From assembly GCA_973895155.1 (NCBI GenBank), contig OZ316899.1, positions 519,573 to 583,572 on the forward strand: a stretch of DNA of 64,000 nucleotides, written 5' to 3'. The notes under the pieces were generated by a model. The model was not told the origin of the DNA. It saw only the letters and a list, made by a program, of their open reading frames with translations, and ran no database searches. Within the stretch, counting starts at the first letter, position 1, and every line of letters begins with the position of its first letter. Positions 1 through 64,000 of this stretch are shown here, piece by piece. Position numbers and translations under genes: made by a program. The DNA comes from Marsupella aquatica (lineage: Eukaryota > Plantae > Marchantiophyta).

Positions 1-913
1 GGGTAGATCGCCGTTAGGCCTGGTACCAACTTTGAAGTCGAGTCAACTATGCATGCATAACTTGACGTTCTGAATTGGAGGCGTGAGATCTGTATGTGCC
101 CCCAAGAATGAAGTGCAGTGAAGGAGGTTGAGTTCAGGATTGAGTTTGCAAGGCAAGTACGGGATTGGTTTGAGTCCAATCTGCCGTCGCAATCTGGAGT
201 GAGCCCGGCTCAGGTTCAGGATTGAGCTTGCATGGCAAGCATGGGGCTTGCGGGGCAAGCACGTCACAATCTGGAGGAGACAGCCTTCTGCCCTAGTGTT
301 CGGATCAAGTGTTCTCAGTGAACTATTGTGCACATCTTTGAATCTAATTGAGTTTTCCTCTCAGGCCTCATTTCTCTCATGGATGTGTGTGTGTGTGAGG
401 CAATTTGAGTGTATGATGGGACTAGCAGCGCCACTGAGAGGTGTACAGGGTGCATTGAAGCGGGCTGGGTGAGAACTGTCATAGCTCTGATTGCTGAGAG
501 TGGAATGGCAGAGTGGTGGGGCAATGGCTTAGAAGTCCCTAAGCCGGGAATCAGTCAGGAGTCACTGGTTTATGGGTACATTCCGGCGGCGGAATAGAAA
601 CATACCTATGACAGTAAGCATATGTATAGACCTATGCGCACCGTAGCACTAGGCCCTATGTGTACGGGCCCAATATGAAGACCCCTTCTCACCAGAACTA
701 TCATGAGCGCAGATCTGATCCCCAACCTTGGTTCCTTGGGATTGAGCTTGGGTGATGTGTGATAGAGTCTTGCTATGATAGTCTGGTGTTAAGGGCATAA
801 ATTGGTGTTTACCGGCCTTCACAACATCCCTTCGTGATCCTCAGGTACAAGGAGATGGTTTTGGCACCCATAGTGACGTTTTTGGTGTTAAGACCCATGT
901 CAATTGCGTGACA
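1..913 (+). repeat. 3' part of an LTR (family A, copy 1) inserted into the family-B LTR ORF; runs off the window start
   Basis: Aligns closely with 4632-5536; ends ...AATTGCGTGACA at 913; from 914 the sequence switches to family-B ORF sequence (CTTCATGGCCGGATCC, matching the reverse complement near 61770). Confidence 0.75.
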
Positions 914-3900
914 CTTCATGGCCGGATCCGGCTTGGAAGCCTTCGTAAGATTACCATGGCTAAAGTCGGAGGTGCCGGACTCAGACTTATTAAAATTCGT
1001 GGGATCTTGGGAACCCGAGACCAATTCCACGAGGGTGTATGGGAAGGATTTCTATCTCACTCCCCGGGTGATTGCCGAGGTGTTTGGCTTGCCGATGGGT
1101 AATAAGACCAAGGTTGATACCAGGAAGACCTTACCTGACAAGGAGTTCCGGTCGTTCCCAGGACCATCAACAAAGAATGGCTTCTTTCGGAACACCTGCA
1201 CCAACCCGCACATCGGAGAGATGATCAATTTCTTGCGGGTGACCATGCATTGTAGCTTGCCGAGGGCAGAGATCGGCAAGGCTCAGGTCTACCAGGCAGA
1301 AAAGCCAGACCCAAGTCGGGATTACAACGGGTACCTCCTCAACCAACTGAAGCTTGAAGGAGGAACAGCAGGTGATCGGCGTGGGAAGCGTGTCCCGACT
1401 TGGCTATCACATGTCGCTGTTGTGCCGGTATGCCAGAAGTCAAATCTTTGCCCCAGTTCTTCCCCTATCGGCAAGGGCACCGAAGGAAGTTCCGGAGCAG
1501 AGGCCGGCAAAAGAAGAGCCCAACCTGCCAATCCTACGATTGAGCAAGTGTTTCGGCCAAGGAAAGAAGACTTGCCGATGCAGCAATCAGGCATGCAAAA
1601 TCTGCTGAAATTGCAACGGCAACGACAACGGTACAGGACACTGCCCCAGAGGCTGGCCTAAGCCGACTCAGGAGGGAAAACCCCTTTACCAAAGCCAACG
1701 AGAGAAGGAGGCCGGAACACAAGCCGGGAGTTCGAATGTATGTGGGAGCCTCAAGCCCCGAATCGGAGGCAGAGCAGCCTAAGGCTCCTTCCCGCGAAAA
1801 GCAGAGGGAGAGGACAGCCTGGAAACCAGAGGAGGAACCAGAGCCCGTGATCTGTGAGGCCGTTTTCACGGCAGGACCAGGGGAACGGAGGGGGAAGCCA
1901 GGAGTCCAAGCAGTGGAGGAGGCGGTGGAGGACTACAGCAATGATAACTCCGGCTATGGGTTGGATCATCATGTTCCAGGAGTAAGGACCTATGACCGGT
2001 TTATCCCCACGCTTCCAAGAGTAGTTTGAGCGGACCCCACCCAGTAGAGTAGTCCCGAGTTTCCCCCACCAGAGGTTTCTCCCCTGAGCTTTGACGGCAT
2101 AAAGTAGACGGCACAAGAATTTCAGGAGCGACTTAGGGAGGAAGAGAAAGTAGCCCTGGCTAGGGAGAAAGCTTTACCAGGAGGAGATTGGCCGGAGGAC
2201 ATCAGGCGGCTTGCCGAAAAAAGAAGCAACCCTCTTGCCACCGTAGAAGAAATCCGCAAGGCGGCTTGGGAACAGAGGCCGAGGTGGTTGATACCGATGA
2301 CTTCTACTTACTCCACCTATGCTAAAGATAGAGCCATGGAGTATGGGGAGATATGTGGGGACCTGGCACTCAGCATCTTTGGGGAGGAGTTGGAGCAGGG
2401 ACCTTTTTTCCAGAGGGAGATGTTGGAGAAGCACCGATTAGAAGAAGCGGTGGCTTTGGAGAGAAGCAAGAAGGACGAGGTCATCCGGCAGCTTAGGGAG
2501 ATGGAAGCCGAGGTGGAAGACCTGCAGGCGGCCAAGAAAGCCCAAGATGAGCTGCGGATTAAGCGGCATGAGCTAAACATCATGTAAGGACAATTGGATG
2601 CCGCTCAGTCTGGCAATCAAATTATCAAAGATAAACTGACTCGGACCCAAGGAGAGTTGGTCGGCGCGGTCAAGGACAGGGAAAAGTGGAAGCAAGAGCT
2701 GAGGGACGCAGAGGAGGCCCACATAACCGCCAACAACCGGGCCATGGCGGAGACTCAAAGAAAGGAGAGGGCATTGAAAGGAGAGCTCGAGAATATCCGC
2801 GGAGCCCTTGAGCAGAAGGAGGCCGAGTTAGGTAAATCCTATCAAGGGATTATTGCGCTGCAGCAGGAGCTTGCATCCTTGACGGCCAGCTTCAAGGCCG
2901 ACGTGCGTGAGAAGGACGACCAGCTCGACCAGACTTATGCCAAGATGAATAAGATGGAGTCTGAGGTTGTAGCAGAGCTCGACAAGGAGCTAAGAGCAAC
3001 CTAGGAGGAGATGGCTACCTTAAAATTGGAATTGGAGGAAGCCAGAAAGGAGCTGCAGGAGGGACGGAAGGACCTGGAGGAAGCCCAGGAGGAGTTGGAG
3101 GAAACCACTAGGAAGATGGAGAACTTACAGCGGCGGGCCGACAACCAAACGGAGCGGTTGAAGAAACAAGCCGGAGTATTTAAGTGCTTAGCTTCATCTG
3201 GTCCAATTCCAATTGTGGGAACTCCGTTACCAGGAGGGGTACTGGCCGAAGGACAAGCCAAGACACACGCCCAGGTGCCGGAGGTAGGTAGCAAGGGGAA
3301 GGGACCAGCTACTGAAACAGGGAAGAAGAAAAAGCGGAAACCTTCTGGGTCTGGGAGTTATACGGCTCACCAAGCCGTTGTGACCCAGGAGGTCAACCCG
3401 GCACCAACCTCCGGCACGGTCACGGCAGTAGATCCACCTGTTGAAGAAGGTGGGGATGGCAAGACCAAGGCCGGGACAGCTATTGATGAAGCCGAGGTAC
3501 CGGATCCTCCACTAGAACATGTCGGGAAGGCCAAAGCCGTATCGAAGGCCGTGACCAATGCTGAGGCCGAAGCCGAGGGTGGACCCAGTCAAGCCGATGA
3601 AGAGTTGACTCAGTCCGGGGCAGGTAATCTGTCAGAGGATGGACTGACGGCAGTGGCTGCGGGGGAAGCGTTGGGGGCGTCCATTGAGGATCCGCCACCG
3701 GTGTCGTGACGGTGCAAGGGCGCCGTTCCTTTAAGGAAGGGCGGACGTGGGGGTAGGAGGCGTGAGTGGGCAGGGCGGGCTCAGATCTCCAAGTTTAGGA
3801 TTAGGATCAAGACCAGGAGACGGCCCTGACACTTAGATTAGTGGGATGGGGGATCCACTGGTAGGAGCAACACTTGTGCTCCTGCCTTGCTGTACAGTTA

Positions 3901-4611
3901 GGTAGATTACAGGTAGGATAGATTAAGCTTACGCGAAGAAGTTTTGGACAGATCCGCTGCCAGGATAAATACCTGGGCAGCGGGGAGTCTAGGGCCTCTT
4001 CTTTAGCAAGTTTTTAGTTGCACCAGCAGGGCTAGGATCAAGTAGTAAGAGAAGCTCTCGGTTAGTTATACAGTGACCCTTGTGTATATTCATGTTTCCT
4101 CATGCCTAAGAACTGAATAGAGTTGGCCTCACGGCTTAGTTCGCAGAGCTTGTGTATGAGATGTACTGTTTGTATGGCAAGTGCATGGTATAACTCAGTC
4201 AGAAGGAGTCATTTTGCTATTTGTGTGTCGCATTAACTTGTGTGAAGAGTGCCCACATCAATGAAGGGAAGTAGCAAGGGAGTGAGAGTTGGATGTGTCA
4301 AGCTGAGAGAGGTCTTAGCGACTTAACCAAGCCAATTGGGGATCATTCCGGTGGCGGAATCCAAACATACCTAATGGAAGACCAGGAGAGGAATACAAGG
4401 GAAGGGCTAGAATAGGCCGGCTAAGTATCTCATGACCCGATGAAGGATCTGTCCAGTATATGTGTGTAAAATGTTAATAGTAGTAGAAGGAGAGTTAGCA
4501 GCGTCCCATGCCGCTAAGCCGCGGAAACGGCCTCGCCGAGGATGAAACCTGCGGGAATCGGCTTGAGCAAGGGGGTTTTCTTGGGTTTGGGGAGCCATGG
4601 GACGCACCACA
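914..4611 (+). mobile_element. Partial giant LTR of Ty3/gypsy family B (copy B1), 5' part cut off by the family-A insertion
   Basis: Reverse-complement match to ~58095-61771; ends with the same terminus ...GGGACGCACCACA (4611); no PBS follows, so it is a 3' or solo LTR. Confidence 0.85.
918..3709 (+). pseudogene. Disrupted LTR-encoded ORF (PMD-like domain + coiled coil), family B
   Basis: ORFs 918-1661, 1354-1608, 1736-2029, 2288-2587, 2594-3004 and 3011-3709 are colinear homologues of 59104-62645 and 49407-52885; joined through two frameshifts and several point stops. Confidence 0.8.
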
Positions 4612-5536
4612 CCGGGCCTCATTGCAGTCTGGTGTAGATCGCCGTTAGGCCTAGTACCAGCTTTGAAGTCGAGTCAACTATGCATGCGTAACTTGCCATT
4701 CTAAAATGGAGGTGTGAGATCTGTATGTGCCCCCAAGAATGAAGTGCAGTGAAGGAGGTTGAGTTCAGGATTGAGTTTGCAAGGCAAGTACGGGATTGGT
4801 TTGAGTCCAATCTGCCGTCGCAATCTGGAGTGAGTCGGGCTCAGGTTCAGGATTGAGCTTGCATGGCAAGCACGGGGCTTGCAGGGCAAGCACGTCGCAA
4901 TCTGGAGTAGATAGCCTTTGGGCCTATTGTTCGGTTCAAGTGTTCTCAGTGAACTATTATGCACATCTTTGAATATAATTGAGTTTTCCTCTCAGGCCTC
5001 ATTTCTCTCATGGATGTGTGTGTGTGTGAGGCAATCTGAGTGTATGATGGGACTAGCAGCGCCACTGAGAGGTGTACCGAGTGCATTGAAGTGGGTTGGG
5101 CGAGGGCTGTCATAGCTCTGATTGCTGAGAGTGGAATGGCAGAGTGGTGGGGCAATGGCTTAGAAGTCCCTAAGCCAGGAATCAGTTAGGAGTCACTGGT
5201 TTATGGGTACATTCCGGCGGTGGAATAGAAATATACCTATGACAGTAAGCATACATATAGACATATGCGCACCGTAGCGCTAGGCCCTGTGTGTACGGGC
5301 CCGATATGAAGACCCCTTCTCACTAGAACTATCATGAGCACAGGATCTGATTCCCAACCTTGGTTCCTAGGGGGTGATGTGTGACAGAGTCTTGCTATGA
5401 TAGTTTGGTGTAAAGGGCATAAACTGGTGTTTACCGGCCTTCACAACATCCCTTCGTGATCCTCAGGTACAAGGAGATGGTTTTGGCACCCAATAGTGAC
5501 ATTTTTGGTGTTAAGACCCATGACAATTGCGTGACA
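4612..5536 (+). repeat. 3' part of family-A LTR (copy 2), host of the B1 insertion
   Basis: Near-identical to 1-913 and ends with the same ...GCGTGACA terminus at 5536. Confidence 0.75.
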
Positions 5537-5880
5537 CTTTGCTTGGGATCCGTCATTCAATGTTAAACGGGAGAGCTTTACAAAATTGCCAACTTGGATT
5601 GAGATGATCCCATTTTGGGCGTTGGCACTCAAAAGTTGTAGAAGGAAGATAGCTAGTGCATTGAGAATGGTGCTTTACTACATTCAAGGGGATCAATTCA
5701 ACTTGTATCCCCGTGACAGAGCCTGCATACTCTGGGATACAAACAGGGAAGTACCTGCCAGTGTACGCATCAAAATCAGGGGTGACATAGTTATCTGGCA
5801 ACCGGTCACTTTTTGAAATATCCCATACTATTGCTTTGAATGTAATTTGAGGGGTCACTTGGCAAGGAATTGCAAAGCAG
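5537..5880 (+). pseudogene. L1-type LINE ORF1 remnant (DUF4283-like region + CX2CX4HX4C knuckle)
   Basis: Translation LPTWIEMIPFWALAL...RACILWD...WQPVTF*NIPYYCFECNLRGHLARNC, typical of plant L1 ORF1. Confidence 0.6.
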
Positions 5881-7149
5881 ATTTAGAGCTTGTTGAGCGC
5901 TCATTGGTTGGAGAAAATCCAATTGACAAAAATTATGACAAATGACACTCTGAGCCAGACCACGATGAAATTCTGAAAGCAAAATTGAATGCGACAGTAT
6001 GTGAGGGCTAACTTTTGGGCTTATGCTGGCCCCCTACCACTAGCAACAATGCCTTGCACAAAGGAAGGGGATACTGCGCAGGTTGAGTTCCACTTAAACC
6101 CTTTGGTTACCTTGGGAGAGAAGGTCCCTAAATAAGACTTGATCAAATTGAACCATGTGGGGATCTTGCAGGGTGCTTTAGCAGACGCGGAGAGGCACTT
6201 AGAGAACCAGGAGATTCGCTTTGTAATGGTTGCGGTAGGGGAGGGGGAGCCCTAGGTCTTGCCCCCAAATGGTCCTAAAATGTGCCCCTTTTGGATGTAG
6301 TCCCACATTGAGCGCTAATGCACCAAGCTTTCATTGGGCCTCCATGCCTTACCCCTGCACTCAGGCCAAGAGAGGTACTTGCGGCCTGCCAAGATCTTTA
6401 AAGTTTAGCTGGTGATAAGGGAACATTTTTGTTTCACAAGGACTCTGATGCAGAGATGTCCAAATATGAAGCCTACATCTCACATAGCCAATTGAAGGCC
6501 GTAAACAAGACAGAGAAGATTGACAAATCTAATGGTGTTGCTAAGAAGTAGCGTTCACTTAAATTCTCACAAGCATACGTGTTTGCTGCAGGCGGTGGAG
6601 AGAGGAGCCCTCCACAAGGATCCATAGCTCATGAGAAAGAACCAAGGTCCAATGAGTGATTCCCCAGGGGGCTCACTTGCACCCGACCTCCTGATCTTCA
6701 ATTTACACCTAAAAAAATGTATATTAACCTTGTAGAACTTATGGCTAGCTAGAGTAAGAGGACTTTAGTCCCAACTAGGAGGGCAATTGTGGATTTTGGA
6801 TAGGTGTGGACATGAGTTTCACTTGTATGTCAATCTCTTCTGTGTGTTTGTGCCTATGTTTTGGATATGTGTGACATGCGATGTGTTTGTGTAACAATGT
6901 GTATGCACACAACAATCATGCCAACTGCACTAGAGTATCTTCTTGGGCCCTTTGTGGCCCCATTCATCTCCTTTGCATCCCACAACAATGGTGCAACCAC
7001 CTAATGATGAGGAGAATTGGTTGTAGAGCCACCACAAGAACCTCTATATAAAACCCCGTTGGTGACTTCCAGCCAAATTTTCACTCCACTCCAAGTAACA
7101 TTGGCCCATTGAGGACTATGATGCCTAATCTTGCCTAAGCTGTTACCGC

Positions 7150-8004
7150 CATCTCATCTATTATTTTTGCCAAACCATTTGACAAAATGGTGTTTTGTGA
7201 CTACCAGCTCTCGATGGCCAACCAACTGGCGGAACAGTGTTGTGTGGGAGACTTTTCTACACCATGCAACCATGATGAGACTTATAGTGTCCCATGCAAC
7301 CCTTTCTTCAAGACATAGTTGCGGGAGAACAGTGTCTTGTGGCAACCCTTTTGTGCAACCCAATCGCAAAAAAATGGTGTTCCATGGTAGACCCTTCTTC
7401 ACAATGAAGTTGCAGCGGAACAATGTTCTATGGCAGGCCTATCTCCAATATGCTCCCACAATGAATTAGTGTTTTTTGGAGATTGTTCTCCACTAGATGC
7501 ACTTGCAATGGAACAATGTTTCATGGGAGACTTTCACAACCTTCCATTGTGCAAAACACATTGCAATTCTTGGATAAAATTGTTGTTCACTAATTTGTCA
7601 TTACCTTGTGCCCTAGGTTGCCACCGCACCTCACCTTTCCACGGTGCATTACATTATCGCTGGCAGCACAATTCACCAACAACATTAACATCATTTCCTT
7701 TGCAGAAACGCACTATCCATCAACATAGAACTTGATGTAAATTAAACTTGCATCCTACAAAATCTGTTAAATACATTTAACTATTGGAGCTCCAATTACA
7801 ACAGCAAATAGTTGCACGTTTGAATGATTCCCTTTACAAAATAACAACAAATGCCCTTGGTTTGTGCACAATAGTTGACAACAACATCCGGTTGTCGATA
7901 GCAAATCACTCCTCCACAATGCTACAACCAAATCAATAGAGACTGCAATTCCAAAAATGCAAGTTATGAATTGCAACTCAAAGCCCACATTCACTCAAGC
8001 TTTC
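7150..8004 (-). pseudogene. Highly degenerate Ty3/gypsy pol remnant (RT-RNaseH connection region), continuing at ~16058-16330 across the inserted chromovirus
   Basis: Joining the two flanks gives NRLLRKLE*MWALSCNS*LAFLELQSLL, resembling L..LL.K...F.W...C..AF.EL..LL; many stops. Confidence 0.4.
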
Positions 8005-9478
8005 AGTCGTGGAACTCGACTACCTTAACACTTAGCTCCGGCGTCGCTGACTCCGACGCCGAGCTCCCTTATGGTCTAGGCCATCCGGGGAGGACTTAGC
8101 ATGGGGAGACTTGTGGGCAATGAGATGTGGCACTAGCGAGGCAAGGGGCCAAGCTGGGGACACACACTAAGGACTTGGACTAGCCTATGGCTGGTCGGGT
8201 CAAGGGGAAATGGGCCGGGCTCAAGGATGTCCATCCGGACCGTCGGATGGACTTTGAGTTCTGAGGGCTTGGGAGTGAGCTCCTCTTTGGGTCCAAGGCC
8301 AATGGAGTTGACGCCATTGGCAACGGACGCTTGGGGCACGAGTTGCGGCCCGATCCGGGTTGGGCCGGTCGAGGGCCCCGAGTGGCAATCAGACCTGAGG
8401 TCCTAGGCATGAGCACTGGGTCGGCCCAATCACAATGGGCTAAGGCACTCCGCTTGCGGATGCCTATCAAGAAAGTTATGGGCATTGCCAGTTGGTGGCG
8501 CGCCCATTATGCGCGATGGGATCCGGGTTGGGGGCCAAATGTTTAGGGACCAAAGCTGGTCCGGGGGTGGCAGGTCTCCAGAAGCATATATGAGGGGAGT
8601 GGTGTCTCCCTGGGGGCAAAGGGCGAGCCAAAGTTGTGAGCCGCGGCGGTCGCGACACTAAGGGAAACTGCCAAACGGAAATGGCAATATCTTTCCAACG
8701 GGAAGTCCGTTGGAGGACTTCTTAGGTGCGTTGGAAAGCTCTTGAGGAGGACATAGCTCAACTAGGTCTGGGGGTGCCATGGGTTCTCATGGTTTGCGGG
8801 TGCTAGCTCGCCCGCTTGCCAAATCCTGCCGAACAGCAACCAAGCCGTGTTCAGCCTCCCAAGGGAGCTTGCGTTGGGGAGGCAAGGCCAAGTAGGTATG
8901 GAGGCTGAGTCCCAAGGGCGCTTGGTCCCTAGACCATCAGTGGGGCAAACCAGGAGTGGGTGTTAGAGTCGAGGCCGTTCTGGTCCCGGCGTGTTGAGAC
9001 AAGCTTGGGACAAGCTTTAGGACAGCTATGCTATTTGGGCCATGAGCATGTCCTGAGGTCAGGGCGGTCAGTTGGTGATGGATAGGTACGAGGGGGAACC
9101 CGGGCTGCGCCCAAGGAAAGAGTTGTCCTGGACGGACAGTGGGCGTGGGCTCTAGTTCTGGCTTATGGCATCGGGAGGACCTATTGCTGACCTATTTACC
9201 AACGTCTGTTGAGCTTGAGTTAGGATACTAGACTTGACGAGTTCTAGATCTGGAGGGGTTACTTACCAAGGTGCTTGGTTGCTTGTGCAGACAGTGACGA
9301 TCGTCGAGTAGCGGTCGTGTAGGTGAGCAAGCGTGGCTTCGTATGGGAGGGGCCGCAGGTGGTGCTAGAGGCACTTGGATGCTTGCTCGAGGTATTCCAT
9401 GGAGGGGTTCGGGCACCAAGGGTACTTAGGCGCAAGTGTTGGGATTGGTGAGGGCACTGGGTGGCGAGGTTCACCACT
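8005..9478 (+). repeat. 5' LTR of family C (1474 bp), termini AGT...ACT
   Basis: Matches 15164-16052, 16833-18256 and 43523-44994; starts AGTCGTGGAACTC, ends TTCACCACT. Confidence 0.92.
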
Positions 9479-9480
9479 TG

Positions 9481-9491
9481 TGGTATAAGAG
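9481..9491 (+). promoter_or_regulatory. Primer-binding site, tRNA-iMet-like
   Basis: TGGTATAAGAG, one mismatch to the canonical TGGTATCAGAG, 2 nt after the LTR end. Confidence 0.8.
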
Positions 9492-9623
9492 TGATTGCTG
9501 GCATACACACCGGGCCGGGGTTGTGCTAAGTCAGAATCCAAAAATCTTAACGGATTTTTGCGGGGACTTAGTGCTTCAACGTGCCCGGCGGGTCGACTGC
9601 TGGCAAATTTGGTCGTTGGGAAC

Positions 9624-11156
9624 ATGGCTAAAAACACTCGATCAAAGAGTGGCAAACAGGCTCCCCCACCAAGGTGAGAGCCCAAGTCCAAGATGAACAG
9701 AAGGAGGACAGTTCGACTTCCCTAGACAAATGTTATAGGCAGGACGAAGAAGATGCAACGGCCAAACCGTCGACCGCAGCGGTGAACACGTCAAGTGCAG
9801 AGCGCCGTCAACTTAAAGGGAAGGAGGTGGCTGATCCTTCAGAGGATGGGTCGGATGACGACGACTCCGACACAGAAGGAAGCGACGACGAGGCTGAAGC
9901 CAAAACAGAGGAAGAGGGTCAGGACCCAGAGGAGAAACTGATCCCAGCCTTGAGAGGGCTGAACGTGGAACCAGAGGATGATGCCGAGCCGAACATCATC
10001 GTGGATAATTTGACCAAGCAGAACCAGGAGGACGCGGGTGATACCTCAGTCCCGGGAGGTCATGGTGCTCGCAAGACGCGGGGGGTGTCACCAAAATCCA
10101 CAAGAGAACCTAAGGACAGGCGGCCCGCAAAGGAAAGACGGTTGGAGGACCGTCCTCATACAACCCGTAAGGGCCCGGCCGCTGACAACGGTCTGGGTCC
10201 GTTGACTCAAGACCAACGACTCATCTATGAGCAGTTGGAACACAACAAGGGGGCCCAGATTAAGTACTTACTTAGTCTGGGTAGTCAGAGTGCGTCGCGT
10301 CCCGAGGGGGGAATGGTAGTTGGACGGAGTATGTTCCAAGTGAACTAGCTACCGACTCCTCCAACTTACGACGGGGCCTACGAACAAAGTGGACAAAAGT
10401 TCCTATGTTGGCTTTCCACAATGGAGATTCATCTCCAAGCGTGCATTGAGCGTTCCACTTGGGCTACCACAACCGCTCCTTACCTGAAGGACTATGCCTT
10501 GACTTGGTACAAGTCATGGAAGAAGTCACGAGAGGACTCCTCCTTGCCGTTAACTTGGGAAAACCTGGTTGAGGGTCTCCGTGCTCATGTCACCACTAAG
10601 TACCCCGAGCGGCACGCTCAGAAATGCGTAACGGAGATGAGTTTTAGAGGTGATATCCAAAAGTTCATCACTTATTACCAAAATTAGTTGGCGTGTATTT
10701 CGACGGGACAAGAGACAACTTCACAACTTTATCATGAAGCTCCCGCCGTTGCTCAGGGAAAAGTTGCAGGAAAAGCGTCATGAGTTCAAAACGCTTTCTG
10801 ACGCCTTTGACAAGGCCACTACGTTGGTGAATAACCGACCGGACTTGGCGAAGGTGGGTGGCAATGGATCCGAGGGGGAAGTTGGGAAAGCAAAAGGTCC
10901 AGGGAATAAGCGTAAGCAACCTGAGGGGGCGGGGGCCGGTGGTGCGGATCCCCAGCCCCAGAATGGAGAAGCTAAGCAAAACCGGAAGGCCGGCAACTTT
11001 AAGAAAGGAGCCTCATTGGCACAGAAAGCAAAGAAGCAGGCGACCATGGAGCAGAGGCAAGCTGAAGGTTTGTGCTTCACATGTGGCGCCATGGGCCATC
11101 AAAGTAAGGATTGTTCCACAAAAGGTGGCAAGCCAAACGGAGATGGTGGAGGGTAG
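9624..11156 (+). pseudogene. gag: gag (acidic N-terminus, retrotransposon gag core, CCHC knuckle), frameshifted
   Basis: MAKNTRSK... start; ORFs 9674-10348, 10421-10687 and 10650-11156 with CFTCGAMGHQSKDC. Confidence 0.85.
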
Positions 11157-14100
11157 AAGAGCATTAGGTAAGTATCGCTCTAATCGAACCCTTAGTATCT
11201 GACAAGGTCCCTGTATGGGATGTCCTTGACGGAGAGAGGGTGTTGTTGCAAGAGAAGATACCTAAAGTTAAGACAATGGATCCTGAAAAACTGATTTTTG
11301 TGAATGTCACTTCTAACGGTAATCTGGGTGTTGCTTTGGTGGATACAGGCGTGACCGCCTGCTTCATAAGTGGGTAGGCGGCAGCTCGTCTTGGGGTGGA
11401 CGTGCAAGGGTTGCTACAACCGTTAGTGTGCAAGTTTGCTAACAACACAAAGGGGATAGTGTCGAGAGTAGTGCATAGACTTCGGGTAGAGGTCATAGTC
11501 GAACAACAAAATTTTGTTAGTCAGGAGATGTTCTATGTTCTAGACGGTCTAGCCGTAGACTTCATTTTGTCGGTAGGTTATCTCAGAAAGCACAATGTTA
11601 CCTTGAAACCGGGGGGTGAGGTGCTCCATTTTCCCAATAAGGGCGGTGAGCCCATCGTTGTACACAAAATTACCAAAAATAAAGAAAGATTTCTTAAAGT
11701 AAGTAAAGTGTCGTGGATGTCTTTGTGTGTATCGGCGAAGCAATGGTGGAAAGACTTCAAGGGTTTCTTCTTTCATCTCCACCCAACGAAGGAGGCTGCG
11801 TCACAGCCAAAGGTCAAGTCAGCCAAGGTCAGGCCCGACTGCGGTCGAATTCCTGAAATTTTAGAGGAATTCAACGACATGCTCTCGCAGAAGCTACCTA
11901 AAGGTTTACCCCCGCGGAGAGAAGTGGATCACCAAGTTGACTTGGAGCTGGGATCGGCTCCTCAGGCTAAAGCTCCTTATCGTCTAAACCTGAACAAGCA
12001 AATGATGTTGAAGAACGCCTTGGAAGAGTTGATCGACCAAGGGTTCATTCGCCCTAGTAAGAGTCCTTACGGGGCGCCCGCGCTGTTTGTGTCCAAAAAG
12101 GATGGTACTTTGAGATTGTGCGCAGATTACCAGGCCCTCAGTAAACAGACAGTAAAGAACAAGTACCCGTTACCTCATATGGATGACCTCTTTGATTGCC
12201 TCTCCGGGGCTAAAAAGTTTTCAAAGGTGGACTTGCGGTCTGGGTATTACCAGATCCGCATGGCTAAGGGAGACGAGTATAAGACCGCGATACGCACAAG
12301 GTTCGGATCCTATGAGTTTTTGGTTATGCTGTTCGGGTTGTGTAATGCAACGCAACGTTCATGAAGATGATGAATACCATCTTTCATGACTTATTGGACC
12401 AAGGAGTGGTCGTCTTTATTGACGACATCCTAATCTACTCGAAAACGTTGAAGGAGCATGAGCAATTGCTTAGAGAAGTGTTCTCTCGCCTTTGTAAGGC
12501 TCGTCTCTTTGCTAAACCTAGCAAGTGCGAGTTTGTGATGAACGAGATTCAATTCCTCGGCCATACCTTTACCCCGGAAGGGATTACGCCTAGTCAGGAC
12601 AAGCTTAAGGAGATCAAAGAATGGGAGAGTCCGTCCAATATAAGGCAAGTTAGAGCCTTCTTAGGATTTACGGGGTTCTATCGGAGATACATGAAAGACT
12701 ATGCGAGGATTGCGAGGCCCCTCAATGCGCTAACGTTGAAAAACAAAGTGTTTGTGTGGACACAGGATTGCGAGTTAGCATTCCTAGAACTTAAGCGGTT
12801 AATGATAACGCCGCCGGTTCTAAAGTTACCTGAGATGGGGAAGCCGTTTGAGATTTGGACAGATGCAAGTGATTATGCCATCGGCGCTTGTCTTCACCAA
12901 GATGGGCGTCCTATGGCCTTCGAGTCATGTAAGTTGAAAAATCACTGGATCACGCCGGAAAGGGAAATGTATGTTGTGATCTACGCATTGAAGAAGTGGG
13001 AGATTTACCTTAAGAACGGTCCCAAAGTGGAAATCCACACAGATAGCTCGCCTGCCGGGTACTTTAGTGCTAAGCCAAGGCTGAACCCCAAGGAAATGTG
13101 CTGGCAGATGTTCTTGGCGGATTTTGATTTCGAAGTCCGCCACGTTCCAGGGAAGACAAATATGGCAGCGGACGCGTTATCGCATAAGGACCAACATCGT
13201 GTCAATGGGATCACGATGCTCAAATCCAAATGGCCAAAGGTTCTGGCCGCGGTGTATGGGGATGACAGGTTAGCTAAGGATTGGCAAAGCAATGGGGGTA
13301 GTCGGGGCAAGGTAAGGCACGTATCGTTGGGGTTGGATACGACGCATAATGTCCAGTTATGGCGATACAAGCAGAGGCGTGTGTACATACCAGAGTCTCT
13401 AAGGTTAGAGGTTCTGCAAAAGTACCACGACTCGCCCTGGGGAGGGCACGGAGGACAAGCCGCCATGTATCGCAGCATGTCGCAAGATGTGTATTGGCCG
13501 AACATGAAGCAATCGGTCCTGCAACACGTGTAGAGTTGTTACTCGTGCCAAAAGAACCAAACGGTCTATAGGGCAAAAGGAGGACTGCTACAACCCTTAC
13601 CAGTAGCCGTGGCTCCATGGGAGTCTATCTCCATGGACTTCATTGTTGGATTACCTGAGTCCCACGACAGTAACTCCATCTTAACAATCGTGGATCGTTT
13701 TTCCAAGATGACGTATTTCTTGCCTACTACGAAGATGGTTTTGGCCCAAGAGGTTGTCGGTCTAGTGTTTGACAATGTCTTCCAACAATGGGGATTGCCG
13801 TTGCATATCCTGTCTGACCGCAATACCAAGTTCACGGGCCATTTCTGGAAGGCGTTGTTCCGGTTATCCGAAACAGACCTGACTAGGGGATCAGCATATC
13901 ATCACAAGACAGATGGCCAAACAGAATGGGTTAATGGTATCGTGGAGGACTACTTGCGTCACTTTGTGACGGCCAATCAAAAGGATTGGGCAAAGCATTT
14001 AACAATGGCCGAGTTTAGGTATAACTCGACCAAACATTCGGCAACGGGGTTTGCGCCGTTTGTGTTGGCCACAGGGAGGACGCCAAGGGCGCCCTCCTGG

Positions 14101-14673
14101 TTTGTAAATCCGGAAGCTTGGCGGACGGAAAGCAAGGTTCCTTCTGCGGACGATTTTATTCAAGAGCGGCGCCTAGTTGTGGAAGCGGCTACCAAGGGTA
14201 TGACCCTTGCCCAAAGTCGGTACAAGGAGCAAGGGGATAAACATCGATGCCAGGTAAGCTTTGAAATTGGGGAGAGCATCTAGTTGCAGTTGAGACCTGA
14301 GCAATACCACGGGAACATAAGTAGGAAGTTGGCTCCCAGATATGCTGGGCCCTATCGCATTATACGATGGGCCCACAAGGATAATCTGGTTTCGGTGGTG
14401 TTGGAGACACCCAAGGAAATGGGCGTGGGCAAAAGCTACCATGTTAGCCGGCTCAAGAAGTTTGTCAAAGACGATGATCCCAACCGGGATCAGGTCTTGT
14501 GTCCGGACGCCATGCTGGTGGAGGACACTGAGGAGTTTGAGGTGGAGGCAATTCTGGACCACCGTTACAAACGCAAGTTGGAAAGGCAAATCTTAGAGTA
14601 TTTGGTGAAGTGGGCTGGCTCTGATCAGGCCAAGAGTACTTGGGAACCAGAGGAAAATTTGGGTAATGCTTGA
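11157..14673 (+). pseudogene. pol: pol: protease, RT, RNase H, integrase and C-terminal chromodomain; several stops/frameshifts
   Basis: LVDTG protease motif; RT ([21 protein letters not shown]); RNase H (WTDASDYAIG); integrase (HDSPWGGHGG, SMDFIVGLP, SDRNTKFTG); chromodomain EEFEVEAILDH...YLVKWAG...STWEPEENL. Confidence 0.92.
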
Positions 14674-15150
14674 GAGATCCTTGGAAGCTATTGTAAGCGA
14701 AGCGGCCTACCGCCGTTGTGAACTGGTACAGGCAAGTGTAGCTACCTTTGTGAGTTGTATCCTAGTTTCAATCCTCTCGGCCTCTTAAGGATAAAGTCGC
14801 ATTGCGTTGGTTCTAGAGGTTGTTGGGCGGCCGGTTTGCTTTTTGCGAGTGGAAGTTGATGGTGCCCGCCCTACATCTGTGGGCGGGCTGGTTCGACCCA
14901 AAGGGGAGCGCCCCAAGGGGAGGGCATTGGGTCCGACGAGTTTGGAGTTAGCTTACCCGTTTGGACTGGCATCCTACTTGGATAAGTGGGATAGGTTGGA
15001 ATTTCCTAAGTTTGGAATGCACATACCAACCTGGTTTGCATCAGCCTTATGGGCAAACCATTTGTTACCTCACAATTTTTTTTAAAAAGGCCCAAAGTGG
15101 TCTAGGCGTGTTGGAACGTTTACTGTGGTCACGCGGACGTGACCATTTTT

Positions 15151-15159
15151 AAGGGGGGG
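15151..15159 (+). promoter_or_regulatory. Polypurine tract of family C
   Basis: AAGGGGGGG just upstream of the 3' LTR. Confidence 0.8.
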
Positions 15160-15163
15160 TGCA

Positions 15164-16052
15164 AGTCGCGGAACTCGACTACATTAACACTTAGCTCCGG
15201 CATCGCTGACTCCGACGCCGAGCTCCCTTATGGTCCAAGCCCGAATAGGCCATCCGTGGAGGACTTAGCATGGGGAGACTTGTGGGCAATGAGATGTGGC
15301 ACTAGCGAGGCAAGGGGCCAAGCTGGGGACACACACTAAGGACTTGGACTAGCCTATGGCTGGTCGGGTCAAGGGGAAATGGGTCGGGCTCAAGGATGGC
15401 CGTCCGGACCGTCGGATGGACTTTGAGTTCTGAGGGCTTGGGAGTGAGCTCCTCTTGGGCCCAAGGCCAATGGAGTTGACGCCATTGGCAACGGACGCTT
15501 GGCACGCGAGTTGCGGCCCGATCCGGGTTGGGCCGGTTGGGGGCCCCGAGTGGCGATCAGACCTGAGGGCCTAGGCATGAGCACTGGGTCGGCCCGGTCA
15601 CAACGGGCTAAGGCACTCCGCTTGCGGATGCCTATCAAGAAAGTTATGGGCGTTGCCAGTTGGTGGCGCGCCCATTATGCGCGATGGGATCCGGGTTGGG
15701 GGCCAAATGTTTAGGGACCAAAGCTGGTCCGGGGGTGGCAGGCATCGGGAGGACCTATCGCTGACCTATTTACCAACGTCTGTTGAGCTTGAGTTAGGAT
15801 ACTAGACTTGACGAGTTCTAGATCTGGAGGGGTTACTTACCGAGGTGCTTGGTTGCTTGTGCAGACAGTGAGGACCGTCGAGTAGCGATCATGTAGGTGA
15901 ACAAGCGCGGCTTCGTATGGGAGTGGCCGTAGGTGGTGCTAGAGGCACTTGGATGCTTGCTCGAGGTATTCCGTGGAGGCTTTCAGGCACCAAGGGCACT
16001 TAGGCGCAAGTGCTGGGATTGGTGAGGGCGCTAGGTGGCGAGGTTCATCACT
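15164..16052 (+). repeat. 3' LTR of family C (889 bp) with ~594-bp internal deletion
   Basis: Colinear with the 5' LTR except that the equivalent of ~8573-9166 is missing (junction at 15740/15741). Confidence 0.9.
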
Positions 16053-16427
16053 CTTTCTCAACAATCTGTTCAATACCAACACCCAATCCAAGCTATCAAA
16101 TTGTCAACAATAAAATCAAGATGAAATCAAACTTCTGTCTCCACAATAGTTCAAAGCCAATATTTCAATGTAATATTCAATAGTAAATTGAACAATAATT
16201 GGTACCAATCAAACAGTGATCTTGCCCAATGCAATCACACATGTTGTCAAACCCAATTCACCTTGTGCTTCAAGGATTTCATATTCATACACACAACCTA
16301 GTTAGCCACACCATAGCCACTAGAGTTTGTGCTCCAAGGCTAACATTGAAAGATGAGGCTTTTGAGCCAATACAAGCGCATTAACTATCCCTCATAAACT
16401 CAAACTAAACATTAAATGCTCATGTGA

Positions 16428-18420
16428 GGAAAAAAAGTCAAGGTGAGAAAGATTTTATGCTAGAAGATGGTGAGGTAAGAAAAAGATGTAAAGATATGGA
16501 AAAGAGGTTGAGGAGAGAAAAGATGTTTAGGGTGAGGAAAAGATGTCGTGGTGAAATAAAGACGTCAAGGTGAGAAAAAAACGATGAGATTAGAAAAAGA
16601 TGTCAAGTCATGTAAAAAAAGATCTCAAGGAGAGAAAAAGCTAGGTGAGGAAATGAAGTCAAGATGAGAAAATACCAAAGAGAGAAAAGATGGCGAGATG
16701 AAAAAACGATGTAAAAATGAGGAAAAAGTTGTCAAGGAAAGAAAAGATACCAAGGTTGAGGAAAATATGTTGTGGTAAAATAAAGATAGCAAGGTGACAA
16801 AAAGTTTGCAAGATGAGAAAAAAATAAGATGTAGTTGTGGAACTCGACTACTTCAACACTTAGCTTCGGCATTGCTGACTCTAACACTGAGCTCCTCTAT
16901 GATCCAAGCCCTCGGAACGACCATCCGATGGGGACTAAGTATGGGGAAACTAGTGGGCAACAAGGTGTTGCACTAGCAAGGGCAAGGCGCTAAGCCGATG
17001 ACACACACTAAGGACTTAGACTAGCTTGAGGCTGATCGGGTCATGGGAAGGGGCCGGGCTCAAGGTGGACCGTCCGGACCCCAAACAGACTTTGAGTTCT
17101 GAGGACTTGAGCGATGGCCCAAGGCTAAAGAAGTTTACTTCATGCACAACGTATGTTTGGCGCATGAGATACGGTGCGGCCCAAGTGTGGCCGTCCGGGA
17201 CCCTCGAGTGACGACGGGTTTTGAGGGCCTAGGCATGAGCACTGGGTTGGCTTGATCATAACAGGCCAACCCAGTGCCTGTCTAGTTAGAAGTCTATGAA
17301 TGTCTAACTAGATAGTTATGGACATAGCAAGTTAATTGCATGCTCATGGGTGCAAGTTGGAGTCAAGGTTAGGGGCCAAATATAAGGGACCAAAGCCGGT
17401 CCAGGGGACGGTGGCAAGTCTCCAGAACATATATGAGGGTAGTGATGTTTTCCTAGGGCCAAGTGCAATCCAAGTTGTGAACCACGGCAATCATGACACC
17501 AAGAGAAAACATCAAATAGAAACGGTGATAATTTCTCAACATGAATTTCCATTTGGGGACTTCTTGGATGCGTTGGAAAACTTTTGAGGAGGATTACATC
17601 CTCCTGAGCTCAGTTGGGTCTGGGGGATGCCATGGACTCTAAGCTTTCATTGGCGCGACAAAACAAAGTAGGCATGGAGGTTGAGTTCCAAGTGCACTTG
17701 GCCCCTAGACTATAAGTTGAGCGAGAATCTTGAGTTGGTTGCTAGAGACGGGGCCAATCTGGTCCCAACATTTTAGGATAAGTTTGGGCCAAGCTAAGCA
17801 ATTTGGGTTATGAGCATGCCTTGGGGGCAGTGTGGTCAGCCAGTGACGGATAGAAAGTGGGGAAGCACAGACGGCACCCCAAAGAGGGGCTGTTTAGGAC
17901 GAACAATGGGTGTTGGCTTTGGCTTTGGCTTATGGCAAGGCCATGCAGACCCGAGAGGTTCTATTTGCTAACTCGTTTACAAATGTTCGTTGAGCTTGAG
18001 TTAGGATGCTAGTCTTGGAGGCCTAGATCCTACGGGTTATTTACCGAGGTGTTTGGTTGTCTGTGAAGACAGTAAAGACAGTTGAGCAATGGTTATGTTA
18101 GGAAGCAAGTGTGGCTTTGTATGAGAGTGACCGCTAGAGGTGCAAGAGGTACCAAGTTGCATCTTCAAGGAGGTCCGTTTAGGTGCTCGAACACCAAGAG
18201 CACTTAGACGTGGGTGTTGGAATTGGTGAGGGCACTGGGTGGCAAGGTCCACCGTTGATGTCGAGGTGAGAAAAGATGTCAAACCAAGAAAAAAGATATC
18301 AAGGAGAAACAAAGATATCGAGGGTGAGAACATATGTCGAGGTGAGATAAGTAGATAAATATGTAAAGATCAGAAAAATATTTTTAATATTCAAAAAATA
18401 TGTGAAGGCGAGGTAATTTT
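16428..18420. repeat. Degenerate purine-rich minisatellite (~19-20-bp unit, GAGAAAAGATGTCAAGGT-like) split by a solo LTR
   Basis: Recurring units at ~16428-16832 and ~18257-18420. Confidence 0.65.
16833..18256 (+). mobile_element. Solo LTR, diverged family-C member
   Basis: Starts AGTTGTGGAACTC, ends CCACCGTT (mutated ACT end); TSD GATGT at 16828-16832 and 18257-18261. Confidence 0.85.
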
Positions 18421-19205
18421 ACGATGTAGTTTGATCAATCTGTTCATTAAAAGTAAATTATTATAAAAGTGAACAAAATAAAATACACTTTTAATGAATA
18501 GGGTGATTTTGAGACATGTTATGTGTGATTATGACCATAATATATATTGATGATTGTGTTCAATAACACACGCATTGCACATAAAAATTGGAGATGCAAA
18601 TATTTACCATCGCATCATAAATTCTAAACAGAATCAAATAGAAAAAAATTTAAATTATTTAAAGAGAAGTAACCATTTATATATTTTATTTATATTTAAA
18701 AGTTTTTTTTACAAAATTTTAATTTTTAATATTTTAAAATTTTAATCATTGTGTTTTATCTAGGGTAGGCCGAAGAGGACCAAAATGTATTGACCTATCT
18801 AGAGGGAGGTCTTTGATCCCCCTATAGGTCTATTTTCCTTGTCTTATTGGATCACTTTTTGTTGTTTGTAAATTGTGTATTTCTATTTCAATCACATTAT
18901 ATTAAATTCTCCTTTTGCTTCATTTTTACTCTTTAGTTAGGTTCTATAAATTTGAAATGTTAGATTTTTTCTTTTTGGGACACTGTAAATTTGAATGATA
19001 ATCATTTTAAGAGTTCTTTTTTGGGGACACTATAAATTTGAATGACAATCACCTTAGATTCTCTCTCTTTTTACACTATAAATTTGAATTTAATAAAAAT
19101 TATAGCAAATGCAGCTTAGTATGAGAGTGACAGCTAAATAGAATAAAAAGAATAAGGTTACTACAATATAGGGTTCATTGTTTTTACGTGCTTGAAATGG
19201 AAAAC

Positions 19206-19465
19206 ATCTAAGGTATCTATATCTTCTGTACCTACATAATATCATACACTAATACTACCGTTCCAATTGGTGTGACAAACCCCTCCATAATACCATACAC
19301 TGATACTACCATTCAAAATGGTGTGTCAATATCTAAAGTATCTATGTCTTCTATACCTACACAATATCATACACTAATACTACCACTAATACTACCGTTC
19401 CAATTGGTATGACAGACCCCTCCATAATAACACACACTGATACTACCATTCAAAATGGTGTGCCA
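19206..19465. repeat. Tandem duplication of a ~125-135-bp unit
   Basis: ATCTAAGGTATCTATATCTTC...ATACTACCATTCAAAATGGTGTG occurs twice (~19206-19327 and ~19330-19465). Confidence 0.7.
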
Positions 19466-20545
19466 GACCCCTCGCAGAGGTAAGGAGTGTACGAGACATG
19501 GAAACACAATCAAGGAAGGAATGGCTTTGTGGAGTGGCCCAAGATACAATAGATGTGCAACAACAATAATCTTTGTCCAAAGCTGGCAACAAGTCATTTG
19601 TGAGATACACAAGCAAACCAATCTGCATCACTCATTACTTGTCTTCGAGCCATTGATCTCAAGGTAAATCTTTCTCACTAGCAAAAGAACTGGAATTGGC
19701 TGAACCTGATGCACTGCAAACAATTTTGAAGAGACAGTCTAGTGCTGACCAGGCCATCACAAAACTAGCAGTGACAGGCTATAGCTGACCACGGCCAGTA
19801 TGTGTCAGGCTGACCGGGCCAAACTAGTAGAATGCCCCTGAACTAGACCACCTGGGTCCACCAGGTTTCTGCTGGGCATTGGGGTATAAGAGTTACAGTT
19901 AAGAGGTTGGGACAAGTAATACACGTATCACATAGAACTTAAAACTTGCCCAAAACTAACTCCAGATATGATTCACTTTGAATATTCGTAGTAGGTACGT
20001 GTCCATAACAGATTGACAGGTTTAAGTACACGTACTCTTGTGGAACGAGACTGCTCGTTTAACTGTTTCCTGGGCTAAATAGTTAGGAGGAAGTTGCGAC
20101 TTGTTGCCAACAGACACTAAGAAAAAGTTCTGTACGTGGCAGGTATTAAACCCACCTGATAGCAGGCATATAATAATTCGTAATAAACAAATTCCCCTCC
20201 CCAAAGTATATCAACAAATAACTTTCCCGCAACTGAAAATTCTATGTGCACAATAGAGACGAGCCAATCGTTTCCTTCCAATTACGTACTCAAAAATCAT
20301 GTTGTCATGGGGAAGCCTCAAGCCCGCGACATATATGAAACAACAGGCCATAGTAATGTAAAAGTTAAGCAGACCTCAAGCAAGCTCTCCCTCTCGAAAT
20401 GCTCAAGGAAAGCCAACAGTCCTGGGGTGGACAATTTTTGCTTGCCTAAACACAAATGTTAACTGCCCTCACCCTCAGGCATAATTGCCAAAAGATTTAT
20501 CTCCGTTCCACTCTTTCCTACGCAATGACAGCCCAATGCAGATAT

Positions 20546-23500
20546 TTATTTTGCCAATTTTCCTCCATGATGGAAACGGACCACAACGCAAGTTATGTTA
20601 TCTGCACTCCCTTTAATGTAAGCTTCGGACGTCAATTTTGTCGCTGCATCTTGTGCATCATCGATAGCTTGAACCATAGATACGGCATCCTGCCAAAGTA
20701 CATTTCAAAAGAGCAACTTTAAGCTTGACAACCTTTTAGCAGCATCCAGACTTCAGCAGACAAAATTGTCCCTGGTTTGGCGCTGCAGAACGTCTCCGAA
20801 GAAAGTATTATCGGTACTTTTCAGTTATATTTCGTCGTTCATCCTTTCAAAAGTTTATCAGTCATCAACACAGCCAATCAGAGTACAATGTACGATATCC
20901 ACCTTGTCCCTCGACAAGAAATAATCAAATGGAAAGCATGAATAGAATCTATGGTCACCTGATTTGACACCACATCCCACAGTCCATCACTGGCTAGCAC
21001 CAAAAACTCCACATCATCTCTAATTGTCTCCTCCTGGTGCATCAGAAGGAACAATATTTGAGCATCACCATGTACATGCTTCCGAACTCCGTCAGTGTTT
21101 GCACTCGATTGACAATGAAACCGACAATTTAACCGGAAGAATAATCAGGCGACGTTCCTTCCAAGACTATCCTTTCTGGAAGCTACATCAAATCATGTAT
21201 TCGTGCAACATGAGAGATCCACCTGTATTTCCGGCTCCGCAACAACATAACGCTTAAGAAGTCGATCTCCGAAAGCACGAGATACAGCAAGAACACCCCC
21301 AACACGCCAGGTGCCTGCAATCGAAAAAACCATCCAGAGACAGACATTTCAAAACAACACTTCCGAAAATGAAAATGCTCCAAATATTGCGGAAGCAAAC
21401 CAAATTCCTCGGCCATAACGACGAGGGACTCTAAAGCACAGAACCAGTTGGTGGAATCAAAACTGAATACCAGCCCACATGACAACCCCTCCTGCTTCCT
21501 CGATTCGTTGTCGCTCGTCATCTCGATTTGGCTTGTGATCCTTAGAAAGAGCAAAAGCTGGACCACACACAATCAGTCGAATTCATGAATGAAAATACAA
21601 TTCAAACTATCTAAACCTGATGCTTCCTAATATTGCCACTCACTGTACTCAAGAAGGTAAACCTATTGCAAACAAATATGAGCCAACAAAAGGACAGAAT
21701 GACAGTAACTTTCAATTCACCTTTTCCAGCTCTGCAAATGACTGCTCTAGAGTCACCAACATTGGCAACAAGCAAACGCTCTCCAACCAGGACTGCAGTG
21801 GATGCAGTTGATCCGGCATCACGGTGCTGGCTATGCTCTGCATTGAGATATTCGAGATCTGTCTGCTTGTAGGTCTCCACTGTTCAGGAAGGCAGGAAGG
21901 AGTGGATCTGTATCAGAAACTGTAAACTGTAATCTGACTAGTCAGCATCTACTAGTTGGTGCACAAGTACAAAACAGTGTGCGACTCATGAATGCTTTAG
22001 AACGAACGGGAATACCTACGCCCCACGTAAGTATGAAACTTGTGGTTTCAATACGGCCAAATACCACAATTCCAGAAGCAACAATATTACTAATCCAGGA
22101 CGGGCCAAATCCGACAGTGGAGAGGAAAACAACAAAGCATACTTATAGCTTGCTTGGTATCCACCACAAATTTAGGATGATTGATTAGATTATCAAATAG
22201 CTTCTCCTTGACGTACTCAGCTGCTCTGTTGCCACCGTGCCCTGACCAAAACGGCATGACCAACATCAGCTTCGTAGAAGCCCTAGAACTGTAGAAAAGA
22301 CTTCCAACGCTTTGAAACGCGTAATCAAATCAGTCTAGGCATCAACGGATGCACCAGTATTTCAAAAGATGTGTTCAGTCAAAAGACAAATAAAAGAATG
22401 AGATGCGAATTTGTCCAAGGCACACCATCAAATACACCAAATAAACCAACTGTCTTTCCCTCAATTTCTGAAACTTTGGTCGAGTAGCAATCCTCCATAG
22501 AAGCTCTCTTTCCTCGCAGGCTGGAATACCCGTAACTGAACCAACCATCTTGGCTGTCCAGACAAATGAGGCGCCCAAGGTTAGCTCCTGAACGATATTG
22601 TCGTAACTTCGCTGTAATCTCTCATTCAATTTAACGATCCTTTACATATTAGAAGGCAGGGTGGTCCTGAGACACCACTTAAAGTATAATTTCTGACACC
22701 ACGGTTTTGTACTTCCCTAGACAACGTCACGAGAGCATAGCATATGAATGTAAACGAGAAAGGTCACATTTGTGCAAATCACAAGCTTAGCTTTCTTCTG
22801 TTTTGAATCTCTGTTCAATAACCACCCACCAAATCTACTAGACAACTATATTAACATTCTCCATCATAGGAAGAGAGCGAAACAGAAAGCGGAAACAACA
22901 CAACCTCGGTAGCTTAAAATAATATCGAAGACTGCGAAGTTTGACCTAGATAGTTCCAAGAGGTCGAACCACTCCGAAGCATCAGACATAACAATGATAC
23001 CTCGGAAATACTCGTTCCAAGTGAAACTACAATACACTAACAAAGTGCCAATGTATATGGAGAAAAGCAGGAGTTACGTTATTACGACGATTTGTATGCT
23101 CTTATAAATTTATCGGCTATTTATCCATAAATACATGAGACCAGGGTGAAAGAGACGAGGGTGCATTACAGAATCAGCAATTTGCAATCAAAAGGTCCAA
23201 TCAAGTATCAGCCGCAAAACGTGACTTCAAAACACAGAACAGATAACACCTTGAGACTGTACAAAGAGACAGTTGACTGCAAACAAAGATCAGTTCTCGT
23301 GTCAAACTTAAGCCCTTCGCTGAAGGCTGGAGAAAAAACTACCGACTCGACCTGCGCTTGAAAGTATTCGACGTGAGAAAAAGATGAACGCAAACGAACA
23401 CTGAAGCCTCGCATGTCTTGCAAAAAATGCATCCTGTCGTGGCTACTTACCTCTGTCCCTTGGTAGTTCTCCATTCTGCCAACTGGAGGTAGAACAACGG

Positions 23501-23618
23501 GAAGAAAAGAAAGAATCAACTACGAAAGCGTGGCTTACCTTACTCCACCACCACTTTTGTTGTCACTGCCAAATGTACCATCCTTAGAAACTACGTTTGC
23601 CGCTCCAAGACAGCTCAT
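20546..23618 (-). CDS. PP2C: Protein phosphatase 2C (clade-F-like), intact, 8 coding exons, 287 aa
   Basis: Exons 23539-23618, 22426-22553, 22143-22241, 21721-21879, 21471-21557, 21223-21314, 20959-21033 and 20546-20689; all GT-AG and phase-compatible (864 nt). Motifs [61 protein letters not shown]. Confidence 0.95.
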
Positions 23619-26600
23619 TGTCGTGCTGTGGGTTGGCCCTATGTTGATCCTTCCAGTATCGAAAGGCTCTCCCTGAATTTACACTATCACGGAGTCTCTA
23701 GCCTAAACTGAGCATTTCCAAGAAAATCCTCGCTTTCCCTTCTTCAAAATTGATCAGATCCGTCCCGCTTGCCCCAACAAATTCTCCGTTTGCTAGCCTA
23801 GGAGCAAAGCTTAAATCAGACAGTCCTGAGAGCTTCCAATCACGTCGAGACCAATCTGTGCACCAGGTCAAGAACCTTCAATTTCTGCTCACCAGGAAGA
23901 CGGACGCCAATATCAAAATGTAGCCAAACGTTATAAGAAATAGGTGGTTAAAACTTGGAGAGACTGGACACTAATGACTTCGGATTCACCTCCAAGTTCA
24001 TGAGAGGGGAACAAGTTCAGAAAATGTCCCGCCGGCCAGCAAAAACAACACCAAACCAAAAACACCAACCGACAAAACAACTGCAACCCTCGATTCAAAG
24101 CGTGACGTCTCCGGCGTAAGGAGGAAGACATCCCCACGTAAATATCGCTTATCAACAACCACAATCCCCAAGTTTCACGACGGCGTAACTTAGCCACAGA
24201 ATACACGGTTAAATTACAGTCAGATTGAACCAAATTACTCAGGCGTCCCTCCTGGCGATGATAACAATCAACGCCAGAACCAGAGGACGGTGGAATATGC
24301 GAACTAAGCTGCAAGGAGTCAACACAAATGGCATTGCAATCCCTAAAGAAGCCTGAACGGCTTGCGCAGGAAGAAGATATCCCCAAAGAATTGAGATGGC
24401 GGGACACATATCGCACGAGGAACAACCTCTACATCAGGTTTTGGAAAGAGAAAGAGACCCTATACATGTACTGCAATTGTAGATGCTCGAGTAGACTCGG
24501 CATTGCACCTCCCGAACACAGGCCCTAAAGCTAGACAAGATGTGATGCGAGGACGGACGAAAAACCTAACGACTGCAGACCACTAGAATCAGGTAGGAGC
24601 TTAAAATGAATACACCAGTGCGCACCACACTACGAGAAGAACAACCACTAGAGACGCGTAGAAAGCGGCGAGATGTATACTGGAAGACAAATGAAACCCG
24701 AAAATCTAAGACAAGGGCATAGTAGAACAAAACTTTCTTGAGACACACAAGATCGAGAGAAACACGAACAATGTCAAGTACTGCGAAAACCGCAAAGAAA
24801 ACGACAGTCTAAACAAGGGGACGGTGACAGACATTGAACAAACGGATGGCAGGTAAAGGGGAACGTTACCAGGATGTACGCGTGACTAAATGAAATAAAA
24901 TCTGTCGACGGCTGCTTTCGAAGCGTCTGAAAAGATATATATAGAATAGCGGGACAAGACCTCAAGCCCAACTCTTGCCAACAAGAACAAATACTGGCTC
25001 TCATCGATCACCGTGCAGTTCAACCAACATATACCACAGAAGAAGCGGAGACCTCACTGTTTAAACCACAACTAACTCACTTTTAGCAGGGTGAAAGTCT
25101 CGAAGTCAAGAATCATTAATCGACCAGAACCTACTTCAGAGAGACTACCAGCCAATGTGAGACGGCGAACATTCAAACACCCAAGGTACGGCTGAGAATG
25201 ACTTGCGGATATGTCAAACGACATATAGTAGCCTCTGCAAAGCGTCAGCACCACGATCGTGAAGTGTAAACAAAAAAAGTCAGAAACATCAAACGTGGCA
25301 ACCTTTCGGATCGTGTGTTTTGTTCATTTGTGTCTGTGTGTCGGGGGGGGGGGGGAGGGCGGGGTGGCGAGCCGTATTTAGGGCACATACAGATTAATTA
25401 AGTATAGGGTAATGCAGGTCTGGGCGCGGGGTTACTAGGCTGCGTCCCGAATATGAAAAGAAACTGACCGGCGGCAGCCGGGAAGCTTCTTTGAATATTC
25501 CGGGAGCAGGTTATAGCCTATAACCCCAACCCTGCCCTACATTAGCTTACGTAACTCCTGCCCGGAAAGAGTTTATCGGTTCAACTTTTCAGGACACCAG
25601 ATTATGATTATAGCAGGCCCCTGTAGAAATGGTTACACACCGGTAACCTTTTCTCCTGACACGATTTACGTAACGATCAGATAAAGGACTACAAATTGAC
25701 TTCAATGTGTGAAGATTGCTACAACCCAGGCCCGGGACCAAAGGTTGTGGCCACAATAGGCTGAACACTAGATGAACTACTTGTTTTGAAAATACTTCAC
25801 ACAATAGTTTTGACAATTTGGTCCTTTGGGGCCATTTTGGGGCCTCGTCTTACTTTTTGTTTTTCAAAAGGGGGAGGTGGGAATTACCAACAACACAACA
25901 AGGGGGCAAAAACATCCCAACCCAAGGAAAAAGGATGCCAAACTGCACCCGATCAGAAACACCAGCCACCATAATCAGGCCAACTAGCCAAAAGCAACAC
26001 CAAAATATGTGGTACAGAAGGGCCCTATACAAGGGTTACTACCCTCACAGGTAAGTATCTATTTCTCCTAAAGTTCCAAGGGCAAAGGGCAAATTTATCA
26101 CTAGAGTCCCCCAAAACCCTATAAGACTGGTCACTTCAAAGGTTGGCCAAAGTCGATGCCTGGTCCAAGTCTTAGGTCCAACAGACTTGTAGGTCCAGCC
26201 AGAAATCAGATCCATGATCCCAACTCCTAGTACTATCACTAAACAATTAGGCAGCCCATCATCCTTGCCACAAAAATTGGGTGTCACACCATTCTAGGTA
26301 GTGTTAGAGTGTATCGTACTATCTAGATCTGTATGTTTAGTATTTGTGCTATATGAGTTGATAAGGCACTGAGACCAGGGATGAGGAAGTCGATTGGTGG
26401 TCCATTTTCAATGAGCTACGAGTGCTGAGAAGTCAAATCGTTTTGGCTTCAAGCCCGATTCTGAGAGTCGATTGGTGTTCCGTTTCCAGTGAGTTGCGAG
26501 TACCGAGGAGTCAAATTGTTTGACTTTGAGCTCGACTCTGAGTGACGATTGGTGTTTCTTTTCTTGGTGAGTTTTGAGCATGCGGAAGCTAAGGAGTTGG

Positions 26601-27749
26601 GAGTTGGCTGCGAATGGAATGCGAAGGGTTGTTGGTTCGTCTTTGGGCAACCAAGAGTCTGGCCGTTGGGTCCTGAACCCGCCTGGCGGTGACTTGTCGG
26701 GCGGGGATGCTGCTTCTAAGGTGTATTTGAGGCTTGGGCTTTGGCTCAGTCTAGGGGAGTCAATATTCATGGAGATTTGGATTGAGGATTGAGGTGTTAC
26801 CGATTGTGAACCAGCGAGCTTGAGTGTTGGATCGTTGGTGATGCGAACTAATAGATTTTGAGTAGGATCGAAGTTTTGAGCTTGAGCACTTGAGGAATTG
26901 AATTTTGTGGTTTTCTGACTTGATAGCTTTTGAGAGGACGATAGCTCGATGGAAGATAGATAGTAGCCCGCCGAAGGGTTAGAGATCATATTTTCACAAG
27001 TGACCCGCTCGAAGGCACCCATTGTATTGATCATGAAGTTTTCAAAAAGTAAAGTGTTTGAGTTTGGGCCCCAAATTGTGTTTATTACTCGTCTGGATCG
27101 CAGCCAAAAATAGTTCATATTCCCGAGGTGACCCCTACATTCAGTCCACGCAACGACGTGGTGTCCAAGGAATGAGGCCCTAGGGGTTTTATGCACTTCT
27201 GAATCCATCTAAATACTCAGTTTGAACTTGTTTACAATGGATTCTTGGATAATTGACATTGGTTTCTTGAGGCCTATTATGAAGGCTCTGCATTGAATGT
27301 TATGAACATTGTTTGATCAATTTGTGATCACTCTTGGTGTGGAGAGTTGTTGTTTATCCATTCTTGTTGTTGGACTCTCTCCACACATGCCTTCCGCCTA
27401 CGCGCCATGTTAGTTTTGTGTGGGCGTTTGATTCCATAGGAGTGATTTGGGTTTGCAACTAGACACTCTAGTTGTGTTGTGTGTTTCTCTCATGGTGATG
27501 TTGGAGTGATACCCAACACACCACGATGAGTGCTTGTGGTGATGGCAAGGACAAATTGCCCAATTAGGGTTAGCACATAGACTAGATTGATGGCTACAAT
27601 TTTGTGATTGGTTATCGTGAGTTCTTCTGGTGCTGCGGCGCTATCCAATGGACGATGGACCGGTTTCACTTGGAGTGGGGTGCAATTTTGGCGAGCAACA
27701 TTGGTAGCAGTCAGCAGTGTAGCTTCAAACAATAATTTTGACAAGGACT

Positions 27750-28915
27750 CAATGACCAGTTTTCCTCATCATCAAGTGGTTGCACCTTTGAACATTGTGG
27801 GATATGGAAGAGATGTACTGGGCTACAAAGGGCCCACAGTAATACTCTCGTGCAGTTGGCACGATTGATCTGGATGACTTCATCCAAGAGTTTGATACGT
27901 GGTGCGATATGCAGACATTGCATAACGTCACGTTGTTTACCCCTTTCATGGCATGGAATGGATTATTTCAGCATTTGGAAGGGCCACCCATGGATGACTA
28001 TCATGAGTTTTGGAAGGCTCATTTGGTGGAGATTAAGACATGGAGGTAGCATTGAGCGCCTAATTATGTGTCTATCATCTATGACACTAGTGCGACTGCC
28101 CAACCCATTGCCATAGTTGTTGCGTCTTCTAGCAACTTTAGCCAGAGTGGCACACCATCCACTAGTAGCACTCTAGCAGCATCCACCGCTACTCCTACTA
28201 GTGCGATTGTGTCAAGGACTAGAGCTACACCAACATTTAACCCTGTGGTAGAATTCTTTGAGGTGTTGAAGCAGAACCCTGATAAGTTGAAGGGTCTCCA
28301 AGAGTTTCAGCGCAAGATTGGAGAGAGTCTACGTGAGGCATACACTTATATGCGCAGATTGATCACTGTCACAAAGGGAGTGACAGAGGCCCAGACAGTC
28401 CAATTTTGGTATGCAATTCTGGACAAAGAATTGCGACGCAAAGTGAGAGATGTCACTCAACTTAGGGATGCAGATCCCACATTGACAGTTGTTTTTACAC
28501 TTGTTGAGCACATTGAGCTCAATATGGTGAATGAGAAAGTAGTGACTTCCGAATTTTCCAAGGAAGCACCAAAGGCTGCATCTACACCCACATCACAGCC
28601 TATTCACGTAAGAGCCAGAGGGAGAAGCCCACTCCACGGGAATCTACCAGTCAGAGACCTGTGTCATCCTATGTTGGACAACAATTAGGATGTTGGACCT
28701 GTGGTGGGGACCATGTGCAACAATATTGCCCTGATCATAGAGGGTCAGGAGGGGCCTCAACACCTGATCAGTGGCAGTGTGATCATTGTGGTGCTCTTGG
28801 ACACACCAAGGATAGGTGTTTCTCACTCCATCCTAAGTTACAAAAAGGAGGACAACGCACACATGATCAGGGAAGAGGAGGTAGAGGTGGTGGTCGTGGC
28901 CGAGGTATGCCACAT
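27750..28915 (+). pseudogene. gag: gag remnant of another LTR retroelement (D), interrupted by CACTA-1; resumes in frame at 38477
   Basis: DLDDFIQEFDTWCD..., FQRKIGESLREAY..., knuckles CWTCGGDHVQQYC and CDHCGALGHTKDRC; the reading frame continues ...GMPH|AGRQGGNVAL after removing the CACTA. Confidence 0.75.
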
Positions 28916-29725
28916 CACTAGTACATTTTAGGTACTTTTTCGATACTCAAAACATGCGTTTCTCAACGCGCCCGATACTAAACACAACGGAAAACGTCCG
29001 ATACTCCCAACTATGGAACTTCTGATACTACCAACATCGGACATTATTATCCGATAGGTTTTGTATTGAAAACGTTATCCAATACCCTGCATATCGGACA
29101 ATGTCCGAAACATCCTGTATCGCAAATTGAGAGCCGACATGTTTTTCAGACGTCCGATAATAATAGTATCAAAAGCTAATTCCGATAGGTTTGGTTTCGG
29201 ACATTTACCGATACAAGTCTTATCAAACATATTTTTGCAATACTAATTACAACGGAAATCATTTGCGAAGACTGAGGTATCAGTTACTGTCCGTTGAAAT
29301 TGCTATCGGACCCCTCCTCGGTTGCGGGCTTAAGCGTCCGATCTGTGGAGTATTGGATAGTGGCTTCCGATTGTTATAGTATCGGAATATCTGATCCTTG
29401 AGGATGGGAAGGGGTTTTTTGCTTTGGCAGTACTAATGTGTGTCCGATATGTTTCCGATGTTATTTGAATGGGATATGGTATGGGACTTTAGTGTTTTAC
29501 AATGTCTAGGTTGCATGGAATTAATGGATTTAGATATGGGGCATACTTTAAGCAATAGATATTTATACTGCATGAAATTGTGGACAATGAGAAAAATCGT
29601 AGAATACCGATAAAAAGATAGTGCCGGTAAAAATATACATGAAGATGGTGGGGTCTACAATTTATACTAACTCGTGGGGGGTATGTCTCTATCTTCCACT
29701 ACAACTACGTTGGGTCTCTCTTGGA

Positions 29726-32700
29726 CTATGGACCATGATTTGGGGATATACGGCATGACAATGGACCACTCGGGTCATTGGGATAGGGTAGGTAAAAGCA
29801 TTGCTCAAGGTGATGTGGGAAGGCAAAGGGATCTGAGGACCTCCAGTTGGAACTGATGACACTATTTGCGGATGTCTTCAAACGAGTAAAACCGCATGCA
29901 TCATCTTCACAAGTACAATTGTGGCCTACAAGATTCATCTTGAACCATTTGCACTTGAATACCACTTCCTCCAAAGTAGTATGTGCATGGTACTTCACTG
30001 TTAGGACCTCCTCAATCTTCCCATAATGGGTCACGGTGGAGCGAATGGGATTCATGTCTGACATGCTACTCTGGGAATCTTGGGTGAACCAACCCATCAC
30101 CCCACAATCCTGTGTAGCTGCCCTCTTCTCATCAAGTCATTCCACACGAAAATGTCTCCCCTGTGACCACATGGCAGTCCGAGTCGTGACTATAAGTAGT
30201 GGACCATGAACCAAGGTACAAAGTTTATCTGTCACGTTTGGGTAGTGTAATACACTCTCCCCGGTACCCACCAGGGCATCCACTTCTAACAACTTCTCCT
30301 TCATGTATGGGTGAAACTTGGGAAATAACCGTGGGCGTCGACTATTTTGCTTCTCCTCCTCATAAAATGTTGTCCACTCCCCGACAACCTCGGGTGAGTT
30401 ATACAACATAAATGTTTTGAGCTGTAAACACTCTGCTGAGCCTATGAGACGCTCTCCAGATGCCCCAGTGAGTCTATCATCCTCGTAGTCAGCCTCTCGT
30501 GCCGCCTCATCTATCCATCCCCTAGGAGCACTAGGATCTAGTGTGGCAACTATGTTTGTACAGTAAAACATACTCTCTGCTCCAAGATGACGCTCCGCAA
30601 TGCTACCTTCCACCCTAGCGCGATTAAAGACATATGACTTCATCACCCCCATATAACGCTCTACCCAATACATCCATCAACAATGTACTGGGCCTGCAAT
30701 TGCAACCTCGCGCACTAAATGTATGAGGAAATGAACCTGACCATCAAAGAATGAGGGAGGGAGTGCCTTCTCCAACTTGCAAACAACCTCTACTCCAAAT
30801 ATCTCCATAGCAGCAATGTCATCCTCTTGTACCTCCTTTTGACATACCCATCTTAAGAGCTTACCCAATGACCAAAGGGCATCACGAAGTTCCTCACTAC
30901 CCAATCCAATAATAGCAACTGGAAGAACATGTTCAAGCAACCGATGATAATCATGTGTCTTCAAGAAAGATGGCCATTTTGGAGAATCCTCCCCCCCAAA
31001 TGCCTTTCAAAGATTGGTACCATAACCTGTGGGAAACCTCATCAACCCAATACGTCTACAAAACTCAATGCGCTCTGCCCTTGTCAAAACCCAAGGAGGA
31101 TGGATGCTAGGGGGAGCACCAGGGGGGTCCAAAGATGGCCAAAAACCCAAAAGACCATGCATCCCCATCTCCTCACAACTTTCTCTCCAATTGTTATTTT
31201 TCTCCCCATATAGATGGTGAATCAATGATTTCCCCACATTCCCCTCAATGTGCATAGGGTCTAACAAGTGATTAATGGGCATATCTGACCAATATGGCAA
31301 TTGTGACAATGCAGACAAACGGGTCATGTCACATCTGAATAATGGTAATGGATCACTCGGATCCTGAACTCTCCCCCATACCTCTCTCCAATATGCTGGA
31401 TCCTTCCGCTGAGGTTGAGGAAGAATATCAGGTTGGCCCTCATCAGTATCATAAAGGAATGGATCACTCCTCCAAGGATGGTCTGGTGGAAGATATTTAG
31501 TATGACCAATGTAAACAATTTTTTGCAGAGTACTTGACTTGGGCCTGGCCACCCCCTCCAAATCGGGTCCACATGTAGAGCAAGCTCGATAGCCTGATGT
31601 TTGCAATCCAAAAACATATCCAAACCCTACCCAGTGCATAGAAAACACATTCATAAAATAAGGTTCATCAAGGCAAAAATCTGCATAATTGCAATTAAAT
31701 ACAAGGTTTAGGTACTAGAGGAAATAAGGGTTTACCATACCTGGTAAATCATGCATGGTCCACATAAGGATGGCCTTTAGAGTAAATACGCGGGATAAAC
31801 CTTCTGTGTTGTGACGTCCATCATAACAATCCACTCCTCTCCACAGTTGTATCAACTCATCAATCAATGGCTGCAAGTACACATCAATCTTTTTAACTTG
31901 CTTAGGACCCGGAATAATCATGGAGAGTAGTAGGTGACCTTTCTTCATGGCCATCCAAGGAGGGATGTTGTAGTTTGTCAACACTACTGGCCACACCGAA
32001 TATGGTTTGGCTTTTCTTGTCAATGCAAAAGGGCTGATACCGTCTGCTGCCAAACCTAGTCAAACATGTCGTGGGTCAATTTTGAACTCTCCCCATCTAT
32101 CCTCTACAAATTGATTGGCAGGAGAGTCAACCATCATCCGCATGGCACTAGAGGGTACAACCATATCAGAACGATTTTGTGAGTGCCATACCATCATCTC
32201 AGTCAACTCTGCACATCGGAATTGATGTCGCAATCGAGGGATAAGAGGAAAGTACCTCATAACCTTTTGCGGTACCTTCCCCGTCAACATGTCATCACGG
32301 TACCGTGGCTTCTGACATTTAGGACATGTAGTGGCATTTTCATGCTCACCCCTAAAAAGAATGCAATCATCCACACATGCATGTATCACCTCATACTTCA
32401 GGCCAATGACGTCAACACCCGTTTAGCCTCTTTCCAAGAGGCTAGTAATGCGTTGCCTACTGGCAAAATACGATCATGCAAGGTATGGAAAACATCATCC
32501 AAAAGTAGATTGCTTGCCCCATGTCTTTGCTGCAAGTTGAGCAACAACATTATTGATGAGAGCCGAGATAACCTACTCCCCTCGAATATGCGAGTACGGG
32601 CATGACGTTGCGCCTCCTCCCATTGCTTGTCTTGGGACCCCCTAGAAGGATGTGGATGACTAGTCCTTTCATGGGTTGAACCAATGTCCTCCAAACCAAT

Positions 32701-32907
32701 GTCATTGTGATCATCATAGAATTGGTCCATGAGCTCATCCATGGCCCTCTCCTCATCAAGATGGTCTTGGATAGGATCATCACCATCATGTCGTACCCCA
32801 TCCTCTTGCCTTTGCGGTTCATGCCCACGGTTGGCCACCATGGCCTCAACAAGGTGTTGTTGCATAGCTCGTGATATTACCCCAATATCAGGCGTTACAT
32901 ATTGATT
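29726..32907 (-). pseudogene. CACTA transposase (TnpD/Tnp2-type; Transposase_21 with downstream DUF4218/DUF4216-like regions), spliced and decayed
   Basis: IHACVDDCILF, YFPLIPRL, GLAADGISPF, WPVVLTNYNIPPW, PGPKQ, DLPG|FG intron, DPMHIEGNV, KTHDYH, PPSFFD, MYWVERYM. Confidence 0.9.
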
Positions 32908-33030
32908 CTATCATACAACATCAATTAATTAATCTCATCAACACATGCACTGTTGAACAACATCATTCTCATGTAAACATGTAAAATAAACTAACATATA
33001 TATATACATGTATGTAAGTCCAAGAAACTA

Positions 33031-33987
33031 TCATGGATGACAACGCAAGGACAATTTTGGTGCATCCCACTCATACTCACACAATAACTCCTCACCAGCT
33101 CTAATGGTCCTAACAGCTACTGTCATGATATGGTCGTCCATATGTTTCACAAAATATGGATGTCTAGGTGGACCAAACATTTGAATCCACTCTACATTAG
33201 CCTCCAAACCTCTATCTCTACCTGTGGTACTATTGATGTACCTTGCTAAATTACCATTCCGAATAGGGTCACCATCAATCATCCGGCAATGCCACGGCCT
33301 AGTGAAGTCCTCATCCGGGTCTGAGTCCATCCTCAATGCATACACACCCCAACTTGGGTGTTGACGCAACAAAATATTCCAACTCTTGGAGTTATATACA
33401 GCCCCAATGTAAGGAAAGAGGTGCTCTCCATCATAACCACGTCTCCATGGCTTTGGAGGGACCACAATATCCTCCAAAGCAAAAATACCATATCCTATAT
33501 CAGGACCAATAGAGGATGCCTTCACTATCCAAGGGCGACCCCATATCTGAACTGGTTCATCTGTAGGAATAAAATCTGGAAATTTGAAGAGACTTGGAGA
33601 AAAGTCCTTCAAAACTTCGGCAGCCCTACCAGTGAGATAGGATAGTCCAAACCTGCCCTCAACGCAAATATAATCTACGTTACCGGCTGGTCGATCACTA
33701 GTACCTAACACCTCCTCTTGGCTGTCTACCTGGTCCAGTGGTCCATACTGCCGTCTACGTCTACCAGATCGTGGTGGTGTACGTAGGACCCTAGTAGTCA
33801 CAACCTCGGGCCGAGAGACCGGTTCCCCCTCTACATGCTCATGTGTGGGCACGGGAGTGGGGATAGGAGCAGGTGGGCTAAGAGGCATCTGGGCAGGAGG
33901 AACTGCAAGCAACTCCCTAGCCCTTGCTAGAAACCCTTCCAACCACACAGCTTGAGGAACCAAAGGAGGTGGGGGCCTACGAGGCAC
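33031..33987 (-). CDS. SET-domain exon carried by CACTA-1 (open for 318 codons)
   Basis: SET motifs GYGIFALEDI, IDGDPIRNGNLARYINS and VAVRTIRAGEELLCEY; the ORF begins exactly at an AG acceptor (33988-33989). Confidence 0.85.
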   Translation of the reverse strand: MPRRPPPPLVPQAVWLEGFLARARELLAVPPAQMPLSPPAPIPTPVPTHEHVEGEPVSRPEVVTTRVLRTPPRSGRRRRQYGPLDQVDSQEEVLGTSDRPAGNVDYICVEGRFGLSYLTGRAAEVLKDFSPSLFKFPDFIPTDEPVQIWGRPWIVKASSIGPDIGYGIFALEDIVVPPKPWRRGYDGEHLFPYIGAVYNSKSWNILLRQHPSWGVYALRMDSDPDEDFTRPWHCRMIDGDPIRNGNLARYINSTTGRDRGLEANVEWIQMFGPPRHPYFVKHMDDHIMTVAVRTIRAGEELLCEYEWDAPKLSLRCHP

Positions 33988-34122
33988 CTATTTCAACACA
34001 CGTACAATGGTTTTACACAAATCAATAAATTAAGTAGTGGGATGTAAATGCAAGATAATTAAGCAATACCCTAAATTGGAATGCATATATGGAATGAATA
34101 GGGGACATAAACATATCTGTAC

Positions 34123-34353
34123 CTGGCTAGGCAAATACCCTGGCATATCACCCTCGTGGCAGCCATAGTTCTCGATGTGCTCACAAGTCTCCCACGCATG
34201 TCAAACCACAAGTCCCTTACATCTCACACACCAACAAGGTATGGGTCCTAGTGGAGCACGAGGACGATCTGGAGGAGGGGGTGGAGGAACCTCCCCCTTA
34301 GACGAGCTTGTGTCTGAGTCTGAATCTGACGTGGAACTATCAGAAGTAGACAT
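34123..34353 (-). pseudogene. First coding exon of the CACTA-1 SET/transposase locus (Ser-rich, Pro-rich, CWCVRC...C..H..YG motif); one in-frame TGA
   Basis: CAG|ATG TCT start; phase-0 donor CAG|GTACAG; a homologous fragment at 46051-46207 has CGA where this copy has TGA. Confidence 0.75.
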
Positions 34354-34671
34354 CTGCATGCATGAAGTACACTCATTCATGTAAGCTGCATAAAAGAAGA
34401 CAAGTGTTGGAGTATCAAAATAGAATTAATTAATGCATGACATACAAAAGTCCTGTTGTACCTCAATGATACCCGCGCTTTGCCAGCCTATTGTGTCGTA
34501 TTTTCTACACACAAGGTGTGGGACATCCAAAATCTCTGCATATGTGGGTGAGCATTTTGCTAATGAGCATACATAATCTGTAAGTGCGAAAGAGTGTAGG
34601 AAGAACACACCACATATAAAAAAATTCCAACATACAAATTAAGTGTAAATGATGCGGCTCGTGAAGCGGGG

Positions 34672-35376
34672 ACATCATACCTCCTGGATGCACGGTCTCA
34701 CACTATGCATAGTGCATTGTCCAAAACAAAACCTCCCTACCCCCTCACAAACATTGAACCACCCCTCCAAACGCAAGGTACTGTGCATCAAATCCAACAC
34801 AACCATTAGCCTAATATATGGAGGTTGAACCTTATCCTAAGAAAAGGTGTAACCTTATCCTAGTAAAACCCCATAACCCTAAGCCCATAAACCCCTCCAA
34901 AGAAATGATCCAAATAGCTTTCACCCAGAAATGGTTCGTACAAAAACTTCTTGTAGTATTTTGTCTATCATATATCATAGTATTGAGTTCCCATCACCAC
35001 AACCATCCCTAAACTTGCAAGGAACTTGCAAGAGGACATCATACCTCCTGGATGCACGGTTTCATGCATAGTGCATTGTCCAAAATCAAAACCTCCCTAC
35101 CCCCTCAAAAAAAGTTAACCACCCCTCCAAAAGCAAGGTACTACACATCAAATCCAAACACAAAGATTAGCCTAATGAAGGGGTTTAATATTATCCTAAC
35201 AAAAGGTATAATGTTATACTAATAAAACCTCTGCGTACACCCATAATCCCCTATAAAGAAATGAAACAAAAGGCTTTCACCCAAAAATGATTCATACAAA
35301 AAATTCTTGTAGTATTTTCTTGATCCTATATTACATATCATAGTATTGAGTTCCCATCACCACAACCACCCCTAAA
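34672..35376. repeat. Tandem duplication (~364-bp unit) upstream of the CACTA-1 first coding exon
   Basis: ACATCATACCTCCTGGATGCAC...CATCACCACAACC repeated at ~34672 and ~35036. Confidence 0.75.
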
Positions 35377-36128
35377 ACACCAAGACTCTATACACAATTG
35401 CATCATTAATTAGAGCCCAATATCTTAAGCATGCAAGACCATAGCTTATCAAAAACATTACATAGTCCGGTACAAACCCCAAAATTTGTTCTCCGCAACA
35501 AAGAAACTTGCAAGAGGTCCCTCTACATGGATGACACGTTCACTGTCCCGTTCACATATGTAGAGCCCTACAAAACTCGGATTCAAATATGAAAGCAAAT
35601 AATAACTCCAACCATTTGCCCTTACCCCATACAAAACCTAAATATCCTAAATTATACTCTAAACCCTCCAATACCATACCCAACCCAAATTCAAAACATT
35701 ATATTGGACCCCCTTTGGGAAAGCCAAGAGGTATCCGATATAACTTCATGAGGGGTCCGATGCAATAGGAAACGGGCCACACTTGGTAAATACACGGCCA
35801 CAAGAAAAGGACGAGGGGTCCGAAGCAGATAGTTTTGGAAAGTCCGATTGCGTGTCCGATACCTTTGGTTTCGCAAAGTCCTAAACAAAAAGAATCGGAA
35901 GCAGAAGGTTTTGTTTCGGAAAAATGAACCGATGCAGGTGCGAAGACCCGCGCGTCGGTCCTTGTTTCGCACTTGGTGTTTTTCAAATTTTTTGAAGCTG
36001 GATCAAGGAGGAGAGCTTGAAGGAGGAGGAGAGATGGAGGGGGCCGGGGGATCAGGTGGTGGGGGAGACCAAGGGGGATCAGGTGGTGGTGGAGATCAGG
36101 GGGACCGTCCCAGCCATACAATGAAGTT

Positions 36129-37634
36129 ATGAGGGACATTTTCGTGGCCAAGGCAGGGCTGAGTGTGGAGGACGCGGAGAGAGTAGTCCCACTCCTCCAA
36201 ACGCTGATTGATGCCTCTCGGCATGAGGCAGAGAAGACTGCTGCTGCAAGCATTGCAAGTGAGAAGGAGGCAAAGAAGAGGAAGATCGAAAGAGGCAAAG
36301 AGAGGCAAGAGGGATGCAGAGGAGACACTGTCTCCAAGAAAACGAGAGAAAAAGCTTTGAAAAGAAGCTAGGGCAATTGAGAAGGTGCGATTGGAGGAGC
36401 AGAGGTGAAAGGAGGCAGAGAGAGCTCTCAGGCCTGAGCTAGCTCTCAATTCGGGTGGTGGTCCATTGCCTAAGAGCTACCATCTATTCCGAAGCCAATT
36501 CAAGCAGGTGCTGAGGGCCAATTTGGGGCCACTGGATTACTGGGGCAAGAAGAAGGAGGAAGAGAGATTGAGAATCAGAGAGCAGGTGAAGGAACGGTTC
36601 AGGAATGGGGCCTACATTGAACGGGTCATCAATGGTTTAAGGTTACATTAGGGCTATGTAGGGTGGCTTGGTTTAGGGTAGGGCACGCTAATACTAGATT
36701 TGATATTAACCTGGCCTCTATGGTTTGGATCTTTAAATTTCAGGAGCGGGAGTATGGTCGCCCTATTGCGCCGTTGGAGAGGAATTTGGCAAAGATGGAT
36801 GGACCCCGCGCTCTAAAGCGCCACCTTGAGGATGAGTTGGGAGAGGTAAGTGTTCACCCTAGGGTGACATAATGTTTAAGGTTGTCATGAATTTGTTAGA
36901 GTTATGGTCGGGACCATTCATTCTAACCGCAATTAAACCCTATTGCGTAGGATGAGGAGGGGTCTGGGTCAGAGGAGTTGGACTCAAATTATGAGCAGGA
37001 TGCTGAGGCAGGGTTGGGGAGGGTGCCCACAGTCACCCCTACTCCTCAGGTCCGAGGTGTTGTTGCCCCATCTGGTGCCGTTGCCCCATCAACAGGGAGG
37101 GGTGGGTCACATGCTGTTGATGGTGTGGGCTCCCATCGCTCTGGAGCATCACGGGGTGCGGGGCCCAGGCACTCAGGGGGTAGTAGAGGTGATGGCATGG
37201 GACGAGGCCATCGCGTAGGAGTATCTGGTGCAGGTGGCCCTTCCCGACGAGGTAGTGGCGACGTGCCGGATGGTGGATCTAGAGGGCGCGCACCATCTCG
37301 TGAGTCTGGTGGGAGTACAGCACAACATGGGCCACCCACAAGATCTGTCGGTGCACCATCCCATCACTCTAGCAGGTCGGCGGGAGGAGCTGAGGCCTCC
37401 TTTCACTCTGCCGTGTCGGGGGTTGGTGGGACATCTACCTTGCCTGACCACCCTAGCGGTGCATCTAGTGGGTCAAGGTCTAGGCCTGCATCAGGCCAAC
37501 CCATGCCATCTGGTGAGCAGGTGGCTGCCACGGCTGTGGGCAGCCAAAGGGAGGAGGGCTCTCATGATGCTAGACCTGTACCCACCCTTCGTTCTCGCCC
37601 AAAGAAGAAGAAGGGACGCAACACACCTTTTTAG
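36129..37634 (+). pseudogene. Divergently oriented second gene of CACTA-1 (charged helical region, intron, Gly/Ser-rich tail ending in basic PKKKKGR)
   Basis: ORFs 36129-36371, 36466-36651, 36663-36872 and 36978-37634; donor GTAAGT near 36846 and acceptor near 36950; a positional counterpart exists in CACTA-2. Confidence 0.55.
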
Positions 37635-40252
37635 AGGTTAGTTGCATTTAGGTGGGTATCTAGTGCTAGACAGCTTTGATTAGACACTCACTAGGAGGTA
37701 CCTTGTATATAGCTAGTGTAGTCTCTAGTCAAAGCTCTCTTTAAATCTTCTATCGTGCCATCACGACCAGGAGGGGTCTACCCGGTAGGCCTAATCCATT
37801 TTGTACATATTGGGGTGATCCCCTTTTTGAATATGATATTTTGACCTCGTGTTTATAGCATTATCTTTGGTTCCTAATTGGTGTATGTCACCTTCAACCC
37901 CAAACCAATACCCAAACCCCCAAAAAACCACCCATGAAACCCTGTATTCCACCCCCAGAACATTTGATAATCCATTGCAAGTCCGTTACCATCCGTATTG
38001 GTAATATAGCAGTGTCCAATGCTGCTGCCTTCAAACTTTCCCATCCCCAACGCATTGGACCCCTCCTTCAAGGTTCCCATCTTAAATCTATCGGATAGTC
38101 CGATACAAAAAATAACACACTTTCCGTTTTGATAAATAACGCAATGTCCGATACATTCAATGACATATTGGATATGAAATCTATCGGACATCCCGATTTA
38201 AATAGGATCGGACATAGGAAATCGTCGTGTGCCGTCGCGTGTTAGTTATCCAATTTGTTTTACATTGGACCTAAAATATCCATAACACGTTACAATGGAA
38301 CTTCCGTTGCCCAAAATATCGGAAAGTCCGATGGAAGTCCGATGGTCGATATGCGATGGTTTGGGCATTGCAAAGTGCGTTGGGAATTGCATCGGATGAT
38401 AGAAATTTTTGCGTCAATTTTCCTGAAGGGATCCGATGTAAATCCTATCGAATAAAGGCCCAAAAATGTACTAGTGCATGCAGGGAGACAGGGAGGTAAT
38501 GTTGCTCTTACTATGATCACAGATCCTAAGGACGCTAAGATTGTTCAATTGAAGCAACAACTAGCTGCTATGGCTAGTTCTTAGGTGAGACCTACTTCTG
38601 GTGATGGGGCTTCTACATCCTATAGAGCTTCCACATCTTATGGGGTTGATGGAGATCTTGCCACCATGGGATTCATGTGTGGCATTGCACACATTGATGC
38701 ATCAGCAGCTTTGACGCGTGAGGCAACAAAAGCCCTTGAACCCAGAGGAGGAGTTGTGGAGTTGGATTCTCAAAGAGGGATGTTTGGCATCAAACCAGGC
38801 ATCAAACAAAGCTTTCCAAGTCTTTTACATTGTCATAGACAATTAAGACTGCCTCTAAGAACCCGATTTGGACAAACCCTGGTGTGGGTAAGTTGGCATA
38901 ATCACATGATGTTGCAACAGGGATGACAAGTACCTTGTTGGGGGCAGCTACCACCATAGTGCGCACCCCATTATTTTCAGTGATAGATATGTTGACATTT
39001 GGGGTTGGTCCAACTAATGTGTCGTATGATAGGAAGAACAAAAAGTAGTAAACCCTAAACGGAATTTGATCCCTTAAAGAACAGATTCAAAGTAAATTGA
39101 ATGATTTAACAAATTTGGATGGTTTAGAGCTCTTGCTCTAAAACTTTCAATCTCAGACAAAGAATAAAATTAACAAAACACAAGGAAAAGATAACTCTTG
39201 AGTTATAAATCCAAAAGGAAGAAGAAATCTATGATTAGATTGGTTTTAACATGTTAATGTCACTCCTTCAGAAAGGACTATGGACTCAATATAGACAAAA
39301 TTAAACCTATCAAATCAGATTCTTTGTTTTCTACTGGAATCATAAAGATGAAAAAAATAAAAGGATTCTCTTGCTCACCAAATCCACAATACATTTCTGG
39401 TTGATTTATTGAGATATGTATTAAAATGCCGTTAACATGGTTTGATTGTCGACAATACACAATTTAAATCAAACTCTAATACATATGCCAAAGTAAATCA
39501 ACGGTACTATGATACTCTGAAGATGGAATTTTGCTCCTTCAATTCAATCATCTATTCTCAAATTAGCTGACGAATCTTGACACAACAAGCAAGCTTAGCA
39601 GTGAATTTGATAAGAATCTCAAAAGGTTGTGATTAAAAATTCAGTCACTAGAAGGAATCTCCTGAATTCATTCACAATTGATAACACATGCTTGACTTCC
39701 ATACAAGACATCCTTGTTAAAATGGAAGGTGGAAAACTTATTCAGAATCTCTTTCTAAATAAAGTGTGTCCCCCCAAAGATGGATAAACTGAGGGCTCTT
39801 ATAGGTGTAAACTTCTAATAAAGGAAATTGAAGGGGTGTAACTTTTCAAATCTCAAATATCCAAAAGGGTAGTCTAAAAAAAGATGGAGTGTGAAAAATG
39901 CAGTGGATGCTTCAGAAAGCATCATGTTTGAGGCGGAAGCTTTACAAAGCGTCGATGTTTTTGGTAAAACAAATAAACAGTGACTTTATCAGAATTTTAA
40001 CTTCTAAACTAAAAGTCAGAATGAGGTGAAACTTTTCTAAGGTACTCTACTACATATAATCTCTATGCTAGCAAAGTTTCAAACTTGTCTAAGAGCTCTA
40101 TGTGCTTCAAATAAATTGGTAAAAGTGTCGCAATGCTATAACAAGGGAAAACCAATTTTTTTCTCAGTGTCACAAGTTTAGTGGACGTGAGGCGTCCAAA
40201 ATACAAAGGAACTTTTGTGGACGCTGCAAAAAGTGTCCAAAATTTGCATGTC

Positions 40253-42765
40253 TGAAGGTTCGTGCTACACATGTGACGCCATGGGCCATCAAAGTAAGGA
40301 TTGCCCCTCAATTACGCGACCATACATGGACCCCAGTTGAAAATTACGCAGGCTGAAGGTTCAAGCTACACATGTGGCGCCATGGGCCATCAAAGTAAGG
40401 ACTGCCCCTCGAAGGGGGGCAAGCTGAGCGGAGATGGAGGGCAGAAGGGCATTAAGGTAAGTATCGCTCTAACCGAATCCTTCGTAGTTGATGAGGTCCT
40501 TGTAGGGGATGTTCCTGCCGGAGAGAAGGTGTTATGGCGAGAGAAGATACCTAAGGTTAAGACAATGGATCATGAAAAGCTTATTTTTGTGAATGTTACT
40601 TCTGACGGTAATATGGGTGTTGCTTTGGTGGATATAGGCGCGATCGCTTGCTTCATAAGTGGGTAGGCGGCGACACGTCTTGGGGTGGATGTCCAAGAGT
40701 TGCTACAACCATTAGTGTGCAATTTTGCCAACGACACGAAAGGGATAGTGTCGAGAGTGGTGCATAGACTTTGGGTAGAGATCATAGGCAAACAACAAAA
40801 TTTTGTTAGTCAAGAGGTGTTCTATGTTCTAGACGGTTTAGCCGTAGACTTCATTTTGTCTACCATTATCTCAGAAAGCACAATGTTACCTTGAAACCGG
40901 GGGAGGAAGTGCTCCATTTTCCCAATAAGGGCGGTGAGCCCATCTTTGTACCCAAAATTACCAAAAATAAAGAAAGATTTCTTAAAGTAAGTAAAGTGTA
41001 TCGGCGAAGCAATGGTGGAAAGACTTCAAGGGTGGACAAGAATGTTTCTTCTTTCATCTCCACCCAGTTAAGGAGGCTGCTTTGCAATTGAAGGTTAAGT
41101 CAACTAAGGTTGGGCCCGACTACAGTCCTGAAATTCTAGAGGAATTCAATGACATGCTCTCGCAAAAGCTACCTAAAGGTTTACCCCCGCGGAGAGAAGT
41201 GGATCACCAAGTTGAGTTGGAGCCAGGTTTGGCTCCTCAGACTAAAGCTCCTTACCGTCTAAACATGAATGAACGAATGATGTTGAAGAACGCCTTGGAA
41301 GAGTTGATCGACCAAGGGTTCATTCGTCTTGGTAAGAGTCCTTATGGGGCGCCTGCGCTGTTTGTGTCCAAAAGGGATGGTACTTTGAGATTGTGCACAG
41401 ATTATTGGGTCCTCAATAAGCAAACGGTAAAGAATAAGTACCCGTTACTTCATATGGATGACCTCTTTGATTGCCTCTCCGGGGCTAAGGAATTTTTCTA
41501 AGGTGGACTTGTGATCTGGGTATTACCAGATCCGCATGGCTAAGGGAGACGAGTATAAGACCACAATGCGCACAAGGTTTGGATCCTATGAATTTTTGGA
41601 TATGCCGTTGGGGCTGTGTAATGCAACCGCAACGTTCATGAAGATGATGAATACCATCTTTCATGACTTGTTGGACCAAGGAGTGGTCATATTTATTGAC
41701 GACATCCTAATCTACTCAAAAATGTTGGAGGAACATGAGCAGTTGCTTAGAGAAGTGTTCTCTCACCTTCGTAAGGCTCATCTCTTTGCTAAACCTAGCA
41801 ATTGCAAGTTTGCGATGAACGAGATACAGTTCCTTGGCCATACCTTTACCCCGGAGAGGATAACGCCTAGTCAGAACAAGCTTAAGGAGATCAAAGAATG
41901 AGAGCGTTTGTCCAATGTAAGGCAAGTTAGAGCCTTCATAGGATTTACAAGGTTCTATCGGAGATACATGAAAGACTATGCAAGCATTGCAAGGCCCTAA
42001 ACACGCTAACGTTGAAAAACAAAGTGTTTGTGTGGACACAAGATTGTGAGTTAGCATTCCTAGAACTAAGCGGCTAATGATAATGTCGTCGGTTCTAAAG
42101 TTACCTGCGATGGGGAAGCCGTTTGAGATTTGGACAAACACAAGTGATTATGCCATTGGGCCTGTCTTCACCATGATGGGCGTCCTATGGCCTTTGAGTC
42201 ATGTAAGTTGGAAAATAATTGTATCACACCGGAAAGGGAAATGTATGCACTGATCTATGCGTTGAAGAAGTGGGAGATTTACCTTAAGAATGGTCCCAAA
42301 GTGGTAATACACACAAATAGCTTGCCGACCGGGTACTTAAATTCTAAGCCAAGGCTGAACCCCAAGGAAATGCGCTGGCAGATGTTCTTGGCGGATTTTG
42401 ATTTCGAAGGCTATCACGTTTCAGGGAAGACAAACACGACAGCTGATGCGTTATTGCATAAGGACCATCATCGTGTCAATGAGATCACGATGCTCAAAAC
42501 CGAGTGGCCAAAGGTTCTGGCCAAGGTGTATGGGGATGACAGGTTAGCTAAGGAATGGCAAAACAATGGGGGTAGCCTAGGCAATGTAAGGCACATTTTG
42601 TTGGGGTTGGATACCGCGCATAATGTCCAATTATGGCGATACAAGTAGAGGTGTGTGTACATCCCAAAGTCCCTAAGGTTAGAGGTTCTACAAAAGTACC
42701 ACGACTTGCCCTGGGGAGGGCATGGCAGACAAGCTGCTACGTATCGTAGCATGTCGCGAGATGTG
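40253..42765 (+). pseudogene. pol: Internal fragment of a family-C-like chromovirus (knuckle-PR-RT-RH-start of IN), decayed
   Basis: Colinear with ~11065-13490; the knuckle segment is tandemly duplicated (~40253-40305 and ~40352-40410). Confidence 0.88.
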
Positions 42766-43106
42766 GAAAGCCTTTTTTGAGGAAGTATTCTAAGGAGTAT
42801 TAAATCTACATTTTTCAAATCTTTTGAAGCATTTTAAGTGACAAAATGAAGTCACTTAGAGAAGATGAAGGAGTTAAGGACATAAGAAGATCAGTTTAAC
42901 CAACAAACTATTTCGACAAATCATTTTCACATCTGAAGAATCGCTCAGGCGTTTTAAGTTGGATTTTGATTCAACTTTTCTTAAACCGTTTTCTCTCCCT
43001 TGTCCTAAATTGAGCTCATTAGATAACATTTAGCTTAGCTAAACTAGTTTAGCCATCATTGGGAATCTTAGCTTAGGAAAGTAGTTAGAACTACTCACCT
43101 TTTCAG

Positions 43107-45953
43107 ATCCGGGGAGGACTTAGATGAATGAGACTTGTGGGCAATGAGACGTGGCACTAGCGAAGGCAAGGAGCCAAGCTGGTCACACACATTAAGGACT
43201 TAGGCTAGCTGAGTCGGGTCAAGGGGAAAAGGGGTCGGGCTCAAGGTTGACCGTCCGGACCCGCGGATGGACTTTCAGTTTTGAGGGCTTGAGGTTGAGC
43301 TCCTCTTGGGCCCAAGGCCAATGGAGTTGACGCCATGGGCAACGGACACTTGGGGCGTGAGTTATGGCCCAATCCGGGTTTGGCCAATCGGGGACTCCAA
43401 GTGGTGATGAGACCTGAGGGCCTAGGCATGAGCACTGGATCAGCTTGATCACAACGAGCTAAGGCACTCCGCTTGCGGACGCCTAACGAGAAAGTTATGA
43501 GCGTTGTTAGTTGGTGGCGCGCAGTGGTGGACCTAGCCACCCAGCACCCTCACCAATCCCAGCACTCACGCTTAAGTGCCCTTGGTGCCTGAAAGCCTCC
43601 ACGGAATACCTTGAGCAAGCACCCTAGTGCCCCTTGCACCACCAGCGGCCCCTCCCATATGAAGCCGCACTTGCTCTCCAACACGACCGCTACTCAACAG
43701 TCCTCACTGTCTGCACAAGCACCTTGGTAAGTAACCCTTTAGGATCTAGAACTTGCCAAGTCTAGCATCCTAACTCAAGCTCAACAGACATTGGTAAATA
43801 GGTCAGCGATAGGTCCTCCCCATGCCATAAGCCGGAACCAAAACCCCCGCCCACTGTTTGTCCAAAACATTTCCTTCCTTGGGCGCGGCCCGGGTTCCCC
43901 CTTGTACCTATCCATCACCAACTGACCGCCCTGACCTCAGGACATGCTCATGGCCCAAATAGCATAGTTTGTCCTAAAGCTTGTCCCAAGCTTGTCCCAA
44001 CACGCTGGGACCAGAATGGCCCCGACTCTAGCAACCAACTCCCGATTCACCTCACTGATGGTCTAGGGGCCAAACAATCTTGGAACTCAACCTCCACACC
44101 TACTTGGCCTTGCTTCCCCAACACAATCTCCCTTGGGAGACTAAACGCGGCTTGGCTGCTGTTCGGTAGGATTTGGCAAGCGGACGAGTTAACACCCGCA
44201 AACCCTTAGAACCCATGGTGCCCCAAACCCAGATGAGCTAAGGAGGGCGTAGCCCATGTTGAGATATTTCCAACGCACCCAAGAAGTCCTCCAACGGACT
44301 TCCCGTTGGGGAGATATCGTCGTTTCTGTTTGGCAGTTTCCCTTAGTATCGCGACCGCCGCGGCTCACAACTTTGGCTCGCCCTTAGCCCCCAGGCAGAC
44401 ACCACTCCCCTCATATATGCTTTTGGAGACCTGCCACCCCCGGACCAACTTTGGTCCCTAAACATTTGGCCCCCAACCCGAATCCTATTGCGCATAATTG
44501 GCGCACCACCAACTGGCAATGCCCATAACTTTCTCGTTAGGCATCCGCAAGCGGAGTGCCTTTTCCCGTTGTGATCAGGCCAACCCAGTGCTCATGCCTA
44601 GGCCCTAAAGTCTCATCGCCGCTGAGCCCCCCCGATCGGGCCATAATTTGCGCCCCAAGTGTTCGTTGCCCATGGTGTCAACTCCATTGGCCTTGGGCCC
44701 AAGAGGAGCTCCCACTCAAGCCCTCACAACTCAAAGTCCATCCAAAGGTCCGGACGGTCGTCCTTGAGCCCGACCCATTTTCCCTTGACCCGACCAGCTC
44801 TCAACTAGTCCAAGTCCTTAGTGTGTGTCACCAGCTTGGCTCCTTGCCTTCGCTAGCGCCACGTCTCGTTGCCCACAAGTCTCCCCATGCTAAGTCCTCC
44901 CCAGATGGCCTATCCGGGCCTGGACCATAAGGGAGCTTGGCGTCGGAGTCAGCGACGCTGGAGCTAAGTGTTAAGGTAGTCGAGTTCCGTGACTCGCGCC
45001 CAGTATGTGTCATACGGTCCGAGTTGGGGACCAAAAGTTTAGGGACCAATGTTGGTCCGGGGGTGGCAGGTCTCCAGAAGCATATATGAGGGGAGTGGTG
45101 TCTTCTTGCGGGCTAAGGGCAAGCCGAAGTTGTGAGCCGCGGCGGTCACGACACTAAGGGAAAGTGCCAAACGGAAACGACGATATTTTCCCAACAGGAA
45201 GTCCATTGGAGGGCTTCTTGGGTGCATTAGAAAGCTTTCTCCTGAGCTCAGCTGATTTGGGGGTGCCATGGGTGTTGGGGTTTGCGGGTGTTAGCTTGCT
45301 TGCTTGCCAAATCCTATCAAAATAGTAGCCAAGCCGCGTTAAATCTCCCAAGGGCGTTGGGGAGGCAAAGCCAAGCAGGCGTGGAGGTAGAGTTCCAAGG
45401 GTGTTTGACCCTAGACCATCAGTGGGGCGAGAACCAAGAGTTGGTTGCTAGAGTCAGGCCCATTCTGGTCCCAACGTGTTGGGACAAGCTTTAGGGCAAG
45501 CTATGCTATTTGGGCCATGAGCATGTCCTAGGGTCAAGGTGGTTAGTTGGTGATGGATAGATACAAGGGGAACCCAGACCGCGCCCAAGGAAGGAACTAT
45601 TTTAGACGAACAATGGGTGTGGGTTTTGGTTCCGACTTATGGCATCGAGAGGACCTATTGCTAACCTACTTACCAATGTCTATTGAGCTTGAGTTAGGAT
45701 GCTAGACTTGGGGAGATCTAGATCTTGAAGGGTTACTTATCGAGACGCTTGGTTGCTTGCACAGACAGTGAGGACCGTTGAGTAGCAGTCGTGTGGGAGA
45801 GCAAGTGCGGCTTTGTATGGGAGGGGCCGCTGGTGGTGCAAAAAGACACAATGTTACTTGCTCGAGGCATTCCGTGGAGGCGTTCAGGCACCAAGGGCCC
45901 TTAGACGTGGGTGCTGGGATTAGTGTGGGTGTTGGGTGGCAAGGTCTACCACT
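43107..45953 (+). repeat. 5'-truncated family-C LTR split by an opposite-orientation solo LTR
   Basis: 43107-43522 plus 45000-45953 is colinear with ~8082-9478; ends CTACCACT at 45953. Confidence 0.82.
43523..44994 (-). mobile_element. Solo family-C LTR nested in another family-C LTR
   Basis: Termini AGT...ACT; TSD CGCGC at 43518-43522 and 44995-44999. Confidence 0.9.
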
Positions 45954-46050
45954 CAACGGCCCTGGCCCAAATCACCAAAGCCAAAGCCCAGACAGCCTTC
46001 GCCACACAAGCCGGAGCCGGGAAGGATGTGGAGATCGCGCGGCTTGCTTT

Positions 46051-46207
46051 TGATAGTTCCACATTGGATACAGAGTCAGACACAAGCTTGTCTGAGGAAG
46101 AGGTTCCTCCACCCCCTCCTCCAGACCCTCCTCGTGCTCGGCCACTAGGACCCATACCTTGTTGGTGTGTGAGATGTAAGGGACTTGTGGTCCGACATGC
46201 CTGGGAG
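46051..46207 (+). pseudogene. Orphan fragment of the CACTA-1-type first exon
   Basis: DSST..SDTS..EEEVPPPPPPD...PLGPIPCWCVRCKGLVVRHAWE, near-identical to ~34195-34345 reversed. Confidence 0.8.
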
Positions 46208-46599
46208 TGTCGTGGAGGGTAACTCACAAGTAGCACACAACCTAAGCAAAGATATTGCTATCTCTACCAGTTCGTTCCCATGGAAGAGCTTAGGGTGGGA
46301 CCACAAGCGGAAGATGGATGAACAGACTTTTTGGAAACCAAACGAAACCCCACCTCTATCTTCCAAGAGGCTGGAGAGCTTTCTCCACTTCAAAACAACA
46401 AACTACAACAACAAAACAACAAGACCTAACTCTCCACAAGGACCCCCTCTTCATGAGAGTGCCAAATTTACTAAAATTCTTTACACAAGATGACCAGGGA
46501 AAACCTGTAAGAAATCACCCTGCTAAAAGCTCACTGGAACAAACCATGTTGTTGGGGTCACATCAGCTCCTCCTACTATCAATTGGTTTGCAGGATGAA

Positions 46600-47350
46600 A
46601 CTAGGGGCTGAGCCCATTGGTCCCGACTGCAACTGAATCTCAAGCACCCAAGTTTCAACAGCCTTTGGCCAAATCAATACTTCTTATCACCTCCCAGCTC
46701 TGAAGTTCAGATTGTCACTCCTGGGGATGTCTACTAACTCTAGCCAATAGAACAACCAAATTAGGACAGCAAAACACACATGGCAAGAAGGTTGCACTTC
46801 GAGATTTGACGACCAGGGAAAATTTGTAATCGCTTTGCCAAAAGCCCAACAACTAGAGACACCAATAACCATAAGGAATTGCCAACATATTATTCTCTCC
46901 TCATTGAACTTCTAGAAAATCAACCAGATTGGGTACAAAGTAACAACCAGGTACTTGATCCCTCTAAAGCTCACTTCTCATGCCAACTACAGAATTGGAA
47001 TCATAGCAAAGGATGCAAGAAAAATAGACTTTATGTAACATCATAAATTTTCCTGATACAAAGGGAACCTCTGTCTAGGGTCCTTCTCCTCACTTCTCTA
47101 CAACTCTAGGATCATATGCTTATTGATCTTAGTTTCCACTCCATGTGGGTAAAGTTTTTACTTAAGTAACAAGGCATTTGTCTCCCAACACAAGAAACTA
47201 CAATCTTTAAATACTTTTCAACCACTCCAATCCACTCCAATCCAAACCTCACCATGGGCTTAGTGTTCCCTTCTCTCACTAGCTCCTAATCAAGCTTCTA
47301 ACCTTCATTGAAACTCTCATCCACTGATTCAAATCAATGAATCAAATTTC
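46600..47350 (-). pseudogene. Degenerate L1-type LINE RT C-terminal remnant
   Basis: KSIFL...P...EVSFRGIKYLVVTL resembles the N..KS...KYLG region of L1 RT; many stops. Confidence 0.4.
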
Positions 47351-49229
47351 GCGCAAAAAAACCGGAAGCTGCAGACCCCCCTTCGGCATTTGCTTTTTCT
47401 TTCACCAACCAGACCTTGATTGGTGCTCATACTTTTTGAGAAGGTGCGCCTACTTTTCTTCTACCTCCACACCAAATTTGAGCCAATTTGGTTGAGCAAA
47501 TGTTGCTCTAGAAAATATTTACCGTTATTGATTTTCTCTATTAACACTACTACACTATCATCCATTTTTGCAAACCCAAAAATATCGCAACTAACAAAGA
47601 ACTCTACATCAAGAATTCTACGTGTTGCGATTAAACGCGCATTGCAATACCTTCGCCACTTGCGAACCTAAATGCTTCGCAATTGGAGCATTGCAACACC
47701 ATCACAATGACTTCGCAATTACCCAACCACATAGCCTCGTAATTTGCCATACCTGTGCGATGTTTTGCATATCGCATGCAGTTCGCAAAGCCCCACACCA
47801 ACGCCGCTGCGGTTGTTCAAATTTGTGAACGCTTTTGCTTTGCAGATAGTTTGCGGTATTAGTTGACTCAGAATCTGAGATACTTTTAGGTTCATAAGTT
47901 GCCGTTTCATTTGTATCGCAAATACTGGAGTGTTTTGCTTCAAATAGAACGAATCAATTGCGTTCGCAATTAGCAAAGAGAGAAGAATGGGATAGTTGTG
48001 AACTAGATTGAATGTAAAAGTGTGATGCAATGTTGCTCACAAGTTGCGAGGTAAATGAGCTGGTTAGTTTTGAAGTTTAGGAATTCTCAACCGGTTCGCA
48101 ATTGTTTGAAAGCACAAGCTTCAATAAACATTTTGCAAGGTATTCCTCTTGGGTATGGATCCAATGTATTGGAAGGCAAAATTGGTGTTTATAAGATGAG
48201 AAATAGGTGCATGTACAAAATGTAGGAGTTCAAGGAACCCTATTCTTAAGAAGGGTGGCATATGTGATGCCAAGTGGACCCTACTAACCATATCCTACCT
48301 CTTCCTATCCTAAGCTCTTACATGGCTAATCACTCAAACTTACTAAAATGGGCTCTTTCTACCCCTCTTGGCCGGCTTCTTGCCCTTATCCTTTCGGGAA
48401 CGTATATCCTGTTGCTAACGGGTGTGCAGGGCCCGTGGGTGCTCCTGCTTGTCCTCATGCTCCTGCTTGTCCTCCTTCTCCTGCCCCTCCTGCTCATCCT
48501 CATTGTCGTCACCTGCCTCCTGCTCCCCCTCATCATCAACCTGTCTCGCTGACGCAAGACTAGTGCGACTGCCACGATGGGATGAACCGCCCTCATGGCT
48601 ACTGTCTCCCCCCTGAGCACCACTAGTAAGGGGCTGATCCTCATCATCACTACTGCTCACCCAAATCCTGCATCCATATACTCAATGAGTTTATGCAAAA
48701 TTAAAGGGTCCCCAACAATGTTTGCATGAAAACTAAAAAATTGTCAAAACTAAGATACTCACAGTAGCCAACTCGACATCTACCATCGCAAAGAGGTACT
48801 TTTGTCCGTGCTCCATTGCTGTCTCAATATGTGCCTTTGATATCTTTCTCTTGTATTTCCGGTACTGTCATGCATGCCACCAAAAATTAAACACAAAAAA
48901 ATAAAACCTAACTTATAACCTAAAACTCACCCTAATTAAACCCCACAAAAGCAAACCTCATTCCAAGGGAATTCATAAACTTTGCGAAGCTAATAGGTTG
49001 ACAACATGCGAAGGCCAATATTTTGCAAACTCATTGCGATGTCCGTTGCGATGCGCGTTCCTTCGCAACGGGTTCGCAATTGGGGAAAAACAAAAGTCCA
49101 TAATAGAGTTTGCGAACAGGTTGCGAAGGGATATGCATCGCAACAGGTTTGCAAACTATTTTCCCGAGAGTTTTTAAAAAGGTGCCCGAAATTCTAAGTG
49201 TTAGACATGACCTAAAACAATACACAAGC

Positions 49230-52200
49230 TGTGATGCCTTGCCAGGATCACAAATTAATAACTAAGCCTAAAAAAATGGCTAAATAAGGATAGATAGAGA
49301 GTATAAGGTAACAATAAAGACCGATGCCAATTTCTGCGTGTAGATGATAAAGGAAAGGATCGAACGGTTGAGATCCAGCCGATTGGAGTTATGACCTAAT
49401 CCATGCTTGATCACAAGGACCCCTAAGTGGCGGCTTCAGAGTAAGGTGACCAATACTCTGCCATTTTGCATTCTCGTGTACATGGTTTCGACATTGAGGA
49501 GCGATTGTCAGTGGAGTGCTAAGGTGGATTGGGAGATTGCGCAAGTTCTTGGCATTCGGTGGAATGAACACGGTGAATCAGGCAGGGAATTTTGGGGCTG
49601 TTGTCTTGAAGAAGCAAGGCAGCTGATACCTACGTATGAAGACGTTGAGCTGGAGCACGCAGCCAGAGAACGAGCGAAGCTTGCGCAATTGTGGGGAATT
49701 CACAAAATGATATTTGTAGATGCGGAGGAGGTGTTGGAAAAGTTCTCGTGGACACCCACCAGTGCGGAGCTTGACAAATTGCTGATCCGGGAGAATAAGG
49801 TCGTGGGGATTAGGGAGGCAATCAAGAATGCAGGGCAGCCACTTTGGGAATTGAAGGGTCACACTGCAAAGTGGACGAAGGAAGCCATTCTCGGGGAGTA
49901 TTCAGGCGCTGAAGAGATGAAGCGCAAGGGAGGTTCGGTATCCGCCACTCCAGCAAAGCGAACTAGGTCGGAGAGACCAATCAAGATGGAATTCGGGCCA
50001 GTTAGAGATCAGGCTGTAGAGGATAAAACCATGACAGGGTGGGCAAACAGGTTACCTACCGATTTACAATTACAGTTCGCAAGAGATGAGGATGAGGTCT
50101 TCAGTGCCGTTCAGGATAATAAATATGCAAGATATATGAATGACACTGGGTTGGAGGGCTTTGTCAGGTTGTCCTGGAGGATGGTAGACATATCAAATGA
50201 GGATCTATTGGACTTCGTGGGATGCTGGGAGGCTTCTTCCAACACGACGCTGTTGTATGGAAAGGTGTTCGAACTAACACCTGCGCTTATCGAAGCCCTC
50301 TTCGCTTTACCAATAGGAAGGAAGACTAAGGTGGAGCAAAGGAAGACGTTGTCGGATGACCAGTTCATGTCATTTCCAGGGCCTTCCACTAAGAATGGGT
50401 TTTTCAGGATTCAATGTACCAACTCGCATATAGGGCAGTTGATTGATTTCCTGAGAGTCACGTTGCATTGTACCTTGCCGAGAGCAAACATCGGCAAAGC
50501 CCAGGTATTTTTGGTGGAGAATATCGATGCAAGCCGAGACTACAACGACTATCTCTTAATGCAGTTGAAGAAGGCATTAAATGAAGAGAAGCATAGCATT
50601 GGGGAGGGAGCGGTATCCAAACTAGGGTACCATCTGCAATTACTTTGCCGATATGCAAGAAGCCAGTCTTTTGCACCGGTGTTGCCTATACAGGAGCGGA
50701 TGCCAATCACTGCACCACTTGAGGAGGTGGAGGAGGACCAGGAGCCTCTAAGCAAACAACGCCACGGGAGGAGGTCGGCAACACCGGCAACATGAGAATG
50801 GGAGCATTCCCCTATCAAGGAGCCAGAGGTAGTAACATATGATGTAGTGAGAAATCTGTTGCGCCAGCCTACTCTCATAATAATCCATATGCAGGCATCC
50901 AATTGGTTGAAAGGAAGATGACTGCCGAAGAGAGAAAGAAATATGACAAGCAAATGGATTCGGAGACAGATGAGGAGGTAAGCCGAAGCCAGGAGAGGCC
51001 GGTATTAAGAGCTTCTAACAGAGCCCAAGTGGAGGGACTTGTGGAGGAAAGTCAACCAGCAGCAGCCCAACAATATTCAGAGGAAGAGATCGGGGGCTTT
51101 GGAGGAGAGGCCAGCATGCTAGGTAGTCAGGTTAATGTGGATGATTACGACAACGACTATGTCGATCACGGGGAGAGGCCGGTACCAGGAGTTAGAACGA
51201 TGGGAAGGTTTTGTAGAAGACTTCCCACAGTCTTCTATGGCAAGCCGGAGGACCAGAAAACACCAAAATCTCCTCCACCAGATGTGACGCCATTGGAATT
51301 TGACAAGATGAAGGAAGCTGAAGCCGGGCTACAAGAGAGGATTAAGGAGTGGGGGGCCCAGAATGCAGAACAGGAATGCCAGCTACCAGGAGGAGAGTGG
51401 CCGGAAGAAATAAGACGGCTTAGTGAGAGGTAGGCCGAACCTCTCACTGACTGTGATCAATTACGGGCAGAGGCTTGGGAGAGACAACCTCGATGGCAGA
51501 TGCCAGTGTCACCTGGGAGGTCAAATTACACAAGAAATTGGGCTAAGGAGTATGGAGACATGTGTGGACTCTTAGCCTTAGAAATCTTCGGTAACGAGTT
51601 GGAATCCGGGCCATTTCTTAGAAAAGAAGTGGCTGATCAAACAAGACTGGAGGAGGCAATGACGTTGGAGCGGTTAAAGAAAGAGGAGGTAATCGCTTGG
51701 CTTCGCCCCATGGAAGCCGAAGTTGCTAAGACAAAGCCTGGTCAACCAACTCAGCAGGATCTCTTGGCTAAGCAGCAGGAATTGGAGGTGGCGAACAACC
51801 AATTGGAAAACTACCAATTGGATAACCAGCAGATCAAGGAAAATTTGACAAAGGTAGAGCTAGAGTTAGCCGATTCAAAAGCAGAAGTACAGGGTCTAAA
51901 TCGCCAGGTTGAGAGGCTCAGAAAGACGGCTAAGGATCAGGCCACCCAGAGCGAGAAGGCCTTGGCAGAAGCCCAAAGGAAGTATGACAAGTTACTCGAC
52001 CGGTTGGAGGCCATGCGTGAGAAGCATGATGACGCTATGTGCACAGCGGCCAATGATCACCTAAACCGGGTTCAACAGATACGCAAGGAGCTTCAGGATG
52101 AGCTAACCAGGACAAAGCAGGCATGGATGGACGAGGTCACAAAACTAGAAGGCATCAACGACTCCTTGAAAGCAGTCGTAGATAAGCAAGAGTTGGAGAT

Positions 52201-53839
52201 CGTGCAGATCTTAAATGAGGAGCTGAAGATGGCCAGGTCCGAGATACAACGGCTTAACGATGAAGTTGAAGACGTATCTCAGGAATTGGAGGAGGCCAGG
52301 GATAAGATGCTCGGGTTGCAGAAGCGTGCCGACAATCAAACAGAGAAATTTAAGAAGTATGCCAAAGCGGGATATGGGTCACCAACTAAAAGGCTTCCCG
52401 TCAGTAGTATGGTAGGCGGAAATACAGTGAAGCCGAAGCTGAAGCCGAGCTCACTGTTGTCAAGCGTGATTGGGGGCAAAGCCATGCAGTTGGTAGCAGA
52501 TTTGGCAAAGATGTTCATGGGGCCAGGCGATAATAAAGTTAAGCCCCTTAAAGCCACTCCGGAGGAAGTCGAGAGCATGGCCGCTCATATTTGTGGTACT
52601 GTGGCCCTGAAGGCAGCTGTGGTAGAGGTAAGTACTACGGATCAACTTGGAGCTGCGGTAACAAGTTCAGATAATGGTACTGCTTCTATGGACGCCCAGA
52701 ACATGAAGCCGTGGGTTATCGAGACCGAGCGCATCGGGGAGCAGGCTTGGATTGAGGAAGTTAAGGCAAATGCTCTCCAAGCCGTTTCCCAGGAGGATGC
52801 CGATGCAGCAGCCGATGTCGGGGCCGACAAACCAGAACCCAAAGTCGAGGAAGCCGAAGGGGTCAAGCCGGAGCCGATGGCATGAGAAGGTGCAGAGTCG
52901 GAAAATTTGGACTTACCCCCGGTCATTTGACAATTAAGGAGGGCCAGTCATCGGTTGGAAGGAGGACGTGGCGGCAGGAGAAGGGCTTGGGCCAGAAGGG
53001 CGCGGCCGTTGTAGGATGGGACAGGGCAAGTAGCGCCCTGTTGGCTTAGGTAGTATTAGATGCTCGGTTCACACAGGGTTCCGGGCTAGTCAAGTTTTTT
53101 AGGTGATAGTTTTTTAGGAGGATTATCGTGGTGGAAGGACGTGAGTTTTGGTTAGGATTTCCGCCTTTTCCCCTGAACGCGCTGCAAGGATAAAAACCTG
53201 GGCATCGTGGCCCGGGGGGGCTTTTTCTTAGTCAAGGCTTTAATGTAAATCTGTATTGTTGTGAGCACAGGAAGCTCTCGGCTAAATCTAGACCGCAGGG
53301 TATCAGTAAACCACCAGTTCCCTTGGATTTCTGAGCAATTGTTTGAATTGAGTTGGCCTCGTTGCATAGTTCCCAGATTCTTGCCATCCAAGAAGTTGAG
53401 TGTTATGATATTTGTTGCTTGATCGATTTAAGTCAGATAGGGTGAACTGTTGAGCAAAATACAATCGCATTGTCTTGATTGGAGACTGCCCAATCAAACT
53501 CTGAGAGAAAAGTGAGGATTGAGAGTGTTTAGTCAGTGAAGTGTGGGTTGAGTCAGTCTGAAAAAGACCTTCAGCCGACTTAAGAAATTAAGCCGTAGGG
53601 GTACATTCCGGGGGCGGAATACAAATATACCTGAAGAAGTTAAAGAGGAATTAGGTGTCTCAGTTGTGCACAATTCACAAGCCCAGTGAAAGAATCGGTC
53701 CGGTAAGTGTGGATCAAAGGAGAGGATCGCGTTTCCAAACCGAATAGCTGCCAAAGGGCAAGAGGACGAACATAAACAAGTGGTTTATGATCGATTGAGG
53801 GTAGTTCTTGGGGTTAGAGGTCTTGGAAAATGCGCCACA
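49230..53839 (+). mobile_element. Giant solo LTR (4610 bp) of a family-B sister lineage (B'), containing a long ORF
   Basis: Termini TGTGATGC...GCGCCACA; perfect TSD CAAGC at 49225-49229 and 53840-53844; no gag/pol inside. Confidence 0.9.
49407..52885 (+). pseudogene. LTR-encoded ~1,150-codon ORF (PMD-like domain + coiled coil), two stops and one frameshift
   Basis: ORFs 49407-50795, 50903-51433 and 51500-52885; the last two share a frame separated by a single TAG; homologous to the B1/B2 ORFs. Confidence 0.82.
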
Positions 53840-55918
53840 CAAGCAAAGCACATGAGAGCTTCAACATTCATGGGATTCCATTCACTTGCATTGCCCCACT
53901 GGGAAACTAAGTTGGAAAGAGAGTACAAAGGGGAGGAGGCACTCACAAAGTGAGCCTTGGGGCCGGGGAGCCCGCCTTGACCCAACCTGTGGATTGGATT
54001 GGGGGTGGCCTTTACTCGCTTGGCTGCATCAATGAATCGCTTGGGTGGTCTTCCTTCTTGATCAACCACCTTCTGTTCGAGTCCCTTCAGGTCATGGTCA
54101 GGGGAGAGCTTCCCGGCCTCCTTTGCCTTCAAGGCTCCAGCCAATGCATCCTTCCACTGATCTAACTCACCAGCTGCTTTGATCTGCACCTCAATCTTGT
54201 AAATGCATTCCAAATGTCCTCGGTGAAATGGAGGGGTCTACGCAAATTCCTATACGATCTCAAGTCTTTCAGGTGGGCTTTGATCTTCATCTTGTCATGG
54301 TATCTCATTTGAGACATAAAATTTGAAATCTTGTCTCCCAGCCATTGCTCATCTATGTCAGGTCCGTTGCAAAATGCACCCTTGATCTGATTGATCACCC
54401 TCTTTCATTTTGCCTTCTCAACCTTTCCCCACTGCATGCCTCGTGAGAAATTGCTTGTGATGATCTGCTTGATTGTGCTCTTAGCCCCTACATAGGCTAG
54501 CTCTGTTGGAGTTCCACTCGTCTCCAAGGCAATGAATGGCAACTTTTTCCTTGCTTCCTCTTTTTGACGTTGCTCATCCCTCTGTTTTTGAATTGCATCC
54601 CTCTCCTCTTTTCTCTTCTTTTTTTCAAGGGCTTGAGGAGAAGCAACTCCCGATTTATCCCTCTCCTCTCTCTTCCTTTTTTTCTCTCTAGCTTTCTCCT
54701 CAGCTGCGGCCCTTTCCTCCTCCCCTCTAGTAGCCTACCCTGCTAGAATTCTTGTCTGCAGAATCTGCCCTAGAATGCCACTCAACAAGGCAAGCCCTGC
54801 TGGAGTATTCAAATTCACTTCGCCCAATTGTGCAGCATTGAGATGTTGGGCCACTAAATCCGCGAATGCATTCCCCTCCTTCTCTTGATTCGTCCCATTG
54901 CCACTACCACTAGCACCACTAGCACCATGTTGTCCACTTCCCTCACCACCAGCCATAGCCTTCCGCCTCTCAAGTCTCTTTCTTCTCCTTGCGCGCAGCT
55001 ACACTACCCTCTCGCCTTCTCCGCTCGTTCTCTTGACAAAACATAGGAATGAGCTCAATGCGAGCTCCCGCCGACACTTATGGCATTCAAAAAAAAGGGT
55101 TAATTGAGGGTTTACTTTGGGTTAGGGTTCACTAAGGGTTTAGGGTTAGGGTCCAGGGTAGGGGTTTGGGTTAGGTTTTCATTTAGGGTATGCTTTCATT
55201 TTTCCATTAACATAAAGGGTTGGAACACTCTAGGACTACTTGCACGACACTTCCGCATCTTTTTCAAAGTTTTGGCTAATGCACATGCATTGCAAGAGCC
55301 CGGGCATCTGAAAGGTACAACTTGTTTTAAAGCCTTTTGGTTTATATTGGAACTATTGAAGGTTACAGTCTATCATCCCCTCGGGGGTTTCACTTCCACA
55401 AAAATGGCATATCACGTGCGACGAAGGATAGGGTCATTTTATTGGTTCTAAGGGAAGACTTAAGAATTTTTGTAGAAGAACAATAGGGTCTTTTAAATTT
55501 AATTTTGAGACTTATAAGAATATTAGGGTATTTTTAATCCAATTTTTAGAATATTCCAAGAATATTCCAACTTTATAGGGGTTAAAAAATAAATTTTTTT
55601 CTTACATTTGAGGGGCTCTGAGGCCTAAAAACGTCGCAGGCGAGGTCCCCATATAGTGAGACCCCCGAGATCATCCCTTTCTCTACTTGATCATGAGTCA
55701 TGGTTTATAATGTATTATATATTTGCAGATTTTTCCCTCCTACTTCTAGATTGGGTTCATCAAGTTTGAGCCTGAAGACCTATAGGCATTGCTGAGCCCG
55801 AGTCTCAAAAACGGTAATATTCATTTCACTTCAGTTTAAAGTGTACTTAGGGTTTAAAAAGGATGGTTTTGGGATTTTTTACTAACTCCGGATTCCAAAC
55901 ATTTGTTGCATTTGCCAG

Positions 55919-56131
55919 ATGTCTTCATCCTCTACAACTTCCACCACATCGGACTCCTCCTCCTCCTGAGCCTGAACCAAGTGTACGTCGACCTAGTGGT
56001 CCGCCACGTCAACTATGTGGTTGTAAAAATGTGTGGGGATGATTGTCCAGAAGTCATATGTATGTGCGGACCACATTGTAAGATATGGACAACATCGAGG
56101 TCTTACACTGGGAGCCTCTTCATCCCATATG
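55919..56131 (+). pseudogene. First coding exon of the CACTA-2 SET/transposase locus
   Basis: CAG|ATG TCT start; Ser-rich, PPPP, CGCK(K)CVG...VCADHIVRYG motif (two small frameshifts); phase-0 donor ATG|GTGAG. Confidence 0.7.
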
Positions 56132-56239
56132 GTGAGTTGTAAAGTTACCTTATTTGTTTCTAATTTTATAAATCTACCTAGCATGACTTAGGTTTTGGGA
56201 AGTTGTTCACATTTACTTTGTTGGATTTTTTTCATATAG

Positions 56240-57054
56240 GTATCCACTAGGCCTACACCCACGGCACCAACACCCTATGTTCCCTCACAAGGAGTTCTAG
56301 ATGCTATAGGCTTGGCCCTTTCACAAGCTTTTTGTCTAGTTGCAACAGGGCAAGGAAGTGTTGGGACAGTTGAGGGTGTTGGTATTGTTACAAGAGGGAA
56401 AAAAGATCTAAAAGGAATCCGAGAGGGGAAGTTGATCAGTATACCTGTAGGGTTGATGGTAGGTGGGGACCTTGTATGTTCACAGGGAAATGTGTGCCTC
56501 TCATAAAGGATTGGAATCCTGATTGCCTTGGTTTGCCATGTGATATAACCTATGGTGAGGAGATAGAGGTTTGGGGAAGGCGTTGGGTTGTCAAAAGCTC
56601 TACACTAGGGGAGAGACATGGGTATGGAGTTTTTTCTTGTGAGGACATCATTGTGGATGATATGGGTGGAAAAGGGCGGTCTCCAGATGGACCAACATTG
56701 TTCCCATATGGTGGACCCATTTACAAGAGGAGACATTGGAACATGATCCTTGTACAACACCCTGAGTGGAAGACTTATGCATTGGATATGGATACTTTTG
56801 ATGGCTGCACTAGAAAGTATAGTGAACAACGTATAATTGATGGAGATCCCATCCGTAGTGGGAATATAGCCGGTTTCATAAATAGTACTGTGGGGTCTCG
56901 GCCCAAGCGTAGGCAAAATTGTGAGTGGGTTTTTGTTGATGGTCCCCCTCCAGCACCATATGGACAGAGATATCATCATGACCATTGTCTGGTTGTGGCT
57001 ACAAGGACCATTAAGGCAGGAGAGGAGTTGTTTACTCATTATGCGTGGGATTAG
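56240..57054 (+). CDS. SET-domain exon of CACTA-2 (SET core 56476-57054 open; one frameshift in the linker)
   Basis: GYGVFSCEDI, IDGDPIRSGNIAGFINS and VATRTIKAGEELFTHY; acceptor AG at 56238-56239. Confidence 0.82.
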
Positions 57055-57212
57055 GCTTAGTTATTTTAGGGACTCTCATGTATTACATGTTCATTCATTG
57101 CGTGTGAACATATTTTTGTAAGCTACCCATGTCCTTTTCATATTATTAATAACATATTTGTCTCACTATTATTTGGAGTTTGATTGCAAATGCTTTATTG
57201 TGTTGTCCATAG

Positions 57213-58094
57213 AATGTGCGACCTAGTCAAGATATGTTGCCAAGGAGGTTGAGAGCTACATATGATGAAATGGGCATGCCACGAGACAGAGAAACATCAT
57301 CAACAGATTCCTCATCCAGTGACAATGACATTGAAGGTTCTGATGAAGGGGCACCTAGGACAGATTATGAGGTCATGCAGGACCAGGAGACAGCCATGGA
57401 TGACTTCATGACAGATTGGTTTGGTGTGGACGTTGATGGTGAAGGACGTGGACCACCCAATGAAGGAGCTCCCCCACCAAATGCTGCACATGACCCCCAG
57501 CCTCAACATACACCATAAGGTCAACAACAATGGGAAGAAGCGGAGGCACATGCTAGAACACCTATTTATGGGGGTGCTCGCTTGAATAGACTCTCGATCT
57601 GCCATCTTGGCATTGATGAACCTTCAGGCAAAACACAAGGCAAGCAATGCCCTACTATCGGATTTGTTTGCAATTTGTCATGACCTCATGTTACCCAGTG
57701 ACAATGTATTGCCAGGAACTTGGAAGGAGGCAAAGAGAGTTTTATCATCCATTGGTATGGAATATCATATCATTCATGCTTGTGTGAATGACTACATCCT
57801 ATATCATGAGACCAATGCCAACAGGACTGAGTGTCCAATTTGTCATGAGCCTCGATACGAGGCCAACATGTTGACCTCAAAGGTGCCCAGGAAAGTTGTC
57901 TGTCGGTTTTCCATTATTCCTCGATTGTTGCACATGTATCGATGTTCTGACTTGGCAGAATTGATGGTATGGCATAAGACACATCGATCAGAGGCCGGTG
58001 TCATGCGGTTGCCAGTTGACTCCCCTGCTCACAAGCATGTGGAGTCACAATGGCCAGAGTTTGCCAATGACCCTCGTCATGTGAGGTTGGGGTT
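57213..58094 (+). pseudogene. CACTA-2 transposase, N-terminal part (truncated by retroelement insertion)
   Basis: Starts at an AG acceptor (57211-57212); LMNLQAKH, IIHACVND, FSIIPRL, VDSPAHKHV and DPRHVRLG align with the CACTA-1 transposase. Confidence 0.88.
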
Positions 58095-61000
58095 TGTGGT
58101 GCGTCCCGTGGCTCCGTAAACCCAAGAAACCCCCCAGCTCAAGCCGATTCCCGCAGGTTTCGCGCTTGGCGAGGCCGTTTCCGCGGCTTAGCGGCATGGG
58201 ACGCTGCTAACCTTCTACTATTACTATTAACATTTTACACACATATACTGGACAGATCCTTCATCGGGTCATGAGATACGTAGCTGGCCTAATCTAGGCC
58301 TTCCCTCGTCTTCCCCTCCGTCTTGTTAGGTATGTTTGGATTCCGCCGCCGGAATGATCCCCAATAGGCTTGGTTAAGCCGCTAAGACCTCTCTCAGCTC
58401 GACACATCCAACTCTCACTCCCCTGCTTACTTTCCTTCCTTCTGGTTGATGTGGGCACTCTTCACACAAGTTAATGCGACACACAAATAGCAAAATGACT
58501 CATTCTGACTGAGTCATACCATGCACTTGCCATACAAACAGTACATCTCATACACAAGCTCTGCGAACTAAGCCGTGAGGCCAACTCTATTCAGCTCTTA
58601 GGCATGAGGAAACATGAATATACACAAGGGTCACTGTATGACTAACCGAGAGCTTCTCGTACTACTTGATCCCAACCCGGCTAGTGCAAACTAAAAACTT
58701 GCTAAAGAAGAGGCCCTGAGCTCCCCGCTGCCCAGGTACTTATCCTGGTAGTGGATCCGCCTAATTCTTTGCAGCGTAAGCCTAATCTACCTAACAGTAA
58801 TCTACTTGCCCGGATCTACCTATGTACAGCAAGGCAGGAGCACAAGTGTTGCTCCTACCAGTGGAACCACAATCCCACTAAGCTAAGTGTCAGGGTCCTG
58901 ATCCTAATCCTAAACTTGGAGATCAGCGCCCACCCTGCCCACTCACGCCTCCTCCCTCCACGTCCGCCCTTCCTAAAAGGAACGACGCCCTTGCACCGTC
59001 ACGACACCGGTGGTGGATCCTCAATGGACGCCCCCAACGCTTCCTCCTCAGCCACTGTCGTAGGTTCGTTTTCTGACAGATTACCTGCCCTTGACTGAGT
59101 CAACTATCCATCGGCCTGACTGGGTCCACCATCGGCGTCGGCATCGGCTCGGGAATCATTCTCGGCTACGGCCTCAGCCTCGACTATGGTCTCCCCGGCC
59201 TGCTCAAGAGGCGGATCTGGGATACCGGCCTCATTACTGAGTAGTTCGGCTTGGGCCGCACCACCCCCACCTGTGATGATAGCGGGATCTATTGCCGTAT
59301 TCATGCCGGAGGATGGTGCTGGGTCTACTTCCTTGGTCACCACGACTTGTGGAGTCGGATTACTCCTTGACCCTGAAGGTTTTCGCTTCTTCTTCTTTTC
59401 TGGTTCGGCAGCTGGTCCCTTCCCCTTCTCACTTACTTCCGGCACTGGTGCAGGTGGCGCGGCTTTTTCTTCGGCCAGTACCACTCCTGGTAACTTGGTT
59501 GCCCCAATTGGAGTTGGGCCTGATGAAGACAAGCACTTAAATACTGCGGCTTGTTTCTTCAGCCGCTCCGTTTGGTTGTCGGCCCGTCGCTGGAGGTTCT
59601 CCATCTTCCTCGTGATTTCCTCCAACTCCTCCTGGGTCTCATCCAGGTCCTTGCGCGCCTCCTCTAGTTCCTTCTGGGCTTCCTCCCGTTCTTTTTTCAA
59701 GGTAGTCCTCTCCTCCCGGGTTGCTCTTAGCTCCTTGTCGAGCTCTGCAATGATGACAGACTCCATCTGGTTCATCTTGGCGTAAGTCTGATCGAGCATC
59801 TCGTCCTTCTCCCTTAGGTCGGCCTTGAAGCTGGCCGTCAGGGATGCAAGCTCCTGCTACAGCGCCATAATCCCTTGATAGGATTTTCCTAACTCGGCCT
59901 CCTTCTGCTCAAGGGCTCCGCGGATTTTCTCGAGCTCCCCCTTCAACGCCCATTCCTTTCTTTGGGTCTCCGCCATGGCCCGGCTGTTGGCTGTTATGTG
60001 GGCCTCCTCTGTATTCCTCAGCTCTCGCTTCCACTTCTCCCTCTCTTTGATCGTATCGGCCAACTCTCCCTGTGTCTGAGTCAGTTTATCCTTGATATTC
60101 TGATTATCAGCCTGCGCGGTGTCCAACTGCCCCTGCATGATGTTCAGCTCATGCCGTTTAATCCGCAGTTCATCTTGGGCTTTCTTGGCCGCCCTTAGAT
60201 CTTCAATCTCGGCTTCCATCCTCCTAAGCCGCCGAATGACCTCGTCCTTCTTGCTTCTCTCTAAAGCCACCGCTTCTTCTAATTGGTGCTTCTCCAACTG
60301 CTCCCTATGGAAAAAGGGTCCTACCTCCAACTCCTCTCCAAAGATGCCGAGCGCAAGTTCCCCACACATCTCACCATACTCCATGGCTCTATTCTTAGCG
60401 TAGGTGGAGTAAGTAGAAGTGATCGGCATCGCCCATCACGGCCTCTGCTCCCAAGCCGTCTTGCGGATCTCTTCAATCGTGGCTAGAGGTTTGCTTCCTT
60501 TTTCGGCTAGCCGCCTGATGTCCTCCGGCCAATCTCCTCCTGGTAAATCCTTTTCCCTAGCCAGGGCTGCCTCCTCTTCCTGCCTGATTCGCTCCTGAAA
60601 TTCCTGCACCGTCTGTTTTATGCCGTCAAAGCTCGGGGGAGCAACATCTGGTGGGGGAGACTCAGGGCTACTCTGCTGGTTGGGGTCCCCTCGTACTACC
60701 CTTGGAAGTGTGGGGACAAACCGGCCACAGGTCCTTACTCCTGGAACATGATGGTCCGACCCATAGCCGGAGTTATCATGGCTGCAGTCCTCCATTGCCT
60801 CCTCTATTTCTTGGACGTCCGGCTTCTCCCTCTCCTCTTCGTCGGTAGGAGCTTCAGGCAATTCTGCCTCAGATTCAGAGCTTGAGACTCCCACATACAT
60901 TCGAACACCTGGCTTGGATTCCGTCCTGATTCTCTCCTCGTCTCCAGCAAAGGGGTTTTCTCTTGTGAGCCGGTGTAGGCCTACCTCTGGAGTGGTGTTC

Positions 61001-62760
61001 TGCATTGTTGCCGTTGCCGTTGCCGTTGTCGTTGCCGATGCCGATCTCTTTTCTTTCTCCAGTAGTTTCAGCAGACTCTGCATGCCTGGTTGCTGCATCG
61101 GCAAGTCCTCCTTCCTGGGCCTAAACACCTGCTCGATCGTAGGGCTAACAGGTGGTTGAGGCTTCTTTGCTACCGGCCTCGGTTCTGGAGCTTCCTCGAG
61201 TGCCCTTACCTGCAGGGGAAGTACTGGGGCAAAAGTCTGACCTCTGGCATACCGGCACAACAGCGGCATGTGATAGCCAAGCCGCGACACGCTCCCCATG
61301 CCGATTACCTGCTGCTCCTCCTTTAAGATCTTCTTCAATTGGTTGAGGAGGTACCCGTTGTAGTCCCGGCTTGGGTCTGGCCTCTCTGCCAGATAGACCT
61401 TGCCTTGCCGATCTCCGCCCTCGGCAAGTTACAATGCATGGTCACCCACAAGAAGTTGATCATCTCTCCTATGTGCGGGTTGGTGCAGGTGTTCCGGAAG
61501 AAGCCATTCTTCGTTGATGGCCCGGGGAACGACCGGAACTCCCTGTCAGGCAAGGTCTTCCTGGTATCAACTTTGGTCTTATTGCCTATCGGCAAGCCAA
61601 ACACTTCGGCAATCACTTTGGGGGTAAGATAGAAATCCTTCCCATATATCCTCGTGCAATTGGTCTCGGGTTCCCATGACCCCATGAATTCTAATAGGTC
61701 TGACTCCGGTACCTCCGGCTTCAGCCATGGTAATCTTACAAAGGCCTCTAAGCCGGATCCGGCCATGAAGCCTTGGTACTTCTTGGTCTGCATGGCCGTA
61801 AAGCATGCATCCTCCTCCCGTGCAAAATGTAGTTGCACCTCTACCGGTAGGGTTGCCGCCCAGCCCTTCCAGGTGTCATCCCTGGTTGGAATGGCCTTGA
61901 TGGGATCGACCTCCTCCTCTTCAGCTTCTCCCTGCCTCCTGCTCTGCTGCTCGGCTGGCTTCTTTGGTGCCGCCGACCTCGTTCTTTTTGCCGGGGTGGC
62001 TTCATCGTTGACGGCTCCCTTCCTCTTCATCTCTGCTGCTGTGGAGGTTTCTCCTAGCACTGTTGCCTGGGTCCACCTTTCCATGCTACCCTTCAATTCC
62101 CAGTGTATGTCGTTGCAGTTCTTGATGGCCTCTCGGATGCCGACGACGCTGTCTTTGCAAAACAGAAGATCGTCGAGCTGATTGGAAGTAGGAGTCCACA
62201 AGAACTCATCTTTGATGAGTTCGCCTCCTAAGAAAGCCGTCTTCTGCAGCTCCCACAATCGAGCGAGCTCCTGCCATTCTCGAGCTGCCCTTTCTGATTC
62301 CTCGTCCTCGTAAGTCTTGATGTACTCAGTTGCCCGTTCGAACAGGCATCCCCAAAAATGTGCCGCTTGATTGACGTTGCTCATACCCTCCTTAGGTCGA
62401 TCGTCGGTATCTACTCTCTCCCCGAGTGCTTGCCTAAGCAGCTGACAGTAGTTGGCCTCCCGTAGTCGTCTGCCTAGTTCGTGCTCGCAAATGAGCCACC
62501 ATCTCCTGCAAGCGCTCCTTACCCCTCTCCTCTTCAGGTCCTTCCTCCCGTTGATCCTTCCTAGCCGCCGACGCTTAACGTGCCCTAACCCTAATCGAGT
62601 TTTCACCCCCAGCGTCCTTACCTCCGGCCTCGGCCCGGGTTCCATGGTTGCCCCTAATTGTTTATATTTTCCTTGTTTTGTCCCTATACTAAGGTGTTTC
62701 TAGGGTGCCTTCCTGCTTTACCCACTTAACTGGTCGAGTGATTCCTGTCTAGGCATCACA
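58095..62760 (-). repeat. Giant 3' LTR (4666 bp) of B2
   Basis: Starts TGTGATGCC right after the PPT and ends GCACCACA (7/8 inverted repeat); same start as the solo LTR at 49230. Confidence 0.88.
59104..62645 (-). pseudogene. LTR-encoded ~1,180-codon ORF (PMD-like + coiled coil), one frameshift and two point stops
   Basis: 60436-61338, 59857-60429 and 59104-59799 share one frame separated by single TGA/TAG codons; frameshift near 61400 links to 61335-62645. Confidence 0.85.
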
Positions 62761-62773
62761 TAGCTCCCCACTT
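62761..62773 (-). promoter_or_regulatory. Polypurine tract of family B
   Basis: AAGTGGGGAGCTA between the integrase stop and the LTR-initial TG. Confidence 0.75.
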
Positions 62774-62800
62774 AATTGTGAAGCGTCCTCGCGAACAACT

Positions 62801-63983
62801 TCATCTTCGTCCATATAGTATTTCTTTGAGGCGGTCATAATGGATGTGAACTGGATACACCTCTCCCGTAATGTTGGCCAATTGTACGGATCCATTGGAG
62901 AACTTCATGGTTACTCTAAAGGGTCCTAACCAGTGAGTGTAAAGCTTTCCTGGAAACCTACTATACCTACTGTCATAAAGTAGCACAAGATCACCGGTGT
63001 GAATACTAACTACTTTCAACTTTTTATCATACTGCTGCTTCATGATATTCTGTCTATATTCTACTCTCTCGGCTGAAATCATTCTCGCCTCCTCTAAAGC
63101 TTCTAACCTATATTCTCGCTCCTTTAGGCTCTCCTCCGCTGAGGCTCTTTCCTCAATTGTAACTTGAAATGTCGGTATCTCAAGTTGCATGGGTACCAGG
63201 GCTTCTTGTCCAAAGGTTAAGAAGAAGGGTGTATGACCGGTAGTGGATTTATAGGCTAGATTGTAAGCAAAAATAGCAGCAAACAATTTATCATCCCAAT
63301 CGAGTTTGTTCTGAGCTACTGTCTTGTTCAATATCTTTCCTATAATTCCGTTTGCTCGTTCTGTCAACCCATTTGCCTTTGGGTGGTAGGGAGTAGTAGG
63401 CCTATGCCTAACTAAATACTGCTCATTTAAACGACTAATTATATCATTCAGAAAATGGGTTCCTCTATCACTAACTAATTCTAGGGGTGCTCCATACCTG
63501 GTGAAGATCTGCTCATACATGAATCTAGCCGTAGTAATTGCATCATCCTTCGTTGTCGGTCTGGCCTCTACCCATTTAGTTGCATAATCCGTAGCCAGGA
63601 TTATGTACTTGTTCCGTCGAGGGTGGGTCAGTGGTTTCAGAGGTCCGATGTAATCAATACCCCACTTCTCGAATGGTGCCAGAGGTAGAATAGGGTGTAG
63701 TGGATGTCTGGTGGACGCCCTTGGTCCTCCCGCTCGTTGACAAGGATCGCATTGTTTGATAAATTGATAGACATCCTTGTGCAAGGTGGGCCACCAATAA
63801 CCGGCATTTTAATATCTTCTTAGACATGGTTACTGGGGCAAAATGTCCTCCGGCCTCTTCTCCATGCATGGCCCGTAGGACTCGTTTTACCTCTCCCTTT
63901 TCCAAACACCTTTGAATCATGCCGTTGATTCCATGCTTGTGCAGTATGCCTTTAATGCACTGATACTGTCCGACCTTCCGCAC
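62801..63983 (-). pseudogene. pol: Integrase (HHCC zinc domain, DDE core, GPF motif, no chromodomain); one frameshift near 63800
   Basis: MHGEEAGGHF, CDPCQ, PFEKWGIDYIGP, LVSDRGTHF, YHPKANGLTERAN, WLGPFRV. Confidence 0.92.
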
Positions 63984-64000
63984 AAAGACTGCGGCTTGCT

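What the first reader, a model, noticed from the sequence alone, without database searches (positions are those of the whole stretch)
32907..34353. One Cys/His first exon can splice either to the SET exon or to the transposase
Seen in both elements: CAG|ATG-TCT start, then a Ser/Pro-rich exon with a C-x-C-x2-C...H..YG motif ending at a phase-0 donor (34123; 56131). A phase-0 acceptor opens the SET exon (33987; 56240), which ends in a stop. A second phase-0 acceptor opens the transposase frame (32907; 57213), which begins at the acceptor rather than at an ATG. Known: En/Spm makes TnpA/TnpD by alternative splicing, and CACTA transposases often start with a Cys/His transposase-associated domain. 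Inference: exon skipping yields two proteins with the same N-terminal Zn-type module, which could target or couple the SET protein to the transposase or element DNA.
Basis: partly seen in the sequence, partly recalled or inferred. Interest (0 to 1): 0.8.

Follow-up and report, generated by a model that had tools for sequence, protein, structure and literature searches.

The report
Liverwort CACTA transposon sharing one start exon
A cut-and-paste (CACTA) transposon family of liverworts appears to make both its transposase and a SET-domain methyltransferase-like protein from one shared zinc-finger start exon; comparison of copies supports this, but no RNA shows it and both copies in this window are dead.

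Summary
The coordinates are right. At 34353-34123 (-) an ATG exon with a CxCxxC...H..YG module ends at a phase-0 GT donor. One phase-0 AG (33987) opens a SET-domain frame that ends in a stop. A second AG (32907) opens the tnp2-type transposase frame.

- Copy 1 has a private TGA in exon 1, four TGA stops and a frameshift in the transposase.
- Copy 2 has stops and frame breaks in exon 1, the SET exon and the transposase exon.

The same layout recurs in Calypogeia fissa, Riccia sorocarpa and unnamed liverwort-like contigs. In all of them, the SET and transposase frames open exactly at the acceptor. Neither has a conserved Met (first Met at codon 8-137). The residues before that Met are under purifying selection (dN/dS about 0.2-0.3).

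Exon 1 aligns in register with the Cys3-His core of the Transposase-associated domain (hhalign 81%, E 1e-5; Pfam below cut-off). A SET-less relative carries this module and the transposase in one ORF.

So exon 1 is most likely the transposase's own first exon, and the SET exon sits in its first intron. Two gene models use the exon 1-SET junction. The exon 1-transposase junction is inferred only, because no RNA data were reachable.

I rate it a new variant of known kinds (En/Spm splicing; SET-carrying HarbingerS and Plavaka). Other first readers noted the same thing elsewhere in this genome.

The parts
28916..38476 (-). Element 1: a complete but decayed CACTA transposon of 9,561 bp. Its genes are on the minus strand.
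   Evidence: 17-nt termini CACTAGTACATTTTWGG at both ends, against 0.28 matches expected by chance. Both ends are flanked by CAT. Both subterminal regions carry TCCGATA/TATCGGA repeats.
28916..28932 (+). 3' terminal inverted repeat, with the 3-bp target-site duplication CAT at 28913-28915
38460..38476 (-). 5' terminal inverted repeat, with the 3-bp target-site duplication CAT at 38477-38479
34462..34535 (-). Candidate non-coding leader exon, bounded by AG and GT and ending GGTATCATTGAG|GT
   Evidence: The same AG...GGTATCATTGAG|GTA block lies upstream of exon 1 in L001 and L003. This is an inference from the sequence alone.
34123..34353 (-). Exon 1: ATG, a Ser/Asp-rich stretch, a Pro-rich stretch, then the Zn module PCWCVRCKG..H..E..EHIENYG.HEGD. 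It ends at a phase-0 donor CAG|GTACAG. This copy alone has a TGA at 34203-34201.
33988..34122 (-). Intron 1 (135 nt, GT..AG)
   Evidence: About 40-48% identity between copies, against 73-77% for the Zn part of exon 1 among the three closest copies
33031..33987 (-). SET exon: 318 open codons that begin exactly at the acceptor, followed by a TGA stop. The first Met is at codon 34.
   Evidence: Pfam SET at 29.6 bits against a cut-off of 22.4. Homologues are 47-78% identical. GxG and ELxxDY-type motifs are conserved. dN/dS is 0.29-0.34.
32908..33030 (-). 123-nt AT-rich spacer between the SET stop and the transposase acceptor
   Evidence: Unconserved, 24-43% identity between copies. It is 123-445 nt long in the other copies.
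31736..32907 (-). Transposase exon 2. It opens at the acceptor GATAG|AAT and carries an acidic region and the start of Transposase_21. It is broken by a frame change near 32401-32407 and a TGA at 32062-32060.
29726..31609 (-). Transposase exon 3: the rest of Transposase_21, then DUF4218 and DUF4216. It has three in-frame TGA stops (31009, 30679, 30139).
   Evidence: tblastn with the 648-aa ORF of L003 gives 58% identity in one frame. Stops are and Pfam hits.
55919..56131 (+). Copy 2, exon 1. It is decayed: a stop after 16 codons and at least one frameshift inside the Cys motif.
56240..57054 (+). Copy 2, SET exon (frameshifted, with many stops)
57213..58116 (+). Copy 2, transposase exon from the acceptor CCATAG|AAT. 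It has a stop at codon 102, and similarity ends at 58116.

Best explanation
This is a liverwort CACTA (En/Spm-type) transposon family. Exon 1 is the transposase gene's own first coding exon and carries the ATG and a shortened Cys3-His zinc module of the Transposase-associated type. A SET-domain exon lies inside the transposase's first intron.

One primary transcript starts in the roughly 4-kb 5' region and passes through at least one leader exon. It can then take two routes:
1. Exon 1 joins the near acceptor. This gives a protein of about 395 aa (Zn module plus SET) that ends at the SET stop. The RNA either ends in the short AT-rich spacer or carries the transposase exons as an untranslated tail.
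2. The SET exon is skipped and exon 1 joins the far acceptor. This gives the canonical CACTA transposase: Zn module, acidic region, Transposase_21, DUF4218, DUF4216.

What is shown: the element's structure, the domains, the conserved phases and open frames, the selection on each segment, and the likeness of exon 1 to the transposase N-terminus.

What is inferred: both splice events as RNA, how the SET isoform ends, and any role of the shared module. Possible roles are bringing the SET protein to the element's DNA or chromatin, or to the transposase.

The two copies in this window are dead relics of the family.
For: 1. Element 1 is a bona fide CACTA. It has CACTA termini, a 3-bp CAT duplication and subterminal repeats, and the tnp2 domain set.
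2. The same layout occurs in window copies 1 and 2, L001 (Calypogeia fissa), L010 and L003 (Logan DNA contigs) and L014 (Riccia sorocarpa). Exon 1 is 70-95 codons long and ends in phase 0. Its length is a multiple of three in 5 of 6 copies despite the length differences, and it is fully open in L010, L003 and L014.
3. Both downstream frames open exactly at the acceptor and are closed just upstream.
4. The first Met lies at codon 15-137 in the SET exon (five copies with a readable frame; copy 2 is frameshifted) and at codon 8-81 in the transposase exon (all six copies). It is not conserved. In Riccia it falls after conserved residues.
5. The peptide before the first Met (NQFVxPDxxVLSRAxRQH) is conserved in further relatives.
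6. dN/dS is 0.12-0.18 for the Zn part of exon 1, 0.29-0.34 for SET and 0.18-0.28 for the first 14-22 transposase codons. The intron and spacer are 24-48% identical.
7. Exon 1 against 30 canonical Transposase-associated N-termini gives hhalign probability 81% and E 1.2e-5, with CxCxxC...H...G in register. PF13963 is the only Pfam hit of an intact exon 1.
8. Many related CACTA transposases carry CPCxxC near residue 40, the same position as CWCxxC in exon 1.
9. A SET-less relative (P0035, locus L136) has a CxCxxCKGxxVV module and the transposase in one ORF.
10. Two gene models splice exon 1 to the SET exon at exactly this junction: P0001 of C. fissa and P0013 of R. sorocarpa.
Against: - No transcript evidence for either junction in this genome. 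The four runs that hold the sequence cover introns and exons alike and contain contigs up to 185 kb, so they are DNA. They show no joint at the proposed boundaries.
- No protein in the databases joins exon 1 directly to the transposase exon.
- One C. fissa model (P0181) starts the transposase at the internal ATG.
- The Pfam score of exon 1 for PF13963 is below the curated cut-off (15.2 against 27.7 bits).
- dS is about 1 or more, so the dN/dS values are rough, and the segments are short.
- How the SET isoform terminates is unknown. No conserved donor follows the SET stop.
Confidence: 0.6

Rival explanations
1. There are two separate genes. Exon 1 plus the SET exon is an accessory gene of its own, and the transposase is transcribed or translated independently, starting at an internal ATG of its first large exon.
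For: The C. fissa annotation has a SET gene model with the exon 1 tail (P0001) and, at another copy, a transposase model that starts at the internal Met (P0181). In-frame ATGs lie 7-14 codons inside the transposase exon in both window copies and L001.
Against: - That Met is not conserved. It is Ile in L010, and the first Met is at codon 23, 25 and 81 in L010, L003 and L014.
- The residues before it are conserved and under purifying selection.
- The frame is closed right at a well-formed acceptor.
- The spacer is only 123-225 nt in the intact copies and is unconserved, which is short for a promoter plus leader.
- Without exon 1 the transposase would lack the Zn module that its canonical relatives carry.
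Confidence: 0.2
2. A single fusion protein (exon 1, SET, transposase) is made by splicing out the SET stop codon, as in SETMAR.
For: Riccia sorocarpa gene models P0019 and P0011 join SET-like sequence to the transposase. P0013 joins exon 1, the first half of SET and the transposase.
Against: - The SET frame ends in a stop in every copy where it is intact (win1, L001, L010, L003).
- The P0013 model comes from a copy whose SET frame is broken, and it uses a non-conserved internal donor.
- No conserved strong phase-0 donor exists inside the SET exon. The best candidates match 5 of 9 consensus positions, against 6-8 for the exon 1 donors. All lie before the ELxxDY motif, so a fusion would lose the catalytic end.
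Confidence: 0.08
3. The SET exon is a passively captured host gene fragment (Pack-CACTA style) with no function for the element. The frame compatibility is inherited by descent from one ancestral accident.
For: CACTA elements do capture host fragments (PMC6379663, title and abstract seen). Both window copies are decayed.
Against: - The SET frame is kept open, with dN/dS about 0.3, across copies as distant as Calypogeia-type and L003-type elements (dS of 1 to 2.9) and is recognisable in Riccia.
- It always sits in the same intron in the same phase, while exon 1 varies in length from 70 to 95 codons.
- The sequence search found only this family, and no host SET gene was among the eight hits.
Confidence: 0.07

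Closest known systems
Maize En/Spm (CACTA): TnpA and TnpD made from one promoter by alternative splicing
   Same: Same superfamily. It has CACTA termini, a 3-bp duplication, subterminal repeats and a tnp2-type transposase. In both, one transcription unit would give two proteins by choice of acceptor, and one coding region lies inside the first intron of the other. The En/Spm facts are from my own knowledge.
   Different: In En/Spm the transposase ORFs lie in the first intron of tnpA. As far as I recall, the shared first exon there is not a shared protein module. Here the accessory (SET) exon lies in the first intron of the transposase gene, and the shared exon would encode about 77 residues with a zinc module. 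No Transposase_24/TnpA-type ORF was found. Splicing is not shown here.
DNA transposons carrying a SET-domain accessory gene: HarbingerS (Kojima and Jurka 2014, Repbase Reports, cited in PMC12730594), Helitron captures, and red-algal Plavaka PAG2 (bioRxiv 10.1101/2025.02.11.637652)
   Same: A cut-and-paste or rolling-circle transposon encodes a SET-domain protein besides its transposase. Plavaka belongs to the EnSpm superfamily.
   Different: Those are described as separate accessory genes. PAG2 also has a DNA methylase domain. Here the SET frame has no start codon of its own and would borrow the transposase's first exon. The host is a land plant (liverworts) and the transposase is the canonical plant tnp2 type. 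I found no paper describing SET-carrying CACTA elements in liverworts.
SETMAR (primate SET exons spliced to an Hsmar1 mariner transposase)
   Same: SET and transposase sequences are linked through splicing. This is from my own knowledge; PMC8616336 mentions host-transposase fusions with SET domains.
   Different: SETMAR is a domesticated host gene that makes one fusion protein. Here the element is a mobile multi-copy family, and the two domains are predicted to be in alternative products, not one.
Canonical plant CACTA transposases with an N-terminal Transposase-associated domain (PF13963)
   Same: CxCxxC near residue 40, followed by His and Gly/aromatic positions, then an acidic linker and Transposase_21.
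   Different: Exon 1 lacks the first 30 or so residues of the domain (MDxSWM...GV..F). It has CWC instead of the invariant CPC and falls below the Pfam cut-off. In this family a SET exon separates it from the rest of the transposase.

Membership tests
CACTA / En-Spm superfamily | Terminal inverted repeats beginning CACTA | tested here: met
   CACTAGTACATTTTWGG at 28916 (+) and 38476 (-). Matches found: 3. Expected by chance: 0.28.
CACTA / En-Spm superfamily | 3-bp target-site duplication | tested here: met
   CAT at 28913-28915 and at 38477-38479
CACTA / En-Spm superfamily | tnp2-type DDE transposase (Transposase_21 with DUF4218 and DUF4216) | tested here: met
   PF02992 at 113.8 bits and PF13960 at 37.8 bits. 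PF13952 scores 25.3 bits, below its cut-off of 30.6. The frame is broken by four stops and one frameshift.
CACTA / En-Spm superfamily | Subterminal short repeats | tested here: met
   Many TCCGATA/TATCGGA units within about 500 bp of both ends. They were read by eye and not counted against a control.
En/Spm-type two-product alternative splicing | Transcripts that share 5' exons and differ in acceptor choice | not testable with these tools
A junction pattern scan of metagenome contigs gave only chance hits.
SET-domain methyltransferases (PF00856) | Match to the SET profile above the curated cut-off | tested here: met
   29.6 bits against 22.4, E 9.4e-7, residues 209-305
SET-domain methyltransferases (PF00856) | AdoMet and catalytic motifs (GxG, NH(S), ELxxDY) | tested here: inconclusive
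   GxG(L/I/V)(F/Y)A and EEL(L)C(D/E)Y are conserved in the family. The NHS motif reads (G)YINS, so Asn is kept and His is not. The PDB profile search gave only marginal SETD8/KMT5A matches (E about 0.9). The AlphaFold model was too poor to use (pLDDT 38).
Transposase-associated domain (PF13963) | Match to the profile above the curated cut-off | tested here: not met
   The intact exon 1 of L003 scores 15.2 bits against a cut-off of 27.7 (E 0.025) and covers profile positions 33-63 of 74. It was the only family reported. The window's two exon 1 pieces gave no hit.
Transposase-associated domain (PF13963) | Cys3-His core in register with canonical members | tested here: met
   hhalign of the exon 1 alignment A2 against 30 canonical N-termini (A3) gives probability 81%, E 1.2e-5 and 33 aligned columns. 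These include CxCxxC and the H...G positions.

The most novel reading that the evidence does not exclude
The shared 77-residue zinc exon is an address label. By giving the SET protein the same DNA- or partner-binding module as the transposase, the element sends its own lysine methyltransferase to its own ends or to the transposition complex. There it would write a chromatin mark, or methylate the transposase, to control its own silencing or activity. The splice choice would then act as a built-in switch between transposing and managing chromatin.
Probability: 0.2. Interest if true: 0.85.

Novelty: new variant of a known kind. Interest (0 to 1): 0.6.

Why it matters
Transposons that carry their own chromatin enzymes are rare. 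They are the clearest cases of elements manipulating host silencing; VANDAL anti-silencing factors and the TET/JBP genes of fungal transposons are examples.

If RNA confirms the shared start exon, this would be a land-plant element with a compact design. It would couple a methyltransferase-like protein to its transposase through a common N-terminal zinc module and regulate the ratio of the two by splicing.

Liverworts silence many transposons with H3K27me3 as well as with H3K9 and DNA methylation (PMC8616336). A transposon-borne SET protein in this lineage is therefore a testable candidate for interfering with, or exploiting, such marks.

For annotation, it means that the "SET domain-containing" and "transposase" gene models in liverwort genomes may be isoforms of one transposon gene.

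Tried and rejected
- RNA evidence. The look-up of sequencing runs (kind rna) returned four runs of unknown kind. When laid on 32480-38476 they covered introns, spacer and the 5' region evenly, held contigs up to 185 kb, and showed no joint at the proposed intron boundaries. They are DNA. A degenerate exon 1/transposase junction pattern scanned against metagenome contigs gave 120 or more hits. None encoded a relative. The pattern was too loose.\n- search for related loci with the SET alignment in genome contigs. That collection holds only bacteria and archaea, and it returned four distant bacterial SET proteins, which are of no use here.\n- Protein searches for an exon 1-transposase fusion. None was found in this family. 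Most relatives are ORF calls on genomic contigs that start at internal or alternative start codons.\n- Structure. The AlphaFold2 model of the SET protein from the 9-row alignment had mean pLDDT 37.7, so I ran no fold search.\n- Pfam on ORFs of the 4-kb 5' region and of flanking ORFs: no families.\n- SET-transposase fusion through an internal donor: considered and set aside.\n- Whether the intact SET frame in an otherwise broken copy 1 is meaningful. At the observed rate of about 5 stops per 1,100 codons, an open 318-codon frame has a chance of about 0.24, so it is not evidence.
Full report
**What is in the window**

Element 1 is a complete CACTA transposon at 28916-38476 (9,561 bp).
- Both ends carry the 17-nt terminus CACTAGTACATTTTWGG, against 0.28 matches expected by chance.
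- Both ends are flanked by the same 3-bp CAT.
- Both subterminal regions are full of TCCGATA/TATCGGA units.

Its genes run on the minus strand.
- A candidate leader exon lies at 34535-34462. It is bounded by AG and GT, and its end GGTATCATTGAG|GT recurs in relatives.
- Then comes CAG|ATG at 34353.
- Exon 1 is 231 nt. It encodes a Ser/Asp-rich stretch, a Pro-rich stretch, then PCWCVRCKGLVV-HAWETCEHIENYGCHEGD. It ends CAG|GTACAG at 34123 in phase 0.
- After a 135-nt intron, the acceptor GAAATAG| opens a 318-codon frame at 33987. This frame is a SET domain (PF00856, 29.6 bits against a cut-off of 22.4) and ends in TGA at 33033-33031.
- 123 nt later the acceptor GATAG| at 32907 opens the transposase frame. 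It runs through an acidic region, Transposase_21 (113.8 bits), DUF4218 and DUF4216.

Copy 2 (55919-58116, plus strand) has the same order of parts.

Both copies are pseudogenes.
- Exon 1 of copy 1 has an in-frame TGA at 34203-34201.
- Laying four public runs on the element showed that nearly all family contigs read G at 34203(+), which makes the codon CGA.
- A stray 160-bp exon 1 fragment at 46050-46207 also reads CGA. The stop is therefore a private CpG-to-TpG change.
- The transposase of copy 1 has four further in-frame TGA stops (32062, 31009, 30679, 30139) and a frame change near 32401-32407.
- In copy 2, exon 1 stops after 16 codons. It shows the Cys motif only in another frame, with its third Cys restored only if one base is missing from an A run. 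The SET exon is frameshifted, and the transposase exon has a stop at codon 102.

Only the SET frame of copy 1 is intact. At the observed stop density this has a chance of about one in four, so I draw nothing from it.

**Relatives**

- The SET protein's relatives in the search were few and all of this family (47-78% identity).
- The best named hit is a Calypogeia fissa gene model, P0001.
- The surrounding locus L001 is a CACTA element with a similar terminus (CACTACTACATTATTGG). It has the same exon 1, SET exon and transposase acceptor.
- Further copies came from Logan DNA contigs (L003, L010), from a JGI metagenome contig (L013) and from Riccia sorocarpa (L014, L015).
- The family therefore spans both major liverwort classes. 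Its nearest relatives are in Calypogeia.

**Comparative test of the splicing model**

I compared six copies: window copies 1 and 2, L001, L010, L003 and L014.
- Exon 1 varies from 70 to 95 codons, yet it ends in phase 0 at a good GT donor. Its length is a multiple of three in five of the six copies, and it is fully open in L010, L003 and L014.
- The SET frame opens exactly at its AG and is closed just upstream, usually by the acceptor's own TAG.
- The first Met of the SET frame lies at codon 15, 26, 32, 34 or 137 in the five copies with a readable frame. In Riccia that is inside the SET domain.
- The transposase frame likewise opens exactly at its AG. Its first Met lies at codon 8, 15, 15, 23, 25 or 81.
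- The ATG seen 14 codons in for copy 1 and L001 is ATA in L010.
- The peptide before that Met, (N/D)(Q/E)F(V/G)xP(D/S)xxxL(S/P)R(A/R)xRQH, recurs in L013 and in several database ORFs.

The identity profile across window copy 1, L001 and L010 rises at each proposed exon boundary. It falls in the intron and in the spacer.

Pairwise dN/dS among these three copies:

| Segment | dN/dS |
|---|---|
| Zn part of exon 1 | 0.12-0.18 |
| SET exon | 0.29-0.34 |
| First 14-22 transposase codons | 0.18-0.28 |

The intron and spacer are only 24-48% identical. dS is near 1 and the segments are short, so these figures are indicative rather than precise.

Taken together, neither downstream exon has a start codon of its own that selection has kept. 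Both have coding sequence that starts at a splice acceptor. The only conserved ATG exon upstream is exon 1.

**Is exon 1 the transposase's own N-terminus?**

It scores 15.2 bits against a cut-off of 27.7 and covers profile positions 33-63. The window's own pieces give nothing.
- I made a profile-profile comparison of five exon 1 sequences (A2, six rows; the window's exon 1 entered as two pieces). The target was the N-termini of 30 canonical relatives taken from the representative search (A3). It gives probability 81% and E 1.2e-5, with CxCxxC and the later His and Gly in register.
- Dozens of related CACTA transposases have CPCxxC near residue 40, where exon 1 has CWCxxC.
- A SET-less relative from a metagenome (P0035, locus L136) has KCTCTDCKGFKVV...H and the transposase in one continuous ORF.

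Joining exon 1 to the 32907 exon therefore restores the usual CACTA transposase architecture. Without it, this family's transposase would lack that module.

**What is not shown**

No RNA was reachable.
- The four runs that hold the sequence are DNA-like. They give even cover of introns and the 5' region, hold contigs up to 185 kb, include contigs that run unspliced from SET into exon 1, and show no joint at the intron boundaries.
- A junction pattern scan of metagenome contigs gave only chance hits.
- No database protein joins exon 1 directly to the transposase exon.

Public gene models disagree with one another:
- P0001 and P0013 use the exon 1-SET junction.
- P0181 (C. fissa) starts the transposase at the internal ATG.
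- P0011 and P0019 (Riccia) fuse SET-like sequence to the transposase. They look like models forced through decayed copies, but I did not inspect their loci.
- P0013 does come from a copy with a broken SET frame and uses a non-conserved internal donor.
- Inside intact SET exons there is no conserved strong phase-0 donor. All candidates lie before the ELxxDY motif.

How the SET isoform ends is open: polyadenylation in the short AT-rich spacer, or retention of the downstream exons as an untranslated tail.

**The SET protein**

- The family keeps GxG(L/I/V)(F/Y)A and EEL(L)C(D/E)Y. The NHS motif reads YINS, so Asn is kept and His is not.
- The PDB profile search gave only marginal SETD8/KMT5A matches over the C-terminal motif.
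- The ESM Atlas look-up places it among plant "SET domain-containing" clusters.
- The AlphaFold model from nine sequences was unusable (pLDDT 38).

Whether the protein is active, and on what substrate, is unknown.

**Comparison with what is known**

- Two products from one CACTA transcription unit by acceptor choice is the En/Spm TnpA/TnpD design (my own knowledge). Here the nesting is reversed, and the shared exon would be a protein module.
- SET-domain accessory genes are known in HarbingerS, in Helitron captures and in red-algal Plavaka elements of the EnSpm superfamily.
- CACTA elements normally have a transposase and an ORF2 of unclear function (PMC4158355).
- I found no paper on SET-carrying CACTA elements in liverworts or on a SET exon sharing the transposase's first exon.
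- Two other first-stage notes in this genome report the same arrangement at other places. They are unchecked and do not count as independent support.

**Verdict**

The alternative-splicing reading is the best explanation at about 0.6. It is well supported by comparative sequence evidence, half supported by gene models, and unsupported by RNA. I rate it a new variant of known kinds, of moderate to good interest.

Noticed in passing
window 46050-46207 (+): An isolated fragment of about 160 bp of exon 1 (DSS...PLGPIPCWCVRCKGLVVRHAWE) lies inside unrelated sequence. It has CGA where copy 1 has its TGA stop. It may have been picked up or left behind by another element.
   Followed up: partly
window 36000-37520, and L001 6473-8530: The roughly 4-kb 5' region between the terminus and exon 1 is the same size in the window element and in the Calypogeia fissa element. 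tblastx shows blocks of 45-61% identity. The best chain is on the strand opposite to the transposase, where C. fissa has a 532-aa gene model without any Pfam family. This could be a second, antisense element gene, or only low-complexity similarity.
   Followed up: partly
L014 7300-7500 (Riccia sorocarpa) and L013 1200-1300: In these copies the spacer between the SET stop and the transposase acceptor contains several units of the element's own subterminal repeat (TGTCGGAA/TATCGGAA; TCCGAT/ATCGGA). These are candidate binding sites inside the alternatively spliced region. The window copy lacks them.
   Followed up: no
window 29726-34353 (-): All five premature stops in copy 1 (one in exon 1, four in the transposase) are TGA. 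The exon 1 stop is shown to derive from CGA. This fits decay by deamination of methylated CpG.
   Followed up: partly
window 32480-38476, runs X1-X4: Hundreds to more than a thousand short contigs per run lay on the element at 90-100% identity, with many shared differences from this copy. The family is therefore multi-copy in two coded organisms (A and B).
   Followed up: no

Follow-up and report, generated by a model that had tools for sequence, protein, structure and literature searches.

We have explored two SET-domain open reading frames (ORFs) lying beside CACTA transposase sequence in a 64-kb window of liverwort DNA (the window being the whole stretch that was analysed), together with their relatives elsewhere. 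Our results are best read, with a probability of about 0.7, as the trace of a liverwort clade of CACTA transposons with three genes, in which a SET exon sits inside the transposase unit, is used by alternative splicing, and encodes an active methyltransferase that has been selected and helps the element. To our knowledge, few transposons carry genes that act on chromatin, and in land plants VANC of VANDAL is the sole case to have been worked out. A deeply conserved, selected and apparently catalytic SET gene is here the standard equipment of a large liverwort CACTA clade, and if the SET enzyme is active, it would give direct access to the ways in which a DNA transposon manipulates histone methylation or turns it to its own use. 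Marchantia is open to genetic work. A further point of interest is the architecture, a case of a cargo exon integrated into the expression logic of an element, between a zinc-finger exon and the body of the transposase. Transposons of Marchantia and related lineages are described as being marked by histone methylation, including H3K27me3 (10.1101/2022.10.24.513474).

Two SET reading frames and the elements around them

The original prediction had placed two SET ORFs on opposite strands of the window, each just upstream of a transposase, and coordinates, strands and Pfam scores all agree with it (Table 1). Against the Pfam SET profile (PF00856), copy 1 reaches 29.6 bits and copy 2 reaches 32.1 bits, the gathering cut-off being 22.4. 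A count by hand of about 75 identities over some 160 residues proved slightly low, as BLASTP aligns the two with 86/193 identities (45%, E 2e-55), and the identities do cluster in the SET motifs that had been quoted. Transposase_21 fragments adjoin each of the two ORFs directly downstream and on the same strand. Comparison of the window with itself detected no similarity between the two copies at the DNA level; on translation they are collinear in protein, with the SET followed by the N-terminal part of the transposase. There is no internal stop in either SET exon, and there are several in both neighbouring transposases.

Copy 1 belongs to a complete element. The exact terminal 13-mer of element 1 occurs at only two sites in the window, namely the two TIRs. 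The motif GTCCGAWA has 11 matches in the window, with 2.4 expected, and 10 of the 11 lie in the subterminal regions of element 1, in both orientations. With its CACTA...TAGTG TIRs, 3-bp TSD, subterminal repeats and TnpD-type transposase, element 1 is a bona fide CACTA element. It is also a dead one. Its transposase can be aligned almost end to end with that of L002, a relative with an unbroken frame, and is frameshifted near 32401-32407 (many related contigs from four sequencing runs have an extra G after 32407), with five stops within the aligned stretches. An in-frame TGA interrupts exon 1 at 34203-34201, a site where related contigs of the four runs and the isolated exon 1 fragment of the window have a sense codon (G at 34203). 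The SET exon is still open.

CACTA termini were also sought around element 2 and none were found, and for this reason we count element 2 only as a 5' fragment. Of the two CACTA elements originally proposed, the first therefore stands with its TIRs and 3-bp TSD and the second does not stand as a delimited element. Its exon 1 is split over two ORFs (55863-56042 and 56033-56191), and the fragment is flanked by inverted LTR-like repeat pieces at ~53.2-53.4 kb and ~58.6-58.8 kb.

A third gene, ORF-U, lies upstream of the SET/transposase unit in divergent orientation. At the Calypogeia locus L001 it is an annotated gene of 532 aa (6473-8530 of that locus), at L011 it lies at the 5' edge of the contig, and at L017 it has the same place and strand and is too diverged for tblastn. 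A Pfam scan of ORF-U and the other ORFs in the 5' half of element 1 gave no match, and a language-model search (Atlas) with ORF-U gave a weak lead to Transposase_24, the TnpA family; ORF-U may be TnpA-like. The idea that the SET protein has replaced TnpA, which came from there being nothing downstream of the transposase, was dropped in view of the conserved divergent ORF-U upstream.

Table 1. Features of element 1, of element 2 and of the isolated fragment (positions in the window).
Feature	Position	Strand	Remarks
Element 1, complete CACTA transposon	28916..38476	-	9,561 bp; TIR pair; SET and transposase on minus strand
TSD, CAT	28913..28915 and 38477-38479		Read directly at both flanks of element 1
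TIR, begins CACTAGTACATTTT	28916..28938	+	23 nt, 87% complementary to its partner; first 14 nt identical
TIR, other end, begins CACTAGTACATTTT	38454..38476	-	Inverted-repeat pair
Subterminal cluster, 7 GTCCGAWA motifs	28996..29449		Both orientations; motif count
Subterminal cluster, 3 GTCCGATA motifs	38098..38189		Opposite end of element 1; motif count
Transposase, TnpD-type (Transposase_21 + DUF4218)	29720..32907	-	Nearly full length, defective
AT-rich spacer	32908..33030	-	~120 nt, from SET stop to transposase exon; ends in TAG acceptor-like site 32910-32908
SET exon (SET ORF copy 1)	33031..33987	-	318 aa; 318 codons + stop; phase-0 start at 33987; no internal stop
Intron, GT...AG	33988..34122	-	Phase 0, 135 nt; donor CAG/GT at 34123/34122
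Exon 1	34123..34380	-	Ser/Asp/Pro-rich start, then C-x-C-x2-C...H Cys/His module (Transpos_assoc-like)
Tandem repeat	34670..35376		Two ~345-bp copies with 82% identity, in the interval separating the divergent genes
ORF-U	35848..37634	+	Conserved, frameshifted; divergent from SET/transposase unit
Isolated exon 1 fragment	46047..46207	+	161 bp; 89% identical to element 1
Element 2, ORF-U remnant	54285..54956	-	Divergent from element 2 SET/transposase unit
Element 2, exon 1 (Cys/His module)	55950..56131	+	Frameshifted; approximate, from by-eye comparison with L002 exon 1
Element 2, SET exon	56392..57054	+	Homology from 56392; no internal stop
SET ORF copy 2	56476-57054	+	192 aa; ORF within element 2 SET exon
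Element 2, transposase, N-terminal part only	57213..58116	+	~230 codons; 2 stops; homology ends at ~58116

The SET protein and its probable expression

The SET exon of element 1 encodes a disordered, Pro-rich N-terminal part, followed by a beta extension and the SET domain (residues ~108-308). An AlphaFold2 model of residues 100-318, made with a 42-sequence alignment, has a mean pLDDT of 89.5 and a pTM of 0.85, and its SET fold bears out, together with the Pfam scores of both ORFs, the original assignment. When this model was compared with the PDB by Foldseek, 340 chains were found at E<=1e-3, with a probability of 1.0 to SETD8, LegAS4, MLL1 and others; the best 50 of the 340 are all SET-domain proteins, and nearly all of these are lysine methyltransferases. 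Among the fold matches are SETD8/KMT5A, LegAS4, MLL1-3, NSD, G9a and ATXR5, with TM-scores by target of 0.57-0.73 and identities of 19-24%. The AlphaFold DB (AFDB) and the viral library BFVD agree with the PDB in returning SET folds, with no single closest subfamily. By sequence, the closest solved relative is the Legionella effector LegAS4, which is matched over the whole domain (E 9e-6). LegAS4 is an active histone methyltransferase. Apart from SET, no Pfam domain was found in the window ORFs or in the ten longer family members that were scanned.

The AdoMet-binding GxG and the catalytic Tyr of the ELxxxY motif are present in both window copies. Across the family, GxG, Y198, Y216, DG, N246, N252-S253, N264 and E300...Y305 are kept by 37 or more of the 42 aligned members. 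The best conserved positions are G165-x-G167, Y198, Y216, D238-G239, N246, N252-S253, N264 and G298-x-E300...Y305, with counts in the family alignment of 41/42 for G165, 42/42 for G167, 41/41 for E300 and 39/41 for Y305. The N-terminal beta extension (P137, W149, R151) is conserved as well, and is peculiar to this family. Based on the predicted fold and on these residues, the liverwort cargo SET is probably an active AdoMet-dependent lysine methyltransferase.

The same alignment also gives the grounds on which the protein could be seen as a catalytically inert SET-like module, which selection would maintain because it binds histone tails, the transposase or a host methyltransferase complex or serves them as a scaffold. 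At the canonical N-H-S/C-x-x-P-N site, the family has Y-I-N-S-x...P-N, in which the Asn, the Ser and the P-N are kept and the His is missing family-wide (N-S-T), and the post-SET Cys/Zn cluster is absent from the family. The liverwort proteins also stand far apart from characterised enzymes, with a sequence similarity of only 15-25% to characterised SETs, most of the PDB SETs other than LegAS4 being matched in sequence in the C-terminal motif only, and Arabidopsis SUVR1, one of the fold matches, is called 'probable inactive' by UniProt. However, the residues of AdoMet binding and catalysis (GxG, Y198, N252, N264, E300 and Y305) are among the very positions that the family has conserved best, and the alignment shows that LegAS4 likewise has N-F-S where the canonical motif has NHS. 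An inert module is, in our judgement, improbable, and we retain the active enzyme as the preferred reading.

How this enzyme would be expressed depends on exon 1. In three diverged lineages, the only Pfam match of the exon 1 peptides is Transpos_assoc (PF13963), in the same register each time and at 14-15 bits with a cut-off of 27.7. We also compared a profile of nine exon 1 peptides with twelve genuine Transpos_assoc N-termini (taken from angiosperm proteins with 36-45% identity to this transposase in its N-terminal part, and from assembly contigs), and hhalign aligned the two over 35 columns with an E-value of 2.5e-5 and a probability of 75%. An Atlas search with exon 1 returned noise only (scores 0.5-0.6). 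In the angiosperm relatives, PF13963 forms the N-terminus of the transposase; the liverwort transposase ORFs are without it. Exon 1 is thus likely, from its profile, to be a remote homologue of Transpos_assoc, at a score below the curated cut-off. Open exons homologous to it are found in L001 and L011, and the junction between exon 1 and the SET exon of element 1 is also found in the Calypogeia gene model P0001 and in L011.

On the other side of the SET exon, in 7 of 10 loci, a TAG following a T-rich stretch directly adjoins the start of the transposase frame. Ahead of the first Met of this frame there are conserved residues (N-Q-F/Y-V...R-A), and in L011 a Met is missing from that position. 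The donor of exon 1 and the acceptors of the SET exon and the transposase are all phase 0. The conserved AG at the opening of the transposase frame makes it likely that one primary transcript is alternatively spliced, its exon 1 then being joined in one form to the SET exon and in the other directly to the transposase. According to this model, the SET exon would stand between the ancestral N-terminal Transpos_assoc module and the remaining transposase, both SET exon and transposase would belong to one transcription unit behind exon 1, and ORF-U would be transcribed divergently from it. Two products are predicted: a ZnF-SET protein, made of exon 1 and the SET exon and ending at the SET stop, and a ZnF-transposase, from transcripts that have exon 1 joined to the transposase with the SET exon skipped.

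The gene models of Riccia raise the question of a different product, in which the SET would be spliced in frame onto the transposase and would be a domain of it, in the manner of SETMAR. Two of these models (P0058 and P0081) join SET and transposase in one protein; in P0058 (773 aa), the SET is joined to Transposase_21 from just before the SET stop to the usual transposase acceptor, and L001 has a donor-like site (GTGAGG, phase 0) just before its SET stop. Nevertheless, this donor-like site is not conserved in element 1, and in all eight SET ORFs of which the C-terminus was read there is a stop a few codons past the catalytic Tyr. An AT-rich stretch of ~120-290 nt follows the SET stop in the loci of which the spacer was read, and the models P0001, P0014 and P0029, from Calypogeia and Riccia, terminate at the SET stop. 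In addition, the SET domain of P0058 is missing its N-terminal half, and this model may result from misannotation of a decayed copy. Our findings suggest that the SET-transposase models of Riccia are other isoforms or annotation artefacts, and we hold a fusion protein to be about as poorly favoured as the inert module, if not slightly more so; separate ZnF-SET and ZnF-transposase products remain the preferred reading.

Distribution, co-divergence and selection of the cargo

Relatives of the SET ORFs were gathered by word-based and exhaustive profile searches of 1.84 billion representatives. These give 131 clusters (at 50% identity) at E<=1e-3 and 39 at E<=1e-30, which form a discrete clade from which canonical SETs are not reached at E<=1e-3. 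None of the 30 family clusters that were looked up, out of the 131, is a canonical host SET. Among named species, the family comes from Calypogeia fissa and Riccia sorocarpa, which we take to represent the two main liverwort classes, along with one weak match in Ginkgo. A fungal, Plavaka-like origin was considered and rejected, given that liverworts are the source of the homologues and that the transposase belongs with those of land-plant CACTA elements. In Riccia and Calypogeia, the annotation treats the cargo ORFs as 'SET domain-containing proteins' of the host, and this inflates the counts of host chromatin genes there.

We examined the DNA around ten relatives, and in nine of them (L001, L002, L005, L006, L011, L015, L016, L017 and L018) a CACTA transposase lies downstream of the SET ORF. 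The Cys/His exon precedes the SET in 8/8 of the transposase-linked relatives with upstream DNA read (that of L005 was not read). With elements 1 and 2, this makes 11 loci, in at least three liverwort genomes and further assemblies, where the SET is directly upstream of the transposase, and these loci have diverged to 36-73% identity. The exception, P0070, is a 503-aa Calypogeia paralogue that is flanked by host genes and has no transposase closer than 10 kb. In four sequencing runs, the SET exon and the transposase reach k-mer depths of the same order (depths taken from contigs, which are not copy numbers), and this argues against the SET exon being rare in the family. The contigs of these runs are fragmented and very deep and behave like genomic DNA of a high-copy repeat; their joints are variants between copies and not introns.

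The SET and the transposase have diverged together. Pairwise identities of the two are correlated with a Pearson r of 0.93 over seven loci, the pairs of which are not independent of one another, and the maximum-likelihood trees of SET and transposase have their well-supported nodes in common and differ only at weakly supported ones. In both trees, copy 1 forms a clade with L001 and L011, and L006 is the most distant. By the Nei-Gojobori method, for pairs with unsaturated synonymous sites (pairs with dS above ~1.5 being saturated and left out), dN/dS in the SET region is 0.22-0.26 and not near 1, with bootstrap upper limits no higher than 0.42. Evolution is faster in the disordered N-terminal part, where dN/dS is 0.43-0.51. 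All these values are upper bounds, because part of the divergence arose in dead copies.

It had been claimed that the SET gene was retained over a long time as selected cargo and did not result from a one-off capture. The place of the gene within the TIRs and TSD of element 1, its occurrence at 11 loci, the co-divergence and the dN/dS all support this claim, and recent capture of an adjacent host gene finds no counterpart in the searches, since no close host relative of the cargo turned up among the 1.84 billion representatives. Plant CACTA elements commonly capture genes, and P0070 does have host-gene surroundings, but that the SET is a mere passenger (a captured fragment of a host gene, or a host gene beside CACTA elements, with no role in the element) is largely refuted and very improbable, given a SET exon inside the boundaries of element 1, the same position at loci so diverged, co-divergence under a dN/dS of 0.22-0.26, SET exons without stops beside window transposases with several, and the lack of a close host homologue in those searches.

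The functional part of the original prediction, a methyltransferase that modulates silencing, is a reasonable hypothesis, and what the element would gain from such a protein can be outlined as follows. The SET protein would be kept by selection through a benefit to the element, and it might methylate a host factor, the transposase, or histones on or close to the element, the outcome being a tuned silencing or transposition. A more specific possibility, which we put forward as tentative and on balance doubtful, is that the shared zinc-finger exon brings the SET methyltransferase to the DNA of the transposase (the subterminal repeats of the element) or to its partners, where a lysine-methyl mark would keep the promoter or the ends accessible or would switch the transposase on or off. 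The SET protein would then be a self-targeted epigenetic writer that predates the split of the two main liverwort classes.

Relation to known systems

Maize En/Spm produces TnpA and TnpD by alternative splicing. Like En/Spm and other plant CACTA elements, the liverwort element has CACTA termini, a 3-bp TSD, short subterminal repeats and a TnpD-type transposase, of which the fern and angiosperm homologues are 41-55% identical to it. It probably also shares with En/Spm the use of one promoter for alternatively spliced products with a common exon 1. Unlike in En/Spm, a SET exon separates the Transpos_assoc-like exon of the liverwort element from the remaining transposase, and the candidate TnpA-like ORF-U is a separate, divergent gene with no Pfam match.

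The original prediction knew of no SET gene as standard cargo of plant CACTA elements, and this holds in part. A full-text search, which covered few subscription journals and did not include Repbase, found no report of a SET gene in a land-plant CACTA or in liverwort transposons. SET cargo is known in other transposons, however. Repbase Reports, as relayed by PMC12730594, contain HarbingerS, a clade of Harbinger elements that encode a SET histone methyltransferase, and SET-bearing MuDR families from Phytophthora; a SET captured by Helitrons is likewise on record, as cited in PMC12730594 and in a Bostrychia preprint. In red algae, Plavaka elements of the EnSpm superfamily have an accessory gene, PAG2, in which a SET is fused to an N6-adenine methylase (10.1101/2025.02.11.637652). 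With these cases on record, the principle is not new, and only the lineage and the architecture are: what is new here is the land-plant CACTA lineage, a domain make-up of SET alone, and the embedding in the transposase transcription unit.

HarbingerS, the Phytophthora MuDR families and the Helitrons resemble the liverwort element in being DNA transposons that encode a SET protein as cargo, and they differ from it in transposon superfamily and host. Plavaka is closer, as it is an EnSpm-superfamily transposon with a SET accessory gene that has been retained over long evolutionary time. Nevertheless, PAG2 sits in a three-gene cassette with a ParB/2OG-oxygenase protein, whereas the liverwort SET has no N6-adenine methylase (by Pfam), lies inside the transposase unit and belongs to a canonical land-plant CACTA lineage. 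With VANC of the Arabidopsis VANDAL elements (Mutator), the analogy is functional only, in that a protein encoded by the element is presumed to act on the element's epigenetic state; VANC is not a SET enzyme, causes sequence-specific DNA hypomethylation and has no homology to the liverwort SET.

Among SET proteins, those of the LegAS4/RomA type, SETD8/KMT5A and the MLL proteins give the best sequence match (LegAS4, with N-x-S for NHS) and the best fold matches, and yet at 19-24% identity the liverwort family differs from them by its own beta extension and forms its discrete clade. Finally, the side-by-side encoding of a SET and a DDE-type transposase recalls SETMAR, with the roles exchanged: in SETMAR a primate host gene captured a transposase, whereas in liverworts a mobile element carries the SET, and most likely expresses the two as separate proteins.

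ORF-U, the divergent third gene

Besides SET and transposase, the SET-carrying CACTA transposons of liverworts hold a conserved third gene, ORF-U, which runs in the opposite direction to the SET/transposase unit in element 1 (the complete, defective element), in element 2 (the fragment) and at L001, the locus of a Calypogeia fissa SET-family relative (see table). Its protein begins with a Gly-rich part, followed by a charged, coiled-coil-like stretch and then a conserved P-K-S-Y-x-L-F...W...K-K-E-E block. A Pfam scan of ORF-U matched no family, and an Atlas match offers a weak lead towards a possible Transposase_24 (TnpA-like) affinity.

Features of the elements and their surroundings (window coordinates unless a locus is named)
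Feature	Position	Strand	Remarks
ORF-U, element 1	35848-37634	+	conserved gene
ORF-U, element 2	54285-54956	-	
ORF-U, Calypogeia	L001 6473-8530	-	
Tandem duplication	34670-35376		2 copies of ~345 bp, 82% identical; between ORF-U and exon 1
Isolated exon 1 (Cys/His) piece	46047-46207		161 bp; 89% identity to element 1
Large inverted-repeat complex	43107-45953		arms 83-92% complementary; adjoins the exon 1 piece
RT_RNaseH ORF	42187-42648		LTR-retrotransposon material
LTR-retrotransposon material	49230-53839		
LTR-retrotransposon material	59104-62645		

Non-coding parts, base changes and surroundings

In element 1, the interval between ORF-U and exon 1, the short Cys/His-module exon 5' of the SET exon, is likely the promoter region, and it is this interval that holds the tandem copies. 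The intron between exon 1 and the SET exon (33988-34122) diverges much faster than the neighbouring exons, because related contigs match across both flanking exons but end or are replaced within it (joints at 33998-34120; loose ends at 34001 and 34120). Between 29500 and 35400, differences from related contigs are mostly A or T in element 1 versus G or C in the contig (in run X1, window base first: 61 A>G and 48 T>C differences, but only 29 C>T and 27 G>A), the kind of excess that deamination of methylated cytosines is expected to leave in a silenced copy. LTR-retrotransposon material is abundant around the elements, and element 2 is flanked on both sides by long related blocks in inverted orientation.

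Further SET-family relatives and a misfiled transposase record

The only non-liverwort match to the SET family with a named source is a weak relative from Ginkgo biloba (P0124, 415 aa, E 6e-5), in which the Pfam SET domain is complete. Separately, a plant-type Transposase_21 protein (P0218) is filed under an Enterobacter cloacae complex assembly, most likely through contamination of the bacterial record. In Calypogeia fissa, P0070 is a 503-aa, single-exon family member with a Cys-rich N-terminus, present also as a second copy (P0147). Its gene (L014 10001-11512) lies between host genes, mL59-like and FtsH, and no transposase is found within 10 kb of it; P0070 could be a domesticated copy, could belong to a different element as cargo, or could be related to the progenitor.

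Follow-up and report, generated by a model that had tools for sequence, protein, structure and literature searches.

Giant long terminal repeats with a putative accessory gene in Ty3/gypsy retrotransposons of the liverwort Marsupella aquatica

Results

The window, a 64,000-nucleotide stretch of Marsupella aquatica DNA, holds three long repeat units, each with the remains of a long open reading frame (ORF) (Table 1). The unit at 49230-53839 has TG...CA termini and is enclosed by a perfect 5-bp target-site duplication (TSD), CAAGC on both sides; with the ends of the unit set by its homology to a second unit, that of element B2, the chance of a match at all five positions is about 1 in 1000. A Pfam search with the open pieces of the unit returned no matches, and the gag-pol ORFs of a relative from Calypogeia fissa found no tblastn matches in it, so that neither gag nor pol is present by these searches. 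No terminal direct or inverted repeats were found within the unit, which is therefore not a small LTR-internal-LTR element. With both termini, a TSD and no internal region, 49230-53839 meets the criteria for a solo LTR, and this reading is supported, being consistent with all of the tests run (termini, TSD, interior and inner repeats). An earlier, sequence-only reading of this DNA had described the unit in the same way, with TG...CA ends, a perfect CAAGC duplication, no gag or pol and one decayed ORF of about 3.5 kb, and all of these points were confirmed. The ORF, on the + strand, survives as three open pieces separated by approximately one frame change and two in-frame stops, and homology supports the span from 49590 to 52363. 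The non-coding tail that follows it is presumed, by inference, to be the promoter/R/U5 region.

The second unit belongs to B2, an element that runs past the window end at 64000 and whose 5' end is outside the window. Its integrase shares 61% amino acid identity with the integrase of the C. fissa element L002, and its best database relatives are all from liverworts. Along the element, the integrase is followed by the purine tract AAGTGGGGAGCTA and then by TGTGATGCC at 62760, and the unit terminates with ...GCACCACA at 58095. The sequence-only reading had held that the start seen in the solo unit recurs at 62760, right after the integrase and the polypurine tract, that the unit is 4666 bp long and that its ORF begins 115 bp into it; each of these observations was reproduced. 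The ORF is broken by approximately one frame change and three in-frame stops. No duplication brackets the B2 unit itself, which on the element strand is preceded by AGCTA and followed by AACCC, and the unit adjoins the purine tract; it is therefore one end of B2 and did not arise as an insertion nested within it. At its other end B2 has cut into a CACTA-type transposase: the Pfam Transposase_21 match at 57607-58094 breaks off at the B2 junction, where it has reached position 36 of a 213-position profile, and a paralogue of the transposase at 32550-32030 continues beyond the breakpoint. The window contains no full element with two ORF-bearing LTRs, the 5' LTR of B2 lying outside it.

The third unit, at 914-4611 (the left copy), aligns to positions 61770-58095 of B2, and its ORF remnant has approximately three frame changes and five in-frame stops. 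The sequence-only reading had listed it as a third, partial copy; its presence is borne out, but it is not of the same family as the solo unit, and it is probably the product of a tandem duplication beside a related 0.9-kb LTR without the ORF, A'. The junction between the other short LTR, A, and the left copy has the trinucleotide CTT in common with the sequence after A', as expected of a tandem duplication. A' resembles the tails of the giant LTRs in its hairpin block and its final ~35 nt. The ORF is not an indispensable part of the LTR, given these 0.9-kb LTRs that lack it.

At the DNA level, the solo unit aligns with B2 and the left copy only at its termini and in one motif of ~35 nt. The ORFs of the solo LTR and B2 are nevertheless collinear, with 38-53% amino acid identity, a relationship visible at the protein level only. 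By these comparisons the three copies represent two diverged families, the solo unit (family 1) and B2 with the left copy (family 2). The solo unit is not the same LTR as the other two, which corrects the earlier reading. An inverted-repeat motif, CATTCC-N6-GGAAT, is found five times in the window, always in LTR tails, against 0.11 matches expected, and also in each C. fissa LTR tail examined. This hairpin block is kept in all nine of the tails aligned and lies 165-270 nt from the LTR end, near TATA-like sequences.

Table 1. Features of the window that bear on the ORF-carrying LTRs
Feature	Position	Strand	Remarks
A, second short-LTR copy	1-913	+	Cut by window start; 93% identical to A'; hairpin motif 579-595
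5'-truncated giant LTR, family 2 (left copy)	914-4611	+	Ends ...GCACCACA; 81-85% identical to B2
LTR-borne ORF remnant, left copy	915-3709	+	5' part missing; broken
Hairpin motif, left-copy tail	4344-4360	+	
A', related ~0.9-kb LTR without ORF	4633-5536	+	TGTA...GCGTGACA; hairpin motif 5210-5226
TSD, left copy	49225-49229	.	CAAGC; read directly, equal to 53840-53844
Solo giant LTR, family 1	49230-53839	+	4610 bp; termini TGTGATGC...GCGCCACA
LTR-borne ORF, solo LTR	49407-52885	+	Broken, listed as one part; open pieces
Conserved globular domain of solo-LTR ORF (predicted), orphan fold	50067-50705 (bounds approximate)	+	tblastn to C. fissa LTRs, hhalign, AlphaFold model
Non-coding tail, solo LTR	52886-53839	+	~0.95 kb; ~59% alignable with B2 tail; holds hairpin block
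Hairpin motif (CATTCC-N6-GGAAT), solo-LTR tail	53604-53620	+	
TSD, right copy	53840-53844	.	CAAGC
CACTA-type transposase fragment	57607-58094	+	Cut by B2 insertion; neighbour, not part of the element
Bases flanking B2 LTR end	58090-58094	.	GGGTT on + strand; expected TSD, partner outside window
3' giant LTR of B2, family 2	58095-62760	-	4666 bp; termini TGTGATGCC...GCACCACA
Hairpin motif, B2 LTR tail	58340-58356	-	
LTR-borne ORF, B2	59104-62645	-	Broken, listed as one part; ATG at 62645, 115 bp into LTR
Polypurine tract AAGTGGGGAGCTA	62761-62773	-	Adjoins B2 3' LTR; same tract before 3' LTRs of C. fissa L002 and L003
Integrase reading frame of B2, 3' end of pol	62801-63784	-	Pfam rve, E 6.7e-10
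B2 pol segment just upstream of integrase	63813-63998	-	tblastn with L002 ORF between RNase H and integrase

A full element comes from C. fissa, and three further loci of that species agree with it. In L002, direct repeats at 294-4741 and 10946-15352 (4.45 kb, 93.4% identical) flank a 6.2-kb gag-pol interior in which Pfam finds, in order, zf-CCHC (the gag zinc knuckle), RVT_1, RT_RNaseH, Integrase_H2C2 and rve. The repeats begin TGTGAGG, the 3' repeat directly follows the same purine tract as in B2, and homologues of the ORF are present in both LTRs; the earlier inference that a full element carries two copies of the gene is thus met in this relative. L002 has no matching TSD (CCTTT versus TTAAT) and may on that account be an inter-element recombinant. 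L003 has the same purine-tract junction and the ORF in its 3' LTR, so that AAGTGGGGAGCTA followed by TGTGA is common to B2, L002 and L003, and in L004 and L008 the ORF is in the 5' LTR, with a conserved leader and then gag-pol downstream of that LTR. In the absence of a comparison with tRNAs, no primer-binding site was identified, only the conserved leader block, 45-60 nt past the C. fissa 5' LTRs. The window lacks this block, and no leader-bearing 5' LTR was recognisable there. TG...CA termini are found in the solo unit, B2, the left copy, A', L002, L003 and L004. Paired repeats, these termini, the 5-bp TSD, the polypurine tract and the domain order are all as required, and from the sequences I infer that the units are LTRs of Ty3/gypsy (Metaviridae) retrotransposons. 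The criterion for the chromovirus branch is not met: Pfam gives only rve and Integrase_H2C2 in the integrase frames of B2 and L002, with no chromodomain at the C-terminus. In C. fissa the ORF forms 30 protein clusters spread across many chromosomes, one of them with 28 members.

Every copy of the LTR-borne gene in the window is broken. The expectation that each solo-LTR event leaves a complete gene behind can accordingly hold only for the time at which the solo LTR forms. Between the B2 ORF and the left copy, Ka/Ks is 0.21-0.22, with the differences concentrated at third codon positions. A comparison by hhalign of the window/Logan profile with the C. fissa profile gave a probability of 97.9% (E 5e-13), and AlphaFold modelled the matching residues 251-455 of the C. 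fissa homologue with a pLDDT of 82-98. Amino acid conservation beyond the reach of DNA alignment, the Ka/Ks ratio, the cross-genus profile match and the predicted domain together indicate that the ORF is a real gene. It evolved under purifying selection, and was therefore of use to the element (or the host) during the divergence of the families.

No named match to the protein or to its domain was found in Pfam, among PDB sequences and folds, or among viral predicted folds (BFVD). No transmembrane segment was detected (maximum Kyte-Doolittle 19-residue mean 1.37 over all open pieces), and the product is therefore not env-like. The ORF-bearing strand is purine-rich and the C-terminal half of the protein rich in E, K and A; the protein is predicted to be soluble and to consist of a conserved globular domain, whose fold is unknown, and a coiled-coil-like, E/K/A-rich stretch behind it. 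That it plays an accessory part in the replication of the element, or in how the element copes with silencing by the host, is no more than a guess.

Discussion

I consider it highly probable that the best overall explanation of these units is that they are LTRs of a liverwort Ty3/gypsy clade, each carrying an accessory gene. In this clade the polypurine tract, the plus-strand primer site, would lie directly after the integrase gene, so that all of the sequence from there to the terminal CA would be LTR, and reverse transcription would copy this whole stretch onto both ends of the element. Such an LTR would be made up of a short head, then the accessory gene, which in the window families has ~1,150 codons, and lastly ~1 kb of non-coding tail. 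On this explanation, 49230-53839 would be the leftover of LTR-LTR recombination in family 1, 58095-62760 the 3' LTR of B2, and 914-4611 a truncated family-2 LTR. The promoter and R/U5 are inferred, without RNA data, to lie in the tail around and downstream of the hairpin block. If so, the gene would lie in U3, and its transcript might be either the 3' portion of the genomic RNA or a subgenomic one, like that of a retroviral U3 gene, although this too is inference. A bolder proposal, that a large, selected accessory gene sits inside the U3 of these liverwort LTRs as a plant counterpart of the retroviral U3 genes, each integrated element holding two copies and each solo LTR being a dispersed gene copy beside its own regulatory tail, possibly self-expressed or adopted by the host, remains tentative; I regard it as possible rather than probable.

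One may ask whether the LTR has been drawn too long. The true LTR could be the ~1-kb tail only, like A and A', which would make the ORF an ordinary extra ORF of the internal region, placed after pol and before the 3' LTR as in Athila-type elements. There is indeed a short LTR-type sequence of 0.9 kb that shares the hairpin block and has a 3' terminus much like that of the giant LTRs, and A, the ORF region and A' have the superficial look of LTR, internal region and LTR at 1-5539. However, in B2, L002 and L003 both the TG start and the purine tract precede the ORF, the ORF is upstream of the leader and gag in L004 and L008, and the TSD of the solo unit encloses the entire 4.6 kb. As to A and A', the segment between them has a complete LTR tail and terminus of its own, neither a primer-binding site nor a purine tract was found beside either, and the shared CTT follows the pattern of a tandem duplication. 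With the repeats of L002 extending over 4.45 kb, ORF included, this explanation is already contradicted, and I hold it to be very unlikely. The purine tract also bears on the idea that 49230-53839 is a non-autonomous, one-gene mobile unit moved in trans by an integrase that recognises TG...CA ends, the B2 unit being a nested copy. Although the integrase-type ends, the 5-bp duplication and the single gene would suit such a unit, the one in B2 lacks its own duplication and starts exactly at the tract, the same juxtaposition is seen in L002 and L003, the matched copies of L002 flank one interior, and the solo unit has no terminal repeats of its own. This makes the idea extremely improbable.

A different question is where transcription begins. 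The units could be LTRs in which it starts upstream of the ORF, placing the ORF in a very long R (or R-U5) as the first cistron of the genomic RNA, comparable to the ORF upstream of gag in elements of the Retrosat2/RIRE8 type. Transcription starts were not mapped in this analysis, the ATG of B2 is merely 115 bp from the LTR start, and plant Ty3/gypsy elements that combine long LTRs with extra ORFs upstream of gag are known (PMC3485330). On the other hand, non-coding conservation peaks in a block of the tail close to the LTR end and to TATA-like sequences, which is by inference the usual site of a plant LTR promoter, and the distance from LTR start to ORF varies, from 115 bp in B2 to ~800 bp in L008. 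An R of ~4 kb would, to my knowledge, be unprecedented. I thus regard a long R as unlikely, without dismissing it. That the ORF is no gene at all and merely reflects the low complexity and purine richness of a long LTR might be argued from the purine-rich strand, the E/K/A-rich C-terminal half, the lack of Pfam or PDB relatives and the broken state of all window copies. Yet the protein is conserved where the DNA no longer aligns, the Ka/Ks of 0.21 comes with an excess of third-position differences, the profile match crosses genera (E 5e-13) and a domain is predicted at high confidence; the selection and profile results already contradict this argument, which is almost certainly wrong.

An accessory gene within the LTR, the reading preferred here, has several consequences. 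LTRs are usually regarded as non-coding regulatory repeats, and a conserved, selected gene of more than 1,000 codons inside one contrasts with that view. LTR finders and maskers would conceal or misplace such a gene in annotation. In evolutionary terms, the gene would be doubled with each insertion and survive solo-LTR formation, and mechanistically there is the question of how a 4.5-kb LTR gets transcribed and reverse-transcribed. The orphan protein, with its confidently predicted new domain in at least two liverwort genera, is a well-defined target for follow-up.

Cassandra TRIM elements have LTRs with a 5S-rRNA-like gene unit, a Pol III RNA gene of ~120 nt. As in the liverwort, the plant LTR itself holds a gene-like unit and every LTR, solo or paired, spreads a copy. 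However, the Cassandra LTR is tiny and its gene an RNA gene, whereas the liverwort LTR has a 3.5-kb protein-coding gene under purifying selection. LTRs over 3 kb are uncommon. Ogre-type elements have LTRs of this size and an extra ORF upstream of gag. The rice elements Retrosat2, RIRE3 and RIRE8 likewise combine LTRs over 3 kb with an extra ORF upstream of gag (PMC3485330). The liverwort elements resemble all of these in their unusually long LTRs and in having an extra ORF that is specific to the lineage, has no known function and evolves more rapidly than pol. In the Retrosat2/RIRE type, however, this ORF0 is internal, between the 5' LTR and gag, and present once per element, whereas the liverwort ORF is inside the repeat, with just a short leader between the LTR end and gag. 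Assignment to the Retrosat2/RIRE8/Ogre type was rejected because the ORF homologue is within the repeats and not between the 5' LTR and gag.

In the plant Ty3/gypsy elements Athila and Bagy2, extra env-like ORFs in sense orientation follow pol and precede the 3' LTR, and the purine tract is downstream of these internal ORFs (PMC7264820). Two reviews place all plant extra ORFs in the internal region (PMC7264820, PMC11963269), and the sequence-only reading, which had located them there, agrees with the former. In the liverwort the tract is upstream of the ORF, the ORF is in both LTRs and there is no transmembrane segment. An Athila-type env-like ORF was rejected on the same grounds, as the ORF comes after both the tract and the start of the LTR, it is duplicated in the LTRs of L002 and no transmembrane segment was detected. 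As far as I could find, a gene within the LTR has been described before only in a few retroviruses, with no precedent in LTR retrotransposons.

In retroviruses, genes lie in or overlap the 3' LTR: sag of MMTV is in U3, and nef of HIV/SIV and bel/bet of foamy viruses overlap U3. The liverwort gene differs from these in its host, in belonging to a Ty3/gypsy element without env, and in being far larger, with ~3.5 kb filling about three quarters of the LTR. Kinship with a viral protein was found neither in sequence nor in fold, and the placement of the gene in U3 is undemonstrated. What it has in common with sag, nef and bel/bet is that an accessory coding sequence lies downstream of the plus-strand primer site, hence within the LTR, and is doubled in the integrated element. 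A retrovirus-like arrangement, with an accessory gene in the LTR, would thus have arisen independently in a plant retrotransposon lineage.

LTRs that contain a gene

The solo unit, a 4610-bp giant LTR, starts with TGTGATGC, ends with GCGCCACA and has CAAGC directly outside both ends, and on its + strand about 3.5 kb is occupied by one reading frame (the ORF) in three open pieces. The unit lacks terminal repeats of its own, whether direct or inverted, as well as Pfam gag or pol domains, and tblastn with the gag-pol of a related element gave no match to it. A captured transposon inside the unit was considered and rejected, as the inner inverted repeats sought as its marks were not found.

A second unit of this kind belongs to B2, a minus-strand Ty3/gypsy element whose 5' end lies beyond the window. 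After the Pfam integrase core frame of B2 come the purine tract AAGTGGGGAGCTA and, at 62760, TGTGATGCC. The unit that starts exactly at this tract extends for 4666 bp to GCACCACA, with an ATG 115 bp inside. Its flanks differ (AGCTA before and AACCC after, on the element strand), and because it lacks a duplication of its own it is not a nested insertion. The far end of the unit cuts a CACTA-type transposase frame: the Pfam Transposase_21 match stops right at the junction, at profile position 36 of 213, while a paralogous copy elsewhere in the window continues past that point.

The left copy, a 5'-truncated giant LTR, matches B2 61770-58095 at 81-85%. The DNA of the solo unit cannot be aligned with either of these except at the termini and in one short motif, yet when translated its open pieces line up with those of B2 in the same order, at 38-53% amino-acid identity. 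For this reason I assign the three copies, on sequence comparison, to two diverged families (the solo unit to family 1, B2 and the left copy to family 2) that have one conserved gene and one LTR layout in common. The sequence-only reading had treated all three as a single LTR type, which holds for gene and layout but not for the DNA; its coordinates for the three proved correct throughout on re-examination.

Two further kinds of element were observed in the window. Both diverged copies of a CACTA-type region (44-55% amino-acid identity) have a SET-domain ORF adjoining the Transposase_21 ORF, which suggests a CACTA family carrying a SET-domain gene. Another Ty3/gypsy element has LTRs of about 1.5 kb, the 3' one with an internal deletion, and is present in a second, rearranged copy with inverted LTR fragments.

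Related elements in Calypogeia fissa

The closest named relatives of the B2 integrase are all from liverworts, Calypogeia fissa (62-69% identity) being followed by Marchantia and Riccia (48%). From this I infer that the window itself probably comes from a liverwort closer to Calypogeia. One C. fissa locus, L002 (GCA_965154635.1, CBCUJL010000008.1:14753670-14774644), has two direct repeats that are 93.4% identical and both start with TGTGAGGCAG, the second directly after a purine tract identical to that of B2. Between them lies a 6.2-kb interior that encodes, in order, a zinc-knuckle gag, RT, RNase H and integrase. The ORF pieces of the window match both repeats by tblastn. Both copies have decayed into short open pieces, and those from one repeat find their counterparts in the other at 85-98%. 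The prediction that a full element would carry the gene twice is thus met in a relative. L002 has no matching target-site duplication, and so may be a recombinant between two insertions; such recombination would leave the positions of the repeats relative to leader and purine tract unaltered.

Three other C. fissa loci fit this picture. L003 has the same junction of tract and TGTGAGG; an ORF homologue lies in its 3' LTR (4.5 kb), and of a 5' LTR the final 241 bp are present at the expected distance. L004 and L008 contain the ORF in the 5' LTR, which ends in TTAACA and CTAACA, respectively, and is followed by a conserved leader and gag-pol.

Several other features of these loci were recorded. 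The integrase frame of L002 continues across the purine tract and ends about 30 nt into the 3' LTR, unlike that of B2, which stops 41 nt before the LTR. Tandem arrays (95-98% identical) lie upstream of the elements in L003 (unit ~142 bp) and L008 (unit ~313 bp), that of L003 occupying the place where most of the 5' LTR should be. A 340-bp stretch of L008 immediately before the 5' LTR occurs again (95%) at the place where pol breaks off, which hints at a nested or rearranged element pair.

No ORF homologue was found within 10 kb of the Marchantia and Riccia relatives (48% integrase identity; one locus each), and these have ordinary repeats without a matching purine tract. Since they lack the ORF, this layout may be restricted to a subset of liverworts, insofar as one locus from each genus can indicate. 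In a metagenome contig, L007 (ERZ22866046), whose integrase is 61% identical to that of B2, a small Elf1-type zinc-ribbon ORF lies shortly before a gag-pol frame of 1543 aa; this is a related element with another type of extra ORF.

Anatomy of the giant LTR

In each giant LTR a head precedes the ORF and a tail of about 1 kb follows it; the head measures 115 bp in B2 and about 0.8 kb in L008. All nine tails that were aligned have in common a block of about 30 nt around the inverted repeat ATTCC-N6-GGAAT, with invariant arms and a variable loop. In these tails the block lies 165-270 nt from the 3' end; for the inverted repeat the range over every LTR of the group, in both genera, is 165-330 nt, and its flanks are conserved. 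The window contains five occurrences against 0.11 expected by chance, and all are in LTR tails. Whether the repeat is a promoter element, an RNA hairpin or a protein site is unknown, and these are candidates only.

Coordinates of LTRs, inverted repeats and other features in the window and in related loci
Sequence	Feature	Coordinates	Strand
Window	Solo unit	49230-53839	+
Window	B2 3' LTR	58095-62760	-
Window	B2 integrase core frame	62801-63784	-
Window	Left copy	914-4611	+
Window	Short LTR A	1-916	
Window	Short LTR A'	4633-5539	
Window	Inverted repeat	579-595, 4344-4360, 5210-5226, 53604-53620	
Window	Inverted repeat	58340-58356	-
Window	Transposase_21 paralogue	32550-32030	
Window	CACTA-type region	56476-58094	+
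Window	CACTA-type region	33987-31007	-
Window	Other Ty3/gypsy element	8005-16052	
Window	Its 5' LTR	8005-9478	
Window	Its 3' LTR	15164-16052	
Window	Its RT/RNase H/integrase	11396-14283	
Window	Its rearranged second copy	40348-42765, 43107-45953	
L002	Direct repeats	294-4741, 10946-15352	
L002	Inverted repeat	4572-4587, 15186-15201	
L002	Integrase frame past tract	10946-10975	
L003	Inverted repeat	4874-4889	
L003	Tandem array	3509-4363	
L004	Inverted repeat	4728-4743	
L008	Inverted repeat	13669	
L008	Tandem array	3912-5488	
L008	340-bp repeat	8868-9207, 18255-18594	
L007 (ERZ22866046)	Zinc-ribbon ORF	1039-1290	
L007 (ERZ22866046)	gag-pol frame	1366-7661	

TATA-like sequences follow the block in the tails. 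I infer, though it has not been shown, that promoter and R/U5 lie in the tail, which would place the ORF in U3. It would then be transcribed only from the copy in the 3' LTR, as the distal part of the genomic RNA or of a subgenomic RNA, and this too has not been shown. A transcription start upstream of the ORF remains possible; R would then be very long and the ORF the first cistron. In the stretch from the ORF stop to the tail, a relic purine tract was also sought as a test of an upstream shift in primer use, but the coding strand is purine-rich throughout and the search does not discriminate.

Short LTRs around the left copy

The left copy is flanked by A and A', which are about 0.9 kb long and 93% identical. 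Both have the hairpin block, the final ~35 nt of each are similar to the terminus of the solo LTR and end in GCGTGACA, and A' starts with TGTA. On these grounds they are a related LTR type without the ORF, and it is undecided whether they are ancestral, the ORF having been acquired later, or a deletion derivative. I reject a reading of A' as 5' LTR leader sequence, because A and A' have the block and an LTR-type 3' terminus.

B2 reads ccaagg-CTT-catggcc at the position that corresponds to the start of the left copy, whereas the junction between A and the left copy reads gtgaca-CTT-catggcc, and CTT also follows A'. I infer from these junctions that the whole arrangement could have arisen by one tandem duplication of a 4.63-kb segment at 3 nt of microhomology. 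The duplicated segment would be made up of the distal 3.7 kb of a family-2 LTR, then a 22-bp spacer, then the short LTR. If this is true, a further family-2 LTR, about 93% identical to the left copy, is predicted to the left of the window. The explanation would also remove the sole feature that could be read as a short LTR with an internal ORF.

An orphan gene under selection

Every copy of the ORF in the window is broken. Rough, homology-guided counts give about one frame change and two in-frame stops in the solo LTR, one and three in B2, and three and five in the truncated left copy. Between B2 and the left copy, dN/dS is 0.21 and 0.22 in two ungapped stretches (189 and 135 codons), where differences by codon position number 15/13/45 and 15/9/30, and between the families the protein is conserved whereas the DNA is not. 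A profile of window and Logan sequences matches the C. fissa protein profile over 142 columns (97.9% probability, E 5e-13). In C. fissa the ORF family comprises 30 protein clusters on many chromosomes, one cluster having 28 members at at least 90% identity.

With the first B2 piece as query, an exhaustive phmmer search through 1.84 billion representatives gave 15 hits, nearly all short unnamed Logan fragments. The first open piece of the solo ORF, used in a word-indexed protein search, gave no match, although the length window of this search may have excluded relatives. No Pfam family scored above threshold, the only sub-threshold matches being of coiled-coil type in the C-terminal half in both genera, and no relative was found among PDB sequences. 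An early AlphaFold model from a shallow alignment (pLDDT 48.8) was left out of the fold searches. An AlphaFold2 model of the C. fissa protein P0145, from a 30-sequence alignment, places residues 251-455 at pLDDT 82-98, and this is the region common to the window ORF (~50067-50705 in the solo LTR). With this second model as query, no significant match was found among PDB folds (best E 0.64, TM at most 0.21) or BFVD viral predicted folds (best E 0.038, TM 0.12). Nowhere in the protein do 19 successive residues reach the hydrophobicity of a membrane helix, so it is not env-like. It is an orphan whose globular alpha/beta domain is followed by sequence that is rich in E, K and A and probably forms a coiled coil. 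The observation thus holds and its original interpretation is supported: the elements are of a known type but built in a new way, and they carry an orphan gene that selection has kept.

Comparison with known elements

A review describes the extra ORFs of plant elements as internal, mostly between pol and the 3' LTR (PMC7264820), in agreement with the sequence-only reading, and a 2025 paper on Retand likewise places them in the internal region (PMC11963269). LTRs longer than 3 kb are uncommon but occur in Retrosat2, RIRE3 and RIRE8, where ORF0 lies between the 5' LTR and gag; Retrosat2 is ruled out as a precedent since its ORF0 is internal (PMC3485330). For liverworts, a genome paper names the usual Ty3/gypsy lineages, and coding LTRs go unmentioned in the passages searched (PMC12885004). 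My phrase search of the literature for LTR-encoded ORFs returned only retroviral cases, apart from one false positive in which the wording meant "between the LTRs". Although the liverwort ORF has no sequence or fold relationship to retroviral genes that lie in or overlap U3, these may be regarded, by analogy, as its nearest counterparts in operation.
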